Source of the DNA: a virus
Taxonomy: Duplodnaviria > Caudoviricetes
Length of the DNA: 60,203 bases
IMG/VR virus record: IMGVR_UViG_3300044624_002303
Location: 1-60,203 of that record
Strand: one strand, 5' to 3'
Below are positions 1-60,203 of this stretch, in pieces. Within the stretch, counting starts at the first letter, position 1, and every line of letters starts with the position of its first letter. The translations under genes were made by a program, and so were the position numbers. The notes beneath the pieces were generated by a model. The model was not told where the DNA came from, searched no databases, and saw only the letters and a program-made list of their open reading frames with translations.

Positions 1-13
1 CTCAACACCAACC

Positions 14-952
14 ATGTCAACTCAAACCCAACTCGAACTCAACGCGGCGCAAGCGGCGATCTACACGCGGTCAAACATCCGGCGTGCGTTCCAGGATTTT
101 GATGACACTGAAGTCTCCGGCATTTATCTGCGAGGTGACGATTGCCTTGTGGTGCATCGCGATGGTAGTGAGCAGACTTACAACAGGGAACTAATCAAGG
201 TTGCCCATACAAACTACACCCACCGTCTCAAAGATTTCTTTTCCTATCTTGGTCCTAATTATCGTGGCCCTAGTGTATGGCACAACAATGCTTACGTATT
301 GTTTAAAGGATGGAACTACTCGCACGCACTCGGACACCTGACATCTAATGCAAAACTCCAGGCGCATTGGGCTGACAAATTTATACATGTATCAGACACC
401 AACAAAGTCCTCCATCTCCTCCAGTCCGACCAAACGGATATTGGACATTTGGTTGCACCAGACGGATTGCGGCTTCCGAATCGGCCCATTGATTTTGACA
501 GCGACATGGAAGCTGACCAGTCCACACCTGTCGTGGGTGAACCTTGGTGTTCGTGTGGGTCGTATCAGCGTCAGCTCAGCAACGTATCTGACTTTGCGGC
601 CGAGATCGAAGGATTCAAACCCTGGTGCATCCACCTGAGTTGGTTCAACAAGTACAGGGAACTGCTGTGCAAGCGCACCGAAGCACGGAATGCTAGCCCC
701 AGTGGTACACCTGAGAAGTGTGTTGCCTGGTGGTACGCACCACCCGCTGATCACATCAGTGATGGACGCTTTGTATTGTTGTATACAAACTCAGGAGCAC
801 AAGCTCCGCTTAGTCATTGGCGTACCTACAAACCGAAGGAGATCTTTACCCAGCATGATGCATGGGATCTGTTCTTTAATATGATGGAGGCTGGGTATGT
901 ACCATTTCCTGGTACTGCCTTGCCACAACTCAAGTCTGCTATCAAAAAATGA
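14..952 (+). CDS. SWIM-type zinc finger protein (phage early protein)
   Basis: 312 aa ORF with WCSCGSY...PWCIHL, matching the CxC-xn-CxH SWIM signature. Confidence 0.65.
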   Translation: MSTQTQLELNAAQAAIYTRSNIRRAFQDFDDTEVSGIYLRGDDCLVVHRDGSEQTYNRELIKVAHTNYTHRLKDFFSYLGPNYRGPSVWHNNAYVLFKGWNYSHALGHLTSNAKLQAHWADKFIHVSDTNKVLHLLQSDQTDIGHLVAPDGLRLPNRPIDFDSDMEADQSTPVVGEPWCSCGSYQRQLSNVSDFAAEIEGFKPWCIHLSWFNKYRELLCKRTEARNASPSGTPEKCVAWWYAPPADHISDGRFVLLYTNSGAQAPLSHWRTYKPKEIFTQHDAWDLFFNMMEAGYVPFPGTALPQLKSAIKK

Positions 953-1179
953 AGGAGGCAATCATTGAAGTCAGCCATGACATTCTTGAATACGCACGTC
1001 AACTTGCAACTCAACCTCTCATGACAAAACCTACGCGTTACGATCTCGATCTCCCAGAAGACACACACTGGGAGCTTGTAAAGTTAGCTGCTGAACTTAA
1101 GATGCATCATGAAGACTACGCACTAAACGTACTAATTGGTCATGTCGAATCTGAGTTGGATCGAAAAGTTCAAGCTTGA
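949..1179 (+). CDS. small hypothetical protein, possibly ribbon-helix-helix DNA-binding
   Basis: ATGA overlap with the upstream stop; RYDLDLPEDTHWELVKLAAEL resembles an RHH strand-helix pattern. Confidence 0.5.
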   Translation: MKEAIIEVSHDILEYARQLATQPLMTKPTRYDLDLPEDTHWELVKLAAELKMHHEDYALNVLIGHVESELDRKVQA

Positions 1180-1360
1180 ATGCATTGACGAAGAGGATGG
1201 CACCATGACCATCCACATCGAGTGGGATGAGAATGATCCTGAACTTGCCTATTGGACTTCTTTGGGTCCACAAGGTCAAGAAGAATTTATTTTGACTGCA
1301 CTACGAGAGGCTTGTGCCCCTTACACTGACACCGAAGTTTTTGATGATCATGTCGATTGA
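1142..1360 (+). CDS. acidic hypothetical protein
   Basis: ORF in a tightly packed co-directional run; ATG at 1142. Confidence 0.6.
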   Translation: MSNLSWIEKFKLECIDEEDGTMTIHIEWDENDPELAYWTSLGPQGQEEFILTALREACAPYTDTEVFDDHVD

Positions 1361-1766
1361 CACCTACGGCCTTTCTTCTGAGCAGTACACCGAGTTCTTC
1401 CACAAGAACATTCGTGCTGCTGCCAAGCTTTACCTTGATACCTGCAACATTTTGAGCAGCGAAGGGGTCGGCAATGTTGACTTCAAAACTGTCTCAGAGA
1501 TGTACCAAGAAGCTGTGTACACTACCAACGATGATTGTCGGCGGTACCAAAAGAGTAACAATCCTGAAGCCTTGAAGGAAAACGACATGTATGGTATGGT
1601 TCCTTCTCACCAGGAAATCATTGACATGGTTGAAACCTTGGTGACCTACACCGAAGCTCTTGACGCCAAGCTCCAGGCGCTGACCGACTACGTCAGTAAT
1701 CTGGTCACGATTACCACGGCAGGTCTCGAAGGGATCGCCACTACCCTTGACGATACGGTAGACTGA
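1350..1766 (+). CDS. hypothetical protein with C-terminal coiled coil
   Basis: ATG at 1350 overlaps the upstream gene end; helical C-terminus. Confidence 0.65.
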   Translation: MSIDTYGLSSEQYTEFFHKNIRAAAKLYLDTCNILSSEGVGNVDFKTVSEMYQEAVYTTNDDCRRYQKSNNPEALKENDMYGMVPSHQEIIDMVETLVTYTEALDAKLQALTDYVSNLVTITTAGLEGIATTLDDTVD

Positions 1767-1800
1767 GCAGGCAAGTTTGTTTCATCGGCTTGCAGTCAAC

Positions 1801-1828
1801 CGTCCTGGTCATGACGCAAAACTGACCA
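1801..1828 (+). promoter_or_regulatory. candidate H-type pseudoknot in a 5' leader
   Basis: CGTC/GACG stem; loop TGGTCA pairs with downstream TGACCA after CAAAAC; a similar motif lies at 59601. Confidence 0.4.
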
Positions 1829-1847
1829 CCCATCTCAATACCACACC

Positions 1848-1961
1848 ATGTTTGAATCCTTGTTTGCCGCCGTACTTCCGGTGATGAAAGACTTGCTTTG
1901 GGCAGCGGCTGGCATAGCGCTGACCTATCTCTTCAACAAGTTTCAAACTCAATTCAACTAA
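1848..1961 (+). CDS. 37 aa membrane peptide (absent from the ORF track)
   Basis: MFESLFAAVLPVMKDLLWAAAGIALTYLFNKFQTQFN; AC-rich leader like its neighbours; fills the gap. Confidence 0.55.
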   Translation: MFESLFAAVLPVMKDLLWAAAGIALTYLFNKFQTQFN

Positions 1962-1964
1962 ACC

Positions 1965-2678
1965 ATGACTCAGATCACACAAGCTAAACTCAAGGACTTA
2001 ACTGTCATCAAACTCTACGAGCACTACAATGCTCTTGAAAAATCACTGCCTTTACTTACTCCTGAGTCCCAGGAGCTGGCGAAAGCTGAGCTTGAAAGTT
2101 GTGCCAACCTACGCTCAGAAAAGATTGATCGTATCTATTACGCAATGGCGTCCCATGAGGATGCATTGGAACGCATCAAGAAAGAAGGTGACCTAATTAC
2201 GCAGTCCAAGCGGCACCACGAATCCCAACTGCGATCACTCAAAGGCCTGCTAAATTATTTGCGTCGGGTCCTACCACTGGACTCGAACAAAATCACCGGT
2301 CGCAATTACCAGTTCACCCTTGTTAAAAAGAAGGAACTTACAGTCGAGGTCTCATCGGACCCGGAGTTTTGGCACACTACAGAAAGAGAACTTTATTGCG
2401 TTACAGAAGAAATCACCACAACCAAACGAGTTGTATTACGATCAATGTCAGGAGAAGTTCTTGACGAAAGAACAGAACCTAAAACAACCACTAAAGTCCT
2501 CCCTAACCTCGATGCCATACGCAGCGCCTATCAAGAAGGTCGACAGCTCCCACACGGTGTCAAAGTCGTCCAAGAATACTCAGTACGATCCAAGCGCATC
2601 TTTGGAGAGCCAAGGGTGGAAATGGTTTCATCCGAGTATCCAAGCGAGTTTTTACGAGAAGATTCCAGCGCCGACTGA
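1965..2678 (+). CDS. siphovirus Gp157-like protein
   Basis: N-terminal coiled coil (EKIDRIYY...ERIKKE...LKGLLNYL) and C-terminal PNLDAIR...LPHGVKVVQEYSVR typical of Gp157/Gam-like proteins. Confidence 0.6.
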   Translation: MTQITQAKLKDLTVIKLYEHYNALEKSLPLLTPESQELAKAELESCANLRSEKIDRIYYAMASHEDALERIKKEGDLITQSKRHHESQLRSLKGLLNYLRRVLPLDSNKITGRNYQFTLVKKKELTVEVSSDPEFWHTTERELYCVTEEITTTKRVVLRSMSGEVLDERTEPKTTTKVLPNLDAIRSAYQEGRQLPHGVKVVQEYSVRSKRIFGEPRVEMVSSEYPSEFLREDSSAD

Positions 2679-2925
2679 TTGTGATGACGCTCGTATCAAG
2701 ATGAGCTGTCATGATCACGCCATCAAAGACTTTGATCTTCAACTGGAGATGAACGGTCTACAGCTAGACATGCTCAAAGAAAACGGAGAGGTTATTCCTT
2801 ACCACCTTGATGAGCATAGTGATCTTGAGGAAAAGAAACTCAAGCTTCTTGTTGGTAAACGGTTTCACCAAAATTCATCCAATGCATATTGGTACTACCT
2901 CCAGCGGGAAAAGTCAGCTAAGTAA
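2602..2925 (+). CDS. hypothetical protein (start uncertain; frame open from 2320)
   Basis: The 3' part fills the gap after Gp157; possible TTG start at 2602 or ATG near 2701. Confidence 0.5.
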   Translation: MESQGWKWFHPSIQASFYEKIPAPTDCDDARIKMSCHDHAIKDFDLQLEMNGLQLDMLKENGEVIPYHLDEHSDLEEKKLKLLVGKRFHQNSSNAYWYYLQREKSAK

Positions 2926-2959
2926 ATGCCTGTACAATAGGTAAAGCTGTAGGAGTCTC

Positions 2960-3223
2960 ATGGGTGGCGATCAAGTTCTTAATAAGTTGATTGCTGGTTT
3001 CACCAATGATGGGACTCCTCTTTCTGCAACAATTGGTTCCAAGATGGAGCATGGTGTTGTCATCTTGACAGCAGCCATGCTTTCTAATGAAAACCTTGCT
3101 GCATCAATGCATGCAGAAGAAATGGTTGATGCCGCAATTAACTATTACAACATTATCCAACAACGTCTTGGTTACTACCAGCAGGATCAAGCGCATTCAT
3201 TAGAAAGGCTTCTAGGAAGTTAA
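2960..3223 (+). CDS. hypothetical protein
   Basis: AGGAG SD and a TACAAT box upstream; 87 aa. Confidence 0.7.
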   Translation: MGGDQVLNKLIAGFTNDGTPLSATIGSKMEHGVVILTAAMLSNENLAASMHAEEMVDAAINYYNIIQQRLGYYQQDQAHSLERLLGS

Positions 3224-3259
3224 ATTCCTGCTAAGGTAAGTAAGTCTTTATTCCAAGGA

Positions 3260-3469
3260 ATGAAAACCGTTCCCGTTCCCAGATTGACCTTGTCATTTGA
3301 GGTTGACATTGAAGTTGAGTACAACTCTTTTGGCGGCAAAACTGCCGATGAAATTGCAGAAGCCCTTCAAGATGAACTCCATAACCTTGTCTTTGAGTTA
3401 GATCAGGTTATCGGGATGGACTCCCACTGCACATCCATTGCACCTTACAACCAACATGATGAATTCTGA
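3260..3469 (+). CDS. hypothetical protein
   Basis: AAGGA upstream; acidic, 69 aa. Confidence 0.6.
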   Translation: MKTVPVPRLTLSFEVDIEVEYNSFGGKTADEIAEALQDELHNLVFELDQVIGMDSHCTSIAPYNQHDEF

Positions 3470-3701
3470 TTACCTTGCCGGCTGGGACGTTAACGCTGAG
3501 CAACGCAAGGCTGATTTTATGGAGCACATGTACCAATGCAGCGGGCGTGCCAAGGCTGCTCCCGGTGTTGTTGGTCTTTACACTGGTCTATGGGAAAACT
3601 TCTGTCTTCGGGAAGCTGGTCCCATCATGCGGGATCGGTACTTTGAAATGATGGAAGCTGTCCGTCTTTACGAGGAAGGCAAGCTCAAACCTGTTTCTTA
3701 A
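3456..3701 (+). CDS. hypothetical cyanophage protein
   Basis: ATG overlapping the upstream stop; RKADFMEHMYQ...GLYTGLW motif. Confidence 0.65.
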   Translation: MMNSDYLAGWDVNAEQRKADFMEHMYQCSGRAKAAPGVVGLYTGLWENFCLREAGPIMRDRYFEMMEAVRLYEEGKLKPVS

Positions 3702-3765
3702 GGTTTACACTGAACACACTTTTGTTGTTGGACGTGCCACACTAGTGGTACGTCCCTTTTTACTT

Positions 3766-4128
3766 ATGGACACCACACAAGAACCTATAGACAGCGTTAA
3801 AAGCTGGCAAGATTGGTACCGCAAACACCGTATTGTTGCTCAAACGGACAAACCTTTAGAAGCCAAAGACTTACGCGAAAACATGCACGACACCACCAAC
3901 GCAGTTGAGACTTTGATCGACACTGATCCAAAAGCAATGTGGATTGAAAAAGCACGTGAGCATTTTGCTGACACACTTGCTGAATACCAATACGAATTGA
4001 GTGGTAAAGACTTCTACAAAGCTTTTTACCAGGCAGCAGTAGAAGCAATGGGCTATTCAGAAAAAGAATATCAACGCACCAAAGAACTGGTTGATATGCT
4101 GCGCTATCATCACCTTGGTCAAGACTGA
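3766..4128 (+). CDS. hypothetical protein
   Basis: ATG at 3766; TGATG coupling to the next gene. Confidence 0.6.
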   Translation: MDTTQEPIDSVKSWQDWYRKHRIVAQTDKPLEAKDLRENMHDTTNAVETLIDTDPKAMWIEKAREHFADTLAEYQYELSGKDFYKAFYQAAVEAMGYSEKEYQRTKELVDMLRYHHLGQD

Positions 4129-4367
4129 TGTCACGTGCGAATGATTCTGAATATCCGCAGTGGATCTGCCATTGCTGTGGTGAGAACTATGGCACGTGGT
4201 ACAAGCGTGGTACCTATGTAGGACCGCCGCATCACTATGCCACCTACCACCAAGGTACGTGTGGTGTGTGTGGTGCTGTAGATGTATCTGTCACTGAACC
4301 TCGTGATTATGGACATCTACGCGCCAAGTGGCGTAGTGAGATAATAAAGAAAGGAAATAAGAATTAA
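4128..4367 (+). CDS. small zinc-binding protein
   Basis: ICHCCG...CGVCG...TEPRDYG, two CxxC pairs. Confidence 0.6.
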   Translation: MSRANDSEYPQWICHCCGENYGTWYKRGTYVGPPHHYATYHQGTCGVCGAVDVSVTEPRDYGHLRAKWRSEIIKKGNKN

Positions 4368-4371
4368 TGCA

Positions 4372-5691
4372 ATGCCAGTATATAGAGAAGCGGGTGAACC
4401 CCTTCTATATGAAGTCGTAAAAGTACAGACTTGCAGTGGTCAACCCCTTGAGGTAACTACTGCAAGTGGTAATACTGTTTATACGCAACCTGCAGGAATG
4501 GCAGGAGATGCATTTGGAAGAACACGTGTATCAGCACCTCTGACCCTATTTGATTCAAGCCATCGTTATAACGACAATGGATTGTGGTCTACCTCCAGTG
4601 GTGCTGGTGGTACGTTTGCATTCAACGCAAACCAAGGTCTTGTTGATCTCAACGTAACCACTACATCTGGTTCTGAGATCATCAGGGAAACCAACAAGGT
4701 CTGTTCATATCAACCAGGGAAATCCTTGTTGTTTATGTCGACCTTTGTGATGAATGCTCCAAAAGCTAACCTGCGGCAACGTGTTGGTTACTACGGTGCT
4801 TCTAATGGTTTGTATCTAGAGGTTAGTGGTACCACGGAACCTGCCCTTGTTGAACGTAGTGCTGTAACTGGAAGCGTTACTGAAACACGAGTAGCACAAG
4901 CTAACTGGAACATTGACAAACTAGATGGCAATGGACCCTCAGGCTTTACGCTTGATCTCACCAAGGCTCAAATCCTTTGGTTTGATATTGAATGGCTTGG
5001 CCTTGGTACTGTACGTGCAGGGTTTGTCATCAACGGTGCATTCATTCACTGCCATTCATTCCATCACGCTAACCTAATCACATCCACTTATATAACAACG
5101 GCATCTTTGCCGTTGCGTTATGAAATTACTAATGTAGATACTACGGCAAGCAGCAGTACATTAAAACAAGTTTGTTCGACAGTCCTATCGGAAGGCGGAT
5201 ATGAACTGCGTGGAGCACAGTCTGCCATTGGTACTCCGATTGCATCACCACGTGATTTAACAGTCATCTCCACTGAGTACCCTGTCATTTCTATTCGTCT
5301 TAAATCAACCCGTCTTGATGCAATTGTTATTTTGACCGCCTTATCAATCATGGGTATTACTAACAATTCAAACTACAACTGGAAAGTAATTGTTGGGGGT
5401 ACAACCACAGGGGGATCATGGGATACCACTGGAACAACTTCTTCCGTTGAATACAACATCACTGGCACTTCCTTTACCATGGGAACAGGACGTGTGTTGG
5501 CAAGTGGTTTTGCCACTGGTTCTAACCAAGGATCAACCGTTATTGACATCTTGAAAGAAGCATTGTTTGCATTCCAGTTGGAACGCAATGGTCTTACCAG
5601 TACTGCCACGGAATTAACCTTGGTATGCAGCAGTGCCCAAGCTGGAGCTGATGTCCTTTCTTCCATGGACTGGGAGGAAATTTCAAGATGA
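4372..5691 (+). CDS. conserved phage beta-rich protein, probably structural
   Basis: 439 aa, Thr/Ser/Gly rich; DAFGRTRVS...YQPGKS...EWLGLGTVR...DWEEI family motifs seen in phages. Confidence 0.6.
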   Translation: MPVYREAGEPLLYEVVKVQTCSGQPLEVTTASGNTVYTQPAGMAGDAFGRTRVSAPLTLFDSSHRYNDNGLWSTSSGAGGTFAFNANQGLVDLNVTTTSGSEIIRETNKVCSYQPGKSLLFMSTFVMNAPKANLRQRVGYYGASNGLYLEVSGTTEPALVERSAVTGSVTETRVAQANWNIDKLDGNGPSGFTLDLTKAQILWFDIEWLGLGTVRAGFVINGAFIHCHSFHHANLITSTYITTASLPLRYEITNVDTTASSSTLKQVCSTVLSEGGYELRGAQSAIGTPIASPRDLTVISTEYPVISIRLKSTRLDAIVILTALSIMGITNNSNYNWKVIVGGTTTGGSWDTTGTTSSVEYNITGTSFTMGTGRVLASGFATGSNQGSTVIDILKEALFAFQLERNGLTSTATELTLVCSSAQAGADVLSSMDWEEISR

Positions 5692-5735
5692 GTCGTTAAT
5701 ACGCTATAATTTACAGGCGCGTTACCGCTTGTTTT

Positions 5736-6293
5736 GTGTCCATCCTCTTAAAAAACAGGCTTTCCCTAAAAGCCCATCGTACTTTGATTGAAGGACGTTT
5801 CTACATTTGTACAGAATCCCCCAGTGGATTGCGGTATAAAGTAAACTTACGTGGCTCTGCCAAAGCAGGTGCTGTTGCAGGTTCTTGTAATCACAACGGT
5901 TATTGGCAAATTGGTATCCGCATAAATGGAACATATAAAAAATTTCAAGCACATCGTATTGTTTATTTTCTTCAAACAGGTACAGATCCCGGTGAGTTAA
6001 TTGTTGATCACGCACAAGGAGTTGAAAACCCGCTTGATTTAAGGGGAGGTACTCAAAGCGATAACTTGGGTAACGCAAAAAAAAGATTGTTGGTAAATGG
6101 TAAACCAACAACAAGCAAATACAAAGGAGTTAGTTGGTTTACTTCCACACAAAAGTGGCGAGTTGAAATAAGACATCAAGGTAAATCAATTCATCTTGGT
6201 TATTTTGACGATGAAGTTACTGCTGCTTTGATGTATGATGCAAAAGCATTTGAGTTACGTGGAGACAAAGCACGTTTAAACTTTCCGCATTAG
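5736..6293 (+). CDS. HNH endonuclease with AP2 DNA-binding domain
   Basis: AHRIVY...VDH...N..DLR HNH-like core plus SKYKGVSW...KWRVEI...HLGYFDDEVTAALMYD AP2 domain. Confidence 0.85.
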   Translation: MSILLKNRLSLKAHRTLIEGRFYICTESPSGLRYKVNLRGSAKAGAVAGSCNHNGYWQIGIRINGTYKKFQAHRIVYFLQTGTDPGELIVDHAQGVENPLDLRGGTQSDNLGNAKKRLLVNGKPTTSKYKGVSWFTSTQKWRVEIRHQGKSIHLGYFDDEVTAALMYDAKAFELRGDKARLNFPH

Positions 6294-6326
6294 CCGCTGA
6301 TAAACTAGAACTATTGATTAAAAGCT

Positions 6327-6890
6327 ATGTATACCCCTGGTCCTCAAACGCAACAACCACCCCAGATGAGGGTAGAACCACTCAATTCTGGGGTGACTCC
6401 AGAGCCTCAAGCAAAGCCCAAGGCTCCTGGTAAATCAAAGAATGGTGACGTCGGGGCCTTCATCCAGCAATGCATCTCCCTTTCCTCCTACCTCAAGGAA
6501 CTTGAGACACAAGCCCATCTCATTCACCTGAACATAGAAGGTGCAAACTTTCTTGGTCTCCACGGGTTCCTTAAAGGTCAGTACGAAGCTCATTTGGAAC
6601 AGTTTGATACGTTGTCTGAATTTATTCGGTCAATGGACTACCTGCTTCCACTTTGTAGCAAAGGTTTAGCAGATGCTAGCCCAAGAATACAACATTGTAC
6701 CAGCTACAAAAACACAGATATGCTTACTGTGTACTATAAAAATCTTGAAGAGCTGGGAATGAAAACCAAAAAACTAGAACCTATTGCGGCTAAGATTGGC
6801 GCAATTGACATTCAAAACTATATGGCTGATCTTTGTGGTCAGGCTTTTAAAGCCGCATGGATGATTAAAGCGACTCTTCGTAATTCTTAA
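6327..6890 (+). CDS. dps: Dps/ferritin-like DNA-protection protein
   Basis: HLIHLNIEGANFLGLH...QYE...FDTLSEFIR...KAAWMI Dps signature; P/Q/K-rich N-terminal tail. Confidence 0.75.
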   Translation: MYTPGPQTQQPPQMRVEPLNSGVTPEPQAKPKAPGKSKNGDVGAFIQQCISLSSYLKELETQAHLIHLNIEGANFLGLHGFLKGQYEAHLEQFDTLSEFIRSMDYLLPLCSKGLADASPRIQHCTSYKNTDMLTVYYKNLEELGMKTKKLEPIAAKIGAIDIQNYMADLCGQAFKAAWMIKATLRNS

Positions 6891-7326
6891 GATAAAGAAT
6901 TGCTGTCTCAAAATATTGAATGTTATCTTCTAACATCCCAAGGGCTGTATTGCATTTTTTACAAAGCAGCCCTCTTACTTTTCCTGTTCTATGACAATGA
7001 TCAACTGATAAATTTTGTCCTGAACTACATTGTTTTTTGCAGATTAAACAAAGACCGTTTTGTTTCTTAAACATAATTTCATATTCTTCTTTACTTAAGC
7101 CATATCTTTTAAGCCAAGCAGTGTGCCGTTTGGCTTCACTACATTTGTTCCAATATTTTGAACTTGCTTTTCTGTAAACTTCTGGATTTTGAGTCCGATA
7201 TTTGGCGGTTGCTAATCCATGACAAATTTTGCATCTGCGCATATGACCATCTTTGACTCGACTTTCTTTGTAAAAAGCTTCAAGTGGCTTTAGTTTTTTG
7301 CAAGAGCTGCAAATTTTTTCTGTCAT
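6865..7326 (-). CDS. endonuclease VII-family HNH homing endonuclease
   Basis: KICSSCK...RYGLSKEEY...QNGLCLIC...LSVDHCHRTGKVRGLLCKKCNTALG. Confidence 0.88.
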   Translation of the reverse strand: MTEKICSSCKKLKPLEAFYKESRVKDGHMRRCKICHGLATAKYRTQNPEVYRKASSKYWNKCSEAKRHTAWLKRYGLSKEEYEIMFKKQNGLCLICKKQCSSGQNLSVDHCHRTGKVRGLLCKKCNTALGMLEDNIQYFETAILYLKNYEESL

Positions 7327-7351
7327 TACGAAAATTTTAATTACGAATATC

Positions 7352-7606
7352 CTAGCACTGCCAGTGCTCAAGCCTATGACAGTTGCAGCATAGCGGAATA
7401 CATTTACTGATCTCTTCCTCTACCCTGCTCCAGGCGTAACCATGGTTGACCATGGATGAGATGTTATTGTCCTTGTCACCTATGTGGTGGAACTCAAGGA
7501 CACGATGATCATTCAACCCACACTTCTTGCACTGCAAAGTCTTCTTGTACTCCAGAAGCTTTTGTCGATTCTTATCGATACGTTTTTTAGCAGTGTCCCA
7601 GGTCAC
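7352..7606 (-). CDS. small HNH endonuclease
   Basis: CKKCG...LEFHH...EEISKCIPLCCNCHRLEH. Confidence 0.8.
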   Translation of the reverse strand: MTWDTAKKRIDKNRQKLLEYKKTLQCKKCGLNDHRVLEFHHIGDKDNNISSMVNHGYAWSRVEEEISKCIPLCCNCHRLEHWQC

Positions 7607-7680
7607 GTATAGTTTTTGTGCACGTGTACCTATAATTTATCAGTTTTCTCAATAAACGTGGTTTATTGAGATTCTTAATA

Positions 7681-7756
7681 GCACCTGGGTAGGAGTCGAA
7701 CCTACATCGTCCTGCAGCGGCAGTAACCGTCTTATCCAATTAGCTCGGACCAGGTG
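7681..7756 (-). ncRNA. tRNA-like RNA with a non-canonical anticodon arm
   Basis: Acceptor CACCTGG/CCAGGTG, T-arm GTAGG-TTCGACT-CCTAC, D-loop AATTGGATA; the anticodon arm closes a 4-nt loop (CTGC-CGCT-GCAG). Confidence 0.65.
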
Positions 7757-7757
7757 A

Positions 7758-7829
7758 TCGGGAATGCAGGGATCGAACCTGCGACTTTCTGCTCCCAAAG
7801 CAGACGCGCTACCGCTGCGCTAATTCCCG
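7758..7829 (-). tRNA. tRNA-Pro(TGG)
   Basis: Canonical cloverleaf: CGGGAAT/ATTCCCG, D-arm GCGC/GCGC, TCTGC-TTTGGGA-GCAGA, T-arm GCAGG-TTCGATC-CCTGC; no encoded CCA. Confidence 0.95.
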
Positions 7830-7832
7830 GTG

Positions 7833-7918
7833 TTAGGGCAAGGATGTCCGCCTACGATGATCTACGATGCGGCCGAGGGGATCCTTTGTTTAATACAACG
7901 TTCCTTGTTGCACCCTGA
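7833..7918 (-). ncRNA. candidate structured ncRNA between tRNAs
   Basis: Ends pair (AGGG..CAAGGA / TCCTTG.CCCT); internal CCGC/GCGG hairpin; no ORF. Confidence 0.4.
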
Positions 7919-7989
7919 TCGGTCGTGCTGGAATCGAACCAGCTTTCTCGTGCATTGTCTGCCCGTCCTTACCAATAGACTACCGACCG
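7919..7989 (-). ncRNA. tRNA-like RNA with a degenerate anticodon arm
   Basis: Acceptor CGGTCG/CGACCG, D-arm GTCT-ATTGGTAA-GGAC, T-arm GCTGG-TTCGATT-CCAGC; anticodon arm GCA-GACAA-TGC has a 5-nt loop and no U33. Confidence 0.65.
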
Positions 7990-7993
7990 AGTG

Positions 7994-8077
7994 ACCCCCT
8001 GGTTTGTGCATCATCCTGAAAACCATTTTGGTGACGTCAACAAAATGGTCTACGTATAGGAGCTAAGCATAGGGGGT
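7994..8077 (-). ncRNA. candidate structured ncRNA (possibly abiF-motif-like)
   Basis: Terminal stem ACCCCCT/AGGGGGT, inner TCCT/AGGA and 9-bp ACCATTTTG/CAAAATGGT hairpin, 3' GGATGATGCACAAACC. Confidence 0.45.
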
Positions 8078-8084
8078 GTTGTTA

Positions 8085-8167
8085 ATAGATGGATGCAGTG
8101 TAACTGGCTTACCGACAATCGGGCTGTGAGTTAACCAGGCGTATCCAGACAGTGACTGCACCTCTAT
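8085..8167 (-). ncRNA. candidate structured ncRNA
   Basis: Terminal stem ATAGA.GTGCAGT/ACTGCAT..TCTAT; inner CTGG/CCAG and CCGA/TCGG. Confidence 0.4.
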
Positions 8168-8169
8168 CT

Positions 8170-8263
8170 TGGGCTCTCCTTCTAGGCTATCTGCCTAACG
8201 AGTCACCCAGCCTTCGCGCTTGCCGAATGGGTCCCCGGCGCATCAGCGGCCAACTGAGCCCCA
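8170..8263 (-). ncRNA. candidate structured ncRNA
   Basis: Terminal GGGCTC/GAGCCC; inner ACCCA/TGGGT with TTCG/CGAA, and a TAGGC/GCCTA hairpin. Confidence 0.4.
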
Positions 8264-8285
8264 TCAAAAGAGAGGGGGAACAAAA

Positions 8286-8921
8286 TTATTCTACATGCTT
8301 TACCTCATACATGTAATGGTCTGATGTCTCCAGCTTCCTTTTGTTTTCTACCGAATACACCGTCATATCAATCTCATACCCTGGGTTCTGTTTGATACGG
8401 TTAAAGGTCCAGGCGTTGTCATACCAAATGATTCGGTTGTTGGGATACGCATAGTAATTACCGCTGTCCATCTTGAAAAGATGGGCGCACTTATGCTCGG
8501 GTGTCTCTGAGAAATTAAAGTCGGTCGTACCCTTGTTTTCCCATGACCAATCAAGCGTAAACATGTAGGAGCCAAGAGCCTTCTCACCGCTGGGCTTGAT
8601 CAATTCAGCTTGCAACCCGGCAAGTCGTGCACGTTTCTGAACGTCAATATAAGGTGAGAAGCAGTCCCAGTACATCACGTCTTCCAACGGCTCAACGGGT
8701 GCATCAGGCTTCCAGCAGAACGCATGTAGGGGACGCCGTGTCCAATTCACGCCATTCTCAAGGAAGGCTTCAAAGAGAGGTACACGCTTCTCAATACTGG
8801 CAACGCAGTGCACATCACACTTGGTCACCTCGCCATGACCTTGCTTGTGGTTGTAAAGAAACTCGTTGCGGATGTAGCACGACCAATCGGGAAGGTTGTG
8901 ATTCAAATACGCCACGTACAA
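8286..8921 (-). CDS. conserved phage hypothetical protein
   Basis: YLNHNLP...WDCFS...YMFTLDW...SETPEHKCAH...PNNRIIW; start may be GTG at 8915. Confidence 0.75.
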   Translation of the reverse strand: MYVAYLNHNLPDWSCYIRNEFLYNHKQGHGEVTKCDVHCVASIEKRVPLFEAFLENGVNWTRRPLHAFCWKPDAPVEPLEDVMYWDCFSPYIDVQKRARLAGLQAELIKPSGEKALGSYMFTLDWSWENKGTTDFNFSETPEHKCAHLFKMDSGNYYAYPNNRIIWYDNAWTFNRIKQNPGYEIDMTVYSVENKRKLETSDHYMYEVKHVE

Positions 8922-8947
8922 AAAATCCCGGTTGTTATACCGGGATC
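8918..8947 (-). terminator. Rho-independent terminator-like hairpin
   Basis: ATCCCGGT-ATAACA-ACCGGGAT followed by a T-run on the - strand. Confidence 0.55.
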
Positions 8948-9052
8948 ATACTTCCTTCCCACTCAGACTGTTGCTAAGCACTACGTTCGTAACGTGAAGG
9001 AGCTTTCGACTATTAGCTCCGGAGCGGTATTGCTCCGTATGTCAGGATATCA

Positions 9053-9217
9053 CTATTTTTTCTTTTTTGCGGCTGCGGCTTTCTTTGCTTCGATCATTGC
9101 TTTGAACTTGTCGCGGGCAGCAGCTTGCTTGTCGGTGCCACCTGCTTTGCCTTTATCCGGAGCTTTTTTACCCTTGGGAGGAACAGCTTTACCTTTAGGC
9201 GGAACTGCTTTAGCCAT
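9053..9217 (-). CDS. 54 aa Lys/Ala-rich basic protein (absent from the ORF track)
   Basis: MAKAVPPKGKAVPPKGKKAPDKGKAGG...AKKKK; histone H1-like composition. Confidence 0.65.
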   Translation of the reverse strand: MAKAVPPKGKAVPPKGKKAPDKGKAGGTDKQAAARDKFKAMIEAKKAAAAKKKK

Positions 9218-9247
9218 AATCGTTAAGTATCTTTATTGATTATAAAG

Positions 9248-9448
9248 TTACTTACCTTGTTTATAACGACGGGCGGCACGTCCGGCTTTTTTGGCACGTT
9301 CAGTGTTAGCTACAAATTGTTTACCTTCTCTACTACCAGTTCTTTTCTTTTGGTCAGTCTCCTCACGTTCTTCTTTAGACAGTGAAGCCCACGCTTTCTC
9401 TGGTAAATAACGCTTAGTGTATCCTTTTTGAATTGCTTTGTCTGCCAT
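9248..9448 (-). CDS. basic protein, C-terminal half of a split conserved family
   Basis: KRYLPEKAW...ETDQKK...GKQFVANT; TAATG coupling to the upstream gene. Confidence 0.7.
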   Translation of the reverse strand: MADKAIQKGYTKRYLPEKAWASLSKEEREETDQKKRTGSREGKQFVANTERAKKAGRAARRYKQGK

Positions 9449-9732
9449 TATTTGCTTTCCTTGTACTTCTTAGCAGCTGATTTAGCTTTTTCACGTTTCT
9501 CATACTCATCTTTGGTCTGCCACTTTTCTTCGCCCCATTTCTCCAAATCTTTTTGCTTCTCACCTTTGCCGCCTTTGTATCCACCACCAGCTTCTTTGTA
9601 TTCACTGGCAACAAGCTGAGCTTTACGTGCAGACCACTGACCAGGCTTACCACCTTTGGAGCCAGCCATCACGCGATCTTTGATTCGTTCACGTAACTCA
9701 GGTTTTGAGTACTTGCTATCATCCTGCGCCAT
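9448..9732 (-). CDS. basic protein (GGKPGQWSARKAQ family), N-terminal half
   Basis: KYSKPELRERIK...GGKPGQWSARKAQL...GGGY...KWGEEKWQTK. Confidence 0.75.
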   Translation of the reverse strand: MAQDDSKYSKPELRERIKDRVMAGSKGGKPGQWSARKAQLVASEYKEAGGGYKGGKGEKQKDLEKWGEEKWQTKDEYEKREKAKSAAKKYKESK

Positions 9733-9886
9733 CAGGATCTTTATTACGTTCTTTTAGTATTTTAGCCCACTTACATGGACGTGATAATACTTGCTCTAGC
9801 TCCTTGTCAGTTGGGCAAGGAATAGGAAGACTGAACAAATATTTTTCGAGGCGTTCAGCCTCGGTAATGATTCGTCTTTTCGTCAT
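9719..9886 (-). CDS. 55 aa hypothetical protein (absent from the ORF track)
   Basis: MTKRRIITEAERLEKYLF...; fills the gap with short overlaps on both sides. Confidence 0.45.
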   Translation of the reverse strand: MTKRRIITEAERLEKYLFSLPIPCPTDKELEQVLSRPCKWAKILKERNKDPDGAG

Positions 9887-10067
9887 CCCTCTTGGCAAAT
9901 TGCTGCATCAAATCATCGACCTGCTCTAAAGATTCCAAGCGGCACAAAATATCAGAGATGGTGGTAATCGTAACAGGATGCTCCGTACGCGCAGCAAACG
10001 CCAATGCATCACGCATGCAATTAGACGCTTGTTCAATGGACTCCTTAACTTGAGTGGAAAGAGACAT
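9855..10067 (-). CDS. hypothetical cyanophage protein
   Basis: MSLSTQVKESIEQA...RDALAFAARTE. Confidence 0.65.
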   Translation of the reverse strand: MSLSTQVKESIEQASNCMRDALAFAARTEHPVTITTISDILCRLESLEQVDDLMQQFAKRDDEKTNHYRG

Positions 10068-10164
10068 TTCGGAGCTACGGGGTCCTCTTACTATAGTAAA
10101 CATAACAGCTTTCTGAGCTGTTTATATTATGGGGCAAGACAAAATCCTTGGAAAGTACGGATAT

Positions 10165-10746
10165 CTAGTACCAGATCCAACCAATTTGATAGGAATCAAA
10201 CCATGGTTCAATGCCAATTGACTGCATAAGTTCGTAGACAAGACGCCCTTTGCCGTGACGACGTCCATCTGGAGCTTTGATATTGTCGTCAACAACGATC
10301 AAAGTCCCTGGAGCAAGCAAAGAATGTGCTGCAAACATCTCTTTGAGATGGTGGGCAGCCGGTGCCCAGTCATTGTTCCAATCTGTAATGTTGTAAGAAT
10401 CCAGGTAGAGGAGGTCGCATGTACCAGTAAAGGTATCAAGTGCTTCTACGGAATCCGATTCAATAACATCGGCATGCTTGGTGGTTTGCCGAGCCAAAGC
10501 GCAAGCACCTGGATCGATGTCAATTGAAATCAGCTCGCCTTCTCCACGGATGTCGATGTAGTTATCGAACAGAAGTGTTGAGCAGCCATCGCCCGTGTAA
10601 TTGTTTTCTTCTCGATATGTACCAGTTTCAATGATGACTGGATTACTGCGTTCATCTAGGTACTTAAAAACCTTTTGGAAGGTATGCTGACGTGCACCCA
10701 GCTTGTTTTTAATGGGTTTGAAGTAATCGTCCCAGGTACGTGTCAT
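10165..10746 (-). CDS. class I SAM-dependent methyltransferase (Methyltransf_24-like)
   Basis: IIETGT motif I, SIDIDP, DSV, DLLYLDS, IVVDDN. Confidence 0.8.
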   Translation of the reverse strand: MTRTWDDYFKPIKNKLGARQHTFQKVFKYLDERSNPVIIETGTYREENNYTGDGCSTLLFDNYIDIRGEGELISIDIDPGACALARQTTKHADVIESDSVEALDTFTGTCDLLYLDSYNITDWNNDWAPAAHHLKEMFAAHSLLAPGTLIVVDDNIKAPDGRRHGKGRLVYELMQSIGIEPWFDSYQIGWIWY

Positions 10747-10748
10747 TG

Positions 10749-10907
10749 TTATAAGTCGACTCGAGTGTAAGGAATCTCCTTGGATTGTAGCTCTATTTCG
10801 TAAACGTCTGCCTCAATGGTTTCAACATCTTCAAAAGCTAAGCCTTCAAAGCAACCGGTACGACATTCGTCATCAAATTCAAAATAAAAGCGCGTTAAGT
10901 TTGACAT
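10749..10907 (-). CDS. 52 aa acidic hypothetical protein (absent from the ORF track)
   Basis: MSNLTRFYFEFDDECRTGCFEGLAFEDVE...YTRVDL; fills the gap. Confidence 0.55.
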   Translation of the reverse strand: MSNLTRFYFEFDDECRTGCFEGLAFEDVETIEADVYEIELQSKEIPYTRVDL

Positions 10908-11121
10908 CATGGGTTGTGCACCAGATGAAGAGGAAGGTCAGTGCAAGCATGGCGAGACGACCATTGACACGTTCGGCATACCAAAGGTGATCATCAAGGT
11001 TTGTATGCCACTTCCAGAAGCGAAGGTCAGGTGACATCTCTAGGATCCACTCCCAAAGAGCAGGAAGAAGCCAGCCAAAACACGACGCATAACCCTGGAT
11101 GCCAAGAAGGAATTTGTTCAT
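10879..11121 (-). CDS. hli: high-light-inducible protein
   Basis: AERVNGRLAML chlorophyll-binding motif followed by a TM helix. Confidence 0.85.
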   Translation of the reverse strand: MNKFLLGIQGYASCFGWLLPALWEWILEMSPDLRFWKWHTNLDDHLWYAERVNGRLAMLALTFLFIWCTTHDVKLNALLF

Positions 11122-11240
11122 TGACGAGATGCAACTTCCATAAAGAACAAGTAGGCATCCATGCTAATCACGACGAGCATGGCGCCAAGGATTGAGGCGA
11201 TTGCGTAGTTGAATCCGTCCATCACACGTAGTTGACTCAT
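11118..11240 (-). CDS. small single-TM membrane peptide (absent from the ORF track)
   Basis: MSQLRVMDGFNYAIASILGAMLVVISMDAYLFFMEVASRQ; ATGA overlap with hli. Confidence 0.5.
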   Translation of the reverse strand: MSQLRVMDGFNYAIASILGAMLVVISMDAYLFFMEVASRQ

Positions 11241-11273
11241 CTGCTAAGCTAGCAGCAATATACAAAACCATCA

Positions 11274-12128
11274 ATGGTTGCTAAGATAAATACATCGGAT
11301 CCTTGGATTAAAGCCAAGGAAGAGCAACCTGAGATGATGCGGTCACTCAATCGGACCGCAGCCAGAATTACGCTTAACGGCAGACGTCACTATACAACGC
11401 CGTTACCCACTGGACCTGCGCCGTCCGTAACTACTATTATTGGTGAGACAGCTTCCGAAGCAAATAAACGGAAGCTCGAAATGTGGTCAAAAGCTAACCC
11501 AGGTGTTAAAGAAGCTGCTGCCGAAAGAGGTACTGCCATCCACTATGGCATGGAACAGTACCTTAAAGGGAATAAAAACCCTGAAATCAAGGAGGAATAT
11601 GCGGACTTTTGGGCAGGTATGCCGCCAATTCTGGATCAATTTGACGAGATCCTTTGGGCCGAGTCGCCTGTTCTGGATAAATTTAACTTTACTATTGGTT
11701 CTGATGACGTTGCTCGCGTATGGGGCTGTGACTCAGAAGGTCGTGCTTGGGCTGGTGCTCCTGATATTATTGCTGTTGCCAATAACAAACTGACGCTTGC
11801 CGACCTAAAGACCAGCGTCAAACCCTACAGCCGCAAGTGGCCTAAAGATTTGGAGAAGGGGTCCCAGGAGTGGAGGGATCTTTTGAGTGGCCACCTTAAA
11901 TTTAAAAAGACCTGTAAACAGTTGGCTGCCTATGACATCGCTATTGAGCAGACTCTTGGTATGACCGTACAGCAGGCCGCCATCCTGGTGTCAACTCCTC
12001 TACGTACTCAGATTTTTAAAATCTCCAGGAGATTCTTAGATTCTTTACGGGAAGATTGGTATGCGATTGTTGCCGAATACTATTCGCAAATTGAAAATTG
12101 TAATGTGTACGACGCAGATCTGATCTGA
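11274..12128 (+). CDS. PD-(D/E)XK exonuclease
   Basis: PSVTTII...ERGTAIH...AGAPDI...LADLKTS...QLAAY motifs. Confidence 0.85.
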   Translation: MVAKINTSDPWIKAKEEQPEMMRSLNRTAARITLNGRRHYTTPLPTGPAPSVTTIIGETASEANKRKLEMWSKANPGVKEAAAERGTAIHYGMEQYLKGNKNPEIKEEYADFWAGMPPILDQFDEILWAESPVLDKFNFTIGSDDVARVWGCDSEGRAWAGAPDIIAVANNKLTLADLKTSVKPYSRKWPKDLEKGSQEWRDLLSGHLKFKKTCKQLAAYDIAIEQTLGMTVQQAAILVSTPLRTQIFKISRRFLDSLREDWYAIVAEYYSQIENCNVYDADLI

Positions 12129-12165
12129 TTGGGGCCAGGGGGGTCTCTCCTGCCTTGGTAAACTA

Positions 12166-12354
12166 ATGGCTTACAACCCCCAAGGAAAGATGGAGTGCCG
12201 AAAGCGGCTAGCTTGGACGATCGCCTGTGAACGGGCCGTCGTCACAAAAGAAGATGCAGTCCAGATCTACAACAAGGTAATGAAAGAATTTGAAACAATA
12301 GATAAGCGGCAACAATACAAAGAGCGTGAGTCTAATAAGACTCAGCTAACTTAA
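12166..12354 (+). CDS. hypothetical protein
   Basis: 62 aa ORF directly after a TAAACT box. Confidence 0.55.
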   Translation: MAYNPQGKMECRKRLAWTIACERAVVTKEDAVQIYNKVMKEFETIDKRQQYKERESNKTQLT

Positions 12355-12421
12355 TAATCTCTTGATGGGCTTCATGGGTTGGGAGCCGTAGGATAAGAAG
12401 ACACACAACCAGGCCCTCCCC

Positions 12422-12607
12422 ATGGACGTACACGTCGGCTTGGGTGAGTGGACTTACAGTCTCATGAGTCGCATGATGAATGCGATGGACGGGGATTGTT
12501 TTGTTCTGCCCACCCTCATGCATCTTCATGCGTACACAATCTTAAAAGAGGCCTCCTTCCCCGATCGGGACTTTAAAGTAGTAATCAAGAACTCCACAGA
12601 AGTATGA
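12422..12607 (+). CDS. hypothetical protein
   Basis: ATGA overlap with the primase start. Confidence 0.55.
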   Translation: MDVHVGLGEWTYSLMSRMMNAMDGDCFVLPTLMHLHAYTILKEASFPDRDFKVVIKNSTEV

Positions 12608-15258
12608 CGAACCAGAATTTGAAAGCTCTTAAGCCAGGTGAAATCCGACTAGATTACATCCCACTTGATTGGCCCCTTACTCCCCTTGGACCCAACAAAG
12701 ATCCCTACATCCAGGGCTGGCAGAACAAACCATTCAGTGTTCGTGAAATTGAAGAGGAGCTGGCAACAGGTGACTGCCAAGCAATTGGGTTACTTGGTGG
12801 TCCTGCCTATAACCATCCCTATGGCTTGGTCTGGGTTGATGTTGATGGACCTAGTGTCTACCCACTCATTGAGCAAATCTCCGGCCTTCCCCTCCAAGAC
12901 GCGCTGCCTGCCACCCTTACCATCTTCAGTGGTAAAGTCGGCCGCGAACGGAAGCTCTACAAATTAAACCGCGATAAACACAAGCATTTCCTACGCAACA
13001 AGTACACCTGGCACGGGGAAGAAAACAAAGAAAAGCTTGAGATCCTTTGGAAAAAGCACCAAGGTGTTTTGATGGGTGTTCATCCAGAGACGGATGGATA
13101 CTACACCGGTGAAGAGCTGGGATTTGAGTGGTCCGACAACCTGCCTGAACTGCCGGAATGGATCCTCAATAACATCATCACCAAAAATGCCAAGCAAGGT
13201 AAGCCTGCCCAAGAAGTATCACGTGTGATCGGCGGGAACTTCGCCATCCAAAGTGTCGTTGGGTTGGATCGTGATATCCAACTTGCGTCCGAAGCAATGT
13301 GGGGTATGCCTCCAGAAGCGACGGATGACTATGACATCTGGATCATGGTTGGTCAGTCGCTCCATAGCTTGGATGAATCGCTGCTGGATGAATGGGATGA
13401 ATGGTCCAAGCAAAGCGATAAGTACAAAGATGGTGAATGCCACAGGCGTTGGCTCTCCTTCAGTAAAGGTGGTGGTCGTGGTATTGGCTCACTAATCCAT
13501 ATTGCCCAAGAAAATGGATGGAAGCCATCACAGGACTATCGCGTACAAAGCGTTGATGACGCAACACTAGAGGCAATTGCTTCAATCTTACCCAACCTTG
13601 AAGGCGACACATTAGAGCACATGGAAAGAGTATTAGCGCAAAATGCGGAAACACTTCAAACATCTAAGAATCCTGTAAAAACAAAACCATCAACGCGCAG
13701 CAGGAAAAAAGAAACGGATGGAGAAGAACCTAAGGATGCCAGGGGGCACAACAGACCATCTCATGAGATAGCTGATCAATTGCTTGTTGCGTACGCAGGT
13801 GATTTGTTGTTTAGTCAGCCCCACAACCAGTTCTTTCTCTATGACAAGAGGAAGGGTCTATGGGAGAAAAAGACCAAGATCGAGATGTATGGCAGCATCA
13901 GGGATAACCTGAAAGATCTTGCTGCTTCTGGTTGGTTGCCCAGGGGGTTTAACCACAACCTGATGGAGGACATGTACAAGCAGCTCCAAGCGTTGGTGCC
14001 ATTTGATGACTGGTATGACGAAACGGACTACCTGCTCTTTACCAATGGTTTGTTAGATGTTGGTACCAGGGAATTGCTTCCCTTCCAGCGAGAACTACAT
14101 GTAACGCAACAGATGCCGTATGAATATGATCCATCGGCTACCTGTGAAGAAATTATTAAATGGCTGAAGCATACGCAACACAATTCGTGGAATCGCACTC
14201 AAGTGCTGAGGGCATGGCTCAGGGCAACACTGCTTGGTAACTACGAAATCCAGAAGTTCTTGGAGATTGTGGGTCCAGGTAAGTCAGGTAAGTCCACCTA
14301 CGCAAACCTCGCCGTGGCATTGGTAGGACGCAGTAATACCTATTCCACAGACTTTGAGAACATGGAGAAAAACAGGTTTGAAGCAGCGGCCTATATGGGT
14401 AAAAAGCTCCTCCTGTTCCAGGATGCTGATCGTTGGGGTGGTTCCGTATCCAGGCTAAAAGCAATCACCGGTAATGACTGGATTCGTTCTGAGCGCAAGT
14501 ACCAAGGGGAAGCATTAGATCCATTTCAGTACCATGGGATGGTCATCATCACAGCTAATGAAGCTATTCAGTCCACCGACTATACTTCTGGTCTGGCTCG
14601 TCGCCGTCTCACCATTCCGTTTGACCGTCCATTTATGGGTGGACAAGCAGAACAAAAAGAGCTGATCAAGTTTGATAACAAAGGAAATCCAGAAGGTGAG
14701 TTTGCGTCTCTGCTACCAGGGCTTGTGAACTGGCTGCTGGATATGCCGGAAGCTGACATGCGTTCTTACCTCATGGAAACCGCACAACATGTGGACTTCT
14801 TCCAGAAGTATGAGAAGGAGCAAAGCCTGCGTTCCAACCCACTGTTGGATTGGATGAGCCAGCATCTTGTTTATGATCCGGGCATGTTCTCGTACGTTGG
14901 TACTTGCAAGAATGCTATGGGGTCAAGCAACTTCTACCAAGAATGGGAAAGATGGTTGTACCCAAGCTATGCAGAGTTCTGCCGTAGCTGTAATGTTGGC
15001 TTTGTGGGACGTGCTCGATTTGAAGTGCTGTTTTTTGATATCTGTAAGCACCAGCTCAAACTCAATGTTTTCAACAGGAAAACAAATGTTGGCTTGCAAG
15101 TGTTTAACGTCATCGTTAGGGGTTCAAACGCTAAGTACAAAGACTATCCTTCCGTTGTTGAAGTAGCAGCTAACCCGCAGGAATTTATCCAGCTATACGG
15201 AGTGGACATTAGTGCGCCTACCAATGCGACAATGGAGAATATTGCGGAAGTCATGTGA
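12604..15258 (+). CDS. primase-polymerase / PriCT-2 / D5-like SF3 helicase
   Basis: N-terminal Prim-Pol (WPLTPL..K.P, VWVDVDG); PriCT-2 (DYDIWIMVGQSLH..WDEWS); D5_N (LLFTNGLLD); Walker A GPGKSGKST; LKAITGND; RRRLTIPF. Confidence 0.92.
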   Translation: MTNQNLKALKPGEIRLDYIPLDWPLTPLGPNKDPYIQGWQNKPFSVREIEEELATGDCQAIGLLGGPAYNHPYGLVWVDVDGPSVYPLIEQISGLPLQDALPATLTIFSGKVGRERKLYKLNRDKHKHFLRNKYTWHGEENKEKLEILWKKHQGVLMGVHPETDGYYTGEELGFEWSDNLPELPEWILNNIITKNAKQGKPAQEVSRVIGGNFAIQSVVGLDRDIQLASEAMWGMPPEATDDYDIWIMVGQSLHSLDESLLDEWDEWSKQSDKYKDGECHRRWLSFSKGGGRGIGSLIHIAQENGWKPSQDYRVQSVDDATLEAIASILPNLEGDTLEHMERVLAQNAETLQTSKNPVKTKPSTRSRKKETDGEEPKDARGHNRPSHEIADQLLVAYAGDLLFSQPHNQFFLYDKRKGLWEKKTKIEMYGSIRDNLKDLAASGWLPRGFNHNLMEDMYKQLQALVPFDDWYDETDYLLFTNGLLDVGTRELLPFQRELHVTQQMPYEYDPSATCEEIIKWLKHTQHNSWNRTQVLRAWLRATLLGNYEIQKFLEIVGPGKSGKSTYANLAVALVGRSNTYSTDFENMEKNRFEAAAYMGKKLLLFQDADRWGGSVSRLKAITGNDWIRSERKYQGEALDPFQYHGMVIITANEAIQSTDYTSGLARRRLTIPFDRPFMGGQAEQKELIKFDNKGNPEGEFASLLPGLVNWLLDMPEADMRSYLMETAQHVDFFQKYEKEQSLRSNPLLDWMSQHLVYDPGMFSYVGTCKNAMGSSNFYQEWERWLYPSYAEFCRSCNVGFVGRARFEVLFFDICKHQLKLNVFNRKTNVGLQVFNVIVRGSNAKYKDYPSVVEVAANPQEFIQLYGVDISAPTNATMENIAEVM

Positions 15259-15605
15259 GCAATGGCCGGCACCTGATCCTAGATCTTTATGGTTGTACCA
15301 GGGAGTCTCTGGATGATTATCAATACCTAGAGCAAATGCTCCAGACTGCAGTACGTATGTCTGGAGCAACCCTTTTGCGTATTACAGGCCATAAATTTGA
15401 GCCGGAGGGGGTTACTATTCTTGCTTTATTGGCTGAATCACACGCCAGTATACACACATGGCCATCACAAAAATATGCCGCCGTTGACTTGTATACATGC
15501 AACCCAGATGGTATAAAGGCGCAAAAAGCTGCAGATTTTATTAAACACAAACTACAAGCTCAAGATATTGAAGAGCAAGAAATAGAACGCAAGGTCCAAA
15601 AATAA
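15255..15605 (+). CDS. speD: S-adenosylmethionine decarboxylase proenzyme
   Basis: GRHLILDLYGC...FEPEGVT..LLAESHASIHTWP..AAVDLYTC; ESH self-cleavage site. Confidence 0.93.
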   Translation: MSNGRHLILDLYGCTRESLDDYQYLEQMLQTAVRMSGATLLRITGHKFEPEGVTILALLAESHASIHTWPSQKYAAVDLYTCNPDGIKAQKAADFIKHKLQAQDIEEQEIERKVQK

Positions 15606-15609
15606 TTGT

Positions 15610-15646
15610 TAAAATTTAAGGGCAGCGGTGCGTCAACACCCTGCCC
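15610..15646 (+). promoter_or_regulatory. -10 box and 5' leader hairpin of an HNH gene
   Basis: TAAAAT followed by the hairpin GGGCAG.GGTG-CGTCAA-CACC-CTGCCC. Confidence 0.4.
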
Positions 15647-15670
15647 ACGGCAACCAACATCACTGGTCAC

Positions 15671-16342
15671 ATGGACATCCTACCTGGTTTTAAGCTCTGC
15701 CGCAAAGGCTTGCATCAATACAAGCCAAGTGGTAATGGACGCGGCTGCCCTGAATGCATAAAAGCGTACGCACGAAACAAATACCAATCAGACCCTGTGT
15801 ACCGCAGTAAACGAATAGCAAGTGCACGAGAACAAGAACAAAAAAACCAAGAAAAATGTAACGAAAGAAAACGAAACAAATATAACAACGATCCGGTATT
15901 TAGAGAAAAACGCAAACAACAAATCAACAAACAAAAACGTCAACTCTGGCAAGAAAACTCTGTATGGAAAGAACGCAAAAAGGAACAAACAAAAAATTGG
16001 GTGCGTAATAATCAAGGCAAAAGAAACTACTACGAAAAACTAAAAAAGGCAAAAAGAAAACAATGCATCGCAGGTTGGGCAGACAAAAGAAAAATAAAAG
16101 AGTTTTACCAAGAAGCTTTTTGTTTATCCTCTCAGGGTGGCCTTAAGTACCAAGTTGATCACATTTATCCTTTGGTGTCACATTTTTTGTGTGGTTTACA
16201 TGTAGAAACAAATTTACAAATTTTAACAGCCCAAGAAAACGCATCAAAGGGTAATCGTAAATGGCCCGGTCAACTCGACTGCCAAAAGGGCTCAGTTTAC
16301 GATATATTTCCTAAAGAACTCACGGATCTCCTAGATGACTAA
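15671..16342 (+). CDS. HNH homing endonuclease
   Basis: CRKGLH..CPEC N-terminus; YQVDHIYPL...CGLHVETNLQILTAQENASKGN; strongly A-rich compared with neighbours. Confidence 0.88.
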   Translation: MDILPGFKLCRKGLHQYKPSGNGRGCPECIKAYARNKYQSDPVYRSKRIASAREQEQKNQEKCNERKRNKYNNDPVFREKRKQQINKQKRQLWQENSVWKERKKEQTKNWVRNNQGKRNYYEKLKKAKRKQCIAGWADKRKIKEFYQEAFCLSSQGGLKYQVDHIYPLVSHFLCGLHVETNLQILTAQENASKGNRKWPGQLDCQKGSVYDIFPKELTDLLDD

Positions 16343-17612
16343 AAAGACTAAAGTGCTTTGGGTTGCAGATTTTGCAGCAATGACAGGGTTTGGTCGTGTA
16401 TCAAGTGGCGTGCTGCCGCGTTTAAAAGACGATTTTGAATTTATTGTCTTGGCTTGTAACTGGCATGGAGATCCTACGCCAGAACAAAAAGACTTCAAAA
16501 TGTATCCGGCATCTAATCGTTTTCAACAAGCGCCATTTGGTGAACAACGTATTCGTGAGATTGTTGAGCGTGAACAACCAGACATCGTGTTTAGCCTCAA
16601 CGATCCTTGGATCGTAAGTGAACAATACCGACAAATCGAAGACCTACATAAAGCCGGTAATTTTAAATTTGTCGGCTATCTCACAATGGATAGTTACAAC
16701 TGGATTGGAGGCATTGATCCACACATCAACGCTTGGGATGCGGTAGTTGCTTTTACAGAGTTTGGTGCTTATGAATTTGCAAAAGCAGGTATTAATCGAC
16801 CAATTGCTGTCATTCCACATGGAATTGATTGCAACTTGTTCTATCCAGTTGATCGTGATGAATGCCGCCGCAAGCTTGGATTAGAAAAAGATTTGTTTAT
16901 TGTTTTTAACGGAAACAGAAATCAATTCCGGAAACGGATTGATATTACAATCCAAGGTTTTGCCAAGTTTGCAGTTGGCAAGCCGGAAACCAAGCTTTAT
17001 CTCCATATGGGCCTGAAAGATCAAGGGTGGGACGTAATGGGTATATTTGCCAGGGAAATGTCCAAAGTTGGTTTGGACCCAAACAATCGCATCATTATGA
17101 CTACGCAGACGGATGGCCCTCCAAACGTATCGGTAGAAATGCTCAACACCATCTACAACGCATGTGATGTAGGCGTTAATACAACCAAAGGGGGTGGTTG
17201 GGAGCTTGTCAACTTTGAACACGCTGCCTGTGGTGTGCCGCAGGTAGTGCCTGACCATACGTCATGCAAAGAGATTTTTGAGGGCTATGGCGAACTGATC
17301 CGTTGTGACCACATCGATGTGGACACCAACTACGCACGTGAGATGCCATGCCCGTCCTCTGACCACCTTGCTGAGATCTTGGAGTACCTGTACCAAGACA
17401 AAGGCATTCGTGAATGGGTTGGCACACGCTGCCGGGAACGTGTGATGGATCCACAGTTCTCATGGGACACAGTTGCGTCTCAATTTGGCGGCATCTTTGA
17501 GGATGTCATGAACCAGGTTGATCATTCAGTCCCGGTTGAGATCAGTGAGAAGCCACGGAAACGGAAGAAAAGCCGGACTCTGCGGAAAGAGATGGCAGCC
17601 GCTGTAAGCTAA
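16335..17612 (+). CDS. glycosyltransferase family 4 (GT-B)
   Basis: TGFGRV, IPHGID, NRNQFRKRID, YNACDV..NTT.GGGWELVNFEHAACGVPQV. Confidence 0.88.
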   Translation: MTKKTKVLWVADFAAMTGFGRVSSGVLPRLKDDFEFIVLACNWHGDPTPEQKDFKMYPASNRFQQAPFGEQRIREIVEREQPDIVFSLNDPWIVSEQYRQIEDLHKAGNFKFVGYLTMDSYNWIGGIDPHINAWDAVVAFTEFGAYEFAKAGINRPIAVIPHGIDCNLFYPVDRDECRRKLGLEKDLFIVFNGNRNQFRKRIDITIQGFAKFAVGKPETKLYLHMGLKDQGWDVMGIFAREMSKVGLDPNNRIIMTTQTDGPPNVSVEMLNTIYNACDVGVNTTKGGGWELVNFEHAACGVPQVVPDHTSCKEIFEGYGELIRCDHIDVDTNYAREMPCPSSDHLAEILEYLYQDKGIREWVGTRCRERVMDPQFSWDTVASQFGGIFEDVMNQVDHSVPVEISEKPRKRKKSRTLRKEMAAAVS

Positions 17613-17631
17613 TCAGGTCCAAGGGGACCAG

Positions 17632-17658
17632 GCCTCTGCATCTAGCAGGGGCTTTTTT
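17632..17658 (+). terminator. Rho-independent terminator
   Basis: GCCTCTGC-ATCTA-GCAGGGGC-TTTTTT after the glycosyltransferase. Confidence 0.7.
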
Positions 17659-17726
17659 GTGTCCACAAGAAGGTATGTGCGGCAAGTGAGGGAGTCAACC
17701 GCCTTGTATAAGGGAGACTACCCCCG

Positions 17727-17876
17727 TATTTACCATAAGGAAGTCGTGAGCAGTTTTTGTCGGAAAGTGTCTCTAATGAGAATGGCTCTCAGTATTAAGT
17801 GAGACGCAAATGAGACAAAACTAAGAAGTGAGACACTTTTCAAGAAAAACAGCTCACGACTCTAATATAGTAAATA
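17727..17876. repeat. long imperfect inverted repeat, candidate replication origin
   Basis: Arms 17742-17773 and 17830-17861 match at 28/32; outer TATTTACCATA/TATAGTAAATA; repeated TGAGAC/TGAGAA inside; non-coding. Confidence 0.6.
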
Positions 17877-17943
17877 AGTATGTAGACACCTTTAAATACC
17901 CCGCCACTACAGGTTTCTACCTGGGTAACGGTGTATACTTTCC

Positions 17944-18399
17944 TTGTTCAGCACCTCTCTATCCCTAGTGGCACGCACTTATCACGAAATGCCGCCCCTG
18001 TGGTGGCTACAAGAGCACCTAGAACTCACCTCTGACTACCTTTCCGGTCTCAAGTGGAAGACAGCCGGCCGCCTTCATGAACCCGGTGATCAAGCTGGAG
18101 TACTTCGCCCTGACGGCAGGTTCTATACCATCTCCTTGCTGGGTACAAAATATCCAGCGCATCGAGTGGTGTACTACTTGCGTACTGGTACAAATCCGGA
18201 GAATGCAGACGTACTACACGATAAGGACAACAACGCTCGTGACAACCGCCTAAAGCTGACCCTGTATCAACGCAGAACACTTCCTGCACCCAGGTACCGT
18301 CGCCGTGTCAGGAATGAAGAAGGCAACCTTGTTTTCAGAGATCCATACACCAACTACTCCTTTGTTTCCAAAAACCCAACTGAGACTCAACATGGCTGA
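17944..18399 (+). CDS. HNH-related protein (degenerate)
   Basis: SGLKWK...AG...YPAHRVVYYLRTGTNP...VLH, similar to the N-terminal part of the 5736 gene. Confidence 0.65.
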   Translation: MFSTSLSLVARTYHEMPPLWWLQEHLELTSDYLSGLKWKTAGRLHEPGDQAGVLRPDGRFYTISLLGTKYPAHRVVYYLRTGTNPENADVLHDKDNNARDNRLKLTLYQRRTLPAPRYRRRVRNEEGNLVFRDPYTNYSFVSKNPTETQHG

Positions 18400-19132
18400 C
18401 ATCACCAAGCAACTCATCAACGCTGCCAAATTAATTTCTATTGTTCCGTACATTCCTGACATCAATGAAATAGATGCTGATGAATTGGCATCACACGGTT
18501 TTTATCGTGGTTACTACTGCGTCCACGGCCATCGCATACGCCATAAAGAACAGCAGTGGTGTTATGAATGTGTACGTAAGATCCAAAGCAATGCCTGTGG
18601 TTTTGACATTAACTATCTCAACAAGAATTACAAAGCCAGACTATTGGGTCTCTGGAACCAGATCGCTGTTGGTGCGTGGGATGAGTGTTGGGAGGTTCCT
18701 TGGTTGGGAGGCAAACGCATACGTTTCCCTTCGTACCGCACGTTATATAACAACAAGACTAATGACAACATCAGTGTTCACAAAGCGATTTACCAATGCG
18801 CCTGGGGTGATGTTGGCAAAATGTTTGTGACACGCACATGCAAAAACAAAGCCTGTCTCAATCCTCTCCATCTAGTCTCAAGTTGGAATCGTACTTTTCC
18901 ACCTAAAACTATCCACCCATTTTGCGTTGAGTTTGATCCAGCAAAGTCAATGCATTATGCGCAAAATCAACTAAGAGATAAACCTCTCCCTATTATTGAA
19001 CAACAATACAAAAACACCATTCAACATCCGTTGGTACACAAAAATACCCCGGATTATGATGAAGAACAGGAGTTGTATTACGGTTCATATGTCCAGGAGT
19101 TCGGTAAGTCAACCACAAAGAACTCAGAATAA
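18392..19132 (+). CDS. His-Me finger (zinc-binding loop) endonuclease-like protein
   Basis: CVHGH..CYEC; ECWE..; VHKAIY...TRTCKNKACLNPLHL. Confidence 0.65.
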   Translation: MADITKQLINAAKLISIVPYIPDINEIDADELASHGFYRGYYCVHGHRIRHKEQQWCYECVRKIQSNACGFDINYLNKNYKARLLGLWNQIAVGAWDECWEVPWLGGKRIRFPSYRTLYNNKTNDNISVHKAIYQCAWGDVGKMFVTRTCKNKACLNPLHLVSSWNRTFPPKTIHPFCVEFDPAKSMHYAQNQLRDKPLPIIEQQYKNTIQHPLVHKNTPDYDEEQELYYGSYVQEFGKSTTKNSE

Positions 19133-20006
19133 TCCTTTAAGTCTTGGTACGTTCAGTCAAACCTCACTGCGCTACCTTAAGGGAACTCTTGGACCACAGT
19201 GGAAAGTTGTTGGGCGTGCTGATACCAACCAAACATCTAATGGTGGTATTGGTGGAGGCACGTTCAATCATTGGTTTGTTGTCACACTTGCGGAACCTGG
19301 TTGGATCATTCTTACCAAGGGACCACCGCGTCCTAAGTACATTCAAGTTTCTGCCTATGACTTAGAAAAAAATCCAATCCAAGGCAATCCGATCTTTGAT
19401 GCGGATTCTGTTCAGATAGATACCAACGGTTCAACTTACATCCCGTATTTAGATACGGTGATGAGTGCGCAGTCTGATCTTTACAACACGTACATGCGCA
19501 ATCGCCTGGATCGAGGCGATGATCGTTACTATCCACTGAGTGCCGGTAGCTATCTCATCTGTGTTTCATCCACACGCAACGAAACACTTGAGTATGAACT
19601 TGGTGTTGTTATTGAATTCCCAGTTGACGAAACGTTTTTTGAGCTAGAAGATGTTGACGGTTCTGTTTGTTTACAAGAAACTGAAATTGATGCCCCAAGT
19701 ATTAATAGCCCTGTCTCTTCTGATATCCTTATTCCTCTTGGCGCCAATGCTTTTACTCAAACAAGTTGCACAATTGAAGCAGGTGTTACTGTAACCGTTT
19801 CCAATGGCTCTACATGGCTCATTGGTGAACGCATTCCAGTTGGTGATTTTGACAACTTTAAAATCATTCTTGAGGTAGGAGATGATGCGTATTACGACAC
19901 AATCCATGATCATTCACTGTCAGAATGGCAAGATGCATGGGAGAGGGAACACCAAGACACTGATCGCTTCCCTGAACTCTTTGTACCTTTGACTAACAGA
20001 CCATGA
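19089..20006 (+). CDS. hypothetical protein, possibly virion-associated
   Basis: ATG at 19089; beta-rich 305 aa ORF. Confidence 0.65.
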   Translation: MSRSSVSQPQRTQNNPLSLGTFSQTSLRYLKGTLGPQWKVVGRADTNQTSNGGIGGGTFNHWFVVTLAEPGWIILTKGPPRPKYIQVSAYDLEKNPIQGNPIFDADSVQIDTNGSTYIPYLDTVMSAQSDLYNTYMRNRLDRGDDRYYPLSAGSYLICVSSTRNETLEYELGVVIEFPVDETFFELEDVDGSVCLQETEIDAPSINSPVSSDILIPLGANAFTQTSCTIEAGVTVTVSNGSTWLIGERIPVGDFDNFKIILEVGDDAYYDTIHDHSLSEWQDAWEREHQDTDRFPELFVPLTNRP

Positions 20007-20125
20007 TCAAACAACTACTTGCTTTGTTTCGCAAAAAACCACCTAAGCATTATCCACGTGTTGCGTGGTTGCGTTATTGTATAGAAAACCCTGACGCTCC
20101 AGGGTGTCGTATCTATGATGTCTAA
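20003..20125 (+). CDS. cp12: minimal CP12-like peptide (absent from the ORF track)
   Basis: 40 aa ending YCIENPDAPGCRIYDV, matching the CP12 C-terminal CxxxPxxxxCxxYD motif; ATGA and TAATG coupled. Confidence 0.6.
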   Translation: MIKQLLALFRKKPPKHYPRVAWLRYCIENPDAPGCRIYDV

Positions 20126-20253
20126 TGGAACCAGAAAAGAAACCTGAGGTCAAAGAACTTAAGCCAAGGCCTGTTTACACGGAAGCAACTGAAAAAGACT
20201 GGGAAGACTTCTTTGCTGTGCAAGAAGATCTTGACAATTTATTTGATCGATGA
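20125..20253 (+). CDS. 42 aa acidic peptide (absent from the ORF track)
   Basis: MEPEKKPEVKELKPRPVYTEATEKDWEDFFAVQEDLDNLFDR; TAATG coupling. Confidence 0.5.
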   Translation: MEPEKKPEVKELKPRPVYTEATEKDWEDFFAVQEDLDNLFDR

Positions 20254-20289
20254 CATCCAGTCTTACAATAAAAGAAACGGGAAATACCC

Positions 20290-20454
20290 ATGCATTCCTT
20301 TAATCAGTATTTAGAAGTAGCACTGGCTATTCATGCTGCTTGTTCTGCTATCTGCGCTTTAACCCCGACACCTAAAGACGATAAACTTGTACGCAAGCTT
20401 TATCGGATCATTGAAATTGGTGGTCTTGTTATTGGTCGTACTAAACAGCGTTGA
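20290..20454 (+). CDS. small membrane protein (TPTPKDD type), possible holin
   Basis: MHSFNQYLEVALAIHAACSAICALTPTPKDDKLVRKLYRIIE...; near the endolysin. Confidence 0.55.
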   Translation: MHSFNQYLEVALAIHAACSAICALTPTPKDDKLVRKLYRIIEIGGLVIGRTKQR

Positions 20455-20616
20455 TTAATCAGGCAATGCCTGAAACCAAAATACGCACCCGCCTTGTTCT
20501 TCTACCCAATCTCTGGTTTCATATGCGTGCTCCTTTGGTAGGGTCACGCATTTTTTATCGTCTCCAATTTGCCAGCACATATTGACCCTTATGCGGGGCT
20601 CCTTGTATTTTTTCAC
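20455..20616 (-). CDS. small hypothetical protein
   Basis: GTG right after the endolysin stop; frame open to 20688. Confidence 0.5.
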   Translation of the reverse strand: MKKYKEPRIRVNMCWQIGDDKKCVTLPKEHAYETRDWVEEQGGCVFWFQALPD

Positions 20617-20617
20617 G

Positions 20618-21628
20618 TCAGTAATCCCAGCGTACGCGTGGTTTGCCTTCTCTAATACCAAGATGCACGAATCCTTTTGGTGCACCATAGCCTAGCGAGT
20701 AAGGCCAGTTTTTGTCACACCAGTCTTGCACAGTGTAGACACTGACCCCATCAACGTAAAAGTCGATAGCTCCCTTGGAAGGAGCGCTGTAAGTGTGCTC
20801 ACTGTTTTTAGCACCTCCTACTTGTGCATTGATGGGTTCTGGACGAGAAGCACTGGTAATGATCAATGGCTTGTTACCAAACTGCTTACGTACTTTCTCA
20901 AGGAATAAACACAGTTCTTTTGCTGTGTCGCATTGATATTGCTTGGTAAAACGCCGAGCCTCCTGATTCAAAGTTAATTCACCGTACGTGATGTTAGGTG
21001 TGATCTTGTACGTGAATGGGCTCCAAGGATTGAAATTGTTGTTGTGTGGGTTGGCATCTTCTTTTTCTCCAATGTTTTGGAGTTGTCGATCCATGATCTG
21101 AATCAACTTGGTGGCGTAGTCAGGATCAGTTGCGTAGCCTTCTTTTACCAGTAAACGAGCGCATTCATTCCTGCTAGAGGCACGGTTTACGCCTTTAAAA
21201 CGCCCAAAGTCTTTGTACCAGCGATCAACAAGGTAACAAACACAGGTCTGTAGGTCGGGAAAATCAATAAAACCAGCTTTGATTGTGACCCATTGACCGT
21301 TGATGAATTCTTGAGTACTGACGTTAGAGCCCGATCCTTTTAAACCAAAGTAGTTGTTTTTACCAGATGTGTGTTTACCCCAGCCTGACTCAAGCGCCCA
21401 CTGTGCAGCAACACATTCAGGCCATTTAGCACCAGCTTGTTTTGCTGCTGCAAGAACACCATCCCAAGTGTTGGCGGTTTCTGGTTGAGGTTTTGGTTTA
21501 TTGCGGTATTTAACAGAAAAGAACTCCAGTGTCTCAGGTGTCAACTGAGATTGGAGCCATTCCCATGCGTCAATTTGATGCGGTTCTTCTACAAAAAACT
21601 TAGCAGCGTCCGTAAGTTTGATTGGCAT
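20618..21628 (-). CDS. endolysin: GH73 glucosaminidase plus peptidase M15
   Basis: AAQWALESGWG..NNYFGLKG...GYATDPDY (GH73); ITSASR..N..VGGAKNSEH..AIDF...FVHLG (M15). Confidence 0.9.
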   Translation of the reverse strand: MPIKLTDAAKFFVEEPHQIDAWEWLQSQLTPETLEFFSVKYRNKPKPQPETANTWDGVLAAAKQAGAKWPECVAAQWALESGWGKHTSGKNNYFGLKGSGSNVSTQEFINGQWVTIKAGFIDFPDLQTCVCYLVDRWYKDFGRFKGVNRASSRNECARLLVKEGYATDPDYATKLIQIMDRQLQNIGEKEDANPHNNNFNPWSPFTYKITPNITYGELTLNQEARRFTKQYQCDTAKELCLFLEKVRKQFGNKPLIITSASRPEPINAQVGGAKNSEHTYSAPSKGAIDFYVDGVSVYTVQDWCDKNWPYSLGYGAPKGFVHLGIREGKPRVRWDY

Positions 21629-21671
21629 ATCGACCTAGAGCTTTTGTATTACTCTAGATCAGGTCAATAAA

Positions 21672-22052
21672 CTACTTGGGGTTTACATAACCAATGCTGT
21701 ACGGCAATGGCGGAAGTGGATCGGGTGCGCCCCAGGGTAGTCCAAGCTCATGTGTTGGATGCAGAAGTTCTTGCAAGCGAGCTTCAATATCAGCTTCAAT
21801 TGCTTTTACTTCATCTGCACCTAGGGCATCACGGCACCAACCAACTGCAGTTTCCTTGTTAAGGCTGGTGTAAGGAACCCATTTCTTTGGATCTGCCGGA
21901 GAGAGCTCAACAATACCTGTTGTACTAACGGTATGTTTTCCTTCTGTTTTGTAGGCAGTCCAATGAATAGAAAAGACCTCACCACCTGGATAAGCAATGC
22001 TATCCGGCAGTTTACGGTCTAAGTTCCTAATACCCCACTTAACAGGATTCAT
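21672..22052 (-). CDS. tail-fibre-associated protein, paralog of 22270
   Basis: WGIRNLDR...VFSIHWTA...WVPYTSL..ETAVGWC..ALG...LHPT..GLPW. Confidence 0.7.
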   Translation of the reverse strand: MNPVKWGIRNLDRKLPDSIAYPGGEVFSIHWTAYKTEGKHTVSTTGIVELSPADPKKWVPYTSLNKETAVGWCRDALGADEVKAIEADIEARLQELLHPTHELGLPWGAPDPLPPLPYSIGYVNPK

Positions 22053-22055
22053 TGA

Positions 22056-22235
22056 TCACTCTTCTGTTTCAACCTTTTCTTCAGCTTGAGTCTCTTCCTC
22101 TGGAGCAAACTCAATCGTGTCAATCAATTGACCGATAAGGTTTGCAGAAAAAGCAATGAGGTTGCCGTCACCAGTGGCACGTGCAGAACCAAAGGAATTA
22201 ATGGCGCTAACTAGCTGAGACTTTGTGCAAGCCAT
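22056..22235 (-). CDS. 59 aa hypothetical protein (absent from the ORF track)
   Basis: MACTKSQLVSAINSFGSARATGDGNLIAF...; fills the gap. Confidence 0.6.
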   Translation of the reverse strand: MACTKSQLVSAINSFGSARATGDGNLIAFSANLIGQLIDTIEFAPEEETQAEEKVETEE

Positions 22236-22269
22236 AATGAACAGATAACTTCAAAGAGTATAACAAAAA

Positions 22270-22593
22270 TCACCAGGGAACGCCAGATTCAGAAGTTGGA
22301 TGCAGTTTGGCTTGGATTTGGTTGTGCAATGCTTCTTCAATCGAAACAACTTGATCAACGCCAAGTGCTGCCAAGGTCCAGTTCACTGCTTCTTCTTTAG
22401 TGAGTTCACTAAAAGGAGTGAAGTTATCGGGGTCGGGTTCACCAAGGCCAACGCTGCCGTAACAACTGGCGGTTTCACCGTCTTCCTCGAGGGATGCAGT
22501 CCAATGGACGGTGTATACAGCGCCATCAGGACAGGTGTCACCATCAGGAAGATGACGTTCGAGGTTAGCAATATCCCAAACAGTGTTAGCCAT
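22270..22593 (-). CDS. tail-fibre-associated (assembly chaperone-like) protein
   Basis: WDIANLER...VYTVHWTA...FTPFSELT.EEAVNW..ALG...PTSESGVPW; directly downstream of the tail fibre. Confidence 0.7.
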   Translation of the reverse strand: MANTVWDIANLERHLPDGDTCPDGAVYTVHWTASLEEDGETASCYGSVGLGEPDPDNFTPFSELTKEEAVNWTLAALGVDQVVSIEEALHNQIQAKLHPTSESGVPW

Positions 22594-22642
22594 AATCAAT
22601 GATGTTTTCTTTTATTTTACCAGGTGTGATTAGTGAGTAGGA

Positions 22643-24751
22643 CTACGAGGCTTCAAGAGCTGCAACGCGATCTTTCAGAGATGCGATCTCAGCGATAGCT
22701 TCCTGCAACGCAGCCGTCAGCAAGGGCACCAGCTTGGACTGGTCGATGCCTTGGTAGACGGGATTGCCGTCATCATCCACTTCATCCTTGGTGCCAGTGA
22801 CGCACTCGGGAACAACGGCTTGTGCTTCGTGAGCGATGAAGCCGTCGACGGTTTTGTCCGGATCCGCGATGAAGTTGAAGCGCTTCACTTGAAGCTGATT
22901 GAGGCGATCAGCAGCGCCGGTCAGCTGGACAACGTTTTCCTTGAGGCGATAGTCGGAAGAGGTGTTGTAGGCGGTGGCGGTGGTGGTGATGGAGATGGTG
23001 CCAACAAGCGTGCCGCTTCTGTAAAAGCCCGTAGATGCTCCGTCACTATTTCTATTGACAAATAGCGAGCTTCCATCACCCCTAGACAAGAATATGGCGC
23101 CGTTTGCAGGCTCTATACCGATACCTACGGTTGTATTCGATAATCCTGGTGTATCTGTTGTGGTTTGCCCAATCCTGAACGATCCGTTTGCTCCAATCCT
23201 CATCCTCTCCGTCGGGCTGCTTGCTCCATCGGCGGTAGTGGAGAACACTAAACGGCCCGGCATATCCGATGCACCAGTTCCTCCATCTACAGACGACGAA
23301 ATAGAAGCTGCATCACGCCAAGTACTACCATCGGCCCCACGGAAGACCAACGCGCCTAAACGATCTCCGTTTTCTACTTTGGTGAACGAGCCGTCCGTAG
23401 TTCCTCTAGAACGACAAATATCAAGGTTTGGCGCTGCATCACCTAAGCCAGTGCCGCTGTATCCAGCAAATGTAGCGCCTCCATACGTTGAATCTCCGGT
23501 AACAACAAAAGACGCATTTTGTTGAAACCTTATGTTAGAAGTCGAAGTCGTGCCAACTAAGAGCCTGCCGGAGCTGTCGATGCGGGCAACTTCACTAGCG
23601 CCGATATTGGCAATAAACGGTGCATTGCTTGCGTCTGCAGTAAACGTTGCGGTCCGTGCTTGGCTAATGTTAAGCGCAGTGTTTCCTGCGGCATTTACTA
23701 TTGAGAGCCCATTGGTGCCGTTTTGGTCAATGTCGTTGATAATTGACCAACGAGGGGTGGTAGTGCTGGATACCCTGTTGTAAAGGTTGACGCGTGCTGC
23801 CCTGTTGCTAGTGCCAGAACCTGCGGAAATGTGTAGCTGGGCTTGTCCAGTTGTGCTGTTTTCTACTTTGAGGACAACATTTACATCGCCGCCAGAGCTT
23901 TTAAGTAAATGCAAATCCGAATCTGGGCTAGTAGTGCCAATCCCTACACGGTCTGACGAATCAACAAAAATAGGTGTTGTTGCGCTTGTGAATCCGTTAG
24001 TTGTTCTCTGTAAGGCAAAGGTTCCGTTATTGTTCAGTGTCCACCTGAAGCCAGTGCCGCCTGCCGCTTGAAGGGCTGTTAGTTGGCCAAAAGGAGTGAC
24101 GGAAGCAATGCCTCCTGCTGCTTGAAACAGAAAGTCAGGGCTAATAGTCCCCAGACCTAGGCGGCCATCGGAAGTAAATCGAGCACGCTCGGAACCATCA
24201 ACACGAATGTCAATATATGATGCGCTAGCAACATTGCCTTCATCAGCTCGAATGGAGAGTGCTCCGTTGTTATTAAGTATTTCGGCGTAGGAGTTATCTG
24301 TTGTATCGCGCAGCCTTGCGATAGGCAAAGCAGAAGTTATTTCAAAATCAGAGCTTGGCGAACCTCCAATTCCTACTTGTCCAGTTGCATTAATGAACAA
24401 CCGCCCAGTGCCATTAGTCGAGATGGCTACTTGGTCTGCGCCGGGGGAGTATAGTCCAGAATTTGCGTCCCCGCTGAAACTAATTGATGGGTTGGAAGCA
24501 CTACCTAATGCAAATACACCTGAAGTAATTGTGGCAACACCACCGGTAACCGTGGTAAAAGCTGCAGCACCACCAGTGATTGTTGCACCAGATACTGTTT
24601 GGCCTCGAATCGTATTACCAGAAACAGTGCCAGTTACCGTAATATTGCCGCTAAAAGTCGGGTTCTGAACTAACCCAGAAATTGTAACGCTCTTATCAAC
24701 ACCAGCATCGGTGAAAGTAATCGTATCTACTTTAATAGTGCCGTAAGCCAT
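22643..24751 (-). CDS. tail fibre with C-terminal peptidase S74 intramolecular chaperone
   Basis: Repeated (R/Q)VGIGTxSP modules; TSSDYRLKENV...GFIAHE...GIDQSKLVPLLTAALQE. Confidence 0.9.
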   Translation of the reverse strand: MAYGTIKVDTITFTDAGVDKSVTISGLVQNPTFSGNITVTGTVSGNTIRGQTVSGATITGGAAAFTTVTGGVATITSGVFALGSASNPSISFSGDANSGLYSPGADQVAISTNGTGRLFINATGQVGIGGSPSSDFEITSALPIARLRDTTDNSYAEILNNNGALSIRADEGNVASASYIDIRVDGSERARFTSDGRLGLGTISPDFLFQAAGGIASVTPFGQLTALQAAGGTGFRWTLNNNGTFALQRTTNGFTSATTPIFVDSSDRVGIGTTSPDSDLHLLKSSGGDVNVVLKVENSTTGQAQLHISAGSGTSNRAARVNLYNRVSSTTTPRWSIINDIDQNGTNGLSIVNAAGNTALNISQARTATFTADASNAPFIANIGASEVARIDSSGRLLVGTTSTSNIRFQQNASFVVTGDSTYGGATFAGYSGTGLGDAAPNLDICRSRGTTDGSFTKVENGDRLGALVFRGADGSTWRDAASISSSVDGGTGASDMPGRLVFSTTADGASSPTERMRIGANGSFRIGQTTTDTPGLSNTTVGIGIEPANGAIFLSRGDGSSLFVNRNSDGASTGFYRSGTLVGTISITTTATAYNTSSDYRLKENVVQLTGAADRLNQLQVKRFNFIADPDKTVDGFIAHEAQAVVPECVTGTKDEVDDDGNPVYQGIDQSKLVPLLTAALQEAIAEIASLKDRVAALEAS

Positions 24752-24787
24752 TTTGTTGTCTCTTTTTGTTTATTTTAGCGGAAAAAA

Positions 24788-26578
24788 TTAAGGCAAAATA
24801 ATTAACGGCCCTTGAATTACAAAGCCGCTTGCGCTACCGGAAACAACGCCAGAACACACGATGGCTGGGGTTGCTCCAGATGGTGTGGTTATCCTAAGCG
24901 TGCTCCCAGTGATGTTTGTAAACGTACCGGTTGCACCAGTGACCGTTACACCAGAAACAGTTGTAAATGTTGCAGTTACACCTGTGGTTGTTGTTCCTGT
25001 TAATGAAGTAAATGTCCCGGTTGTTGCCGAGGTTGTAACCGATTGAACCGTAGTACCTGTAATTGTTGTGCCACTAAGAGTACCAGTGATCTGGACACCA
25101 GAAGCAAAGAAACCAGAACCAAGGACGTTAAGGTTGCCTGATACTGTCGTATTAGTAAAAGCAAGGTTAATTGCCGCAAGTGTTTGGAAAACACCTGTTG
25201 TTGCATTGACTGTTGTTCCTGTGTACGTCGTACCACTAAGATTAGTAAAGATGCCAGACGTGCCTTGGATCGTATTACCAGTGATTGTGGCCCCAGAAAC
25301 ACTGGTAGTGAAAACGCCTGCGATACCGGTCAGATTCGTGAAGCTGCCAATGTCTCCTGTGACAAGCAGACCGGAAACACGTGTGGTAAATGTACCGGTT
25401 GCCCCCGTCAAAGAAGTAAAGGTACCGATGTTACCGGTAACGGTTGCGCCTGAAACTTGAGTGGTAAATGTACCGGACGTACTCGTCAGGTTTGTAAAAA
25501 CACCTGAGGCACCGGTAATTGTGGTGGCCGATAGCTGACTAGTAAAGACACCGGATACACCAGAAACAATCGTTGCGGCAACTGTGTTACCAGTGACTGT
25601 TGCACCAGAAACTGTGGTGAATGTACCGGATACACCAGTCAGTGTCGTGTATCGTCCGGTGTCACCAGTAATGACTGCACCCGAAAGAAACTGTGTAAAA
25701 ACGCCAGAGATACCAGAGACGTTACCAAAAGCACCCGTATTACCTGTTACGGTTGCACCAGAAATCCTCGTTGTGAAAGTACCGGAAACACCGGTGATAT
25801 TAGAAGCTTGTACCGTATTTCCGGTAATGGTTGCACCAGATAACTGTGTTGTAAAAACACCAGATACACCAGTGACACTTGTGAATTGTGCCGTAGATCC
25901 AGTTACTGTTGTTCCAGATAATGTTCCTGTGACCTGAACACCGTTACTAAATTGAGCAGTGCCAGTAACCGTCAGTCCGCTAGCAACGGAAAGATTACCG
26001 TTTACATCCAAGACAGGTGTACCTAACTCCTGGAACGTACCTGTGGTTGCTGCAACGGTAGTACCAGTGATTGTGACACCGCTCAGATTGGTGAATACAC
26101 CAGATGGCGAGCGGACAATACCACCTGTAATCGTGGCACCTGATAGGTTTTGGTAAACGCCAGATGTAAAAGCGCTTGTCGTACCGGTTGCGGTCGTAAC
26201 CGTGGCAGTAACTGCGTTGACGTTGGTGCCTTGTACGTTGGTTCCTGTAATGGTCAGACCACTGACGGTACCACTGACAACCGCATTGTTTTGAACGACA
26301 ATCCCACTGAATGTACTAGATCCAGAAGCTGTAATTGAATTGAATGAGCTAGTGCCAGAAACCGTTAAGTTCCCTGAAATTGTGACATTACCACTGAAGG
26401 TTGCGCCACTAGCAGGTGCGTAATACTCATTGAGATATTCTTTGAATTGAGTAAAGGTAATTTTTTTGTTGCGTAAAGTGGGGTCAACCTCGAAGACATG
26501 GACGAGCGTTAGCAGGTCCTGTTCATCGATCTCGCCCCCACTGATGGCAGGGAATTCACTGATCCTACGGTTTGCCAC
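24788..26578 (-). CDS. Thr/Gly-rich repeat fibre or spike protein
   Basis: About 22-23 aa repeats of SGATITG..GxFT; N-terminal RRISEFPA...KKIT virion-anchor-like motif. Confidence 0.75.
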   Translation of the reverse strand: MANRRISEFPAISGGEIDEQDLLTLVHVFEVDPTLRNKKITFTQFKEYLNEYYAPASGATFSGNVTISGNLTVSGTSSFNSITASGSSTFSGIVVQNNAVVSGTVSGLTITGTNVQGTNVNAVTATVTTATGTTSAFTSGVYQNLSGATITGGIVRSPSGVFTNLSGVTITGTTVAATTGTFQELGTPVLDVNGNLSVASGLTVTGTAQFSNGVQVTGTLSGTTVTGSTAQFTSVTGVSGVFTTQLSGATITGNTVQASNITGVSGTFTTRISGATVTGNTGAFGNVSGISGVFTQFLSGAVITGDTGRYTTLTGVSGTFTTVSGATVTGNTVAATIVSGVSGVFTSQLSATTITGASGVFTNLTSTSGTFTTQVSGATVTGNIGTFTSLTGATGTFTTRVSGLLVTGDIGSFTNLTGIAGVFTTSVSGATITGNTIQGTSGIFTNLSGTTYTGTTVNATTGVFQTLAAINLAFTNTTVSGNLNVLGSGFFASGVQITGTLSGTTITGTTVQSVTTSATTGTFTSLTGTTTTGVTATFTTVSGVTVTGATGTFTNITGSTLRITTPSGATPAIVCSGVVSGSASGFVIQGPLIILP

Positions 26579-26622
26579 CTACTAACTACGCAATTCCTTC
26601 TCTACATTATAGATCGGCTTAT

Positions 26623-26922
26623 TTAGCGCACCTTAATCTCAACACGTGGCAAAACATTCGTTACAATGTTCCAGGACCATTGGATTCCTGTGACAATCCC
26701 ACAAGAAAGCAAGATAACCAACAGGATTTCAGCGACTGTTAAATTGCGTCGCACATAAACAACCTGAGGTTGCTGCTGTGGAATTGCTGCTTGTTGTGCA
26801 ATGGTTTGTTGGATGGCAAGTTCACGCGCCCTAGCCTTCATCTGAGCAAGCATCTCAGGTGTGATTTGCCCTTCTAGTGTTTGGGGCATTGGTGGCTGAC
26901 TAGGGGGAATCTGCTCTTCCAT
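26623..26922 (-). CDS. membrane protein, Q/P-rich
   Basis: One C-terminal TM segment (ILLVILLSCGIV). Confidence 0.65.
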   Translation of the reverse strand: MEEQIPPSQPPMPQTLEGQITPEMLAQMKARARELAIQQTIAQQAAIPQQQPQVVYVRRNLTVAEILLVILLSCGIVTGIQWSWNIVTNVLPRVEIKVR

Positions 26923-26973
26923 GGTCGCAAATTGTTTTCCCAAAGACTAACATATAAACAAAGGATGTGCAGT

Positions 26974-27384
26974 ATGCAGTACGGACTACGCAAAAGCTTA
27001 GAGGATATTGCATACGAGCTAAAAGGAATTAAGAATATCCTTGGTTCGATGTGGCACAGCCGTTATTCAACTGGGGAAACGGACGCATTAAATCCAGAGG
27101 CTTTTGCCGATGAGTACATCTCGACAGAAGAATGTGGTAAACGCCTGGGCGTCTCAGACCAAACCATCCGTAACTGGATTTCTATCGGAAGAAAAACACC
27201 AGATAAAGGCTGGGTAGAGGGCATCCATTATGTCAATGTTTCTCCTGATGTACACCGCAAAGCAGTCCTCCGGATCCCTTGGAATCGACTGATCCAATCC
27301 TTTGCCAAGAACGAAAACCTTGATTTAAAAAATCTACGGGCACATTATGACCAATACAAAAACAATCGGGGCTTCCTTGAATAA
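26974..27384 (+). CDS. helix-turn-helix (excisionase/MerR-like) DNA-binding protein
   Basis: YISTEECGKRLGVSDQTIRNWI..G; WVEGIHY. Confidence 0.75.
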   Translation: MQYGLRKSLEDIAYELKGIKNILGSMWHSRYSTGETDALNPEAFADEYISTEECGKRLGVSDQTIRNWISIGRKTPDKGWVEGIHYVNVSPDVHRKAVLRIPWNRLIQSFAKNENLDLKNLRAHYDQYKNNRGFLE

Positions 27385-27851
27385 TGGCTCATCGTTTCCA
27401 GGGAATTGATCTTGGTTCTGTAACGGTTGAGAACCATGAGGAGATGCTGCCCGAATCGTTGATCAGGCAAGTGGAGATGTTCTTGCCACCCATTGGATCA
27501 TTCGATGATGGTTGCTTGCGCAGGTACTTAGAAAACCTAAAAAACTACGAAGAAGAGGACGCCAACTCTGGCATGACGCTTGCCAATCGATTACGTCTTG
27601 CATTCCATGATCTAAACGCAGATACAATCTGTGGCAAATTCCCGCAAGCAGAACTGCCTTTAAAAAGAAGGTTACGTTGCGTAGCCGAATACCTTATCCG
27701 GTCTGGAGAATTTGATAAGGTAAGGGATGAAAACGGAAAACTTGTTAAAAAACGTGGAGTACTAGGCAAATTAGTTGTACTGTACCAACCAACGCCTAAG
27801 CTTCTGGAATCATTACACCGCCAAGGATTATTAAAAGATGGATCGACGTGA
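27384..27851 (+). CDS. hypothetical protein
   Basis: TAATG coupling; 155 aa. Confidence 0.7.
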   Translation: MAHRFQGIDLGSVTVENHEEMLPESLIRQVEMFLPPIGSFDDGCLRRYLENLKNYEEEDANSGMTLANRLRLAFHDLNADTICGKFPQAELPLKRRLRCVAEYLIRSGEFDKVRDENGKLVKKRGVLGKLVVLYQPTPKLLESLHRQGLLKDGST

Positions 27852-28221
27852 AAAACTAATTGCTTCTGTGATTGGACCAGAGCTTGATGAAAAGAAAGCC
27901 AAGATGCTTGATGCAACAATCAAGTTAATTCTTGGTGATATGGGTGAGCAGTACTGCAAGATGTGGGAGGTGGAAGGTCCAGGTGTCATGGTGTTCCAGC
28001 CACGAAACAAAGAACGCTCTATGTTCTTTTGGACGTTGAAAGAAATCCATGCAGCACAAGAAGACTGCGAGCGGAATAACGACGGTGATCTAGCCGAAAC
28101 TTTTAGGCGCATCCTTGGAGCAGCACAAAAGATTGATCCAACGGAAAAAGCTGGTTATGTCATCAATGATGACGAAGGTATGCGTTATTTCGAGATTGAT
28201 TACAACAAGACTGCAGGGTAA
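27838..28221 (+). CDS. hypothetical protein
   Basis: Overlapping operon gene, 127 aa. Confidence 0.7.
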   Translation: MDRREKLIASVIGPELDEKKAKMLDATIKLILGDMGEQYCKMWEVEGPGVMVFQPRNKERSMFFWTLKEIHAAQEDCERNNDGDLAETFRRILGAAQKIDPTEKAGYVINDDEGMRYFEIDYNKTAG

Positions 28222-28817
28222 TGGCTGAAAAAGGCGTACGTGGCGTTGCAGCTCGCAATGAAGGCGTCGAGTTGATCACTAATAAAGACTTGGTACTTGC
28301 TGCCAACGAGCTGTTGGGTGGCATCACTCTTGATGTGGCAAGTTCCAAAGTTGCCAATGAGTATATCGAAGCAGAGAACTATTACACACCAATGGATGAT
28401 GGCTTGAATGCACAACAATGGTACGGAAGTTGTTACCTGTTTCCACCAGCGGGTGCTTACTTTTGGGATCAAAAGCATGAAAAATGGAAGATGACAAGGG
28501 CTTCTTCGTTGACCCTGACATCGTCCCATGCCGTTTGGTTCCGCAGAATGTACCATGCATGGCTTTCAAAAGAAATAAAACAAGGTCTTTATTTCAGCAA
28601 CTGCCCTGACATGATTCGTTACGAGCCCAAGATCTTTAAGTTCCCGATGTGCATTTTAAGAAGTGCACCTTACGTCATGTGCCACAAAGATGGAGAGGTA
28701 AATAGGAAACGCACATGCACCTCATTTCTTGTGTACCTGCCACCACAGGATTCCTCTGGTGATGCTGTGGATTCTTTCGTAAAAATTTATGGGGAGCGCG
28801 GACACCTTCTTGTGTAA
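28221..28817 (+). CDS. phage Dam-like N6-adenine methyltransferase homolog with an altered motif IV
   Basis: ITLDVASS..AN...YYT..DDGL..QWYG.CYLFPPA, where NPPY is expected. Confidence 0.6.
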   Translation: MAEKGVRGVAARNEGVELITNKDLVLAANELLGGITLDVASSKVANEYIEAENYYTPMDDGLNAQQWYGSCYLFPPAGAYFWDQKHEKWKMTRASSLTLTSSHAVWFRRMYHAWLSKEIKQGLYFSNCPDMIRYEPKIFKFPMCILRSAPYVMCHKDGEVNRKRTCTSFLVYLPPQDSSGDAVDSFVKIYGERGHLLV

Positions 28818-28850
28818 TCTCTGTAGACTGAAGGACGATTACAGGGATTT

Positions 28851-29438
28851 ATGAGCGTCCTGGCCGACTGGGAGATCAAGCAACTGGCGGAAGACGACCA
28901 GATGATCGAACCCTTTGTGGATCATTTGGTCAACAAAGAAGATGGACGCAAGCTTCTTAGCTATGGTCTTAGCTCTTACGGCTATGACATCCGTTTGTCT
29001 CCTGCACAATGCCTGATCTTTGGCAAGGTACAAGCTGGTGATTGTGATCCAAAGAACTTTGATCCTGACATCCTGAAGCCTGCAGATCTTCTGGAGGATG
29101 AACGCGGTCAGTATTTCTTGCTTCCTCCGTACGGCTATTGTCTTGGCGTTGCTCAAGAACGTTTAAAGCTTCCTCGTGATGTCACCGTCGTTGCCGTTGG
29201 TAAATCTACTTACGCACGTTCGGGTATCCTGGTCAACATTACGCCAGCCGAAAGTGGATGGGAAGGTTACCTGACGCTTGAAATCAGTAATTGCACTGGG
29301 CTCTTCAATCGCATCTATGCAAATGAGGGGATCACGCAACTGCTGTTCTATCGTGGTAATCCTTGTCATACCACGTACCAAGATCGGAAAGGTAAGTACC
29401 AAGACCAACCAAACAACGTGGTCTTTTCTCAGGTTTAA
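28851..29438 (+). CDS. dcd: dCTP deaminase
   Basis: SYGLSSYGYDIRL, GKSTYARSG, TPAESGWEGYLTLEI, YANEGITQ, GKYQDQ. Confidence 0.95.
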   Translation: MSVLADWEIKQLAEDDQMIEPFVDHLVNKEDGRKLLSYGLSSYGYDIRLSPAQCLIFGKVQAGDCDPKNFDPDILKPADLLEDERGQYFLLPPYGYCLGVAQERLKLPRDVTVVAVGKSTYARSGILVNITPAESGWEGYLTLEISNCTGLFNRIYANEGITQLLFYRGNPCHTTYQDRKGKYQDQPNNVVFSQV

Positions 29439-29761
29439 CCAAAGGCTTTACCAAACTGTTCTTTCGGTTTACGGGCGTAGCCAATAGATCCGGCACGCCC
29501 ACCCGAATCACCTGCCGTTGCACTGGTCGGTTCACGCACTAAGTTGCGTTTTTGGTATTCACCAGCGGTTTTTGCAGCACGCATGTAGCGTCCTACACGT
29601 CTCTGCTCATCGTTGACTGATTCGGCTGAGCTACGTGAGTCTTGCGAAAGACGTCGCAAGTCAGTGTCATATGCCTGTTCCGGATTAAGATCTGATACCT
29701 CAGCTCCAGAAGTACCAGAGTCGACGCCTGGATCGTAAGTAGGTCTAAATCGGTTAGCCAT
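29435..29761 (-). CDS. hypothetical protein
   Basis: 108 aa ORF with an upstream TACAAT box. Confidence 0.65.
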   Translation of the reverse strand: MANRFRPTYDPGVDSGTSGAEVSDLNPEQAYDTDLRRLSQDSRSSAESVNDEQRRVGRYMRAAKTAGEYQKRNLVREPTSATAGDSGGRAGSIGYARKPKEQFGKAFG

Positions 29762-29796
29762 CTTATCATTGTAAAAGGACTAAATCGATTAAAGCC

Positions 29797-30141
29797 GTGA
29801 TGAATTCCGCTGCAGGTTTCTTAGACGCATTTGTACAAGACGAGGTAAAGTGCCGCTGTCTTGACGAAGAAGATTTTGGCGCACCCCTCGATAACGAACA
29901 AAATGATGTACCATTGTATGACATGTACAATCGCGGTCTAGTAGCATGCGAGCAGGGGCTAGAAAGGAATCCGTTGAATCTCGAGGGACAACGGCCTGGA
30001 ATGACGGGCTATATCCCCTCAATGGAGCAGGGTTTGGCGATGGGAGCATCTCCGAAGCCAAGGACTCTGGTGTTGGAACTGGAGGAACCGGACGAGAAGG
30101 AACGGATGCTGTCAGCAAAACGTCGTGGTTTGCTCCGGTAG
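29797..30141 (+). CDS. hypothetical protein
   Basis: 114 aa acidic ORF. Confidence 0.6.
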   Translation: MMNSAAGFLDAFVQDEVKCRCLDEEDFGAPLDNEQNDVPLYDMYNRGLVACEQGLERNPLNLEGQRPGMTGYIPSMEQGLAMGASPKPRTLVLELEEPDEKERMLSAKRRGLLR

Positions 30142-30437
30142 AAGAAGTGAGTGACTGCCCTGGAGGTGTTTGCCCAGTGCCCTGGGCCATCAAAGAAGAG
30201 CCTCCTGTGGTCCAAGAGGATGTGGTCAATCACCCCACTCACTACACAGATGGCGGTATTGAGTGCATTGAAGCCATTGAAGCAGCTTTAACCGCCGAAG
30301 AATTCCGTGGTTATTGTAAAGGCAACAATTTAAAGTACACCTGGCGTGAACGCCACAAAGGCGGTACAGAATCACTAAAGAAAGCTCAGTGGTATCTGGA
30401 CCGCCTCATTCAACTTGACGAAGCTCAGAAGGGCTGA
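29946..30437 (+). CDS. DUF3310 / T7 gp1.7-like nucleotide kinase domain protein (true start may be GTG 30147)
   Basis: DVVNHPTHYTDGGIECIEAI...GYCKGNNLKYTWR..HKGG.ESLKKAQWYL. Confidence 0.8.
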   Translation: MRAGARKESVESRGTTAWNDGLYPLNGAGFGDGSISEAKDSGVGTGGTGREGTDAVSKTSWFAPVEEVSDCPGGVCPVPWAIKEEPPVVQEDVVNHPTHYTDGGIECIEAIEAALTAEEFRGYCKGNNLKYTWRERHKGGTESLKKAQWYLDRLIQLDEAQKG

Positions 30438-30718
30438 AGTTCATCGTCATCATCCTCGTCGTCGTCTCGATATCCACAGGCGGCGGCGAGTTCAGCTAAT
30501 TCGAGATCGGTTGGATGATCCCAGTCGATCTCAATGTTTTCTGACGCCATAATGTCTTTGATGGCATGCCACTCCATCAAACGTTGGTGGTAGAGACTTA
30601 ACAAAGCAAAACGCAACTCTTCCCAAGTCATCTCCTCGGACTGGAGTTCAGCTTTGCGCATGGCAAATTGAAGCTCAAGAGGAAGTTCAAACTCCCGTGG
30701 CTCGACCGAACGCTCCAT
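30425..30718 (-). CDS. nblA: NblA-like phycobilisome degradation protein
   Basis: ELPLELQFAMR...EMTWEELRFALLSLYHQRL follows the NblA pattern L(S/T)LEQQF..R...MS.EQ...L..LY.Q; acidic tail. Confidence 0.6.
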   Translation of the reverse strand: MERSVEPREFELPLELQFAMRKAELQSEEMTWEELRFALLSLYHQRLMEWHAIKDIMASENIEIDWDHPTDLELAELAAACGYRDDDEDDDDELQPF

Positions 30719-30754
30719 TCCACTCTGCATTTGCTAGTTGCAATTATTCTAATG

Positions 30755-31414
30755 CTAGCCGTTAAATATCAGATCGACGGACTCATCGGCAAAGTCCTGC
30801 CATCGGTCGTCATCAATACGAAAACTGTTGGCAAACTCAGACAGGATGTAAGGATTGATGCGTTCCTCCAGGGCACGGATTGCGCGTACTTCGTGGGGAG
30901 CAGCACTGTAATTACGGAAGGCGGTCAACAAGACTTCTGTTGATGCCCAAGGGCTGGTGTCTACATCACGGAGGAAAAGACCCATCTCTTCTCTCCTGCG
31001 TTCCAGGAGACCACCAACAACCTTATGGTTTTGGTCAAAGATCCAACGGCTCATTTCCGTGGTGGCACTAGCAAAATCCTCTGCTTCCACATGATCAATG
31101 ATGTGGCTGTACAAGAAGGACTCCCAACCAACGGAATGAATGAACGAGACTAGAGCCTGGCGCATGTTGTCGTCAAGTCCAAGGTTCTGGCGCTGGAGCT
31201 GGGACTCAATGACGCTGACCTCATGGAAGAGGTACTCAAGAGCTTTCTCCTGGCTGCAACGCTGACCTTGCTTGACAGGGGAACCATCGGGATAGAACTG
31301 GGTTCCAAACCCGATGGTGTATGGCTCTGCACCAGTGTACGGATCTGCGTATGCCTTTTCGTTAAACCCTTCGTATTTACGAATTAGGTTAATAGCACGC
31401 GAAAAATCCGACAT
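30755..31414 (-). CDS. phage lysozyme (GH24)
   Basis: LIRKYEGF..AYAD...YTIGFGT...ALVSF...GLLERRREE. Confidence 0.88.
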   Translation of the reverse strand: MSDFSRAINLIRKYEGFNEKAYADPYTGAEPYTIGFGTQFYPDGSPVKQGQRCSQEKALEYLFHEVSVIESQLQRQNLGLDDNMRQALVSFIHSVGWESFLYSHIIDHVEAEDFASATTEMSRWIFDQNHKVVGGLLERRREEMGLFLRDVDTSPWASTEVLLTAFRNYSAAPHEVRAIRALEERINPYILSEFANSFRIDDDRWQDFADESVDLIFNG

Positions 31415-31450
31415 GGAGATAACTATTGTTATCCCCAATATACATAATTT

Positions 31451-31573
31451 TTATTTACCTTGGCCCCTCATCTTTTTACGGCCGTGGCTAGGCAAGGAGT
31501 TTCTGCCCTGCCCTTGTCTGGTGCGCTTCGGTTTGGACTCAAGTCGAACTGTGGTTGATTTGGGTTTTGCCAT
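31451..31573 (-). CDS. 40 aa basic peptide (absent from the ORF track)
   Basis: MAKPKSTTVRLESKPKRTRQGQGRNSLPSHGRKKMRGQGK. Confidence 0.6.
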   Translation of the reverse strand: MAKPKSTTVRLESKPKRTRQGQGRNSLPSHGRKKMRGQGK

Positions 31574-31609
31574 GGTGTTGTGGTAGCAACAGTAAGATTT
31601 TAACGCAAG

Positions 31610-31882
31610 CTACCAGGCTTTGCATGACCAGTAGCCAGCGGTTAACTTGCTTTTCTTTTCATCACAATTGTGTCTTGCACGAAAATTTTTACGCCTCTCT
31701 GGATTATCGCGTTTAATTTCCATATTGGCATCGCCAAAACGCACAATTTTTTCTTGTCCGTTTTCGCAAGCTTTTACAACGGATTTTTTACCTCCCTGTA
31801 TATCACGTCTTGGTTTATTGCACTCCATTGAGTCCTTATGTATCTTTGCTGCAGAAGCAGCTTTCTTGCGTTTATCTGCCAT
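31610..31882 (-). CDS. conserved basic phage protein
   Basis: KIVRFGDANM...RRKNFRARHNCD...AGYWSCKAW. Confidence 0.75.
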   Translation of the reverse strand: MADKRKKAASAAKIHKDSMECNKPRRDIQGGKKSVVKACENGQEKIVRFGDANMEIKRDNPERRKNFRARHNCDEKKSKLTAGYWSCKAW

Positions 31883-31887
31883 ATGTA

Positions 31888-34110
31888 CTAACCAAAGAGA
31901 GATCCAAAGCCACCGCCTGATCCCATATTAAAATAGGAAGGCGCACCTTCATCTTCTTCATCTGGGAAGTAATCAAAGAAACGTGAACGTGTGGGCGTAT
32001 ATGTTTCTTTTTTCTTTGTTGAATCATCTGCCATCATTTTATCAAGAGAGCCAATAGCAGCAAAAGGATCTGAAAAATCTGGCATGCTAAACCCCAGGAG
32101 GTTCTGCGCTCCTTTCGCAGTACTTGCTTTACCTACATCCGATGCCGAAAGATTTTTATCTTCTTCAGTTGCATCAGGGAAGAAATCTGTGTAAAACTCT
32201 GATTCACTTCCGCTATAACCTGCTTTCTGAAAGATATTAAACAAGGCACTGCCACCTGTAGGTGCTTCAACTTTCTCGTCTCCCTCTCTCTGGATATAAC
32301 CAAAACCTAGTTTTTCTTGCGTGGGCTTAATCCGTTGTTCATTCAGTTCTTTAATACGCTCTCGAATATCAATAGCCTGGTTGGTGCGCAAGATACCCAT
32401 CAAACCTTCTTTGACATCCTCTGTTGAATCTAGTTTTTCATTGATGCCTAACTTGTTAAGTTGCTTTTTCAAGTCCGCAGGCAACTCTGAAACATTTAAA
32501 GCATCAACAAATTGTTTTGCTTTTTGTTCTGCTGTGACAAAAGCAAGGAATACGGGATTACCAAACTCTGTCTTTTTATCTTGCAAGGCTTTTGTAAGAT
32601 CCTTTTGAATGAAATTAGCAAGATCTTGCCTGGTATACGTATCAGCAACGGGATCATAATTTTTGTCTTTACCAATTACTGAATAATGTAAACGGGCAAA
32701 GTCATTTTTATTTTCTAGGTCCACACCATATTCATAAGCAAGTTGCGCCCATGGTTTACCATCTTTTACTGCAACATCACTATTGCGTGAGTCCCATGCG
32801 CTTTGGACCGATTGTTTTTGTTGTTCATAGAGTGGCTTCTTGTTTGTAACATCAGTACCACTCAGTAACTCTGGATTCCAATAAAAGTTAGGATCAAATT
32901 CTCTTTGAAGGGTTTGACCACCTAACTGATTAATGAATGCTTGTGCTTGTTGTTTTGAAAAGTCTTTAAGTGCATTAGAGGCTAACTGCGTCTGTAAAAC
33001 GTTCTGCTCATTTTCTTTGACGTCCATATAACTGATAAATTCAGAAATAGATTTTGAGTTGTCAAAACGAGGTTTTAAGTAATCCTTTACAAAAGACTTT
33101 GCGAATGCTTTGTCGAGTTCATATGTTTCTTTCGCTTTTCCTGGCGTCGTGATCTGCGACATCTCTTCGTATCGCTTGGAAAGAGTTTCATCAAACCACT
33201 TTTGCCAATTGTATTGAACAGATGAACCAATCCCAAGGCTCTTATCAAGGGTTTTTGAAAGGCCCTTATCAAGATCAGTCTTGGAACCAAACCCAAGAAA
33301 TCCTCCCGCTCCCATGTCACCAAGAATGGCATTCTTGATGTCCTGCTTCATATTGTTAATATTGGGTACACCCATGCCCTGATAAAGATCAGCTCTCTGC
33401 TGCTCTTTTAGTGCTTTTGCATATTCATCCATCGTCTGCTTTAGGACGTCTGCTGACAAAGCACCAAAGACTTGCTCCCCTTGTTTGTCAACAATGCCCT
33501 GTGTTGCAAGCTCAGCCAATGACTGAGGTTTATCTGTTGATGTACCAAGAAGCGTCTCTCTGAGTACTTGACGTTCTTGGTTGGTAGGAGCACGAAGGGT
33601 TTCTTGGTATTGCTCCAGGGCTCTTGGCTTGCCTAATTTACCGCTCGGTGCGCCAACAAAGGTGTAGTCGGCGTGAAGGAAAGAATCAAGATCCGAATAC
33701 TTTTTTGTTACATCAATGTCTGGAATTTTTGTGCCGGCAAAAGAAACAGCTTTCGAGGCTTCATTCCACTTTGCAACTGAATCAGGTACCTGTCTCGAAT
33801 AAAACTTTGCATCAAACTTATTTATATCAACCCCTTGTTTACTGGAATCCCAGGGCTTCAATCCTGTTGCCTTGACGTAAAAGTCTTCAATTTCTTTTAC
33901 GGTTACGTCATCAATTGAATCTCTTGCGTTGCTGTTATTTTTTTGAAGCGCTTGATCAAGCGACTCCATCAAACTTTTGTAGTTTTCACCAGGGCCTTGG
34001 ATAGCGTTTAAACGTTGCGCAATTGTATCTGCTGCTTCTACTACGTCAGCGGTTGCGTCACTTGGTAGTACAGGCCGCAAAGAACCATTAACAACATTAA
34101 AACGAATCAT
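31888..34110 (-). CDS. large hypothetical protein, probably internal virion
   Basis: 740 aa helical ORF in the late region. Confidence 0.7.
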   Translation of the reverse strand: MIRFNVVNGSLRPVLPSDATADVVEAADTIAQRLNAIQGPGENYKSLMESLDQALQKNNSNARDSIDDVTVKEIEDFYVKATGLKPWDSSKQGVDINKFDAKFYSRQVPDSVAKWNEASKAVSFAGTKIPDIDVTKKYSDLDSFLHADYTFVGAPSGKLGKPRALEQYQETLRAPTNQERQVLRETLLGTSTDKPQSLAELATQGIVDKQGEQVFGALSADVLKQTMDEYAKALKEQQRADLYQGMGVPNINNMKQDIKNAILGDMGAGGFLGFGSKTDLDKGLSKTLDKSLGIGSSVQYNWQKWFDETLSKRYEEMSQITTPGKAKETYELDKAFAKSFVKDYLKPRFDNSKSISEFISYMDVKENEQNVLQTQLASNALKDFSKQQAQAFINQLGGQTLQREFDPNFYWNPELLSGTDVTNKKPLYEQQKQSVQSAWDSRNSDVAVKDGKPWAQLAYEYGVDLENKNDFARLHYSVIGKDKNYDPVADTYTRQDLANFIQKDLTKALQDKKTEFGNPVFLAFVTAEQKAKQFVDALNVSELPADLKKQLNKLGINEKLDSTEDVKEGLMGILRTNQAIDIRERIKELNEQRIKPTQEKLGFGYIQREGDEKVEAPTGGSALFNIFQKAGYSGSESEFYTDFFPDATEEDKNLSASDVGKASTAKGAQNLLGFSMPDFSDPFAAIGSLDKMMADDSTKKKETYTPTRSRFFDYFPDEEDEGAPSYFNMGSGGGFGSLFG

Positions 34111-34463
34111 GACGCTTCTTTAAAATCTCTTAAGTCAATGACCTTGGGATAGGACAAATCCATCCAGGCTTTAATTCTATCCAGCTTATCTTCTGAAAAG
34201 TACTCTTGTTGTTTGTACCAGGTCTCCATATCACTTGATGCTTTGTTTGCATTGCATTTTTTACAGGCTGGAACTAGATTATGACGATTAGAACAACCAG
34301 ATTTAAAACGTGGAATAATGTGATCAAGGCTCGTGGCAGCCTCGCCGCAATAACCACACTTATGATCCCAGGCTTGATATATACTTTCTCTAAAACGTTT
34401 CTTGGCAAGCTTTGGTGTTAATTCAACTAGCAGGGCGAGGGGCTCGTGCTGGCTGCAAAACAT
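34107..34463 (-). CDS. HNH endonuclease
   Basis: CGYCG..SLDHIIPRFKSG...NLVPACKKCNANK. Confidence 0.88.
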   Translation of the reverse strand: MFCSQHEPLALLVELTPKLAKKRFRESIYQAWDHKCGYCGEAATSLDHIIPRFKSGCSNRHNLVPACKKCNANKASSDMETWYKQQEYFSEDKLDRIKAWMDLSYPKVIDLRDFKEAS

Positions 34464-34599
34464 GCTCTTCGATTGCCGTTAATTTATTCTAATTTCCCCA
34501 TACAGTTTCATGGTCACAGCAAAGAGATAAAACTTTTCTTAAGACCGTTGACGCCGTCTTGACTTGCGGTAAGTTGTATGGGTAACGACTGCCAAACCA

Positions 34600-34818
34600 A
34601 TGGCTAAGCACCCTGGCTGGGTCTCTGCTCAGCAACTTGAAGAACTCCTTGGAATCGATCGCAAGACGCTCTTCAAGTACCGCGACGACGGCACCCTGAA
34701 GCTAGGTCCACACTACGCCGCATTCCCGGAGACCCGTTCCAGGGATAGCTACCGTTGGAATGTATCTGCAGTCAGACGGCACCTTACAAAGAACGGCATG
34801 ATGCCTGTTGCCGCATAA
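34600..34818 (+). CDS. small HTH DNA-binding protein (excisionase/Nu1-like)
   Basis: WVSAQQLEELLGIDRKTLFKYRDDGTLKLGPHY; upstream TTGACG-16-TAAGTT. Confidence 0.7.
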   Translation: MAKHPGWVSAQQLEELLGIDRKTLFKYRDDGTLKLGPHYAAFPETRSRDSYRWNVSAVRRHLTKNGMMPVAA

Positions 34819-34839
34819 CCACATCAAACAATGTGTGAA

Positions 34840-34865
34840 GGCTCTGCAAAATGCAGAGCTTTTTT
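34840..34865 (+). terminator. Rho-independent terminator
   Basis: GCTCTGC-AAAAT-GCAGAGC-TTTTTT. Confidence 0.7.
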
Positions 34866-36414
34866 ATGGCGTGTAAGGTAGGCCATTCTTATCAAACATT
34901 GTGAAGTTTTGGATTTCAATGCGATCAGTCGCAAAGTTAAACAAACGTTGCAGCATAGGAAAGATCATTGGTGATTGACTGTTGTAAGGCGGTACATCCA
35001 TTTTCGACAACGCTCTTTTTGTTTCGTTGAATTCACGCAAGCTTTGTTGTTCTTTTTCTGCTTTTGCTACAAGTGCTTGTTCCCAAGCTGCCATGCTTCC
35101 AATGCCAACAGGAAAATCAGAAGGCTCTGGTGGAAACAATCGATCTTTAAACTTAAGTGCGTAGATATGTTTGCAGTATCGCAATTCATCTAACAATGGC
35201 GTCCAACTATCATCCACTGCTGTAATTGTAATTTGTTCAATGGAGTCCGTATCAGTAAGCTGCGTTACAGACGAATAATCGTTAAAGCCTGGAATTCCTT
35301 CTGACCTAGAACCTGCGACGGCAATGTCACTTGTGCTCCTGGTGTAAGTGGAACCAAACTCTCTGTAGACTCCAGGGTTATCTCTTGCTGAATTAAAGCT
35401 TCCTACTGAATCATTTGTGACTTGATAACCAAGCTCAAAGCCTTCCGGCGAAATAACTTCAAGAGATCTGTTTTGATCGTTGCGTGTCATTGCGTTGTTG
35501 TCAAGGATGCCATCTCGTTTGGTTAACTCAAAACGCCCAGGTTTAATACTGGAAACACCAGTGCGCGGGAATTGTTTTTTGTTGCTTTCACCAGTGGTAG
35601 ACAAGAAGGAATAATCTCTGCGCGTGAAGTCTTGACACGTACAGGAGTATCTTGATCCTGTGATAAGGAATCGCCCAGGTGTAAACCCTATTGGTGAGGG
35701 GGTAACAAATACACCATCCGGCGTTACTTGCACTGAACCTGCTTTTTTAAATGTCAAGATTCCAGTGTCTTGATTAATTGCAATTACAACTGCTTGAACG
35801 TAGCCGTACCTAGTCTGTGTTGCAGGATTAATGGTGTCTTTGTTTATGATGTCGCCATCAACCGTAATAATACGGTCTTCAAAAATCTCTGTGTTTGCAG
35901 GTTTTAGGCCGTCAGGTTCCCCTGGGACTGGAATATAAAAAGGTGACGGAAGTGGGTTGGTTGAGCTCCAGGTACCCGCTAGCTTCACATACCAGTTATT
36001 AGCGTCTTCTGTTACTGATTCAATGAATAGTTTTTGGGTGCTGACAGGATCAGTTAATTTATCGCACCGAACAGAGCCTGCGTAACGCCAGATGGCCCAG
36101 TGCATACCAAGGTCTTTATTGGTCGTCGGGTAACCGACAAAAGCACCTGAGACTACAGGCGATGGATTCCCACTTGTTGTGGCGTTAGGAATGTCGTAAC
36201 GAAATTGGTATGTGTAGTCGTTATTGTGTGTCGTTGCAGTTGCAAGCTCGTAGCCTCTACGCCAACGAGCCCAAGCCGATTCTCTGTTAATCGTGTAGAT
36301 GGAATCAGGTACTGACCCTTTGGAGAACTCAGTCGTGATCGGTTTAACCGGCCTCGGGTCAAAGACTTCAGACCGGTTGAAATTACCAAAAGAGCTTCCA
36401 CTCTTTTTGGCCAT
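34864..36414 (-). CDS. SWIM-like zinc finger protein in the structural region
   Basis: YSCTCQDF...YCKHIYAL with a long insert between the ligand pairs. Confidence 0.6.
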   Translation of the reverse strand: MAKKSGSSFGNFNRSEVFDPRPVKPITTEFSKGSVPDSIYTINRESAWARWRRGYELATATTHNNDYTYQFRYDIPNATTSGNPSPVVSGAFVGYPTTNKDLGMHWAIWRYAGSVRCDKLTDPVSTQKLFIESVTEDANNWYVKLAGTWSSTNPLPSPFYIPVPGEPDGLKPANTEIFEDRIITVDGDIINKDTINPATQTRYGYVQAVVIAINQDTGILTFKKAGSVQVTPDGVFVTPSPIGFTPGRFLITGSRYSCTCQDFTRRDYSFLSTTGESNKKQFPRTGVSSIKPGRFELTKRDGILDNNAMTRNDQNRSLEVISPEGFELGYQVTNDSVGSFNSARDNPGVYREFGSTYTRSTSDIAVAGSRSEGIPGFNDYSSVTQLTDTDSIEQITITAVDDSWTPLLDELRYCKHIYALKFKDRLFPPEPSDFPVGIGSMAAWEQALVAKAEKEQQSLREFNETKRALSKMDVPPYNSQSPMIFPMLQRLFNFATDRIEIQNFTMFDKNGLPYTP

Positions 36415-36416
36415 AA

Positions 36417-37208
36417 TCAGAAGAATCCGCCTTGAGCAGTGACGTGAGCACCTGGGATGTAACCAGAGCTATTGGGGCCGTCAGGAAACACACCAACGTA
36501 AATACGGTCGCCTCGTTCCAGGTAGATGCCCTTGTTGCGTAGGGGAGCAGTGGAACCTAATCCAGTGGTGTTACCAGCCTGTGCAACGGGAGCGGCAAGT
36601 TGCGGCATTAGGTCGGAGCAGTCGACAGTGCCACTGTTAGCTGGAAGAGTCTTGGCAAAGAGTACTTTGTAATCACCAGAAGCTGGGATAGGTACGGTCG
36701 TACCACGAGTCTGGTAGAACACGATAGTTACCGCTGGCTGATAACCATAGGCAACACCGTTGTACGAAAAACCACTGGCGGTTCCACCTGAATAAACTAA
36801 TGCGGTATTAACGCCCGTAAGAGTTGTTGCTCCCGTGTAAGTGTAATAACCGTAACCACTGCCGGGAGCAGTAGCTAAGACCCCAGTGGCAGCAACAAAC
36901 ACAATCTGACCACTGACAAGAGATATAACAGTACCAGAAGTCGACGCATTAACGGTGTAATCTGGGCCACGATAAAAGTCATTACGACTGATGGTAATGG
37001 AATCAACAACGCCGCCACTATTGTTATCTTCTTGCAGAGCAGCGTCCATATCCACCAAAATCGATGGAGCTTGTCCGCCCTGCACAAAGAGAGTATTGGC
37101 AGTAGAACTACCAACAGTCTGAGTCGTTACCCGAACCGAATCAAATAACGGCCGGTCAATAAGCAGGGGTTGCTTGTTCGTGCTAGTACTAGATATTTGA
37201 CTAAACAC
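36417..37208 (-). CDS. virion structural protein
   Basis: STSTNKQPLLIDRP...GIYLERGD...AQGGFF; Thr/Gly-rich beta composition. Confidence 0.65.
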   Translation of the reverse strand: MFSQISSTSTNKQPLLIDRPLFDSVRVTTQTVGSSTANTLFVQGGQAPSILVDMDAALQEDNNSGGVVDSITISRNDFYRGPDYTVNASTSGTVISLVSGQIVFVAATGVLATAPGSGYGYYTYTGATTLTGVNTALVYSGGTASGFSYNGVAYGYQPAVTIVFYQTRGTTVPIPASGDYKVLFAKTLPANSGTVDCSDLMPQLAAPVAQAGNTTGLGSTAPLRNKGIYLERGDRIYVGVFPDGPNSSGYIPGAHVTAQGGFF

Positions 37209-37257
37209 CCTGTCTACGCTAGTTTGACAGGGGCCTCCAAAAACTTCTCTTATTCTA

Positions 37258-37509
37258 ATGGCACAAACAACTTTTCAGTGTGCTTGTTGTGGTAAGTTTT
37301 ACGAACGCCAAGGAAATACCGCAGCTTGGCATCGAAAGCGTTTGCGAGATAGGGGGTATGTCTATTGCTCAAAGAACTGCGCTTCTTTTAAACATGGTGG
37401 AAACAGAGATAAAACACCAGAATACGGTTCATGGTGTGCAATGAAAAGCCGCTGCAATTGTATTGGTACAACTCATCTAACGTGGTTTAACCATATGGAT
37501 TCATGTTGA
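37258..37509 (+). pseudogene. truncated HNH-type homing endonuclease remnant
   Basis: CACCG..YCSKNC..KHGG..TPEYGSWCAMKSRC, then the family pattern is lost where it runs into the opposing lysozyme gene. Confidence 0.55.
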
Positions 37510-38191
37510 GCAACATTTGAAATGGGTTCATAGCAAGAGGTTGTGCAGGCGTCAACAAAAGCTCCCCTACCAACTGTTCTTTAAACAATTCACCAAAAGA
37601 TTTATCTGTTGGTTTACTGCCCTCCATTGCCGATAAGAAGCCTTGGAGGAAACCGGTAGAAGATGTTTCCTGTCCTGTGGTTGCTCCTTGTGCTTGTTCG
37701 CCGGAGAGAGGTTGCCTTCCTTGTTGATAGGTTTTCTGTAATTCAGAATAACTTTTAACGGGTTGACCGTAATAACTCTTGCCTTCTTTCGTAGGAAGTG
37801 ACGCCCACTCAGGTGCAAGAGCAGCAACAAACTCAGGTGTTAAACCTTGTTTCTGTAAATAAGAAAGGCCGCCAAGACCCATGGTACGTTGGCGTGCAAG
37901 ATCAAGTGCAGCAATGTCTTGCTCAACCGGACCAAAAGAGCCTAAGCCAAGTTTCTTCTGTTGTTGTTGCCAGGTTGGTGTAAGGAATTGATAAGCACCG
38001 GCAGCGGTACTTCTTCCTTTCATTACTTTGTCTGGGTGTTGCTTGAGATCTGGCGCAAGCGATCCACCAAACATGACTCGATATGAGTCTTGACCACCAC
38101 GTTCTGTTCCTTCCGCAAAACGCAACATACGCAAAAGACCTTGCGCTTCCGGCGTTTGTCTAAACTTTTCGTAAAAGGAACGATCTGCCAT
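37487..38191 (-). CDS. lambda R-like lysozyme / transglycosylase (GH104), probably virion-associated
   Basis: LRMLRFAEGT...STAAGAYQFLTPTW...F.P.EQDIAAL...EWASLP. Confidence 0.88.
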   Translation of the reverse strand: MADRSFYEKFRQTPEAQGLLRMLRFAEGTERGGQDSYRVMFGGSLAPDLKQHPDKVMKGRSTAAGAYQFLTPTWQQQQKKLGLGSFGPVEQDIAALDLARQRTMGLGGLSYLQKQGLTPEFVAALAPEWASLPTKEGKSYYGQPVKSYSELQKTYQQGRQPLSGEQAQGATTGQETSSTGFLQGFLSAMEGSKPTDKSFGELFKEQLVGELLLTPAQPLAMNPFQMLLNMNPYG

Positions 38192-38195
38192 GGTG

Positions 38196-38312
38196 TTATG
38201 CTCCTACCCAATTTGAACTTGCTCTAAGACCAGGGATAAAAACAGCTTGTAATGCAACAACAAGACTGAGCTTGGTCGTGAGGCGTTTAACAAAATTGGG
38301 ACAAAGGATCAT
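38196..38312 (-). CDS. 38 aa signal-peptide-like ORF (absent from the ORF track)
   Basis: MILCPNFVKRLTTKLSLVVALQAVFIPGLRASSNWVGA; ends 4 nt before the lysozyme ATG. Confidence 0.4.
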   Translation of the reverse strand: MILCPNFVKRLTTKLSLVVALQAVFIPGLRASSNWVGA

Positions 38313-38397
38313 GGGTCTAAAGCAACAACACTGGCTCCCGTGAATCAAAGATTCGTGTCCAGTAGGCTGGGCTTACATGCTAAGCAATGCCAGGGTT

Positions 38398-39327
38398 TTA
38401 TTTCTTGACTAACTTAAGAAGCTCTTCAAACTTAGCAGCATCCATTACATTGGGCTGACCAAATACAGATGTTGTAGCTGTACCAAGGGGAGCTGCGCCT
38501 AAACCTGACAATTCAGATGTTGGTTTAATCGTGGAGTAAGGAGGTGGCGTCTGTGCTCCAGGGGCAAGGTTAGAGGTTACACCAAAGCCTGTGGAGTAAC
38601 CAGTGCCTGTCGGTAAACCAGGAACTTGTGTCGGGAAGCCTTGCGGTGTTGGCACAAGTTGTTCGGTAATACCAAAGCCTTGTCCTGCACGCGCCATGTT
38701 ACCGGCAAGAGTGCCTTGAATTGCTTCGTAGCCAGACTGTCCGGCTTTGACTTTGGCAGCAAGGGTGGGATTGGCTTTTGCCCACATCTGCATGCCGATA
38801 TCTTCTGCAGATTGCACTTGTTCTGCTGTTGCACCAGGTGCTACGGCTTTTAGACGAGCGGCTTCATAACGTTGAAGCTCAGGGTCTTGAGCAGTTAACT
38901 GAGCAACACGAGAAGTCTCTGCGGCTTGGGCACGTTCTCCTGGTGTGCCACCAAAGGGACGAAAACCAGGATCTGAATAGCCTGCGTTACCACCACCTCC
39001 ACCGCCGCCGCCGGGTCGTGTTTTAGCAGGATAAAGAAGACGCCCGCTTACCGCGTCATAAATATTTCCTTGGGCATCTGCATAAGAAGGTTGGCTATAA
39101 GGCTTACCGTTACCCGTTCTGTAACGAAAATTACCGCCTGCAGGATGATAAGCAGTTCCAAGCATCCCCCATGATTTATTTATTTTTTCTCTACCTGTTA
39201 AAGGAGTTCCTCGGGTGCCAATGCCCGCTTGATTTAACAGATTTGCAGCGCCCTGAAGAACATTTTGACCGCCACGAAAAAGCTGCCCAAGTGTAAATTG
39301 ACTGGCATAATTGTAAAGATCAGCCAT
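38398..39327 (-). CDS. Gly/Ala/Pro-rich virion protein
   Basis: Low-complexity ORF in the structural run. Confidence 0.65.
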   Translation of the reverse strand: MADLYNYASQFTLGQLFRGGQNVLQGAANLLNQAGIGTRGTPLTGREKINKSWGMLGTAYHPAGGNFRYRTGNGKPYSQPSYADAQGNIYDAVSGRLLYPAKTRPGGGGGGGGNAGYSDPGFRPFGGTPGERAQAAETSRVAQLTAQDPELQRYEAARLKAVAPGATAEQVQSAEDIGMQMWAKANPTLAAKVKAGQSGYEAIQGTLAGNMARAGQGFGITEQLVPTPQGFPTQVPGLPTGTGYSTGFGVTSNLAPGAQTPPPYSTIKPTSELSGLGAAPLGTATTSVFGQPNVMDAAKFEELLKLVKK

Positions 39328-39329
39328 AA

Positions 39330-39791
39330 TTACCTCCAAACCTCATGTAAATAAATGCGTGAACCAACACTGGTGTCGGCAGGGCCAGGTAAAGCCTGGA
39401 TGAATTCAGCACCAGAGCGTTCGTAACGATACCTGGCTTGGAACGGATCCTTGTAGTTAGGAACGTAAAGGATGCCGGCTAAACGGTTGGTTTCGTAGAG
39501 ATAAATCTCATCCCAAACCTTAAGCGCCTCTTTGGCATTACTGGATCTGATCGTACGATCAACGTCACCAACAATGTTTTCGATGCGCGTAGAGGGTGAA
39601 GTAGCAACTTCAGTCCTCTTTTCAGCAGTGTCGCAACGTCCAATTTGGATAGCGATTTTGTCATAGAAGTATGAATCCGGAACGGTATTCATAGCTTCTT
39701 CAAGTCGGGCATAGTCACCCGCCGGCACGGAAACCGTGAAGTAGCCTAGGTGATACCTGACTCTACTCTTGTCAAAATCGCTGAGCTGCAC
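39330..39791 (-). CDS. putative head-completion/adaptor protein
   Basis: LSDFDKSRVRYHLGY; helical; lies downstream of the capsid genes. Confidence 0.5.
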   Translation of the reverse strand: MQLSDFDKSRVRYHLGYFTVSVPAGDYARLEEAMNTVPDSYFYDKIAIQIGRCDTAEKRTEVATSPSTRIENIVGDVDRTIRSSNAKEALKVWDEIYLYETNRLAGILYVPNYKDPFQARYRYERSGAEFIQALPGPADTSVGSRIYLHEVWR

Positions 39792-39830
39792 AGCTTATTT
39801 CCGTATGTTCTCAATTATAAATGCAGTGAA

Positions 39831-40478
39831 TTAAACGGCGTATGGATTAGGAAGGCTGGCTAGTAACTCCATGGGGTTGATTGTTTGAGCGGGTTGCAAT
39901 AATTGTTGGACAAATTGACGTTTCATCTTCGTTGCACTACTTTCTTTTGGTTCACCCGCAAAGCCAGTGCCAAGCAAGTAACCCATTAAAAACTCTTTAG
40001 GATCTGTACCTGCACCAGAAGGATCGGCTACTTTCGTACCTGTTAAATCAGCGGCTTCGCCTAAGGACTGCATATGTCCTAAACGAATCTTGTATTTATT
40101 ATCTCCCGTGACAAACGTAGACAGGTTTCCGTAAGCACCCTGATTTGCTAAAGGAACATATTTACCCGCTCCTTCATAAAAGACTGGCGTTCCCTCTGGC
40201 AGTGCCCAATCCTCACCTTGGTGTTGACGCCCTCCACGGGGGCCAAATTTAGAAGTGACTGTAATACCAGCCTCTGGATTAAAAGCAAATTTACCTTCCG
40301 GAGTTTGTATTAAAGCCGGAACTCTTTTTTCACCAATACGTAAACCAGCAAGAGGAGTACGTATTGTTTCCGGATTTATACGAGCACCTGTCGCAAGATC
40401 TTCTACTTCAACATGTAAATGTGGACCAGTTGATCTACCGGTAGAACCAACACGTCCTTTAAATGTGATGCCAGCCAT
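39831..40478 (-). CDS. circularly permuted M23 metallopeptidase
   Basis: GSTGRSTGPHLHVEV at the N-terminus precedes TSKFGPR..HQGED and YGNL..LGHM. Confidence 0.8.
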   Translation of the reverse strand: MAGITFKGRVGSTGRSTGPHLHVEVEDLATGARINPETIRTPLAGLRIGEKRVPALIQTPEGKFAFNPEAGITVTSKFGPRGGRQHQGEDWALPEGTPVFYEGAGKYVPLANQGAYGNLSTFVTGDNKYKIRLGHMQSLGEAADLTGTKVADPSGAGTDPKEFLMGYLLGTGFAGEPKESSATKMKRQFVQQLLQPAQTINPMELLASLPNPYAV

Positions 40479-40505
40479 ATTACTGTTTATTTTTAATTGT
40501 AAGAC

Positions 40506-40530
40506 TAAAAAACCCCTGGTTTCCCAGGGG
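40506..40530 (-). terminator. Rho-independent terminator ending the capsid operon
   Basis: CCCCTGG-GAAA-CCAGGGG-TTTTTT on the - strand. Confidence 0.8.
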
Positions 40531-40550
40531 CATAGTTTGGAGATGAGTAA

Positions 40551-40979
40551 TCAAACCCTGATCAGGTCCGCAGCAATCACCGCATCCCAGTCAACTCGCT
40601 TGATTTGTTTTAACTGTTCGAGATTGTTGAACCTTTCACCCGATAAGGACATCTGAAGATCTTTAATCTCTCGGGCTGTTTTCAATCCAATGCCCTTAAT
40701 ATGATCAGCGATCATCTGGGCGGTAGCTGAATTGATATTTAAACGGTTGTCCGGGGGGAAAGTACGTGGCTCTTCCTGAGCAGCTTTATCTTTTACTTGA
40801 AGCGTCTTTACCGTTTTGGTAGCAGCTTCATCAGGTGTAAGTTCAGTTCTGTAAGCGGTATAAAGGCGACCGTCCTGATCTTCGACCATGTACCAGTCGC
40901 CGTTATCCCATTCGCTTACAATCTTGACTCTTGCACCTGTTTTTTTGTGCTGATAAAGCATTGCTGCAGTGGTTGACAT
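40551..40979 (-). CDS. helix-hairpin-helix (ComEA-like) DNA-binding protein
   Basis: LNINSATAQMI..IKGIGLKTA..I...ERFNNLEQL. Confidence 0.8.
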   Translation of the reverse strand: MSTTAAMLYQHKKTGARVKIVSEWDNGDWYMVEDQDGRLYTAYRTELTPDEAATKTVKTLQVKDKAAQEEPRTFPPDNRLNINSATAQMIADHIKGIGLKTAREIKDLQMSLSGERFNNLEQLKQIKRVDWDAVIAADLIRV

Positions 40980-41014
40980 AAGACCAGTTACTTACTGGTC
41001 TTAGTTTAACCTAA

Positions 41015-41818
41015 TCAGCTAACAGTGCGGCCCAGGAGGTAGCCATCGATATCTTCGTAGCCAGGTGCTTCATCAGGTTGGATGTAGCAGCACTCAACAA
41101 CGAGGTAACCAACGCGACCACCGCTTGCATCACCGCTGGAGATGTAGAAGCCACCGGAAGTAGCAGTGCTATTCGCGGTTTCTTTTGCAAACACCTTCAG
41201 GGTGGTGGCAGCGGTAGCAGCATAGTTCACGTTACCGGCGGTCACACCGGCTGCGCCGGATGCAATCAGGAACGGATTGGTGCTGTAAGCAGCGGAACCA
41301 GCAGCGAAGTAGATCTCGCCAGCCTGGGTACCAGACACGGTGGAAGTTAGGTTGGCCTGGATCACACCTTCGCCAATACCGGAGGCAGCGGTGGGGCTAC
41401 CACCATTGCTGCGACCGAAGGAGATCACGTTACCAGTGGCTGCATAAACACCAGAGGAAACACGACCATCACCCCAACCAGAAGCAACGGAGATGGTGGA
41501 GCGGTACACATAAGCAGGCAGGGTGCTGCTACCAGAAATCACCATGCCGGTGATGTCGGGGCGAGTATCGTCCTGGCGGTAAGGCGAAGGAACGATCACA
41601 TCGGCTGCAGCCACAGGACCGCTACCGGAAGTTGCGGTAACAGGCACGTAACCGCGCTGCTGGAAGTAACGGTAGCCAGGGAGAGCCAGCACGGAAGTGG
41701 GGCCGCCCTTAGAGCCTTCATTGGTACCATCGCCATTGTTGTCGATGTTTTTGTACCAGCCGTTCAGAGGTTCTGCCCAGTTACCTGGGAAGATTTTTTT
41801 AGCGGACAAATAGGTCAT
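41015..41818 (-). CDS. minor capsid/decoration protein
   Basis: Immediately after the MCP with the same strong codon bias; G/S/T/A-rich. Confidence 0.6.
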   Translation of the reverse strand: MTYLSAKKIFPGNWAEPLNGWYKNIDNNGDGTNEGSKGGPTSVLALPGYRYFQQRGYVPVTATSGSGPVAAADVIVPSPYRQDDTRPDITGMVISGSSTLPAYVYRSTISVASGWGDGRVSSGVYAATGNVISFGRSNGGSPTAASGIGEGVIQANLTSTVSGTQAGEIYFAAGSAAYSTNPFLIASGAAGVTAGNVNYAATAATTLKVFAKETANSTATSGGFYISSGDASGGRVGYLVVECCYIQPDEAPGYEDIDGYLLGRTVS

Positions 41819-41854
41819 TTATCTTTTCCTATGTTGTGTTTTATACGTTAGTTA

Positions 41855-43018
41855 TCAAACAGTGCCGTCATCTTGCACAAAGCTGTAAGCAGTGGTCACG
41901 AAGTCCTTGTTGAGGATCTCGAAACCAGCGTACAGTTGCCAAATCAGGATGATGAAACGGCTGAAGTCATCGTTGTTGTTGATGAGCACCTGAGCGTTCG
42001 GGCCGCCGATACCAACACCAACAGACTGAGGACCGAAGAAGAAGCCTTGGGCAGCTTCCCTGGAGGCATAGGTGGAACCACCATCAAAAGAGGCACTCAC
42101 ACTCTTGGTCGGGAAGTTAGTCGACTCGAAGAACTTCACGCCTTCAAACTGAACGCCAGTAGGCATTACAGGTTCACCAGCCAGGAAGTAGCCTTGGCCA
42201 GCCTGGGGACCCATGTAGAAGCTGGCGTTGTTAGGCATCATGGGATTACCCATGTACATGCCTTGGCCAGGGTTACCGGAGTAACGCGCAATCTCACGGA
42301 AGTCAGGATCACGACGCAGGTGCATCATGAAGGTAGGATCGCAGATGCAACGATACAGACCATCAGCAAAGGTCGGAACGTTACGCTTGCGCAGATCCTT
42401 AACAACAGTCAGCAGGTCAGTACGCACCTGGAACTGCTGAACTTCATTACCGTATTCGGTAGTGGTGTAGCTGACACGACCAGAGGAATCTTTGATCTTG
42501 TTACCAGCGAAGTAGTAACCGCCTTGGGTAGTAGAAGCAGCACCGTTGGCTTCTGCTTTCGACAGTTCGTCAATAAAGACGCGGTCACGCCAACGGCGAT
42601 AGTCGTCAAGCAGCGTCAGGCTACCGATCGACTGGTGGAACATATTCAGGTTGCCCGAATCCAGAAGCAGGCGCTGGGCCGTGATCAGGGTTTCACGAGC
42701 AATCTTGAAGGTCGAAGGCTGAGTCGGATCACCCGGATCGGCAGGACCAGTGTATTCCTTAAGCACCACCAGGACTTTCTCCTTGGTGATGTTACGGCTG
42801 TTAGCGGTACCGATGGTTTGGTCGGCAATACGCTCACGGCTGTCCTTAGTACCAGGGGTACCCCAGAACTTATAGCGATCAAGCTGAACAGTTTGACCAG
42901 GCTGACGAGTGAAGTCGTGAACAACTACAGGCTCGACTGCCATTTCTGCGATATACGCAGGGTGGGGACGGTAAAGTTCCGCACCCAAAATCTTTGGAAA
43001 GTCGTTATCAATGAACAC
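41855..43018 (-). CDS. major capsid protein
   Basis: 387 aa after portal and scaffold; strong GGAGG SD and high-expression codon bias; DFTRQPGQTVQLDRY and G.QFEGVKFFES motifs. Confidence 0.8.
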   Translation of the reverse strand: MFIDNDFPKILGAELYRPHPAYIAEMAVEPVVVHDFTRQPGQTVQLDRYKFWGTPGTKDSRERIADQTIGTANSRNITKEKVLVVLKEYTGPADPGDPTQPSTFKIARETLITAQRLLLDSGNLNMFHQSIGSLTLLDDYRRWRDRVFIDELSKAEANGAASTTQGGYYFAGNKIKDSSGRVSYTTTEYGNEVQQFQVRTDLLTVVKDLRKRNVPTFADGLYRCICDPTFMMHLRRDPDFREIARYSGNPGQGMYMGNPMMPNNASFYMGPQAGQGYFLAGEPVMPTGVQFEGVKFFESTNFPTKSVSASFDGGSTYASREAAQGFFFGPQSVGVGIGGPNAQVLINNNDDFSRFIILIWQLYAGFEILNKDFVTTAYSFVQDDGTV

Positions 43019-43121
43019 TTTGTTTTATCCTCCAGTGTCGCAGGAAGTGTTTTATCGGGTGAAAGATTCAGACATGAATATGTCTTATCTAACACAAATT
43101 TTAGCAGTCCGTAATTTAATA

Positions 43122-43667
43122 TTACATGTACTGCGTAGATGCATACGGAGTTACACCGTATTTGGCACTTGCAGTGTTGCTAGACCCAGGGGATTCTGGA
43201 TCAATCGCCATGCCTTGTTGGAATCCTGGCACACCCATAGAACCAGGGATAGCGCCAAGAGCAACGCCACCGAGTCCGGCGGTAAGAGCAGCAGCGGGAA
43301 CTAAACCTGCAGCGGCAACTTTTCCAGCGCCCCTTGTAAACGCGGCTTCAGAAGGAATGGGTAAGCCAATGGATTTATCAGCTAAACCAAGAAGAATAGA
43401 TTCCTGTCGAGAACCTGCAGGCATTTTAATAGCTGACTTAATCAGCTCTTCTTCACCAGCGACCTTACCTTGTTTAGCAGCTTTTAAAAGACTAGGAGAA
43501 TACTTGCCAGCAAGCTGACGGGCAGCCAAAAGACCGCCACCTGCACCAAGAGCGCCAGCACCTGCAGCAAGAGCAGCAGATCCAGGATCTTCACCTTGAG
43601 AAAGGGCGTACCCACCAACGCCTAAAGCAGCGGCAGCAGGTACACCGTATTTAAGAGCGCCACGCAT
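43122..43667 (-). CDS. Gly/Ala-rich membrane-like virion protein
   Basis: Several hydrophobic GA-rich helices; GGAG SD. Confidence 0.6.
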   Translation of the reverse strand: MRGALKYGVPAAAALGVGGYALSQGEDPGSAALAAGAGALGAGGGLLAARQLAGKYSPSLLKAAKQGKVAGEEELIKSAIKMPAGSRQESILLGLADKSIGLPIPSEAAFTRGAGKVAAAGLVPAAALTAGLGGVALGAIPGSMGVPGFQQGMAIDPESPGSSNTASAKYGVTPYASTQYM

Positions 43668-43671
43668 GGCC

Positions 43672-44625
43672 TCACTCCATCACAAACAGTTTGTTGGCAA
43701 CAACTTGAGGCTGAGCTTGGTTAAGGAGGCGCCAGGCTTGTGCAGGATCCACATCCATTTGTTGCTTGAAGCTACCCCAGAAGTTTTCAGGTTGCTGAGG
43801 AGCGGAGGCAGCAGGGGGTGCAGGGAATTGACCCATATAGTTCTGGATCGATTCCGTAGGATAACCACGGGTTTCCAGTTGGGACTCATCCTCATACACA
43901 GGGTACGGACCTTCAGGACCAAAGAACTTCAGCGTGTAATCGCTGAGTACATCAGGATTGGTCAGGATTTCGTTGTAAGCCAGGTTCTCTTGGTGCTCGG
44001 CAACAGAGAAATCGGCATAACGATGAAGGACCTCTTGTGCTTTGCTGCCCCAGGCAACAGCACTGTCAAGCATGGCTTCCAGTTGGAGGCCGTAATTATT
44101 TAGGATTGCGGGTGCTTCTACCCCGTACGCGCTTACCACTTGACGCGTTTCCGGGCTCCACTCGAGGAGATTCGCCACGTCCTCCAAGGATTGAACCGAG
44201 TAGGTTTGGGAAGAGTTGGGCGAGGAGATCTGGTTGGGTGACCAGGTCTGCGGAGCCGATTGTTGCGTAGCTGGGTTGCTGTACTGCTGACCGTAGTTGG
44301 CCGGTGCGTACTGGGTCGGAATCTGTGAGGGTTGACCCTGGAACGGGGATTGAACTGGACTGCTCAGCAGATTCACCACCTTGTTGAACGCCGATTCCCA
44401 CGGATTGCTGTTCGCTTCCGCTTGGTATTGGGGGGCGTACTGAGTAGGGGCTGATTGGTAATTGGGGGCCGCCTGAGGCACCGCTTGGGGGTAGCTGGTA
44501 CCCACCTGATACGCCACTGGAGCTTGGGGTACTGGAGCCTGGGCTGGTACCACGTAGCTGCTTGGAGCCACCGCCACTGGTGCTTGGCTCGTCTGTGGGA
44601 TCGATTGGACGGTAGCGTCCTGCAT
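43672..44625 (-). CDS. putative capsid scaffolding protein
   Basis: Q/P-rich N-terminal half; between portal and MCP; AAGGAG SD located inside the portal gene. Confidence 0.6.
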   Translation of the reverse strand: MQDATVQSIPQTSQAPVAVAPSSYVVPAQAPVPQAPVAYQVGTSYPQAVPQAAPNYQSAPTQYAPQYQAEANSNPWESAFNKVVNLLSSPVQSPFQGQPSQIPTQYAPANYGQQYSNPATQQSAPQTWSPNQISSPNSSQTYSVQSLEDVANLLEWSPETRQVVSAYGVEAPAILNNYGLQLEAMLDSAVAWGSKAQEVLHRYADFSVAEHQENLAYNEILTNPDVLSDYTLKFFGPEGPYPVYEDESQLETRGYPTESIQNYMGQFPAPPAASAPQQPENFWGSFKQQMDVDPAQAWRLLNQAQPQVVANKLFVME

Positions 44626-46372
44626 AACTCATCTCCTTTTGTAGAGCTTCTAATGTTCGATACAGATATGGAGTTAAATCCAATCTTGGATCCGCAGCCA
44701 TCGGAAGATCCGGTGCTTGCGGGTGGGGAGTCTGCATCATTCCCCCCACTAAGCGAGCGAATTGAGAGTATGCACCCTGTAACTCGTTCACCATCCTGAA
44801 AGGGAACCCAGATAACATCTCGGCCCTTTCCTCATCCGTCTTAGACGGGAAGAGGTATTTCAGTGCTTCAATGCTATCAACACCTAACTCCTGGAGGTTC
44901 CGTACCACGATGGAGTTGTTGAGGATGTCTTGGGTGGAGTCCTCATAAACAGGACCCATCCAACGCCACAAAATAGTTAAATCACCGTCCGGAATAAGAC
45001 CAATAACCTTGGGTGGAATCTGTTGGGTCTCCACACAAGCCATCATAAGTTGTTTGAGTTGGTCATTGTATTGCTTCATTGCTTCTTCATATGCCATCTC
45101 TTCTTCTGGGGAAGCACCGTCAGGTAGATCCACGGGCTTTTCCAAGCCTGCTGCCATCGCAAGCGTAGTCTTGAAGAGTTGTTCTTCCTGGTAAATAATC
45201 AACTCAAGGCAACGACAGATGCCATGGGTGTAAATAGAATTTGCTTTCTTCTTGGATGTAGCAGCTACGCGACCAAACAGTGATTTGTACTCTGTTGCAG
45301 TCACGCCGGCAGAGATGGACAGTTCATCAACACCACCAAGTGCTGTACGGATCTCTTCTCGATACTGACGTGCAAATGCGTTTTGGTCGCCCGTAATTGC
45401 ATCGGGAACAATGTAACCAACACGGTCGTTTGGCTCCAGGTTTGCGATGACTCTTGGTACACGGATCTGTCCATCAACACCACGGCTGACAGGATCTGCT
45501 TTGAACGTAGAGCGACTCAAGGCAGCAGGACTTGTGAAGCCAGAGTTTGCTGCAATAGAAGGTCGCTGAACGCTCATGTCCCCACCTGCTTCCATCAGGT
45601 CTGTCTTGGGACGTGACGAAAGCAGTGTTGGGTTACCAAAGAAAGTGATGTTCTTGCGCATGGTGCGCATCAATTCATCATGCGTGCAAATGTGATTAGC
45701 GACTGCATCAAACTCACCAGAGCCTTCATTTGAAAAGCCTTGAGTGTTGTTGATGATCTCAACGCAAGGAATAAAGCCAAGACTATTTTTAAGCGTTTTG
45801 GTATTACCTGTTAACGCATAGGTTGGCATGTCAAAATTCAGCTCCGAATCGGAGTGCGTCTCTTCAATTTCTTTTGGTTTAATTGATAATCGGATATAAC
45901 GTTTAGCACCAGGATTGTATGTGCTTTGCGATCCAGTGATATTGACTGTATTAATTTGATCGCCAAAGCCATTGCCACGGCGCACCTTGTAGCTGTAGAT
46001 GATTACGACTTCGTCAAGCTCACCGTCAACGTTGTAATAGGCACGATATTCATGTTCACGGAAATAATAAAGCCTATAGCTTTGCTTGGTAGGACGAATG
46101 TAAAAAAGTCCTTTACCATCACACAAAAAGTATTCCCAGATGGAATCCAAACGGGTATCCATCTTGTTGTACTTAAGGACCCTGTCGATAAAGTCTTTGC
46201 GCTGAGCGCCAAAGTTATCTTGTCCTGGAAAAAACTCAACTCCTTGGCGAATACCAAAGAGTTTCATCTGTGCAATATGAGACGCAACAATACCCGTATC
46301 TACAACAATGTCACTGTTTTTATCCAGGTAGGCATTGATGATTTCGTGGAGTCGGGCTTTAGCGTCAGCCAT
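44096..46372 (-). CDS. putative portal protein
   Basis: Large ORF between terminase and scaffold/MCP; FLCDGKGLFY, NSLGFIPCVEI, GGVDELSI. Confidence 0.7.
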   Translation of the reverse strand: MADAKARLHEIINAYLDKNSDIVVDTGIVASHIAQMKLFGIRQGVEFFPGQDNFGAQRKDFIDRVLKYNKMDTRLDSIWEYFLCDGKGLFYIRPTKQSYRLYYFREHEYRAYYNVDGELDEVVIIYSYKVRRGNGFGDQINTVNITGSQSTYNPGAKRYIRLSIKPKEIEETHSDSELNFDMPTYALTGNTKTLKNSLGFIPCVEIINNTQGFSNEGSGEFDAVANHICTHDELMRTMRKNITFFGNPTLLSSRPKTDLMEAGGDMSVQRPSIAANSGFTSPAALSRSTFKADPVSRGVDGQIRVPRVIANLEPNDRVGYIVPDAITGDQNAFARQYREEIRTALGGVDELSISAGVTATEYKSLFGRVAATSKKKANSIYTHGICRCLELIIYQEEQLFKTTLAMAAGLEKPVDLPDGASPEEEMAYEEAMKQYNDQLKQLMMACVETQQIPPKVIGLIPDGDLTILWRWMGPVYEDSTQDILNNSIVVRNLQELGVDSIEALKYLFPSKTDEERAEMLSGFPFRMVNELQGAYSQFARLVGGMMQTPHPQAPDLPMAADPRLDLTPYLYRTLEALQKEMSYAGRYRPIDPTDEPSTSGGGSKQLRGTSPGSSTPSSSGVSGGYQLPPSGASGGPQLPISPYSVRPPIPSGSEQQSVGIGVQQGGESAEQSSSIPVPGSTLTDSDPVRTGQLRSAVQQPSYATIGSADLVTQPDLLAQLFPNLLGSILGGRGESPRVEPGNASSGKRVRGRSTRNPK

Positions 46373-46417
46373 TATTCACCTTGTCTTTATAAGATACTAA
46401 CAGTTTTAGCAGTGATT

Positions 46418-46597
46418 TCAAATAAAACCAGGTCCTTTTTGTCCTGGATAAATAAAGACTAAAGGTTCAGGTGGTCTATTTGGTCTGGGTGCTGTAAGTC
46501 GAGCAAAATTCCCAAATACTGGTTGAACAACCGGGGTCTTTGGTAAAGGCTCTATGGCAGCAAGAGAACCCTTTAGATAACGTCCTGCTATTTCCAT
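46418..46597 (-). CDS. 59 aa Pro-rich hypothetical protein (absent from the ORF track)
   Basis: MEIAGRYLKGSLAAIEPLPK...; TAATG coupling to the upstream ORF. Confidence 0.45.
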   Translation of the reverse strand: MEIAGRYLKGSLAAIEPLPKTPVVQPVFGNFARLTAPRPNRPPEPLVFIYPGQKGPGFI

Positions 46598-46995
46598 TAT
46601 CGGTTATACAACAGTTCGTTAATCATTTCTTCTTGCTTGCGGTTTCTTTCATTGATTTTATTTACCGTGCCTTGTGCTTCTTTTAAAAAACCAAAAGGAT
46701 TTAAAAGTGCACCTAAATACTTTTGCAAAAGACCTTGTGCATTGTTTGTAGACTGTGCAATCATTGTGCCGTCTCCATTAAAAGCACCTCCGTAATCGGA
46801 CAGCTCAGAAGAACCCATCTTATATTTTTGGGTTGGCTCAGGACCTCTAAAATACTCACGTCCGGGAACATCGCCAGGTACCAACGGGCCGCCGCCCCAC
46901 ACTGGCGATAAAGGTGTGGTGTACAAAGGAGATTGCGCTTGAAACGCACCTGCATTGCCCATGTCCACAGGCTGGCCGCCGTATACTCTAATCAT
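46597..46995 (-). CDS. hypothetical protein
   Basis: 132 aa ORF in the late run. Confidence 0.6.
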   Translation of the reverse strand: MIRVYGGQPVDMGNAGAFQAQSPLYTTPLSPVWGGGPLVPGDVPGREYFRGPEPTQKYKMGSSELSDYGGAFNGDGTMIAQSTNNAQGLLQKYLGALLNPFGFLKEAQGTVNKINERNRKQEEMINELLYNR

Positions 46996-47017
46996 TTTTA
47001 TGCTTCTTTTTTGTATT

Positions 47018-47200
47018 TTACTCTTCTATAACTTCATATCCAGCTGCATCATTGACCTTGGAAATGATGATGCCAGTACCACGAACATCCCAGTTAAGTA
47101 CGTCGCCTTCTTGCCAGCAAAGCTCTTCTATTACCTCATCGGGAAGAACAATGTACTGATCTCCGTTCTCGTCCTCCTGGACCTCGAGGATGTAACTCAT
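47018..47200 (-). CDS. AbrB/MazE-like swapped-hairpin protein
   Basis: EVQEDENGDQYIVLPDEVIEELCWQEGDVLNW. Confidence 0.7.
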   Translation of the reverse strand: MSYILEVQEDENGDQYIVLPDEVIEELCWQEGDVLNWDVRGTGIIISKVNDAAGYEVIEE

Positions 47201-47499
47201 TTGGATTCAAGTAATTTCTCAACTAGCTTATCAAGCTTTGCATTGATTTGATTGAAGTTATCATGCATTTGCTGGATCTCTCTCAGGAAGTCAACCTTGA
47301 GAACGTACTCTAAAGGCATACGTTTTAAATCGTCTTCCAAGACGTCAATCCTTCGCTTTTGCGAACCGATGTAATTAAAAGCTTGTTGGATCTGGTCGTT
47401 TTGCCTGCCAAGGATCTTGCCTGCGACCCAACTGCCACCGGTAATAGCGGATACAACGGCCGTCAAACCGATAGCAATGTATTCAGGCCCCACGACCAA
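47197..47499 (-). CDS. N-terminal TM plus coiled-coil protein (holin/XhlA-like)
   Basis: Hydrophobic N-terminus; YVLKVDF...INAKLDKL. Confidence 0.6.
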   Translation of the reverse strand: MVVGPEYIAIGLTAVVSAITGGSWVAGKILGRQNDQIQQAFNYIGSQKRRIDVLEDDLKRMPLEYVLKVDFLREIQQMHDNFNQINAKLDKLVEKLLESK

Positions 47500-47524
47500 A
47501 TTCGCTTTTTTCTAATTCTAAGGT

Positions 47525-49051
47525 TTAGTAATCAAGTTGGAGTTTCCCCTTCTTCATAAGACCATTAATCATCCAGACAAGGGCATCTACACAGTCATCA
47601 TGACTACTAACACCAAAGTTAGTCAGTTCTTCAAACATCGCGGTAAAGTTGCGATAGCGATTGAAGATGATCTTACGGTCCTCAAAAAGTCCCATACAAC
47701 CACGGAAGCGTGCCAATTTGTCTGCACGGAATCCTTTGACGGGATGCCAATTCAAGTTGTAAAGACTTTCGTTGTTTAAACACACACGCTTAAAGTCGGC
47801 TTCAAGAGAAGCCTGGTACTGCACGGCTTCTGAGTAAATGTCACACGTGGAGTAGGTCGGAAAATAATTACCGCTTTCATCGCAGCCAAGTATCGACCAA
47901 TCATTAAGCAATTCTTTAAGAGCATCTAGTTTTTCTAGGTTGCCCATCACACGCAAGCGGCGGTAATCAATGACGTGAATCTGATCTCCGATGCGTCCAC
48001 CAAGTACCATGACAGTATAGTCATTCTTTTCTTTCGTACCAGCGGATAAGTCAACCCCCACAGCAAGCGTGTCGAACTCTGTTGCAATCTCCGCTTTAAC
48101 GATCAGCTCTGGAGCCAACGACAATTCATTTTGCCTGATGACTTGATTCATGTACTGGAACGAAAAAGCAATAGGTGCTTGTCGTTTCTTTTCCTTCAAA
48201 TAATCCAATGACCACATTTCTGGCCAATAAGACTGCTCATCCCCAGACTTAGGATCTTGCAAGATTGCGGACAACACAATTTGCAACCAGTTGTTTTGTG
48301 TATTAAAGGTTGTGGAATGAATGTCATCATGTCTGAAGCGGGTACCAAGGCAGATAGCCCGTGCCCCTTCAAACATGGTGGGCGCAATCACCGCATTCCA
48401 GTTGTCCTGCATCTGTTTACGGATGTCAGGGTTGGAGATGTCCGCCGCTGATTTAATGGCGTCATCAATGATAACAAGGTGTGAACGCTTGGAGGTCACC
48501 GAACCTTTAAGGCCTGCTGCGCAGAGCGTGAATTGTTCTTCACCCGTGGTATCAATGCCCGCGAACTTATGGTCAATCGACCAGTACTCATTACTGGTGA
48601 CGTTCTTAAGAAGGCGTACTGTTGGGAATACTTCTTGGTATCGTTTGCTTTCAATGATGCGTTTGATGGTTGCCGACTTGGAACGTGCGATATCAACCGT
48701 GTAAGACAAGTAGAGGATCTGTAGCGGCTTCTTGGCTTGTGTGTGGATACCAATGGCCCAGGCAGTAAACAGACCAAGGACCGTGCTTTTGGCGGAGCCC
48801 CTGGGCGCCAGTAGATCGACGTTAGGTCCAGCAATCTTCAAGAGACAAGTGCTGTCCTGATCGGTTACAAAGTGACGATGCCACTCCTTGTGGTGTTGAG
48901 CAGGAGGTTTATCAGCTACATACTCACAAAAGAAACCAAAATCTTCCCTTGCTTTCTGAAGAGATTCAAGGTTTCGTGGAATACGAATTTGTTGCTTGCG
49001 TGCAGCAGCTTGTGCGTTACGACGGTAGGCAAGATGCTGGTACGCAGGCAC
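47525..49051 (-). CDS. terL: terminase large subunit
   Basis: Walker A APRGSAKST, Walker B VIIDD, GTRFRHDD, FQYMN, nuclease GVDLS..NDYT..HDDCVDA. Confidence 0.93.
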   Translation of the reverse strand: MPAYQHLAYRRNAQAAARKQQIRIPRNLESLQKAREDFGFFCEYVADKPPAQHHKEWHRHFVTDQDSTCLLKIAGPNVDLLAPRGSAKSTVLGLFTAWAIGIHTQAKKPLQILYLSYTVDIARSKSATIKRIIESKRYQEVFPTVRLLKNVTSNEYWSIDHKFAGIDTTGEEQFTLCAAGLKGSVTSKRSHLVIIDDAIKSAADISNPDIRKQMQDNWNAVIAPTMFEGARAICLGTRFRHDDIHSTTFNTQNNWLQIVLSAILQDPKSGDEQSYWPEMWSLDYLKEKKRQAPIAFSFQYMNQVIRQNELSLAPELIVKAEIATEFDTLAVGVDLSAGTKEKNDYTVMVLGGRIGDQIHVIDYRRLRVMGNLEKLDALKELLNDWSILGCDESGNYFPTYSTCDIYSEAVQYQASLEADFKRVCLNNESLYNLNWHPVKGFRADKLARFRGCMGLFEDRKIIFNRYRNFTAMFEELTNFGVSSHDDCVDALVWMINGLMKKGKLQLDY

Positions 49052-49086
49052 TGTAGGTATCGTTCAGTGTATTACTGAATACTACC

Positions 49087-49251
49087 CTATTTGTTATCGT
49101 CTTTGTTTCTTTTGCTTGCTTGATATTTACGTGCTTTATCTAGGGCTGCTTTTCTTTTCTCTTTATCCGACATCTCACTTCCGTCTTCGTTCTTGGCTTC
49201 TTTTTTCTTGAAATGCTCCAAGAGTTCAGGCGGCATTTTATTTTTGTTCAT
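49087..49251 (-). CDS. 54 aa basic protein (absent from the ORF track)
   Basis: MNKNKMPPELLEHFKKKEAK... Confidence 0.6.
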   Translation of the reverse strand: MNKNKMPPELLEHFKKKEAKNEDGSEMSDKEKRKAALDKARKYQASKRNKDDNK

Positions 49252-49435
49252 TCTGTTTCTTCTGCATTAATGCATTCATAACTTCTTGGCCTTGTGCAAC
49301 ATTCTGCGCAAGGGCAGTTGGACGAGTGACAGCAGCCCCTGACTCTCGATTTTTTTGGAGTTGACGAGCAACTTCAAACAAACGTCCGGCAATATCTTCA
49401 CCGAAAACAGGAGGTTGCGGAGGTGGCTTTTGCAT
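49238..49435 (-). CDS. hypothetical protein
   Basis: 65 aa ORF in the late run. Confidence 0.55.
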   Translation of the reverse strand: MQKPPPQPPVFGEDIAGRLFEVARQLQKNRESGAAVTRPTALAQNVAQGQEVMNALMQKKQNEQK

Positions 49436-49453
49436 AGGTCTAGTCTAATTTAT

Positions 49454-50050
49454 TTATTCTTCCATTTGCATATGAGACCATACGCTCATCGATGCTTCTT
49501 CCAGGGGAACTTCAATAGGGTCGTCTTTGAAGATGGTCAGTAACTCACGTATGGCGCGGTCAGCACCAGCCATTAGCAAGCCCTTGCGATCTTTGTTGCC
49601 CGTAAACAGATCAATCTGGGCGATGGTGCCACGGAGTTCTTTTTGCATGCTGGCGATCCTTGCAACGCCAGAATCACGTTTGACAACACTGTTATCAATG
49701 TCTTCTCGAAGCTTGCGGATGTCCTCCTGCATAGCTTCAATTTCATTGATCAAAACCTTGCGGTGATCAGGCTTTGGATAGTTGTGTTGGAGCCAGAGAT
49801 CACAGCCTGTGATGCATCCGTTATAACGCAAGAAGCGAGCATACAGATAACATTCGATTACCGAGAAGTTCTCCGCACAGAATGCCCTATATGCTTGCTC
49901 TGTTGGTGCGTCTAGATTATCGACCCACTGGTCGAAGATCTCAATATCGATATGCTCTTTGGGACTGAGCGTAATCCCTTGCCTCGTCGCTTTCGCTGAA
50001 GCCCTGGGCTTGAGCTGCAGACTTTCTTTGTTCTTCACCTGAGGTTCCAA
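49454..50050 (-). CDS. helical protein, possible terminase small subunit (start uncertain)
   Basis: Upstream of terL; coiled-coil centre; globular part starts near 49955. Confidence 0.5.
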   Translation of the reverse strand: MEPQVKNKESLQLKPRASAKATRQGITLSPKEHIDIEIFDQWVDNLDAPTEQAYRAFCAENFSVIECYLYARFLRYNGCITGCDLWLQHNYPKPDHRKVLINEIEAMQEDIRKLREDIDNSVVKRDSGVARIASMQKELRGTIAQIDLFTGNKDRKGLLMAGADRAIRELLTIFKDDPIEVPLEEASMSVWSHMQMEE

Positions 50051-50225
50051 TAGAGAGACGTTCTTGTGTGCCGGCTTCTTTCATCTTCTCTTTGGAAGAA
50101 CCAACGGAAACGTCCTGGAAGATTTTAACGGCAGACGCAGCTTTACGTGCTTTGTCCTCATCAAACAACAAATCATAAGAATTTAAATCCTTATTATCGT
50201 CGTAATAAAAATCTTCGTCGTTCAT
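49941..50225 (-). CDS. hypothetical virion protein
   Basis: ATGA coupled, 94 aa. Confidence 0.6.
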   Translation of the reverse strand: MNDEDFYYDDNKDLNSYDLLFDEDKARKAASAVKIFQDVSVGSSKEKMKEAGTQERLSIGTSGEEQRKSAAQAQGFSESDEARDYAQSQRAYRY

Positions 50226-50392
50226 GGCCGTTCCGTTTCCTTGATGTCTTCTTTGACATCAGTTTCTTCTTTATTCAGTTTATCTGAAGGTTGCTCTTTG
50301 TTAAGGCGGCTTTTGGCGTATTTATACGCAACATCTGCCGCCTGGCGATAACGACCCAGTTCTGCGGAAGTATCGGCAGAAGAGTCCTGCAT
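50222..50392 (-). CDS. 56 aa hypothetical protein (absent from the ORF track)
   Basis: MQDSSADTSAELGRYRQAADVAYKYAK...; fills the gap exactly. Confidence 0.6.
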   Translation of the reverse strand: MQDSSADTSAELGRYRQAADVAYKYAKSRLNKEQPSDKLNKEETDVKEDIKETERP

Positions 50393-50393
50393 C

Positions 50394-50666
50394 TTAGAAG
50401 TTGCCCATCATGCTGGCAAGGCCGCCAGCAAAGGTATCACGTTGACGTGCACGGTTAGACTGAGCAGCCTGACGCATCTTGGAACCTTCAAGGCGGCCAA
50501 TGAGGGATTCAAAATCCTGCAGCTCCGCAGCCGACATACCGCCGCCGTACTGGCGAGAAAGATTAGCGTCTACGAGCTGCTGTGCTTCAGCATCAGACAT
50601 GCCATCAGCCATGAGCTGAGCTTTGGTCCGAGTATTACGGGCAGGGGTGCTAGTGGAAAAAGACAT
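50394..50666 (-). CDS. small virion protein
   Basis: Ends GLASMMGNF, resembling the SMFNF end of the next gene. Confidence 0.65.
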   Translation of the reverse strand: MSFSTSTPARNTRTKAQLMADGMSDAEAQQLVDANLSRQYGGGMSAAELQDFESLIGRLEGSKMRQAAQSNRARQRDTFAGGLASMMGNF

Positions 50667-50709
50667 TTACTCAAAAGTTTGACTCTACAAGTATTTTAGT
50701 ATATTCAAT

Positions 50710-51456
50710 TTAGAAATTGAACATACTCGTAACGTTGCGAACCATTTCCGTTCCTCTTTCAATGTTGGCAATATTTTTATAGCCAGCGTTAACGATAGCC
50801 TGCAAGTCTAATTTACCTTTTGACTCAGCTTGTATTTCTGGAATACGATTATCGACTTCATACTTTAATCGCTCTGTAGCACCAGCTTGACGGATTCGTT
50901 CAACATTTTCAAGACCTTCGTTTTGAAGCCTAGCCTGGAGAGTTTCACCAAACAGATCATATTCTGAGTATGGAATCTGGCTCTCGCCAAAAACATCTCC
51001 GTAGCCTGCATCTGTAGTAGTAGTAGTAGTAGTCGTATCAGGTGTGCCTATTGCAGTAGGAGCAGCAGGAATAAAAAGATTCTTGGCACCGGTAGCAAGC
51101 TTAAAATCTTTATTCTCGGCTCGGTTTTGAATCTGTTGAAGAGTCAGGCCTTTATCTAAAAGCTTTTGTACTTCTCCCGCATTTAATTTATTACCGATCT
51201 GTACGCCGGCAATAGAACTACCTGCTTTTTTATTGTTATCACTACTAGATCTAGAAGTGCTTGAACTAGACGTAGTAGGACTACTAGGTGGAGCAACTCT
51301 AGCGACTATATTTTGAGCTGCAGAAGCGCTAACACTTGTTTTATTTTCAATCCTATTTTGGATTTGAGCAGCAGACTTTCCTTGGTCTGCCATTCGCTGA
51401 GCTATTTGCTTGGCTTCCTGTCTAGCTTCTTGTTTAGCTGCTTGTTTTTTACTCAT
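50710..51456 (-). CDS. hypothetical virion protein
   Basis: Q/A/S-rich; internal repeat G.(S/T)..QIQNR.ENK occurs twice. Confidence 0.65.
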   Translation of the reverse strand: MSKKQAAKQEARQEAKQIAQRMADQGKSAAQIQNRIENKTSVSASAAQNIVARVAPPSSPTTSSSSTSRSSSDNNKKAGSSIAGVQIGNKLNAGEVQKLLDKGLTLQQIQNRAENKDFKLATGAKNLFIPAAPTAIGTPDTTTTTTTTDAGYGDVFGESQIPYSEYDLFGETLQARLQNEGLENVERIRQAGATERLKYEVDNRIPEIQAESKGKLDLQAIVNAGYKNIANIERGTEMVRNVTSMFNF

Positions 51457-51509
51457 GGCATTTTTATTCTCTTTAATAAAGTCTAATGCGTGGTCATGTT
51501 AACAATAAA

Positions 51510-52103
51510 TTAAATACTAGACATGCTGGAAGAAATATTGATATTACTAGAAAGCACACCTTTTAGATCACTGGCCATACGCTTGAAGCGTTCAGGGTCA
51601 AAAGTGACCATGCCACGCTGAAGATTGCCTTGTGCATCCCTTTGCATGTTGCCATACATAGACTGCCATTCGCGATCAGCCTGTGTCATGATTTTATTTG
51701 GATTACGCAAAGCAATCTGTTCATTCAACAAAGATTGGAAAGCGTATGGATCCCTTACGTTTAAAGATCTTGCATAGTCAGTTGCTTGATCCCAATCCGC
51801 CTGATCAATATCACGTCCTAGTAAACTCTGGAAAGCAGAAGAAGCAATTGGTTTAAATTTTTCATAGTCTACAGGGCGAGCCATGAGCTTGCCCATCAAG
51901 CGGTCAGGCCGGAAATTTGTATAACCGCGTTGACTTGCTAGATATGAAATGGCATCACTTGGGCTTTGCTCAAAAAGAGACTTAGCAGTAGCACGAATAC
52001 CTTTCCTTTCTTTACCAGAAAGCCTTGCCGCTTTTGCAGGGTAGTCTTCAAACATCGACATCGATGTATGATGACCTTCACTCGGCTCAGTACCAAAAGC
52101 CAT
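51510..52103 (-). CDS. hypothetical virion protein
   Basis: 197 aa ORF in the late run. Confidence 0.65.
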   Translation of the reverse strand: MAFGTEPSEGHHTSMSMFEDYPAKAARLSGKERKGIRATAKSLFEQSPSDAISYLASQRGYTNFRPDRLMGKLMARPVDYEKFKPIASSAFQSLLGRDIDQADWDQATDYARSLNVRDPYAFQSLLNEQIALRNPNKIMTQADREWQSMYGNMQRDAQGNLQRGMVTFDPERFKRMASDLKGVLSSNINISSSMSSI

Positions 52104-52144
52104 ATTATCTAGAACGAGTTATTTTTATTTTAAACCAGGGAATA

Positions 52145-52582
52145 TCAACGGAATCTAGATGCCATTGCGGTTAAGTACGGATCAAGACCATATTTTCCAG
52201 ACAACATGAATGCTTGACGGAAGTCTTGTCCTTGGTTCTGCTGGGAAGTTGGACTTTGCATGAAATAATGCCCCTCACGCAGCGCTGCCATTTGATTGGC
52301 TTTATCTCGATCTTGGGAATAAAGATCAAAGCCCCATCCCCTCACAATATTTTTATTTGCTTCTTCTCGCGCTTTATCTGCAGACGTCTGGCCCATCACA
52401 TTGCCGATGATCCCAGACAAGCCTTGAATACCTGCAGATGCTGCCATCCACGGTCCTAATGCCATTGATCCTGCTCCTGTTGCTGCTGAAGTGGTTGCCG
52501 CCGAACCAGCGGCTGACATTGGTGCGCCGGCCCCGAAAATATCAGGGAAAAACTGACTAATTGAACCTGTGCTTCCTGCCAT
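52145..52582 (-). CDS. putative internal/ejection protein
   Basis: G/A/S-rich hydrophobic N-terminus then a helical region, resembling pilot/ejection proteins. Confidence 0.55.
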   Translation of the reverse strand: MAGSTGSISQFFPDIFGAGAPMSAAGSAATTSAATGAGSMALGPWMAASAGIQGLSGIIGNVMGQTSADKAREEANKNIVRGWGFDLYSQDRDKANQMAALREGHYFMQSPTSQQNQGQDFRQAFMLSGKYGLDPYLTAMASRFR

Positions 52583-52590
52583 ATTTTATT

Positions 52591-53058
52591 TTACCGGACA
52601 AAACCATAGTAGTTAGGTCTAGTACCGCCACGGGGCTGTAATTCCATGGCGCGACCTGCAAATGCAACTTGCTCGGGAGTGTAACGCTGTCCCTGTGAAA
52701 AAGCTGCAGGAATGCCCTTGATGGCATCTACAAATGAGCCAATGGCTACATTGCGTATGCCCATTTCGTTTGCTTTTTGTGCAGCGCGTTCTTGATAGGC
52801 TAAAGCTTTATCAAACATTGCTTCAGATCGACGAGCAGATTCTGCATCACGCAAATTAAGCATTCCGCCCATTACAGCAAAACCACGAAGATCTTCCGGC
52901 AAGCTTGAAAGTGCAGGGTTAGAAGCAAAACCAATCAACTCAGATATGTAACTATTGCCAGCAAGAGGCATTGTCCCAGGGGTTTGTTCCCCACCAAAAC
53001 GCATTTGATCCCAGACTGGACCACTGCTAAAGGGTTGGCCTTTTACAAAAGAGGTCAT
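52591..53058 (-). CDS. putative internal/ejection protein
   Basis: 155 aa, G/A-rich helical. Confidence 0.55.
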   Translation of the reverse strand: MTSFVKGQPFSSGPVWDQMRFGGEQTPGTMPLAGNSYISELIGFASNPALSSLPEDLRGFAVMGGMLNLRDAESARRSEAMFDKALAYQERAAQKANEMGIRNVAIGSFVDAIKGIPAAFSQGQRYTPEQVAFAGRAMELQPRGGTRPNYYGFVR

Positions 53059-53064
53059 TAGTGA

Positions 53065-53934
53065 TTACCCGAAACGAATCTGAGGAGCTTGCATCACAGA
53101 GCCCGCATACGGATTGTTCTGCAATGCGGTATTAGTAAGTTGAGCAACATTCTGCTGTGCGCCAAGAGCCAGAGAACCAGCCGTTGCAAGTACGCCTTGT
53201 TGCATATAGCCTTGGTTCTGGGTATTCATCAATGCTTGTTGACGAACCAAGTCAGCGTTCTTGAGTTTGTTAATTAAAGGAATATTACGTTGGAGGTTGA
53301 GATATTCTTGATCGGAATATGCTTTGCTCAGATCTGTAAGACTACTGGTATACACACCCATGTTGTCACGGTATTGTGTAGTGCCAAGTTCAGCAAGCTG
53401 TTTATTGATCGCCATCTGGGTGCTAAACTCACCCTCCTTGCCCTTAGTGGGCTTACCTGTTGCTGATTGATACGCCGAAGAAGCGGCTGATGAAGTGATG
53501 CCAGGGAGAATAGCGCCTAGACCCATAAGGCCCAGGCCGATAGCGCTACCAACAACACCGCCTTTACCAATCATTGCCTGTCCCGTACGACCAAGCATGG
53601 CCGCACCACCTGCGGATAAAGCAGCAGGGGCAAGCGCTCCTAAAGCACCAAGGGGACGGCCTGCTTCAATTTCTTGGAGAGTCTCACCAACTGCTGGCAT
53701 TACACCAACAGCAAGAGCTCCGGCCGGTAAAGCGTATTTACCGTAACGTCCAAGAAATTGTTGTGCGGCATCTGCACCCTGCTTTAAGCCTGCTTTGCCT
53801 TGCTCAAGCATTTGTGCGCCGCGCTGACGGTAGCCTGGACCGGGAGCTGATCCCATTACTTCACGCACGTCCCCAGTAGCTGGATCGCCTTCGTAGGTCT
53901 TGCCAGTCGTCGGATCGGTAAAAATACGTGCCAT
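53065..53934 (-). CDS. putative internal/ejection membrane protein
   Basis: GA-rich hydrophobic helices plus a Q-rich coil. Confidence 0.6.
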   Translation of the reverse strand: MARIFTDPTTGKTYEGDPATGDVREVMGSAPGPGYRQRGAQMLEQGKAGLKQGADAAQQFLGRYGKYALPAGALAVGVMPAVGETLQEIEAGRPLGALGALAPAALSAGGAAMLGRTGQAMIGKGGVVGSAIGLGLMGLGAILPGITSSAASSAYQSATGKPTKGKEGEFSTQMAINKQLAELGTTQYRDNMGVYTSSLTDLSKAYSDQEYLNLQRNIPLINKLKNADLVRQQALMNTQNQGYMQQGVLATAGSLALGAQQNVAQLTNTALQNNPYAGSVMQAPQIRFG

Positions 53935-53965
53935 TTATTTAATTACCTTTATAAAATAAATTCTA

Positions 53966-54931
53966 TCACTGCATTATTTCATACTGACCAACGGTCGGTA
54001 ATTTTTGCTCGGTTGCTTTTGCGGCAAGTGCAGCATTAGCTAAGTTACCAGCAATAATGCCAGCACCCGTACCCAACGCAGCACCACCTAAACCACGCCT
54101 GAAGGAACCTCCCAGCTTGGGAGCAGTACGTATCGCGGTTGCAGCACCGGCGATACCACCAACAGCCGCAGTAACAGATGGAATAGTGATTGGATAACCA
54201 AGCATGCGAGCCTCTGGTACCCCCTCAAGATTTTCAGGTGTTGCTTTAATAAGGCCAAGAAATCCTTTGTCTTGATAGTAATTACGTAGATAATTACCGT
54301 AACGTTCAGGTGTTAAGGAAGGAATATCTTTTTGTGCTTCTTCATAAGCAAGGGGACGTCCAGTACGGCCAAGGAAGAAACGCTCAAATAGTTCAGGAAC
54401 AGGTTGCGTTGTTTCCCTGCGATCCTCTGATCCTTCCGCTGCATAAGCCTGGGCAAAACCCTTTGGCCTGAACATCTCACCAGGATTCAAGATGTTGTAA
54501 GCGCCAGCAACGGCTGTAACGGGGACGGCAATACTGGCGGTGATAAGACCTGTCTTTGTAGGCCCCAGGGCTTCGTATGCTTTCTCTCCAAGGGCAGTCT
54601 TGGCGCCTGCCTCAAGAATGGCTAGTGGGTGGTTGTAACGCCAATAGATGCCACGTGTGCCGTCATTAGTGAGGTCCGTCATCAGACGGGTGGCAAAAGC
54701 AGCGGTTGCCTCGACGGGTGTCTCTTTAAAAGAAACGCCTAATTTTTCTAGGTTTTGATGGTACTGCTGTCGAGTGATGTTTTTAATGCCAGGTGCTTCT
54801 TTAAGAATCGTTGGATTACGTTCCCCTTGAAGGTATGCAAGACGACTAGCTTCAGCACTTTTGCTTGCACCTGTAGCTAGCTTTTGCTTTACCTCACCTA
54901 CTTGATTGAGAAGTTGTTGAAAGCCCATCAC
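53966..54931 (-). CDS. putative virion membrane-interacting protein
   Basis: 321 aa with C-terminal GA-rich TM-like helices. Confidence 0.6.
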   Translation of the reverse strand: MMGFQQLLNQVGEVKQKLATGASKSAEASRLAYLQGERNPTILKEAPGIKNITRQQYHQNLEKLGVSFKETPVEATAAFATRLMTDLTNDGTRGIYWRYNHPLAILEAGAKTALGEKAYEALGPTKTGLITASIAVPVTAVAGAYNILNPGEMFRPKGFAQAYAAEGSEDRRETTQPVPELFERFFLGRTGRPLAYEEAQKDIPSLTPERYGNYLRNYYQDKGFLGLIKATPENLEGVPEARMLGYPITIPSVTAAVGGIAGAATAIRTAPKLGGSFRRGLGGAALGTGAGIIAGNLANAALAAKATEQKLPTVGQYEIMQ

Positions 54932-55476
54932 CCTGCACCTCCTAGCGTTTGCCGAATCAACGCTTGATCTTCAGGACTCAAGTACTGCTGCCAACCACCA
55001 CGTTGATTTAACAACTGTTGGAAATCCTGTGGATCTGGTAAACCAGCCATCTGGAAGTTGGTACCTTCAGACAAAAGCTGAGGTGTTTGCAGGTGATTAA
55101 CTAACGCGCGTTGTTCAACTTGTTGTGCAATCTGCTGTGGTTGTCCTGTTCCATAGATAAGTGGAGAGGTTACATAGCCGGCACCAATAGACGCAGCAAT
55201 GTTGAGTGGCGTCTCAAAACGGTGAGTTCCTTGTACAACCGTTTCTTCTCCTGTATCTAAATTTCTTGTCCTAATAGGTTTGTACGCATTAGGCCGGAGC
55301 GCACGCAAACCACCTAAAGCAATAACATCTGCTCCAACGTCTACAGCACCAGAGGCAAGTGCTTGCAGGGGAGTGGCGCCACTAAGTAAAGACAGTCCGG
55401 TCGCAAGGCCGCCACTCATAAGGGCCGGTTTAGCGACATCTTTTAATAGTTGTGCAAAACCTGCCGCAGACGCCAT
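54928..55476 (-). CDS. putative virion protein
   Basis: 182 aa, G/A/L-rich N-terminus; ATGA coupling. Confidence 0.6.
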   Translation of the reverse strand: MASAAGFAQLLKDVAKPALMSGGLATGLSLLSGATPLQALASGAVDVGADVIALGGLRALRPNAYKPIRTRNLDTGEETVVQGTHRFETPLNIAASIGAGYVTSPLIYGTGQPQQIAQQVEQRALVNHLQTPQLLSEGTNFQMAGLPDPQDFQQLLNQRGGWQQYLSPEDQALIRQTLGGAG

Positions 55477-55510
55477 GGTATTGTTTTTCTTTTATTATAG
55501 ATGGCCTGAT

Positions 55511-56086
55511 TTAAGCCTTCTTAACGTCTTCATTATTACGTTTAAAGATTTCTGCTTTATCTTCTGGCGTACTAGACATTAGCTGAGCAACAGACTTATC
55601 GCCTTCTGCTTCTTTCAATGCACGCTGCTCTGCTGCTGCCATCATGTAACCCTTGGGATCTGGGTTATTGACACGTGGCATTGGATTGGAAGCACGCTTC
55701 TCTGGCTTGACGGTTGGGCTAATGCGATAAGCTTCGACCCAGATGGGAGAAAAACCTGGCTGATCTTCTGGACGCAACGCAGTATTAGGCCTGCCTTCCT
55801 CAAAGTTGTAGCCTTCTTTACGTGTGAAGCGACCAATATTAGCAAACACTTCGTATTCTTCTGGTGAATTACCAACGAAGTTAAGACCTGGGTTCAGTTG
55901 TAACTTACGTGTTTGTACGCGACGCAATAGGTCATCTTCTGTAAAGCGGCTTGGCATCCATGGTGCTTTGCCTGTAGATGGCTTTGATGAAAATGAATCA
56001 TCAAAATCAACTTTACGTTTTACCAGGAAAGGATCCTTGGTGAAGTCAATATAACGATCTAGTGCCAGGCGATGATCTTTTGCCAT
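55511..56086 (-). CDS. hypothetical protein
   Basis: 191 aa; TAATG coupling. Confidence 0.65.
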   Translation of the reverse strand: MAKDHRLALDRYIDFTKDPFLVKRKVDFDDSFSSKPSTGKAPWMPSRFTEDDLLRRVQTRKLQLNPGLNFVGNSPEEYEVFANIGRFTRKEGYNFEEGRPNTALRPEDQPGFSPIWVEAYRISPTVKPEKRASNPMPRVNNPDPKGYMMAAAEQRALKEAEGDKSVAQLMSSTPEDKAEIFKRNNEDVKKA

Positions 56087-56304
56087 TACTTCTTATCTTT
56101 TTTCTTTTTTAATCCTACCAACGTTTGACGCAAGCGTGCTTGTTTAACAGTTTTGTCATCGTAGTCATCTGGGTTAGAAAGGACATTTTCCTGCAGTTGA
56201 GCAGTGGTAATGCCTTTGCGTTTTGCTTTAGCAGTGAAGGCACCCTCCTTCATCTCCATGCCTTGAATCCATTTTTTGTCTTTCTTTTTCTTTTGTTCAG
56301 CCAT
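56086..56304 (-). CDS. small Lys-rich basic protein
   Basis: KKWIQ..MKEGAFTAKAK...KQARLRQTL. Confidence 0.7.
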   Translation of the reverse strand: MAEQKKKKDKKWIQGMEMKEGAFTAKAKRKGITTAQLQENVLSNPDDYDDKTVKQARLRQTLVGLKKKKDKK

Positions 56305-56306
56305 AA

Positions 56307-58514
56307 TTAAAACAGACGCGGTTGAATAACAGCTTGTGAAGTAAGAGGGGTTGAACGTCCTCTTTGCAGCTTACTCATATAAGCCTCTAATTGATTAGCG
56401 GCTATGTCTGCTGGTGATTGACGTTGTCTTGCCGCATACCCCGTAATGCCTTGCAAGCCAAGCTGACTTGGAGGAAGAGAAGATGCCGAATAAGGGTCAC
56501 GCGCTCGATAAGAAGTTTCTTGAGGCTCTAAAGTCTCCATTTGCCTGCGAATAGTAGTAAGTTCATCGGGCAAAACACCTCCTCTTGGATTGCGTTCTGA
56601 AGCAATTCTGTTTGCACGTAAAACAGCTTCTGACATACGAACAGAAGACAAAGCTTGTTTTTGCCGTCCCAGGGCTTCTGTCTCTCCTCGGTAACGCAAA
56701 ACATTTTCTGCTTCTTGCGCGGCTGCAAGACTTGTAGGATCACCTGCAGCTTGTCCCATGAGAACCATCTCATTTAAAGCATTGTCATCTAAGTCAGACA
56801 ATGCACTAACAGTCAATTGATTGACTGTTGGCGTTTGTGCTCCACGGGTAGCAATACGTTGTCCTTTTTGCGTGCCTCCGTAACCTGTGCCAAAAGTTAA
56901 AACATCTTCAGGGGATTCAATATATCCGCCTCCTTCAGTAAGAACATCAGTTGGACGCCTACGTGCAGCAGCTGTATTTGGCAAAACTACACCTTTGGCA
57001 ATGCCACTACGTACTACATCACCAGGAGTACCAGGTCTGATGGCGCCTGCAGGCCGTCCTTCCGTCTCCATACCGTAAATACCTACACCTCCTTTAGGAT
57101 CATTGCGCATGTATTCACGTTGTTGTCCACCAGTGGCCAGTTCAAATTTAGGCTCTTCAACAAAACCACGTCCTCCTTTTCCGCGAATAGATGTACCGCT
57201 TGCGGCTTGAAGAATAGGCGAAAGCCCACTTCCTACATCTGGTTGATAAACAGATTGTCCAACGTAAGATGGTGTTTCTAAGTTAAGAACAGAAGGGCGA
57301 TAACCAGGACGAATTTCTACGCTAGCTGGAATAGGTTGAAGAGTTGTCGGATCTTGTTCAAAGAAAATACGCGATCCCTCTTCAATATTTGGGCGAAGAG
57401 ATGTTGGCCATTCTTTATCAATTGTCTGTTGAGCCCAGCGTTGAGCACCCGCCAGACTGCGTTCTGGTTTGACCAGATAGTTATACCTGACACTGTTAAA
57501 GGTATCGGTAAGATCTTCTAACTCCTCTTGAACGCCTTCAATTTGCATTTGGCGTGCACGACGTTGAACAGGGTCTTTCTCTTGTTGTGCAGCATATTGA
57601 AGCATTCCCAAATCTTCTTCGCGTAAACCAATTTGATTGCGTACGTCATCCAGCTGCATGGCACCTGCTTCTGCTTTTGCTTCTTTTGCGAGACGTATAT
57701 CCCTCACAAATTCACTAATGTTTTCTTGTCTGGGTAGACGGCCTAACGCAACTTCTTCAGTAATATATTTTTGTTTAAACTCAGAAACAGGAATCGGCAT
57801 TCCTGCAATTTCAACGGTGTCCGCTTTTACATTGGTAAACAGGTCGCCACCATAAGTAGCACCAAGTTGCAGTGCATTTTTTCTGCGAGTATAACTAGAG
57901 CCATAGGAACTAGCTTCTGCCCCAAGGCGATTAGCTAATTCGTTTTCAATAAGAGTAGGTGTAGGAATGATTCCTTCTTCTAAAAACTCATCTTGAATTA
58001 AAGCTCTTTCATTTTGCATCCAGCGGCCAGCGGACGTGGAAGCCAAGTCCAAGTCTTCGTTACGTTGAAGCTGTTGTGTGATTTTTCCTTCTTTCTGGCG
58101 CAATCCAGTATCAAGTGTTTTAGAAGCCTGTACCTGAACCAGGGGATCAGTCTGTGCTTTAACGGTGGTTAAATCAACGGTTGATTGTGGAATTGCGGTT
58201 GATTTTTTATAAGAGGCTTTAGAAATTGTCGCCATGCTTTCTGGATTAACAGCAGCACGTTGAACCGATTGATCAGCAGTTTTACGAGCTTTATAAAAGT
58301 TACGTCCTAAAACAGCGGCGCCTAAAACACCCAGGCCTGCTGCTGCGGCACCCAGGATGCCGGGTAAATTTGACTCCTCTTGCGGCGCACGCAGCTGATT
58401 ACGGCGGAATTCAAGGACATCTGGTGCTAACTCTGCCCTTTCTTCCGGATCTTCGGGGTATGGGGTCCCAGTGGCACGGCTGTATGCAGCAAAGTCGGCG
58501 GGAGACAGGGCCAT
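56307..58514 (-). CDS. large hypothetical protein
   Basis: 735 aa; N-terminal TM-like GA stretch; central coiled coil. Confidence 0.7.
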   Translation of the reverse strand: MALSPADFAAYSRATGTPYPEDPEERAELAPDVLEFRRNQLRAPQEESNLPGILGAAAAGLGVLGAAVLGRNFYKARKTADQSVQRAAVNPESMATISKASYKKSTAIPQSTVDLTTVKAQTDPLVQVQASKTLDTGLRQKEGKITQQLQRNEDLDLASTSAGRWMQNERALIQDEFLEEGIIPTPTLIENELANRLGAEASSYGSSYTRRKNALQLGATYGGDLFTNVKADTVEIAGMPIPVSEFKQKYITEEVALGRLPRQENISEFVRDIRLAKEAKAEAGAMQLDDVRNQIGLREEDLGMLQYAAQQEKDPVQRRARQMQIEGVQEELEDLTDTFNSVRYNYLVKPERSLAGAQRWAQQTIDKEWPTSLRPNIEEGSRIFFEQDPTTLQPIPASVEIRPGYRPSVLNLETPSYVGQSVYQPDVGSGLSPILQAASGTSIRGKGGRGFVEEPKFELATGGQQREYMRNDPKGGVGIYGMETEGRPAGAIRPGTPGDVVRSGIAKGVVLPNTAAARRRPTDVLTEGGGYIESPEDVLTFGTGYGGTQKGQRIATRGAQTPTVNQLTVSALSDLDDNALNEMVLMGQAAGDPTSLAAAQEAENVLRYRGETEALGRQKQALSSVRMSEAVLRANRIASERNPRGGVLPDELTTIRRQMETLEPQETSYRARDPYSASSLPPSQLGLQGITGYAARQRQSPADIAANQLEAYMSKLQRGRSTPLTSQAVIQPRLF

Positions 58515-58626
58515 GGGACTAACTATTACCTATTGTTTGCTTGTTATTTGTATTTTAGGCCATGAAATGCGAAAGATTGCAGTAAAGTAGTATGAAGACA
58601 ACAGGAATTGGGTTGTAAGTACCAAG

Positions 58627-58836
58627 ATGAACCCCAAAGATAGAGCTGCTCGCATCACTGCGTTAGACACAATTGCAGATGAGGCCGAAAACCTTGTAAA
58701 AACTGGGGCAGATCCTATTTCAGTGCAGCGATTTGCAATTGGCGCACGGAAAGAACTGGCAAAACAAAAGCCTGATAAGGAATCGCACGTAGAAGCAGCG
58801 ATTAAAGCAAAAAAAGCAAAAGATTTATACAGTTAA
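58627..58836 (+). CDS. hypothetical protein
   Basis: 69 aa ORF followed by a terminator. Confidence 0.6.
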   Translation: MNPKDRAARITALDTIADEAENLVKTGADPISVQRFAIGARKELAKQKPDKESHVEAAIKAKKAKDLYS

Positions 58837-58861
58837 AACACAAAATAATTGCATTAACACA

Positions 58862-58888
58862 GCCGGGGCTTAAAACCCCGGCATTTTT
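58862..58888 (+). terminator. Rho-independent terminator
   Basis: GCCGGGG-CTTAAAA-CCCCGGC-ATTTTT. Confidence 0.7.
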
Positions 58889-59062
58889 GTTTGTATTTTT
58901 GGGCAAAACCCTTGATACTGCTACACATTTTAGGTGTTATGTACATCTTGATACATAAGACCGGCCCTATAGGGACCAAAAAAGGAGAAAAAATTTACTG
59001 ACGCTTCTCCAACACCCCACGCGACATGAATTGCGTATAGAAAAAAAGAAAGGTGGGATGGG

Positions 59063-59407
59063 TTGAAAGTATATCGGGGGCTGCGCATCCGTATCACGCA
59101 GGTTACCACCGCATCCAACACCATGCGAATCCACCAGACACCTCGTATTGAGAAGTCCTGGAAGTATGACTGGCGTTACCACGCTGCAGTCGACGGCAAT
59201 GCTGCCGTTGAGAAGGAGTTTGTCGAGTATGCGACTGGAGTACTCCAGTTGCTGACGACATGCGACAGCGTAGAGTTGGTTAACATACCAACAACGCCGA
59301 GGCACTTGCTGTACTGGTTGCTCCACAAGAGCGACAAGAAGCTAGGGCTGACAGTTTATACCGACGAGCAAGGACTTCGTATAACGAAGGTATCTGTTAT
59401 CCGTTGA
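59063..59407 (+). CDS. hypothetical protein (start may be ATG near 59123)
   Basis: ORF with an AC-rich leader before the internal ATG; followed by a CCCCTGG/CCAGGGG hairpin. Confidence 0.5.
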   Translation: MKVYRGLRIRITQVTTASNTMRIHQTPRIEKSWKYDWRYHAAVDGNAAVEKEFVEYATGVLQLLTTCDSVELVNIPTTPRHLLYWLLHKSDKKLGLTVYTDEQGLRITKVSVIR

Positions 59408-59499
59408 CGGTTACCTCTTCCCCTGGTGAGAGCCAGGGGTTTATGCAGCCCTCAATCCCTACATTCCCCACCTAATTACCGTACAATCCTTGTCAATTC

Positions 59500-59535
59500 A
59501 CTAGGTATTTATACCCACGACTAGGTATTTATACC
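59500..59535. repeat. tandem 16-bp direct repeat containing a palindromic operator-like site
   Basis: ACTAGGTATTTATACC at 59500 and 59520 (20-bp period); core GGTAT-TT-ATACC. Confidence 0.7.
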
Positions 59536-59649
59536 TCGTGCGCGACCCCATTTAGGCTACAGCCGCCTGTTGGTCTTACAGAACAGTTACCAGGATCTTT
59601 CGTCGAGCTGGACGTTAAACGTAGCAACGTTTACACATTACACAACACC

Positions 59650-59829
59650 ATGACTCAACGCATTGCAACCTACGTGATCATCGCTGCTTCCATCATGGGT
59701 ATTGGTGGGCAAGCCGTTATCTACTTCACAGATAAGGCAACTGCTCACCAATGCATTAACCATGACTGGCCTAAGGAGCATGACACACTCCACCGTAACT
59801 GGTGCATCACCAACGGTTACGACATCTGA
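59650..59829 (+). CDS. 59 aa membrane-anchored protein (absent from the ORF track)
   Basis: MTQRIATYVIIAASIMGIGGQAVIYFTDKATAHQCINHDWP...WCITNGYDI. Confidence 0.65.
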   Translation: MTQRIATYVIIAASIMGIGGQAVIYFTDKATAHQCINHDWPKEHDTLHRNWCITNGYDI

Positions 59830-59872
59830 GTCCGTTTAAGCGGCGTTCCAGGGTGCAATCCCCTGGTTCAGA
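59825..59872 (+). repeat. structured intergenic element, copy 1 (mini-tRNA-like)
   Basis: TCTGA/TCAGA outer stem, CCGT-TTAA-GCGG, CCAGGG-TGCAATC-CCCTGG. Confidence 0.65.
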
Positions 59873-59914
59873 CTTGCCTACAGCAGAGATAGGCACTGCA
59901 TACACGGAGTAACC

Positions 59915-60112
59915 GTGGACTATACCGTCAACATCATCGAGCGTAACGGTCAGTACTTCCTCCAAGAAGTCTTTGCAGTTACTGAGTTCCAGTATGTGGA
60001 ACAAGTGACTGCAGGTCCGTTCCAAGCTCGATGGCAAGCGGACGTGCAGCGCTCACAGGAGTACCCGGCATACCGGGGACTAACCGATGAGTACTGCCGT
60101 CTGCAACACTGA
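59915..60112 (+). CDS. hypothetical protein
   Basis: GGAG SD with a GTG start; 65 aa. Confidence 0.6.
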   Translation: MDYTVNIIERNGQYFLQEVFAVTEFQYVEQVTAGPFQARWQADVQRSQEYPAYRGLTDEYCRLQH

Positions 60113-60155
60113 GTCCGTATAAGCGGCATTGGCAGGTGCAATCCCTGCCTTCAGT
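60108..60155 (+). repeat. structured intergenic element, copy 2 (mini-tRNA-like)
   Basis: ACTGA/TCAGT outer stem, CCGT-ATAA-GCGG, GGCAGG-TGCAATC-CCTGCC. Confidence 0.65.
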
Positions 60156-60203
60156 ATTGCCACAACTCAGTGGCATCTCACAACACTACCCATGACTTAC
60201 TAC

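Follow-up and report, generated by a model that had tools for sequence, protein, structure and literature searches.

A minus-strand array of small structured RNAs around a single tRNA gene in a probable cyanophage genome

Results

Seven RNA units surround one decoding tRNA

We analyzed a 60,203-nt stretch of virus DNA (IMG/VR record IMGVR_UViG_3300044624_002303; this whole stretch is called the window below), whose source is probably a freshwater cyanophage. As shown in Table 1, positions 7681-8263 are tiled on the minus strand by seven RNA units around one decoding tRNA, and the gaps between the units are 1-8 nt. These seven units are very probably real, selected RNA genes. The comparative evidence for the six non-tRNA units is strong: each belongs to a family that recurs in contigs of IMG/VR and of metagenomes and shows compensatory base changes there. 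A first-pass annotation, made from the letters of the window, had placed seven units here, and our boundaries agree with its coordinates within 0-3 nt. It had also read the region as an unbroken cassette of structured RNAs, all assumed to lie on one strand, around a single canonical tRNA. Our results support this description, and Rfam at the gathering threshold gives one tRNA in the whole window.

The minus strand had been assumed for the non-tRNA units. This assignment is supported by the tRNA, the T-arms, the orientation of the abiF-type unit and the co-orientation of modules and tRNAs within their loci (690 of 690 features). It is supported also by the G-U pairs: because these would read as C-A on the other strand, the G-U or U-G cells in the alignments (18 in u3 and 19 in the u7 core) favor the minus strand.

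Table 1. Positions of the RNA units and flanking elements in the window. The boundaries of u1 to u7 were set in this analysis.
Feature	Position	Strand	Description
Promoter-like site	8288-8317	-	ATTACA, 18 nt, TAGAAT; the first RNA unit lies about 25 nt downstream
u7	8171-8262	-	
u7a	8209-8262	-	5' strand GGGGCUC plus 47-nt inserted module (8209-8255) with GCGCC...GCAAGCGC core
u7b core hairpin	8171-8208	-	P1, A-CUC-GU, P3 (UAGGC/GCCUA) with loop AGAUA, GAAG-GAG, P1'
u6	8085-8168	-	Scaffold GAUAGAGG, P2 (6 bp), CNCUGU, variable apical domain, YAC, P2', UCCAUC
u5, abiF-family RNA	7994-8076	-	Assigned by alignment to canonical abiF RNAs and covariation
u4, tRNA look-alike	7919-7989	-	Acceptor, D-arm and T-arm tRNA-like; substitute anticodon arm
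u3, three-way-junction RNA	7835-7916	-	P1 GGG/CCC; P2 hairpin with loop AAGGAAC; P3 with bulged A
u2, tRNA-Pro (anticodon UGG)	7758-7829	-	ARAGORN; Rfam tRNA; CCA not encoded
u1, second tRNA look-alike	7681-7756	-	7-bp acceptor, U8, D-loop AAUUGGAUA, T-arm GGUUCGA
11-bp hairpin	7647-7671	-	Past the last RNA unit; terminator-like on the plus strand only

Pairing of the non-tRNA units is kept across relatives

The proposal that the ends of each unit pair and enclose internal hairpins draws only weak evidence from single-sequence folding: the z-scores against shuffles were -1.90, -2.65, -0.36, -2.28, -3.02, -0.94 and -0.73 for u1 to u7, respectively. In contrast, the pairing is kept across relatives in all six non-tRNA units. 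Paired cells amounted to 98.8% for u3, 99.7% for u4, 100% for u1, 95.1% for u5, 100% for u6 and 89.9% for the u7 core; the relatives were gathered with exact-word seeds that fix 14-24 nt, and variation within those stretches is under-sampled. The pairs altered on both sides numbered 7 in u3, 11 in u4, 7 in u1, 9 in u5, 6 in u6 and 7 in the u7 core. When the structures were slid along the alignments as a control, pairing fell to only 28-64%. In every family the observed covariation score was reached by none of 500 shuffles, a significance that these controls overstate because family members are mutually related. Whether the terminal stems are conserved and covary in relatives had been named beforehand as a test that could refute the proposal, and the result was positive for all six units.

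The first-pass annotation had regarded the region as free of ORFs. No ORF of at least 60 aa lies inside it, but six ORFs of 49-54 aa overlap it. The region might instead encode small peptides, from these ORFs or from a GTG frame of 33 codons in u6, and an AAGGAG in u7 lies 14 nt ahead of a GTG. However, the changes among relatives are compensatory in helices and do not fall at third codon positions, the relatives' indels (47 and 73 nt) do not amount to whole codons, and the u6 forms of 56, 58, 67 and 84 nt are alike in their stem scaffold only. We give this explanation next to no weight.

One tRNA and two tRNA look-alikes

The decoding tRNA, u2, is a cloverleaf with a 7-nt anticodon loop and belongs to the Rfam tRNA family (RF00005), with a score of 70.7 bits against a cut-off of 29. 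The score of u4 (7919-7989) in the same model is 33.8 bits, and the anticodon arm is left unaligned: u4 has the acceptor, D and T arms of the family, but in place of the 5-bp stem and 7-nt anticodon loop it has a 4-bp stem with one bulged A, closed by the pentaloop GA(C/U)AA. ARAGORN names 7917-7990 'tRNA-Cys(aca)', and five 'anticodons' (aca, atg, caa, aac and 'ca') are read by this program across the u4 family. Thus, u4 is a tRNA look-alike and not a decoding tRNA. Its family comprises 18 distinct sequences, in which 11 pairs, including all four of the substitute arm, are altered on both sides. The acceptor, D and T arms are paired in all 18 sequences save one cell, and the pentaloop is invariant but for C/U at one position.

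The second look-alike, u1, carries GG in its D-loop; where an anticodon arm would be, it has a stem of 7 bp with a bulged A, closed by a 4-nt loop. ARAGORN does not call it, and at E up to 10 neither RF00005 nor any other acceptable Rfam family matches it. Its relatives (26 loci, 8 distinct sequences) have compensatory pairs spread over the acceptor, D, substitute-arm and T helices; within the substitute arm, one pair is altered on both sides and one on one side. The Rfam search that had been proposed as a check returned tRNA for u2 and u4, and no acceptable match for u1, u3, u5, u6 or u7.

A larger array in decay, in which tRNA pseudogenes (u1, u4 and perhaps other units) are left amid drifting spacer, would account for the score of u4 above the Rfam cut-off and for its ARAGORN call. 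It would also fit the D-arm of u4, which in a comparison with possible parent tRNAs was nearest, though weakly, to the D-arms of phage tRNA-Glu and tRNA-His; the D-arm of u1 had no near phage counterpart in that comparison. However, the substitute anticodon arms of both look-alikes are conserved and covary, as described above. Moreover, the acceptor and T stems stay paired through compensatory changes in 18 (u4) and 8 (u1) distinct sequences, the pentaloop of u4 hardly varies, and u4 is about 80% identical to its homologue in the Synechococcus phage S-CREM1, although megablast of positions 1-20000 of the window against a phage collection gave no match. These observations largely refute the decay of tRNA genes, which we consider most improbable.

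u3, u6 and u7 are families outside Rfam

No Rfam family was matched by u3, u6 or u7, and for u3 this holds at E up to 10. The P4 loop of u3 reads AUCGUAGA-(variable)-AUCGUAG. A 20-mer of this RNA is present in 55 IMG/VR stretches, 53 of which have a tRNA within 1.5 kb, and u3 occurs also in the phages S-CREM1 and DSL-LC03. The u6 family has 34 distinct members, which have the stem scaffold as their only common part, and the copy in the window is of the 84-nt form. In an alignment of 23 of the 34 members with the window copy, all six pairs of P2 are altered on both sides and 100% paired, and the covariation score is 0.488 (0.135 in shuffles).

u7 was found in 33 IMG/VR stretches by an exact motif and in 57 by a degenerate pattern, which gave 29 distinct sequences. 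The covariation score of its core is 0.366, with three probable chance rows included, and 0.111 in shuffles (reached by 0 of 500). The insert in u7a is missing from close relatives (for example, L089, L096, L099, L102 and L115) and from one contig of an RNA run, where 8208 is joined to 8267. A core like that of the insert stands alone upstream of abiF in four other loci (L061, L063, L078 and L083). We considered a kinship of the insert with wcaG from the common AGCGCGAAGG, and rejected it because the wcaG model stops before that stretch and the structure differs. Likewise, Rfam hits to mir-7386, Plastid-ycf2, HIV-1 SL3 and SNORD94 on the non-tRNA units were rejected; in 7500-8450 they are at chance level (E 1.7-8.5) and far under the cut-offs. 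Neither manA (RF01745) nor wcaG (RF01761) was found in the window at the gathering threshold or in 7500-8450 at E up to 10; both occur in related arrays.

In the literature that could be searched, which covers only a minority of the subscription journals, no description of u1, u3, u4, u6 or u7 was found. In addition, six of our IMG/VR contig numbers were absent from the searchable part of the supplements that list 10,006 candidate viral RNAs (PMC10690425).

u5 is an insert-bearing form of abiF RNA

Judged from the alignment, u5 is an insert-bearing variant of abiF RNA (RF03085) and an orphan in this record. The abiF motif was reportedly defined in a paper of 2017. u5 aligns with canonical abiF RNAs that lie in related arrays and score 46.8-55.8 bits in Rfam. 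Its stem features are those of RF03085: P1 of 6 bp (CCCCCU/AGGGGG), an unpaired A, P2 of 3 bp (UGC/GCA) and a 6-nt 3' bulge of the CAAAYN type (CAAACC). In the family, six of six P1 pairs are altered on both sides, with 92.5% pairing in P1 and 100% in P2. In contrast, the 11-nt terminal loop of RF03085, CUCUCAACGAU, is not present in u5; a 46-nt hairpin (P3) replaces part of it, and the sequence reads UUAGC, hairpin, UGAU. u5 itself gave no match to Rfam abiF (gathering cut-off, 37 bits) at E up to 10, whether the region or the whole record was searched.

The insert-bearing form is not confined to the window. Fifteen further distinct sequences in the abiF alignment bear a short or long hairpin, and RNAs of the u5 type occur in 31 IMG/VR stretches. 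The canonical, short-hairpin and long-hairpin forms have common flanks and a common position in the arrays. One locus links the motif to the toxin gene: among 52 ORFs downstream of phage-type abiF motifs, one (in L371) encodes Abi_2, and this real Abi_2 gene is preceded by the same leader (AACAACACA) and 22-mer core. In two loci (L308 and L356), abiF genes stand alone with their own promoter and terminator. Abi_2 (PF07751) is absent from the 60-kb record, for which CheckV estimates a completeness of 76%.

According to the available text of recent reports, the AbiF HEPN RNase has abiF RNA as its antitoxin (10.1101/2025.04.15.648962; PMC12737573; PMC13064643). The idea that the array holds antitoxin mimics or decoys, which had been raised from the sequence, thus gains one anchor in the family membership of u5, but u5 is an orphan and the record has no Abi_2 gene. 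u5 retains little of the conserved terminal loop, CUCUCAAC, and may therefore no longer bind AbiF. A counter-defence role of u5 is plausible. A scan of genomes with a 14-mer gave mixed phyla, and no cyanobacterium was named in the 80 titled rows among the matches listed. Titles and the beginnings of abstracts yielded nothing useful on AbiD/AbiF in Synechococcus, and a phage abiF RNA acting against AbiF was not found in the literature within the scope given above.

The modules behave as cassettes in phage tRNA arrays

The six non-decoding families act as interchangeable cassettes in phage tRNA arrays. Modules are gained and lost singly between close relatives, in which the orders include u7-u6-u3, u7-u6-u3-Pro and u7-u6-abiFx-Pro-u1 (abiFx is the insert-bearing form). 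All 323 tRNAs beside canonical cyanophage-type abiF lie on the abiF strand (89 of the 118 metagenome loci). A tRNA or look-alike lies within 12 nt of 14 of 17 canonical abiF RNAs, 13 of 23 insert-bearing ones, and 27 of 41 u3 and 23 of 45 u7 distinct instances. In S-CREM1, the homologues of u3 and u4 adjoin each other in an unannotated gap between two tRNAs, with 79.9% identity to the window.

Modules flush with tRNAs could be furniture of processing and stability, spacers by which maturation of the array is guided or protected, such as RNase entry sites, 3' protective hairpins or recombination joints, without any trans-acting product. The relatives differ by whole modules that are excised or inserted exactly at their borders, and HNH/endonuclease VII genes make up 18 of the 52 ORFs downstream of abiF-bearing arrays (here at 6865-7606), which fits mobile, recombining cassettes. 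However, six folds would be used here for one tRNA, and in one locus (L009) a u7-u6-u3 array stands without any tRNA. Furthermore, unpaired loops are strictly kept in distant phages (AAGGAAC and AUCGUAG in u3, GA(C/U)AA in u4 and AGAUA in u7), which points to specific partners rather than to generic hairpins. One module belongs to a known family of trans-acting antitoxin RNAs, and some abiF copies, as mentioned above, are genes that stand alone. We regard furniture without a trans-acting product as unlikely, although it keeps appreciable weight.

Metatranscriptome cover and the flanks of the array

Metatranscriptome contigs from four runs in three studies span 7636-8296. None of them covers 7400-7635, and only one covers part of 8300-8600. 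These runs were used as assembled contigs, which may contain DNA and are silent on RNA ends and strand, and their uncovered parts prove nothing. Contig ends at 8208/8209 and joints from 7916 to 7990 and from 8208 to 8267 were considered as RNA ends or splicing and rejected; they are strain variants without a module.

A scan of the region gave a single promoter-like site, the one upstream of the array, where shuffles would give 1.1, i.e., chance level. Close relatives have TATAAT at this position and the same leader behind it. Past u1, the minus strand continues after the 11-bp hairpin with AAAACUGA, without a U run, and this hairpin is a possible end of the operon.

The start of an HNH ORF lies 75 nt beyond u1. 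Accordingly, the folds could be a cis-regulatory leader, i.e., riboswitch-like elements or attenuators for the HNH and endonuclease VII genes that follow or for the upstream gene, and manA and wcaG, which are present in related arrays, have been proposed as cis-regulators in the available text of PMC2864571. However, the modules occur in many orders and beside many different genes, mostly with tRNAs on both sides, and seven serial elements ahead of an 84-aa ORF match no known regulatory layout. We consider cis-regulation very unlikely.

Discussion

A possible mechanism

We propose that the array is a promoter-led small-RNA operon that is cut by tRNA-processing RNases and gives trans-acting counter-defence products. 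Taken as a whole, this statement has about an even chance of being correct. A single minus-strand, promoter-proximal transcript would contain tRNA-Pro (UGG) and the six non-decoding structured RNAs, head to tail. RNase P of the host, with RNase Z (or RNase E), would cut at tRNA-Pro, u4 and u1, and these cuts would free the neighboring RNAs as species of 40-95 nt, as in the T4 tRNA cluster. Cleavage of the tRNA type alone cannot part u7, u6 and u5 because no tRNA-like unit lies between them. The anticodon-less look-alikes u1 and u4 may be processing handles; that they act as uncleavable decoys of the tRNA body is more speculative.

We tentatively suggest a counter-defence role for the products, exerted in trans on RNA-binding proteins of the host, and we hold this part of the proposal to be rather doubtful. 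u5 would be the clearest case: as an orphan derivative of the AbiF antitoxin with both stems and a single-stranded 3' bulge, it might keep an HEPN RNase of the AbiF type silent in the infected host, like pseudo-ToxI with ToxN. For u1, u3, u4, u6 and u7, structure and context are the functional leads, and a counter-defence role is hypothetical.

Relation to known systems

The closest precedent is the pair RNAC and RNAD of phage T4, which are matured together with the tRNAs. As in the array studied here, they are non-tRNA RNA genes inside a phage tRNA cluster and co-oriented with it; the likeness drawn here is one of gene context. They differ in number, since there are two of them and six families here, where one true tRNA, two tRNA look-alikes, a member of a known antitoxin family and cassette-like turnover are found. 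The available text of the T4 literature describes RNAC and RNAD (species 1 and 2) as non-tRNA small RNAs in the T4 tRNA region with unknown role, and the function of the small stable RNAs of phage tRNA clusters has been open since their discovery in T4 (PMC3014915, PMC9697503).

The same kind of array exists in a cultured cyanophage. In the tRNA region of S-CREM1, abiF, manA and wcaG are annotated, with glnA as a fourth Rfam RNA (PMC9964418). The available part of that paper, which predates the AbiF antitoxin papers of 2025, gives no role for the abiF RNA (PMC9964418). The array of S-CREM1 resembles the present one in its adjoining u3 and u4 homologues, but the S-CREM1 record leaves these two unannotated, and the window lacks manA and wcaG. 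With the T4 precedent and the abiF RNA of S-CREM1 in print in the available text of these sources (PMC3014915, PMC9697503, PMC9964418), the earlier term 'undescribed system' is too strong.

Relative to abiF RNA (RF03085; AbiFr/RCd22 of the AbiF type III toxin-antitoxin system), u5 keeps P1, the unpaired A, P2, CAAACC and the closing U. In contrast to that system, its loop is broken by the 46-nt hairpin, and it is a single copy in a tRNA-type array, not placed before a toxin gene. Phage PhiTE bears pseudo-ToxI, a mimic of a type III antitoxin RNA, and ToxI itself consists of repeats in tandem, which its own toxin processes. The logic proposed for u5 is similar, i.e., an orphan phage copy of a host RNA antitoxin would silence an abortive-infection RNase. 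However, u5 consists of a single hairpin unit from a different family, and its mimicry is putative.

tRNA-like folds serve as processing handles in MALAT1 mascRNA and in mitochondrial tRNA punctuation, which are eukaryotic or organellar. As proposed for u1 and u4, such a tRNA-shaped fold would recruit RNase P and RNase Z and set the ends of neighboring RNAs. Unlike these handles, u1 and u4 have conserved substitute arms, and this conservation suggests a function of their own.

Cyanophage tRNA arrays as sources of small RNAs

The array shows that phage small-RNA modules are widespread and modular in cyanophages. At least five covariation-backed RNA families are outside Rfam 15 or are in Rfam 15 only as a weak tRNA match, and one module is tied to an RNA of known biochemical function, the AbiF antitoxin. 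A wider reading would make cyanophage tRNA arrays platforms for an RNA-only arsenal, in which orphan abiF RNAs silence HEPN RNases, u1 and u4 are decoys for tRNA-targeting nucleases, and u3, u6 and u7 mimic the RNA partners of other defence proteins. We consider it speculative and improbable in this full form. If the arsenal existed, the turnover of cassettes between close relatives would mirror an arms race.

The u4 family is also a trap for annotation. Finders of tRNA label its members tRNA-His, tRNA-Leu, tRNA-Val or tRNA-Cys with impossible anticodons.

Array layout and tRNA content

Reading of the sequence places seven units end to end on the - strand, from 8263 to 7681; they are listed with their flanking features in the table. 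ARAGORN reported two genes in the whole window, namely the tRNA-Pro(tgg) and a "tRNA-Cys(aca)" at 7917-7990. The tRNA-Pro was the sole Rfam match at the gathering threshold in 60,203 bases, in agreement with the first-pass annotation, which had described seven end-paired structured RNAs around a single real tRNA. At permissive thresholds in 7500-8450, a 33.8-bit Rfam tRNA match with an unaligned anticodon arm was obtained at 7919-7989 (u4). The other non-tRNA units gave chance-level matches alone (four, E 1.7-8.5), which were rejected. It was also considered whether the units are small ORFs. The mechanical ORF list has six ORFs of 49-54 aa overlapping the array region and none of 60 aa or longer inside it, and this explanation is poorly supported.

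Features of the array and its flanks (all on the - strand)
Feature	Position	Strand	Description
Endonuclease VII ORF	6865-7371	-	after HNH ORF, downstream of array
HNH endonuclease ORF	7352-7606	-	84 aa, directly downstream of array
u1	7756-7681	-	second tRNA look-alike
tRNA-Pro(tgg) (u2)	7758-7829	-	ARAGORN; Rfam, 70.7 bits
u3	7916-7835	-	three-way junction
u4	7989-7919	-	tRNA look-alike
u5	8076-7994	-	abiF-type RNA
u6	8168-8085	-	fixed scaffold, variable apical domain
u7	8262-8171	-	composite, core and insert
Upstream gene	8286-8921	-	phrog_3704 "ferredoxin", E 4.5e-51
Promoter-like site	8317-8288	-	ATTACA, 18 nt, TAGAAT; from a scan in which shuffles give as many

Folds conserved across relatives

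When single units were folded and compared with shuffles, the z-scores ranged from -0.36 to -3.02. Thus, the end-paired reading is weak from the window sequence alone. In contrast, homologous loci gave positive covariation for helices of all six non-tRNA units (in u7, of the core), so that the claim of paired folds stands on the relatives. Moreover, in 176 viral loci, all 690 modules and tRNAs agree in strand within their locus (minority strand, 0). These results bear out the seven-unit array and show seven RNA genes in one orientation, of which six do not decode, every one selected for its fold. The array is a real feature rather than an artefact and contains more than first described; its function is a prediction.

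The fold of u3 is a three-way junction. We aligned 24 distinct sequences, the window and 23 fitting a length-limited pattern; six distinct variants are omitted (five with P4-loop insertions, and L021, a relative diverging downstream of P4). In this alignment, 98.8% of cells are paired and both sides have changed in 7 of 20 pairs. The covariation score was 0.355, as compared with 0.192 for shuffled alignments (0/500 as high) and at most 0.144 for slid controls. Little or no variation is seen in the loops AAGGAAC, AUUAAA and AUCGUAG, the last of which occurs twice.

In u4, the acceptor, D and T arms are tRNA-like, and the anticodon arm is substituted by a 4-bp stem that has a bulged A and bears the loop GA(C/U)AA. 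Among 18 distinct sequences, 99.7% of cells are paired and both sides have changed in 11 of 19 pairs, including all four pairs of the substitute arm. ARAGORN labels members of the family His(atg), Leu(caa), Val(aac), Cys(aca) or "???" (L002, L004, L010, L026, L030, L051 and other relatives). Because these names vary from member to member, u4 has no real anticodon. The family is probably a source of inflation in automatic cyanophage tRNA counts. The second look-alike, u1, is unrelated to u4. Its acceptor stem, T stem and two D-stem pairs covary, and the position of the anticodon arm is occupied by a 7-bp stem that carries a bulged A and ends in a 4-nt loop; pairing is 100% in eight distinct sequences, with both sides changed in 7 of 22 pairs. 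That such units are decayed tRNAs is poorly supported.

The scaffold of u6 is GAUAGAGG, a 6-bp P2, CNCUGU, YAC, P2' and UCCAUC, and variation of the apical domain gives total lengths of 56, 58, 67 or 84 nt. In the alignment of 24 sequences (the window and 23 of 34 matches), both sides have changed in 6/6 P2 pairs and every cell is paired. The 67-nt form (L071, L305, L337 and L391) carries as apical domain a hairpin resembling the u7 core (CGU, 5 bp, ACAUA or AAAUA, 5 bp, GAAGGCG). Therefore, modules can nest inside one another in addition to being arranged in series. In u7 itself, a 38-nt core (8208-8171) is joined to a 47-nt insert (8255-8209), which is absent in close relatives and in one metatranscriptome contig. 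The core folds into a hairpin interrupted by an internal loop and capped by AGAUA, and in many phages it directly follows a tRNA. In 29 aligned rows, three probable chance matches included, 89.9% of cells are paired and both sides have changed in 7 of 13 pairs.

Genome, relatives and module turnover

The window is an IMG/VR virus contig with an estimated completeness of 76%. Its PHROGs include terminase large subunit, virion structural proteins, tail fibre, endolysins, primase, S-adenosylmethionine decarboxylase, along with a number of HNH or endonuclease VII genes. For the flanking gene, the closest DNA matches come from Synechococcus phages; the host is likely a cyanobacterium. Metagenome runs in which the stretch is present come from lake, freshwater, wetland and soil samples. 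The upstream gene has no Pfam family; in several Synechococcus phage records its homologues are labelled "PurM", which conflicts with the phrog_3704 label.

The phage collection gave two informative matches. In S-CREM1, tRNA-Leu and tRNA-Met flank an unannotated gap that matches u3 and u4 with 79.9% identity; DSL-LC03 matches u3 adjoining a tRNA. IMG/VR was then seeded with short words from the units: a u3 20-mer found 55 stretches, 53 with at least one ARAGORN tRNA, a u5 word found 31, and a u7 word 33 (57 with a degenerate u7 pattern). By BLAST, u1 is in 26 and u6 in 34 of the fetched loci. Where close relatives of the complete array differ, they do so by entire modules. The orders found are u7-u6-u3 without a tRNA (L009), u7-u6-(other)-u3-Pro (L018), u7-u6-abiFx-Pro-u1 and u7-u6-abiFx-u4-Pro-u1.

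The S-CREM1 array also contains abiF, manA and wcaG RNAs (52.2, 96.6 and 92.7 bits, respectively). The manA and wcaG RNAs were reportedly put forward at first as riboswitch-like elements of the 5' UTR. In S-CREM1 (locus L002, 1198-1412 and 1785-1882) and in L010, L039 and L051, they are part of tRNA arrays, directly abutting tRNAs and sharing their orientation. Phage manA and wcaG may be free RNAs, as is proposed for the modules of the present array. An explanation of the modules as cis-regulators is poorly supported.

Relationship of u5 to abiF RNA

We found that u5 can be aligned to abiF RNAs encoded in the same arrays. Features in common are P1, an unpaired A, P2, the CAAACC bulge and a closing U. 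The abiF consensus loop CUCUCAACGAU is replaced in u5 by UUAGC, a hairpin and UGAU; the inserted hairpin is short (~12 nt) or long (~46 nt), and these forms are found in two abiF sub-lineages. The alignment of 51 sequences comprises the window and 50 of 65 pattern matches (omitted: one identical to the window, one out of register, one long-insert variant and 12 upstream chance pattern starts). In it, 95.1% of cells are paired and both sides have changed in 9 of 12 pairs. The window u5 itself gave no Rfam abiF match at E up to 10, in the region or in the whole record. According to three reports, abiF RNAs are antitoxins of type III toxin-antitoxin systems and block the AbiF RNase (Abi_2, a HEPN RNase) by binding the protein (10.1101/2025.04.15.648962, PMC12737573, PMC13064643).

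The 22-mer that forms the cyanophage-type abiF core is present in at least 118 metagenome stretches. Among the matches listed, 89 of 118 stretches have a tRNA, and 323/323 tRNAs beside the core are on the strand of the motif. We collected 52 distinct ORFs of at least 100 aa starting within 700 nt downstream of the motif; 18 are HNH or endonuclease VII and one is Abi_2. Because Abi_2 was not found in the window's record and is only 1/52 elsewhere, the phage abiF copies belong, as orphans, to a genuine antitoxin family. The exception, L371 (47-1040, - strand), has a promoter-like site, a AACAACACA leader with the same 22-nt core, and then an Abi_2 gene (306 aa, E 1.6e-57); it is a genuine AbiF locus. 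Phage abiF copies share its AACAACACA leader, and its neighbours in the Atlas belong to Bacillota, Actinomycetota and Bacteroidota. An abiF sub-type with P1 CCUCCC/GGGAGG forms a stand-alone gene in five metagenome stretches (L308, L323, L330, L356 and L358), with a TTGACA...TATAAT-like promoter, a conserved leader of ~40 nt and neither tRNA nor Abi_2 nearby; in L308, a hairpin and a T run follow.

Given the 18/52 ORFs and the HNH and endonuclease VII genes downstream of the present array, homing-type nucleases seem to travel with these RNA arrays. SegB is such a nuclease, accompanying the tRNA cluster of T4.

The array resembles T4 RNAC and RNAD in having small non-tRNA RNAs within a phage tRNA cluster; in PMC3014915 and PMC9697503, their role is given as unknown. 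The abiF RNA of S-CREM1 is likewise in print, with no role given in the portions available (PMC9964418, PMC12197685). In the literature searched (few subscription journals; the catalogue PMC10690425 in part), no description was found of u1, u3, u4, u6, u7 or the insert-bearing abiF form. Nor was phage abiF described as an anti-AbiF agent in that search, with its few subscription journals.

Proposed processing and transcription

A single transcript would start near 8285. RNase P and RNase Z would cut at u4, tRNA-Pro and u1, and thereby free u3 and the 3' end of u5. We tentatively propose that the products could act in trans, with host proteins as their targets, and that u5 may mimic the AbiF antitoxin. 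The main rival explanation, in which the folds do no more than assist processing and provide joints for recombination, we regard as unlikely.

At the position of the promoter-like site, relatives have TATAAT. Contigs from four metatranscriptome runs of three studies cover 7636-8296; none lies on 7400-7635 and one on 8472-8600. Because assembled contigs may hold DNA and give neither ends nor strand, this cover no more than hints at transcription. In two runs, contigs lack u4 (7916-7990; 5 other letters stand in for 73 nt) or the u7 insert (8208-8267). These forms match IMG/VR relatives in which the module is absent, and so several variants of the array co-exist in nature.

What the first reader, a model, noticed from the sequence alone, without database searches (positions are those of the whole stretch)
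59825..60180. Repeated mini-tRNA-like intergenic element with compensatory base changes, starting at each ORF's stop codon
Seen: two 48-nt copies (59825-59872 and 60108-60155), each containing the TGA stop of the preceding gene. Both fold into a three-way junction: an outer stem, a CCGT-NTAA-GCGG hairpin and a hairpin with an invariant TGCAATC loop. The stems covary (CCAGGG/CCCTGG vs GGCAGG/CCTGCC; TCTGA/TCAGA vs ACTGA/TCAGT). GG-TGCAATC-CC resembles a tRNA T-arm. Each copy is followed by a TGCC..GGCA hairpin and then the next gene. Inference: a cassette architecture in which tRNA-like units direct RNase P/Z cleavage or stabilise early mRNAs, or act as recombination points for swapping early genes.
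Basis: partly seen in the sequence, partly recalled or inferred. Interest (0 to 1): 0.8.

Follow-up and report, generated by a model that had tools for sequence, protein, structure and literature searches.

The report
Mini-tRNA punctuation between cyanophage early genes
Between the small early genes of a freshwater cyanobacterial virus sit tiny RNA folds that imitate the top half of a transfer RNA, probably showing the host's tRNA-trimming enzymes where to cut the long message; the same fold, for which I found no description, also occurs in the host bacteria.

Summary
They belong to a large RNA family that none of my Rfam scans matched. A scan keyed only on the first hairpin found 116 distinct contexts. 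Of these, 99 carry a T-arm of at least 6 bp (26 different stems), 98 an acceptor-like stem, and 94 the following TT[GA]CC hairpin. Covariation is strong: 97% of cells pair across 99 distinct sequences, against 31-46% in slid controls. G·U outnumbers A·C 129 to 12, so the sense-strand RNA folds.

The fold is tRNA-like. Acceptor plus T stems total 11-13 bp, mostly 12. The 7-nt loop keeps C56, R57 and A58. One discriminator-like base precedes the next hairpin. Diverged copies have canonical T-loops or a mini-cloverleaf. tRNA finders do not call any of them.

The upstream stop codon sits inside the element (81 of 84 TGA). The phage is an S-EIV1-like Synechococcus phage, and the cultured isolate carries two copies. 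Gene order between elements differs among relatives. In addition, 31 of 151 sampled picocyanobacterial genomes carry the fold in 3' UTRs.

Cleavage by RNase Z, P or E is inferred, not shown.

The parts
59420..59442 (+). Terminator-like hairpin (CCCCTGG/CCAGGGG followed by TTT) ending the preceding gene (59063-59407); it marks the upstream border of the early array.
   Evidence: Sequence read. The same hairpin stands before the array in relative G001. The simple terminator scan did not list it because the T-run is short.
59650..59829 (+). Small early ORF (59 aa, family F0, hydrophobic N-terminus). Its stop TGA at 59827-59829 lies inside element a.
   Evidence: F0 is the commonest cassette in relatives (15 distinct versions). 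No PHROG hit.
59825..59872 (+). tRNA-like element a. Acceptor-like stem 59825-59830 with 59867-59872 (6 bp, including G.U). Hairpin 1: CCGT 59832-59835 with GCGG 59840-59843. T-like stem 59848-59853 with 59861-59866. 7-nt loop TGCAATC at 59854-59860.
   Evidence: MFE fold. R1 77.5 bits. R2 39.0 bits, E 2.3e-10. Script parse.
59873..59873 (+). Single unpaired C in the position of the tRNA discriminator base (13th nt after the T-loop).
   Evidence: The distance from the end of the T-loop to the TTGCC hairpin is 13 nt in 64 of 84 elements and 14 nt in 20 of 84.
59874..59895 (+). Hairpin 3, type b: TT + TGCCTA 59875-59880 paired with TAGGCA 59890-59895, 9-nt loop containing AGAGAT.
   Evidence: Relatives have TGCCC/GGGCA, TGCCT/AGGCA and TACCC/GGGTA versions.
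59883..59899 (+). Second covarying helix that overlaps hairpin 3 (GCAG 59883-59886 with CTGC 59896-59899). It is an alternative pairing or an unusual knot.
   Evidence: 76 of 90 distinct type-b-like stretches have a perfect 4-bp helix here, in 7 versions; shifted controls give 0, 1 and 0.
59906..60112 (+). GGAG (59906-59909), GTG start at 59915, ORF of 65 aa (family F11). Its stop TGA at 60110-60112 lies inside element b.
   Evidence: F11 also occurs between F0 and F1 in L005.
60108..60155 (+). tRNA-like element b. Acceptor-like stem 60108-60113 with 60150-60155. Hairpin 1 60115-60126. T-like stem 60131-60136 with 60144-60149. Loop TGCAATC at 60137-60143.
   Evidence: R1 96.3 bits. R2 40.3 bits, E 8.2e-11.
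60156..60175 (+). Discriminator-like A (60156), T (60157), then hairpin 3 type a: TGCCAC 60158-60163 paired with GTGGCA 60170-60175, 6-nt loop.
   Evidence: Exact TTGCCACAAT...GTGGCA hairpins occur in 88 viral stretches.
60176..60203 (+). 16-nt G-free, C/A-rich leader without a Shine-Dalgarno sequence (60176-60191), then the ATG (60192) of the next cassette ORF, which is cut off by the contig end.
   Evidence: Relatives have 16-18-nt leaders of the same make-up. The record is an estimated 76% complete.

Best explanation
The two copies belong to a large family of sense-strand RNA structures that imitate the acceptor/T-arm half of a tRNA. The defining features are a 12-bp stack, a T-loop with C56-R57-A58, a small hairpin in place of the D and anticodon arms, and one discriminator-like base. 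In S-EIV1-like Synechococcus phages they stand in tandem at the head of the early/replication transcription unit. One follows each small ORF, with the ORF's stop codon built into the 5' strand of the acceptor-like stem. Each is followed immediately by a TTGCC hairpin and the leader of the next ORF. Most likely mechanism (inferred): host RNA polymerase makes one polycistronic early RNA. The host's tRNA-end-processing machinery reads each mimic as a CCA-less pre-tRNA and cuts after the discriminator-like base. That machinery would be RNase Z, or RNase E at the A|UU junction, with RNase P possibly also acting on the 5' side. The upstream mRNA then keeps its stop codon and ends in a compact tRNA-like 3' cap. 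The downstream mRNA begins with a hairpin one base from its 5' end, which would shield it from 5'-end-dependent decay. As a by-product, the conserved about 70-nt module is a homology patch at which small early genes are exchanged between phages. Shown: the structure, the strand, the tRNA-like geometry, the genomic position, the cassette variability, and the presence of the fold in a cultured phage and in host genomes. Inferred: which enzyme acts, where it cuts, and the effect on stability.
For: Structure. On the R1-fitted alignment of 126 hits (99 distinct), 97.0% of cells pair, against 77.2% in shuffles (0 of 500 reach the observed value) and 31-46% in slid controls. 15 of 21 pairs show double changes, in 363 cells. 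On a gapless MAFFT alignment of 50 elements, RNAalifold predicts the same three-way junction unaided, and 12 of 16 pairs have compensatory changes. In an unbiased sample of 116 contexts found by the hairpin-1 pattern alone, 101 have the T-loop motif, 99 a T stem of at least 6 bp (26 stem versions), 98 the acceptor pairing, and 94 the TT[GA]CC hairpin.

Strand. G.U/U.G fills 129 cells and A.C/C.A 12 (50 against 12 without the invariant hairpin-1 U.G). Every copy lies on the coding strand of the flanking ORFs.

tRNA likeness, on 84 distinct elements. Loop position 3 is C in 84 of 84, position 4 is R in 84 of 84, and position 5 is A in 83 of 84. The closing pair is G-C in 77 of 84. Acceptor plus T stem is 11 bp in 24, 12 bp in 52 and 13 bp in 8, whatever the split (4+7 up to 8+4). 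The distance from the T-loop to the next hairpin is 13 nt in 64 and 14 nt in 20, compared with 13 nt for tRNA positions 61-73. For 134 class I/I' elements the stem sums are 11 bp in 34, 12 bp in 83 and 13 bp in 17. Diverged copies have canonical loops (TTCGATT, TTCAATT, ATCGAAT) and a four-arm mini-cloverleaf.

Context. Hits cluster in one same-strand array per record, spaced about 260-285 nt. R2 finds 2, 3, 2 and 2 copies in the window, G001, G002 and S-EIVl, all within the arrays. The simple scan finds no sigma70-like promoter on the + strand inside the array. I found no phage RNA polymerase among the ORFs scanned. The phage's own tRNA genes lack an encoded CCA. The terminase is 82.2% identical to that of Synechococcus phage S-EIVl.

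Host. 31 of 151 sampled genomes of the Prochlorococcus family carry 1-2 copies in 3' UTRs. In the larger genomes the copy is followed by a TTGCC hairpin with a U-run.

Cassettes. Gene orders include F3-F0-F2-F1, F0-F4-F1, F0-F11-F1, F0-F3-F1 and others. Chimeric acceptor ends also occur.
Against: No RNA end has been mapped. The laid metatranscriptome contigs are fragments of relatives, and some of them run across the 5' border of element a. At most, that shows uncut molecules exist. Loop position 2 is G in 50 of 84 elements where tRNA has U55. ARAGORN and the Rfam tRNA model do not recognise any copy. A 5' cut by RNase P would remove the stop codon from the upstream mRNA. Some elements have only 11 stacked pairs or a 1-nt bulge. 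In the S-EIVl isolate, the first element is not used as the stop of the upstream ORF, which ends about 45 nt earlier. In Prochlorococcus the element has no following hairpin and simply precedes a U-rich stretch, which could point to a role in termination or 3'-end formation unrelated to tRNA enzymes. The pairing percentages lean towards the structure, because one alignment is model-fitted and the other uses script-selected sequences.
Confidence: 0.5

Rival explanations
1. The fold is an RNA 3'-end or translation element that does not use tRNA enzymes. It could block 3' exonucleases, assist or modulate termination, bind a host protein, or bring the stop codon close to the next SD-less start so that terminating ribosomes re-initiate. 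On this reading the tRNA likeness reflects a generic T-loop three-way junction.
For: Host copies sit in 3' UTRs, 5-20 nt after a stop codon. They stand directly before a U-rich stretch in Prochlorococcus, or before a hairpin with a U-run in the larger genomes. In 81 of 84 phage elements the stop codon lies inside the stem, and acceptor variants keep a stop (TAA with TTA/TAA pairing). This suggests coupling with the terminating ribosome. Type-a modules are followed by SD-less leaders 16-18 nt long. Loop position 2 is G rather than U in 50 of 84 elements.
Against: The phage copies have no U-run after either structure, and the scan lists no terminator-like site in 59825-60203. The tRNA-like elements also precede genes with ordinary GGAG sites (window copy a). 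SD-less leaders also occur after unrelated hairpins. So the mimic is not tied to one mode of initiation. A generic junction does not explain the conserved 12-bp ruler, the single discriminator-like base, or the drift of some copies towards canonical T-loops and a cloverleaf.
Confidence: 0.25
2. The element is mainly a DNA-level recombination module. It would be a conserved boundary at which promoterless small-gene cassettes are swapped between phages, and any RNA structure would be secondary.
For: Cassette order and content differ among relatives while the modules stay the same. Chimeric elements join the 5' acceptor base of one variant to the 3' base or T-arm of another (L003, L004b, L009/L114). 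The same ORF family is followed by different element variants.
Against: Compensatory changes keep the pairing through at least 26 stem versions, which homology-driven exchange does not require. G.U is tolerated but A.C is not (129 against 12), so selection acts on one strand as RNA. Loop bases that matter for a T-loop are invariant. I found no integrase or transposase among the ORFs scanned (only part of the ORFs were scanned). Host copies are single, in 3' UTRs.
Confidence: 0.15
3. The mimics are excised and act in trans as small RNAs, for example as decoys for tRNA-targeting host defences or as competitors for RNase P, CCA-adding or T-arm-modifying enzymes. The gene boundaries would be incidental.
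For: There are several copies per genome, at the very start of the early region. The acceptor/T-arm half is what most tRNA-binding enzymes read (my own knowledge). Canonical T-loops occur in some classes.
Against: There is no anticodon arm, so anticodon nucleases would not be decoyed. Excision needs a 5' cut that destroys the upstream stop codon. Host genomes keep single copies in 3' UTRs. No small-RNA data are available.
Confidence: 0.07
4. The elements are decaying remnants of phage tRNA genes and have no present function.
For: One class looks like a tRNA with internal deletions (a D-arm-like AGCTGGTGCGC next to a canonical T-arm). The phage carries real tRNA genes elsewhere.
Against: Structure is conserved with compensatory changes across more than 100 distinct copies. 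The placement at stop codons is constant. The fold is present in a cultured phage and in 31 of 151 host-family genomes.
Confidence: 0.03

Closest known systems
t-elements of plant mitochondrial mRNAs (Forner et al. 2007, PMC1920247; I read the abstract), and more broadly the tRNA punctuation of animal mitochondrial transcripts (recalled)
   Same: tRNA-like folds without decoding function lie at mRNA borders inside polycistronic transcripts, and are proposed as cis-signals for RNase Z and/or RNase P.
   Different: Here the setting is a bacteriophage and its bacterial host. The element is a 39-58-nt minimal mimic that mostly lacks the anticodon arm, occurs in a tandem array, and contains the upstream stop codon. 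No transcript ends have been mapped.
mascRNA at the 3' end of MALAT1 (recalled, no call)
   Same: A tRNA-like structure at the 3' end of a longer RNA is cut out by RNase P and RNase Z and receives CCA. It defines the 3' end of the upstream RNA.
   Different: mascRNA is eukaryotic and a single copy. RNase P makes the functional cut on the 5' side, which in this phage would delete the stop codon.
RNase III processing sites between the early genes of phage T7 (recalled)
   Same: Repeated structured intergenic elements cut a polycistronic early mRNA into units, and the remaining hairpins stabilise the pieces.
   Different: The T7 sites are long irregular duplexes read by RNase III. The helices here are 4-8 bp, arranged as a tRNA-like junction.
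PeSL (promoter-early stem-loop) cassettes of T4-type phages (recalled)
   Same: Repeated regulatory modules flank small early ORFs in a plastic region and appear to mediate modular shuffling.
   Different: PeSLs carry an early promoter. The simple scan finds no sigma70-like promoter in the module here, and the structure is a tRNA mimic rather than a plain stem-loop.
Acceptor/T-arm minihelix model substrates of RNase P, tRNase Z and the CCA-adding enzyme (recalled)
   Same: A 12-bp stack capped by a T-loop, plus a discriminator base, is the minimal unit these enzymes measure.
   Different: Those are laboratory constructs. Here nature appears to use the minimal unit, with an extra small hairpin.
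Candidate structured RNAs predicted in IMG/VR (PMC10690425, 2023; I read passages)
   Same: That screen also used covariation on IMG/VR intergenic regions, and it reports unnamed tRNA-like candidates.
   Different: I could not check whether this motif is among its 8,495 IMG/VR candidates. The files that could not be read (files 1 and 2), presumably the alignments, were not searched. The paper's text describes no element of this anatomy.

Membership tests
Genuine tRNA gene | Recognised by tRNA detectors (cloverleaf with anticodon arm) | tested here: not met
   In the window ARAGORN finds only the tRNAs at 7758-7990, and it finds none in 10 array loci. Rfam RF00005 gives no hit on the elements, even at E<=10 in the window region and E<=5 in six array loci.
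Genuine tRNA gene | 12-bp acceptor/T-arm stack and 13 nt from the T-loop to the discriminator | tested here: met
   Stem sums are 11, 12 and 13 bp in 24, 52 and 8 of 84 elements. The distance is 13 nt in 64 of 84 and 14 nt in 20 of 84.
Genuine tRNA gene | T-loop U54-U55-C56-R57-A58 closed by G53-C61 | tested here: inconclusive
   C56 in 84 of 84, R57 in 84 of 84, A58 in 83 of 84, and a G-C closing pair in 77 of 84. However, position 55 is G in 50 of 84, and position 54 is T in 59, A in 23 and G in 2 of 84. The consensus itself is recalled.
tRNA-like processing signals (t-element / mascRNA kind) | A non-decoding tRNA-like fold inside a longer transcript, at a gene border | tested here: met
   The elements lie between ORFs on the coding strand, and the simple scan finds no promoter.
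tRNA-like processing signals (t-element / mascRNA kind) | Transcript 5' or 3' ends map at the borders of the element | not testable with these tools
   Only Logan contigs of metatranscriptomes were available. Contigs cannot show RNA ends.
tRNA-like processing signals (t-element / mascRNA kind) | Cleavage by RNase P and/or RNase Z | not testable with these tools
   This needs an enzyme assay.
Intrinsic (Rho-independent) terminator | G+C-rich hairpin directly followed by a U-run | tested here: not met
   The scan finds no terminator-like site in 59825-60203. Host versions in the larger genomes do have a U-run after the TTGCC hairpin.
RNase III site of T7 type | Extended duplex of about 20 bp or more | tested here: not met
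   The longest helix is 6-8 bp. The criterion is recalled.
DNA repeat or recombination site (integron attC, REP/MITE) | Acts as DNA, with no strand-specific RNA pairing rules, and is associated with a recombinase | tested here: not met
   G.U 129 against A.C 12. No integrase or transposase was found among the 18, 12 and 50 ORFs scanned.
T4-type PeSL cassette module | Early promoter within the repeated module | tested here: not met
   The simple scan finds no sigma70-like site on the + strand of 58500-60203. The scan is crude.
T4-type PeSL cassette module | Small ORFs between modules vary among relatives | tested here: met
   There are 15 ORF families, and orders differ among 25 distinct arrays.
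Any Rfam 15 family (including tmRNA, YrlA and cyanobacterial motifs) | Covariance-model match | tested here: not met
   Searches (phage; host loci): no relevant hit.

The most novel reading that the evidence does not exclude
Picocyanobacteria and their S-EIV1-like phages share a mini-tRNA RNA family for which I found no description. The family implements a bacterial version of tRNA punctuation. The stop codon is built into the acceptor stem, so that translation termination and RNA cutting are mechanically coupled: a terminating ribosome melts the mimic, and an idle message is cut. The phage has multiplied a host 3'-UTR module (mimic plus TTGCC hairpin) into a cassette system for its early genes. 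The excised 45-60-nt mini-tRNAs may additionally act in trans on host tRNA enzymes or defences.
Probability: 0.3. Interest if true: 0.9.

Novelty: new variant of a known kind. Interest (0 to 1): 0.78.

Why it matters
tRNA-like punctuation of polycistronic RNA is textbook for mitochondria and known for a few eukaryotic lncRNAs. My six answered literature searches (plus, which was aimed at the S-EIV1 papers) and four Rfam scans found no description of it for phage early mRNAs, and no family of this shape.

If the inference holds, it would show how a phage that relies on host RNA polymerase turns one early transcript into many separately stabilised messages using only host tRNA enzymes. It would also explain how its accessory early genes are packaged as exchangeable cassettes.

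The family is large, with at least 134 distinct class I/I' sequences. It is present in a cultured phage-host pair (S-EIVl and Synechococcus sp. PCCC-A2c). It also occurs in Prochlorococcus and Synechococcus genomes. It is therefore directly testable and ecologically relevant. The minimal mimic (39-58 nt) could also serve as a compact processing tag for synthetic operons in cyanobacteria.

Tried and rejected
(1) One search used a pattern whose gap I had set too short (4-8 nt; the true gap is 10 nt). It found nothing and has no meaning beyond identifying the record.

(2) blastn of 59400-60203 against cultured phages gave no match. The element in S-EIVl was found only with the covariance model.

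(3) RNA evidence. The run search found 14 DNA rows holding at least half of the sampled words, mostly lake-water metagenomes, and 6 RNA rows with small shares. I laid 4 RNA runs, all kept as contigs. The cover was patchy and came from relatives. Contigs of one study stop 12 nt after 59866, inside the repeated TTGCC sequence, which is what an assembler does at a repeat. No conclusion on transcription or RNA ends follows.

About 350 chance hits are expected for 17 specified bases (my arithmetic). Only 16 loci passed a T-stem test. Twelve were Prochlorococcus, one was a likely mis-binned phage contig (L358), one was a Clostridia MAG copy with full pairing (L331), and two were doubtful (L274, L312).

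(5) L083 and L084 hold a real tRNA-Arg followed by the same TTGCCAC hairpin. These contigs are unrelated to this phage by tblastx and blastn. I treat this as a lead only.

(6) I considered hammerhead or other small ribozymes, SECIS-like read-through of the TGA, and N4-type hairpin promoters, and dropped all three. There are no ribozyme core motifs and no Rfam hit. The compensatory changes alter the would-be read-through peptide (PG versus GR). No giant virion RNA polymerase was seen in the window or in 42-62 kb of G001.

(7) I considered the permuted two-piece tmRNA of marine cyanobacteria (passage read in PMC1242208). I rejected it because the strand order here is 5' acceptor, then T-arm, then 3' acceptor, which is not permuted, and ARAGORN calls no tmRNA.

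(8) Aminoacylation identity (G3.U70 for AlaRS, recalled) does not fit: the third pair is C-G in 42 of 50 elements.

(9) The original S-EIV1 paper (Chenard et al. 2015, PMC4542036) is not held, so I do not know whether it mentions the repeats.

(10) The search of earlier findings found nothing by sequence and only analogues in other genomes by words.
Full report
**1. The observation**

The window is an IMG/VR virus record of 60,203 bp, linear, with an estimated completeness of 76%. Each begins two bases before the TGA of a small ORF: 59650-59829 (59 aa) and 59915-60112 (65 aa, GTG start). Each folds by minimum free energy into the described three-way junction, at -16.0 and -16.8 kcal/mol with z about -2.

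Inside the window alone the case is weak. There are only two copies. The 18-nt core pattern is expected 0.38 times, and 4 of 100 shuffles reach two matches. The antisense strand folds about as well. A covariance model run over the whole window without filters finds only these two copies (96.3 and 77.5 bits; the next best is 10.9 bits). The evidence that matters comes from relatives.

**2. Relatives and the size of the family**

An exact-pattern scan of viral contigs gave nine stretches (two overlapping on one contig), holding 12 more copies on eight contigs. I built model R1 from these and ran it over the full records of five relatives. Every clear hit lay in one same-strand tandem array, spaced about 260-285 nt. 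In the complete 80.6-kb record G001, for example, there are five elements between 61,847 and 62,987.

Two further scans keyed on a single sub-motif each:
- The downstream hairpin pattern gave 88 stretches.

The second scan gives an unbiased test, because its pattern says nothing about the rest of the fold. Among its 116 distinct contexts:
- 101 have the T-loop-like motif at the right distance.
- 99 have a T stem of at least 6 bp, in 26 different stem sequences.
- 98 pair the CTG of the 5' strand with the three bases after the T stem.
- 94 are followed by TT[GA]CC.

The other 15 look like chance hits.

**3. Structure and strand**

On the R1-fitted alignment of 126 hits (99 distinct), 97.0% of cells form standard pairs. 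Shuffles give 77.2%, and 0 of 500 reach the observed value. Slid controls give 31-46%. Double changes occur at 15 of 21 pairs, in 363 cells.

I also made a gapless MAFFT alignment of 50 elements, 46 from phages and 4 from Prochlorococcus. On it, RNAalifold predicts the same junction without my input, and 12 of 16 pairs carry compensatory changes.

Both pairing percentages lean towards the structure, because one alignment is model-fitted and the other uses script-selected sequences. The count does not share that bias.

G.U/U.G pairs fill 129 cells and A.C/C.A only 12. Without the invariant U.G that closes hairpin 1, the figures are 50 against 12. All copies lie on the coding strand of their neighbours. 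The selected object is therefore the sense-strand RNA.

**4. Why I call it tRNA-like**

A script parsed 105 distinct contexts upstream of the exact hairpin. Of these, 89 resolved into an acceptor-like stem plus a stem with a 7-nt loop. Two of the 89 are real tRNAs. The 16 unparsed contexts are 15 chance hits plus one copy with a mismatch.

For the 84 distinct elements that had enough flank:
- Loop position 3 is C in 84 of 84, position 4 is a purine in 84 of 84, and position 5 is A in 83 of 84.
- The closing pair is G-C in 77, C-G in 6 and G.T in 1.
- The two stacked stems add up to 11 bp in 24, 12 bp in 52 and 13 bp in 8. This holds however the pairs are divided (4+7, 5+7, 6+6, 6+5, 7+5, 8+4).
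- The next hairpin starts 13 nt after the loop in 64 and 14 nt after it in 20.

In a tRNA, positions 61-73 are 13 nt, and the acceptor and T stems stack to 12 bp (textbook knowledge).

The window's loop TGCAATC is one of the common versions: TGCAAAC occurs 25 times, TGCAATC 15, ATCGAAT 14 and ATCAAAT 8. Diverged copies carry canonical T-loops (TTCGATT, TTCAATT). One class is a four-arm mini-cloverleaf, with a D-like hairpin and a 3-bp GNRA-capped arm in place of the anticodon arm.

In the two window copies, G6 pairs with U43, so the stack is 6+6 = 12 bp with no bulge.

Departures from tRNA:
- There is no anticodon arm.
- Loop position 2 is G in 50 of 84 elements.
- There is no encoded CCA.
- Neither ARAGORN nor the Rfam tRNA model nor any other Rfam family reports the elements.

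**5. The stop codon**

In 81 of 84 elements the upstream ORF ends in TGA, and in 3 of 84 in TAA. The stop lies inside the element. In 60 of 84 it starts 0-3 nt into the 5' strand of the acceptor-like stem.

The window's 60 non-overlapping ORFs of at least 100 aa use TAA 29 times, TGA 23 times and TAG 8 times. The bias is therefore a property of the element.

Where the stem sequence changes, a stop is kept. Examples are ...GTGA/CAC......TTGA/CAA... and ...TTAA/TAA....

In the cultured isolate S-EIVl, one of the two elements is not used as a stop; the upstream ORF ends about 45 nt earlier. In Prochlorococcus the stop lies 5-20 nt upstream. The overlap is thus typical of the phages, but it is not needed for the fold.

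**6. What follows the element**

After one unpaired base (sometimes two) comes TT[GA]CC, which opens a hairpin.
- Type a (window copy b) is TGCCAC/GTGGCA or a covarying version. It is followed by a 16-18-nt G-poor, C/A-rich leader without a Shine-Dalgarno sequence, and then an ATG.
- Type b (window copy a) is TGCCY(N)/(N)RGGCA with a loop containing GGAGAT or AGAGAT. It is followed by an ordinary GGAG and a GTG or ATG.

In type b, a second 4-bp helix joins part of the loop to the four bases directly after the hairpin. It is perfect in 76 of 90 distinct stretches and occurs in 7 versions. Shifted controls give 0, 1 and 0. No linker separates the two 3' arms, so an ordinary H-type pseudoknot seems sterically unlikely (my reasoning). 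The two helices may instead alternate. I leave this unexplained.

**7. Genome and host**

PHROG and Pfam hits show a tailed dsDNA phage (terminase, portal-like protein, major head protein, primase, exonuclease).

In G001 the array heads a long same-strand block that runs on through thymidylate synthase, DNA polymerase and SSB. No phage RNA polymerase was seen among the ORFs scanned. The simple scan finds no sigma70-like promoter on the + strand inside the window's array. Co-transcription by host polymerase from upstream is therefore the simplest reading, though it is inferred.

The terminase is 82.2% identical to that of Synechococcus phage S-EIVl (KJ410740.1). That record is 79,178 bp; its host is Synechococcus sp. 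PCCC-A2c, from a high arctic lake. The DNA runs that hold the stretch are mostly lake-water metagenomes.

Both models find two copies in S-EIVl, behind small hypothetical genes at about 43.4-43.8 kb. R2 finds 2, 3, 2 and 2 copies in the window, G001, G002 and S-EIVl, and none outside the arrays at E<=0.01.

The phage's own tRNA genes have no encoded CCA. That fits a host in which 3' ends of tRNAs are made by an endonuclease and CCA is then added (the pathway is recalled).

**8. Cassettes**

ORFs that follow type-a hairpins fall into 15 families. Their order differs between relatives:
- F3-F0-F2-F1
- F0-F4-F1
- F3-F0-F1
- F0-F11-F1 (the window has F0-F11 and is then cut off)
- F0-F2-F1
- F0-F3-F1
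- F7-F0-...-F2-F1
- F5-F0-F6
- F14-F0-F4

Some elements are chimeras. They have the 5' acceptor base of one variant with the 3' base of another, giving a T..T mismatch, or one variant's T-arm inside another's acceptor.

**9. Host copies**

The single genome-contig scan was mostly noise; about 350 chance hits are expected. But 12 of the 16 loci that passed a T-stem test were Prochlorococcus.

I built model R2 on the tRNA-like part alone and ran it over 151 sampled genomes of that family. It found 1-2 copies in 31 genomes, whose sizes range from 1.1 to 3.7 Mb.

In Prochlorococcus the element lies in a 3' UTR after an Ala/Lys-rich ORF and before a U-rich stretch. In the larger genomes it overlaps the TGA of an SSB-like ORF next to a DUF932 gene. 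There it is followed, after one base, by a TTGCC hairpin with a U-run, which is a terminator.

The phage module of mimic plus TTGCC hairpin therefore has a cellular counterpart. Rfam has no match for the host copies either.

**10. Mechanism**

The geometry that is conserved is exactly what RNase P, tRNase Z and the CCA-adding enzyme measure on tRNA precursors (recalled). That geometry is the T-loop, a stack of about 12 bp, and one discriminator-like base.

The stop codon lies in the 5' strand, so a 5' cut would leave the upstream mRNA without a stop. A cut after the discriminator-like base would give the upstream mRNA a tRNA-like 3' end. It would also give the downstream mRNA a hairpin one base from its 5' end. 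I therefore favour 3'-side cutting, by RNase Z or by RNase E at A|UU. RNase P may act as well.

Nothing here shows cleavage. I put this model at 0.5. The rivals are:
- a tRNA-enzyme-independent role in 3' ends, termination or translational coupling, at 0.25;
- a primarily recombinational role, at 0.15;
- trans-acting mini-tRNAs, at 0.07;
- dead tRNA genes, at 0.03.

**11. Literature**

Six answered full-text searches, one of them aimed only at the S-EIV1 papers, found no description of such elements in phage early regions or picocyanobacteria.

The closest documented kind is the plant mitochondrial t-element (PMC1920247; I read the abstract).

A 2023 screen of IMG/VR reports unnamed tRNA-like candidates (PMC10690425; I read passages). 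Two of its supplementary files could not be read and one was not fetched, so this motif may be among them.

The S-EIV1 genome paper is not held.

It gave me the identifier of the t-element paper.

**12. Limits**

- All functional statements are inferences from anatomy.
- The class boundaries and stem sums come from my own parsing script, which takes the longest pairing allowed by a fixed spacing.
- Kinship labels of the G handles are not given. "Prochlorococcus family" rests on the record titles of the loci that led to them.

Noticed in passing
Not in the window (its early region is cut off). Seen at G001 about 63,000, 59,650, 58,590, 57,540 and 57,040 (minus strand), and at L125 about 2440-2480 (minus strand).: A second repeated intergenic element lies further down the early region of relatives. 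It has an outer stem CCTGGG/CCCAGG enclosing CATCC, a short GTAA-capped or longer insert, and GG-T[GA]TAAGT. It looks like a cut-down relative of the mimic, with hairpin 1 and a T-loop-like heptamer but no T stem.
   Followed up: no
window 59500-59535: An exact tandem pair of the 16-mer ACTAGGTATTTATACC, 20 nt apart, lies upstream of the array and after the terminator-like hairpin. It may be the early promoter or an operator region. The simple sigma70 scan finds nothing there.
   Followed up: partly
window about 7686-7757, minus strand: Directly after tRNA-Pro lies a cloverleaf-like sequence with a 7-bp acceptor pairing and a TAGG-TTCGACT-CCTA T-arm. ARAGORN and Rfam do not call it. ARAGORN's second tRNA (7917-7990) is read as Cys with the unusual anticodon ACA.
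   Followed up: no
L083 2519-2594 (-) and L084 2426-2501 (+): In two small, unrelated, AT-rich cyanophage-like contigs, a genuine tRNA-Arg(TCT) is followed right after its discriminator base by the same TTGCCACAAT...GTGGCA hairpin that follows the mimics. This could be chance, or it could hint that this hairpin is a preferred tRNA 3' trailer.
   Followed up: partly
window 59883-59899; 76 of 90 type-b stretches in relatives: A second covarying 4-bp helix overlaps the loop and the 3' flank of the type-b downstream hairpin. The two helices cannot easily coexist, so this may be a conformational switch next to the Shine-Dalgarno sequence.
   Followed up: partly
L257 1495-1541; L367 (G006 1,767,401-1,767,447); L386 1501-1547; 31 of 151 genomes: Prochlorococcus and Synechococcus/Cyanobium-sized genomes carry 1-2 copies of the same fold in 3' UTRs. 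In one 3.3-Mb genome there are two equally scoring copies, one of them next to SSB-like and DUF932 genes, which suggests a mobile region.
   Followed up: partly
window 59628-59649 and 60176-60191; many loci: Many early ORFs of this phage lineage start after G-poor, C/A-rich leaders (of the kind ...ACTCAACNCAAC...) with no Shine-Dalgarno sequence. Other genes of the same phages have clear GGAG sites.
   Followed up: no
L331 286-334 (-): A contig of a Clostridia MAG from a rabbit gut sample holds a perfectly paired copy of the mimic (R2 45.2 bits). This is outside the cyanobacterial setting. It could be contamination, a phage contig, or a wider distribution of the family.
   Followed up: no
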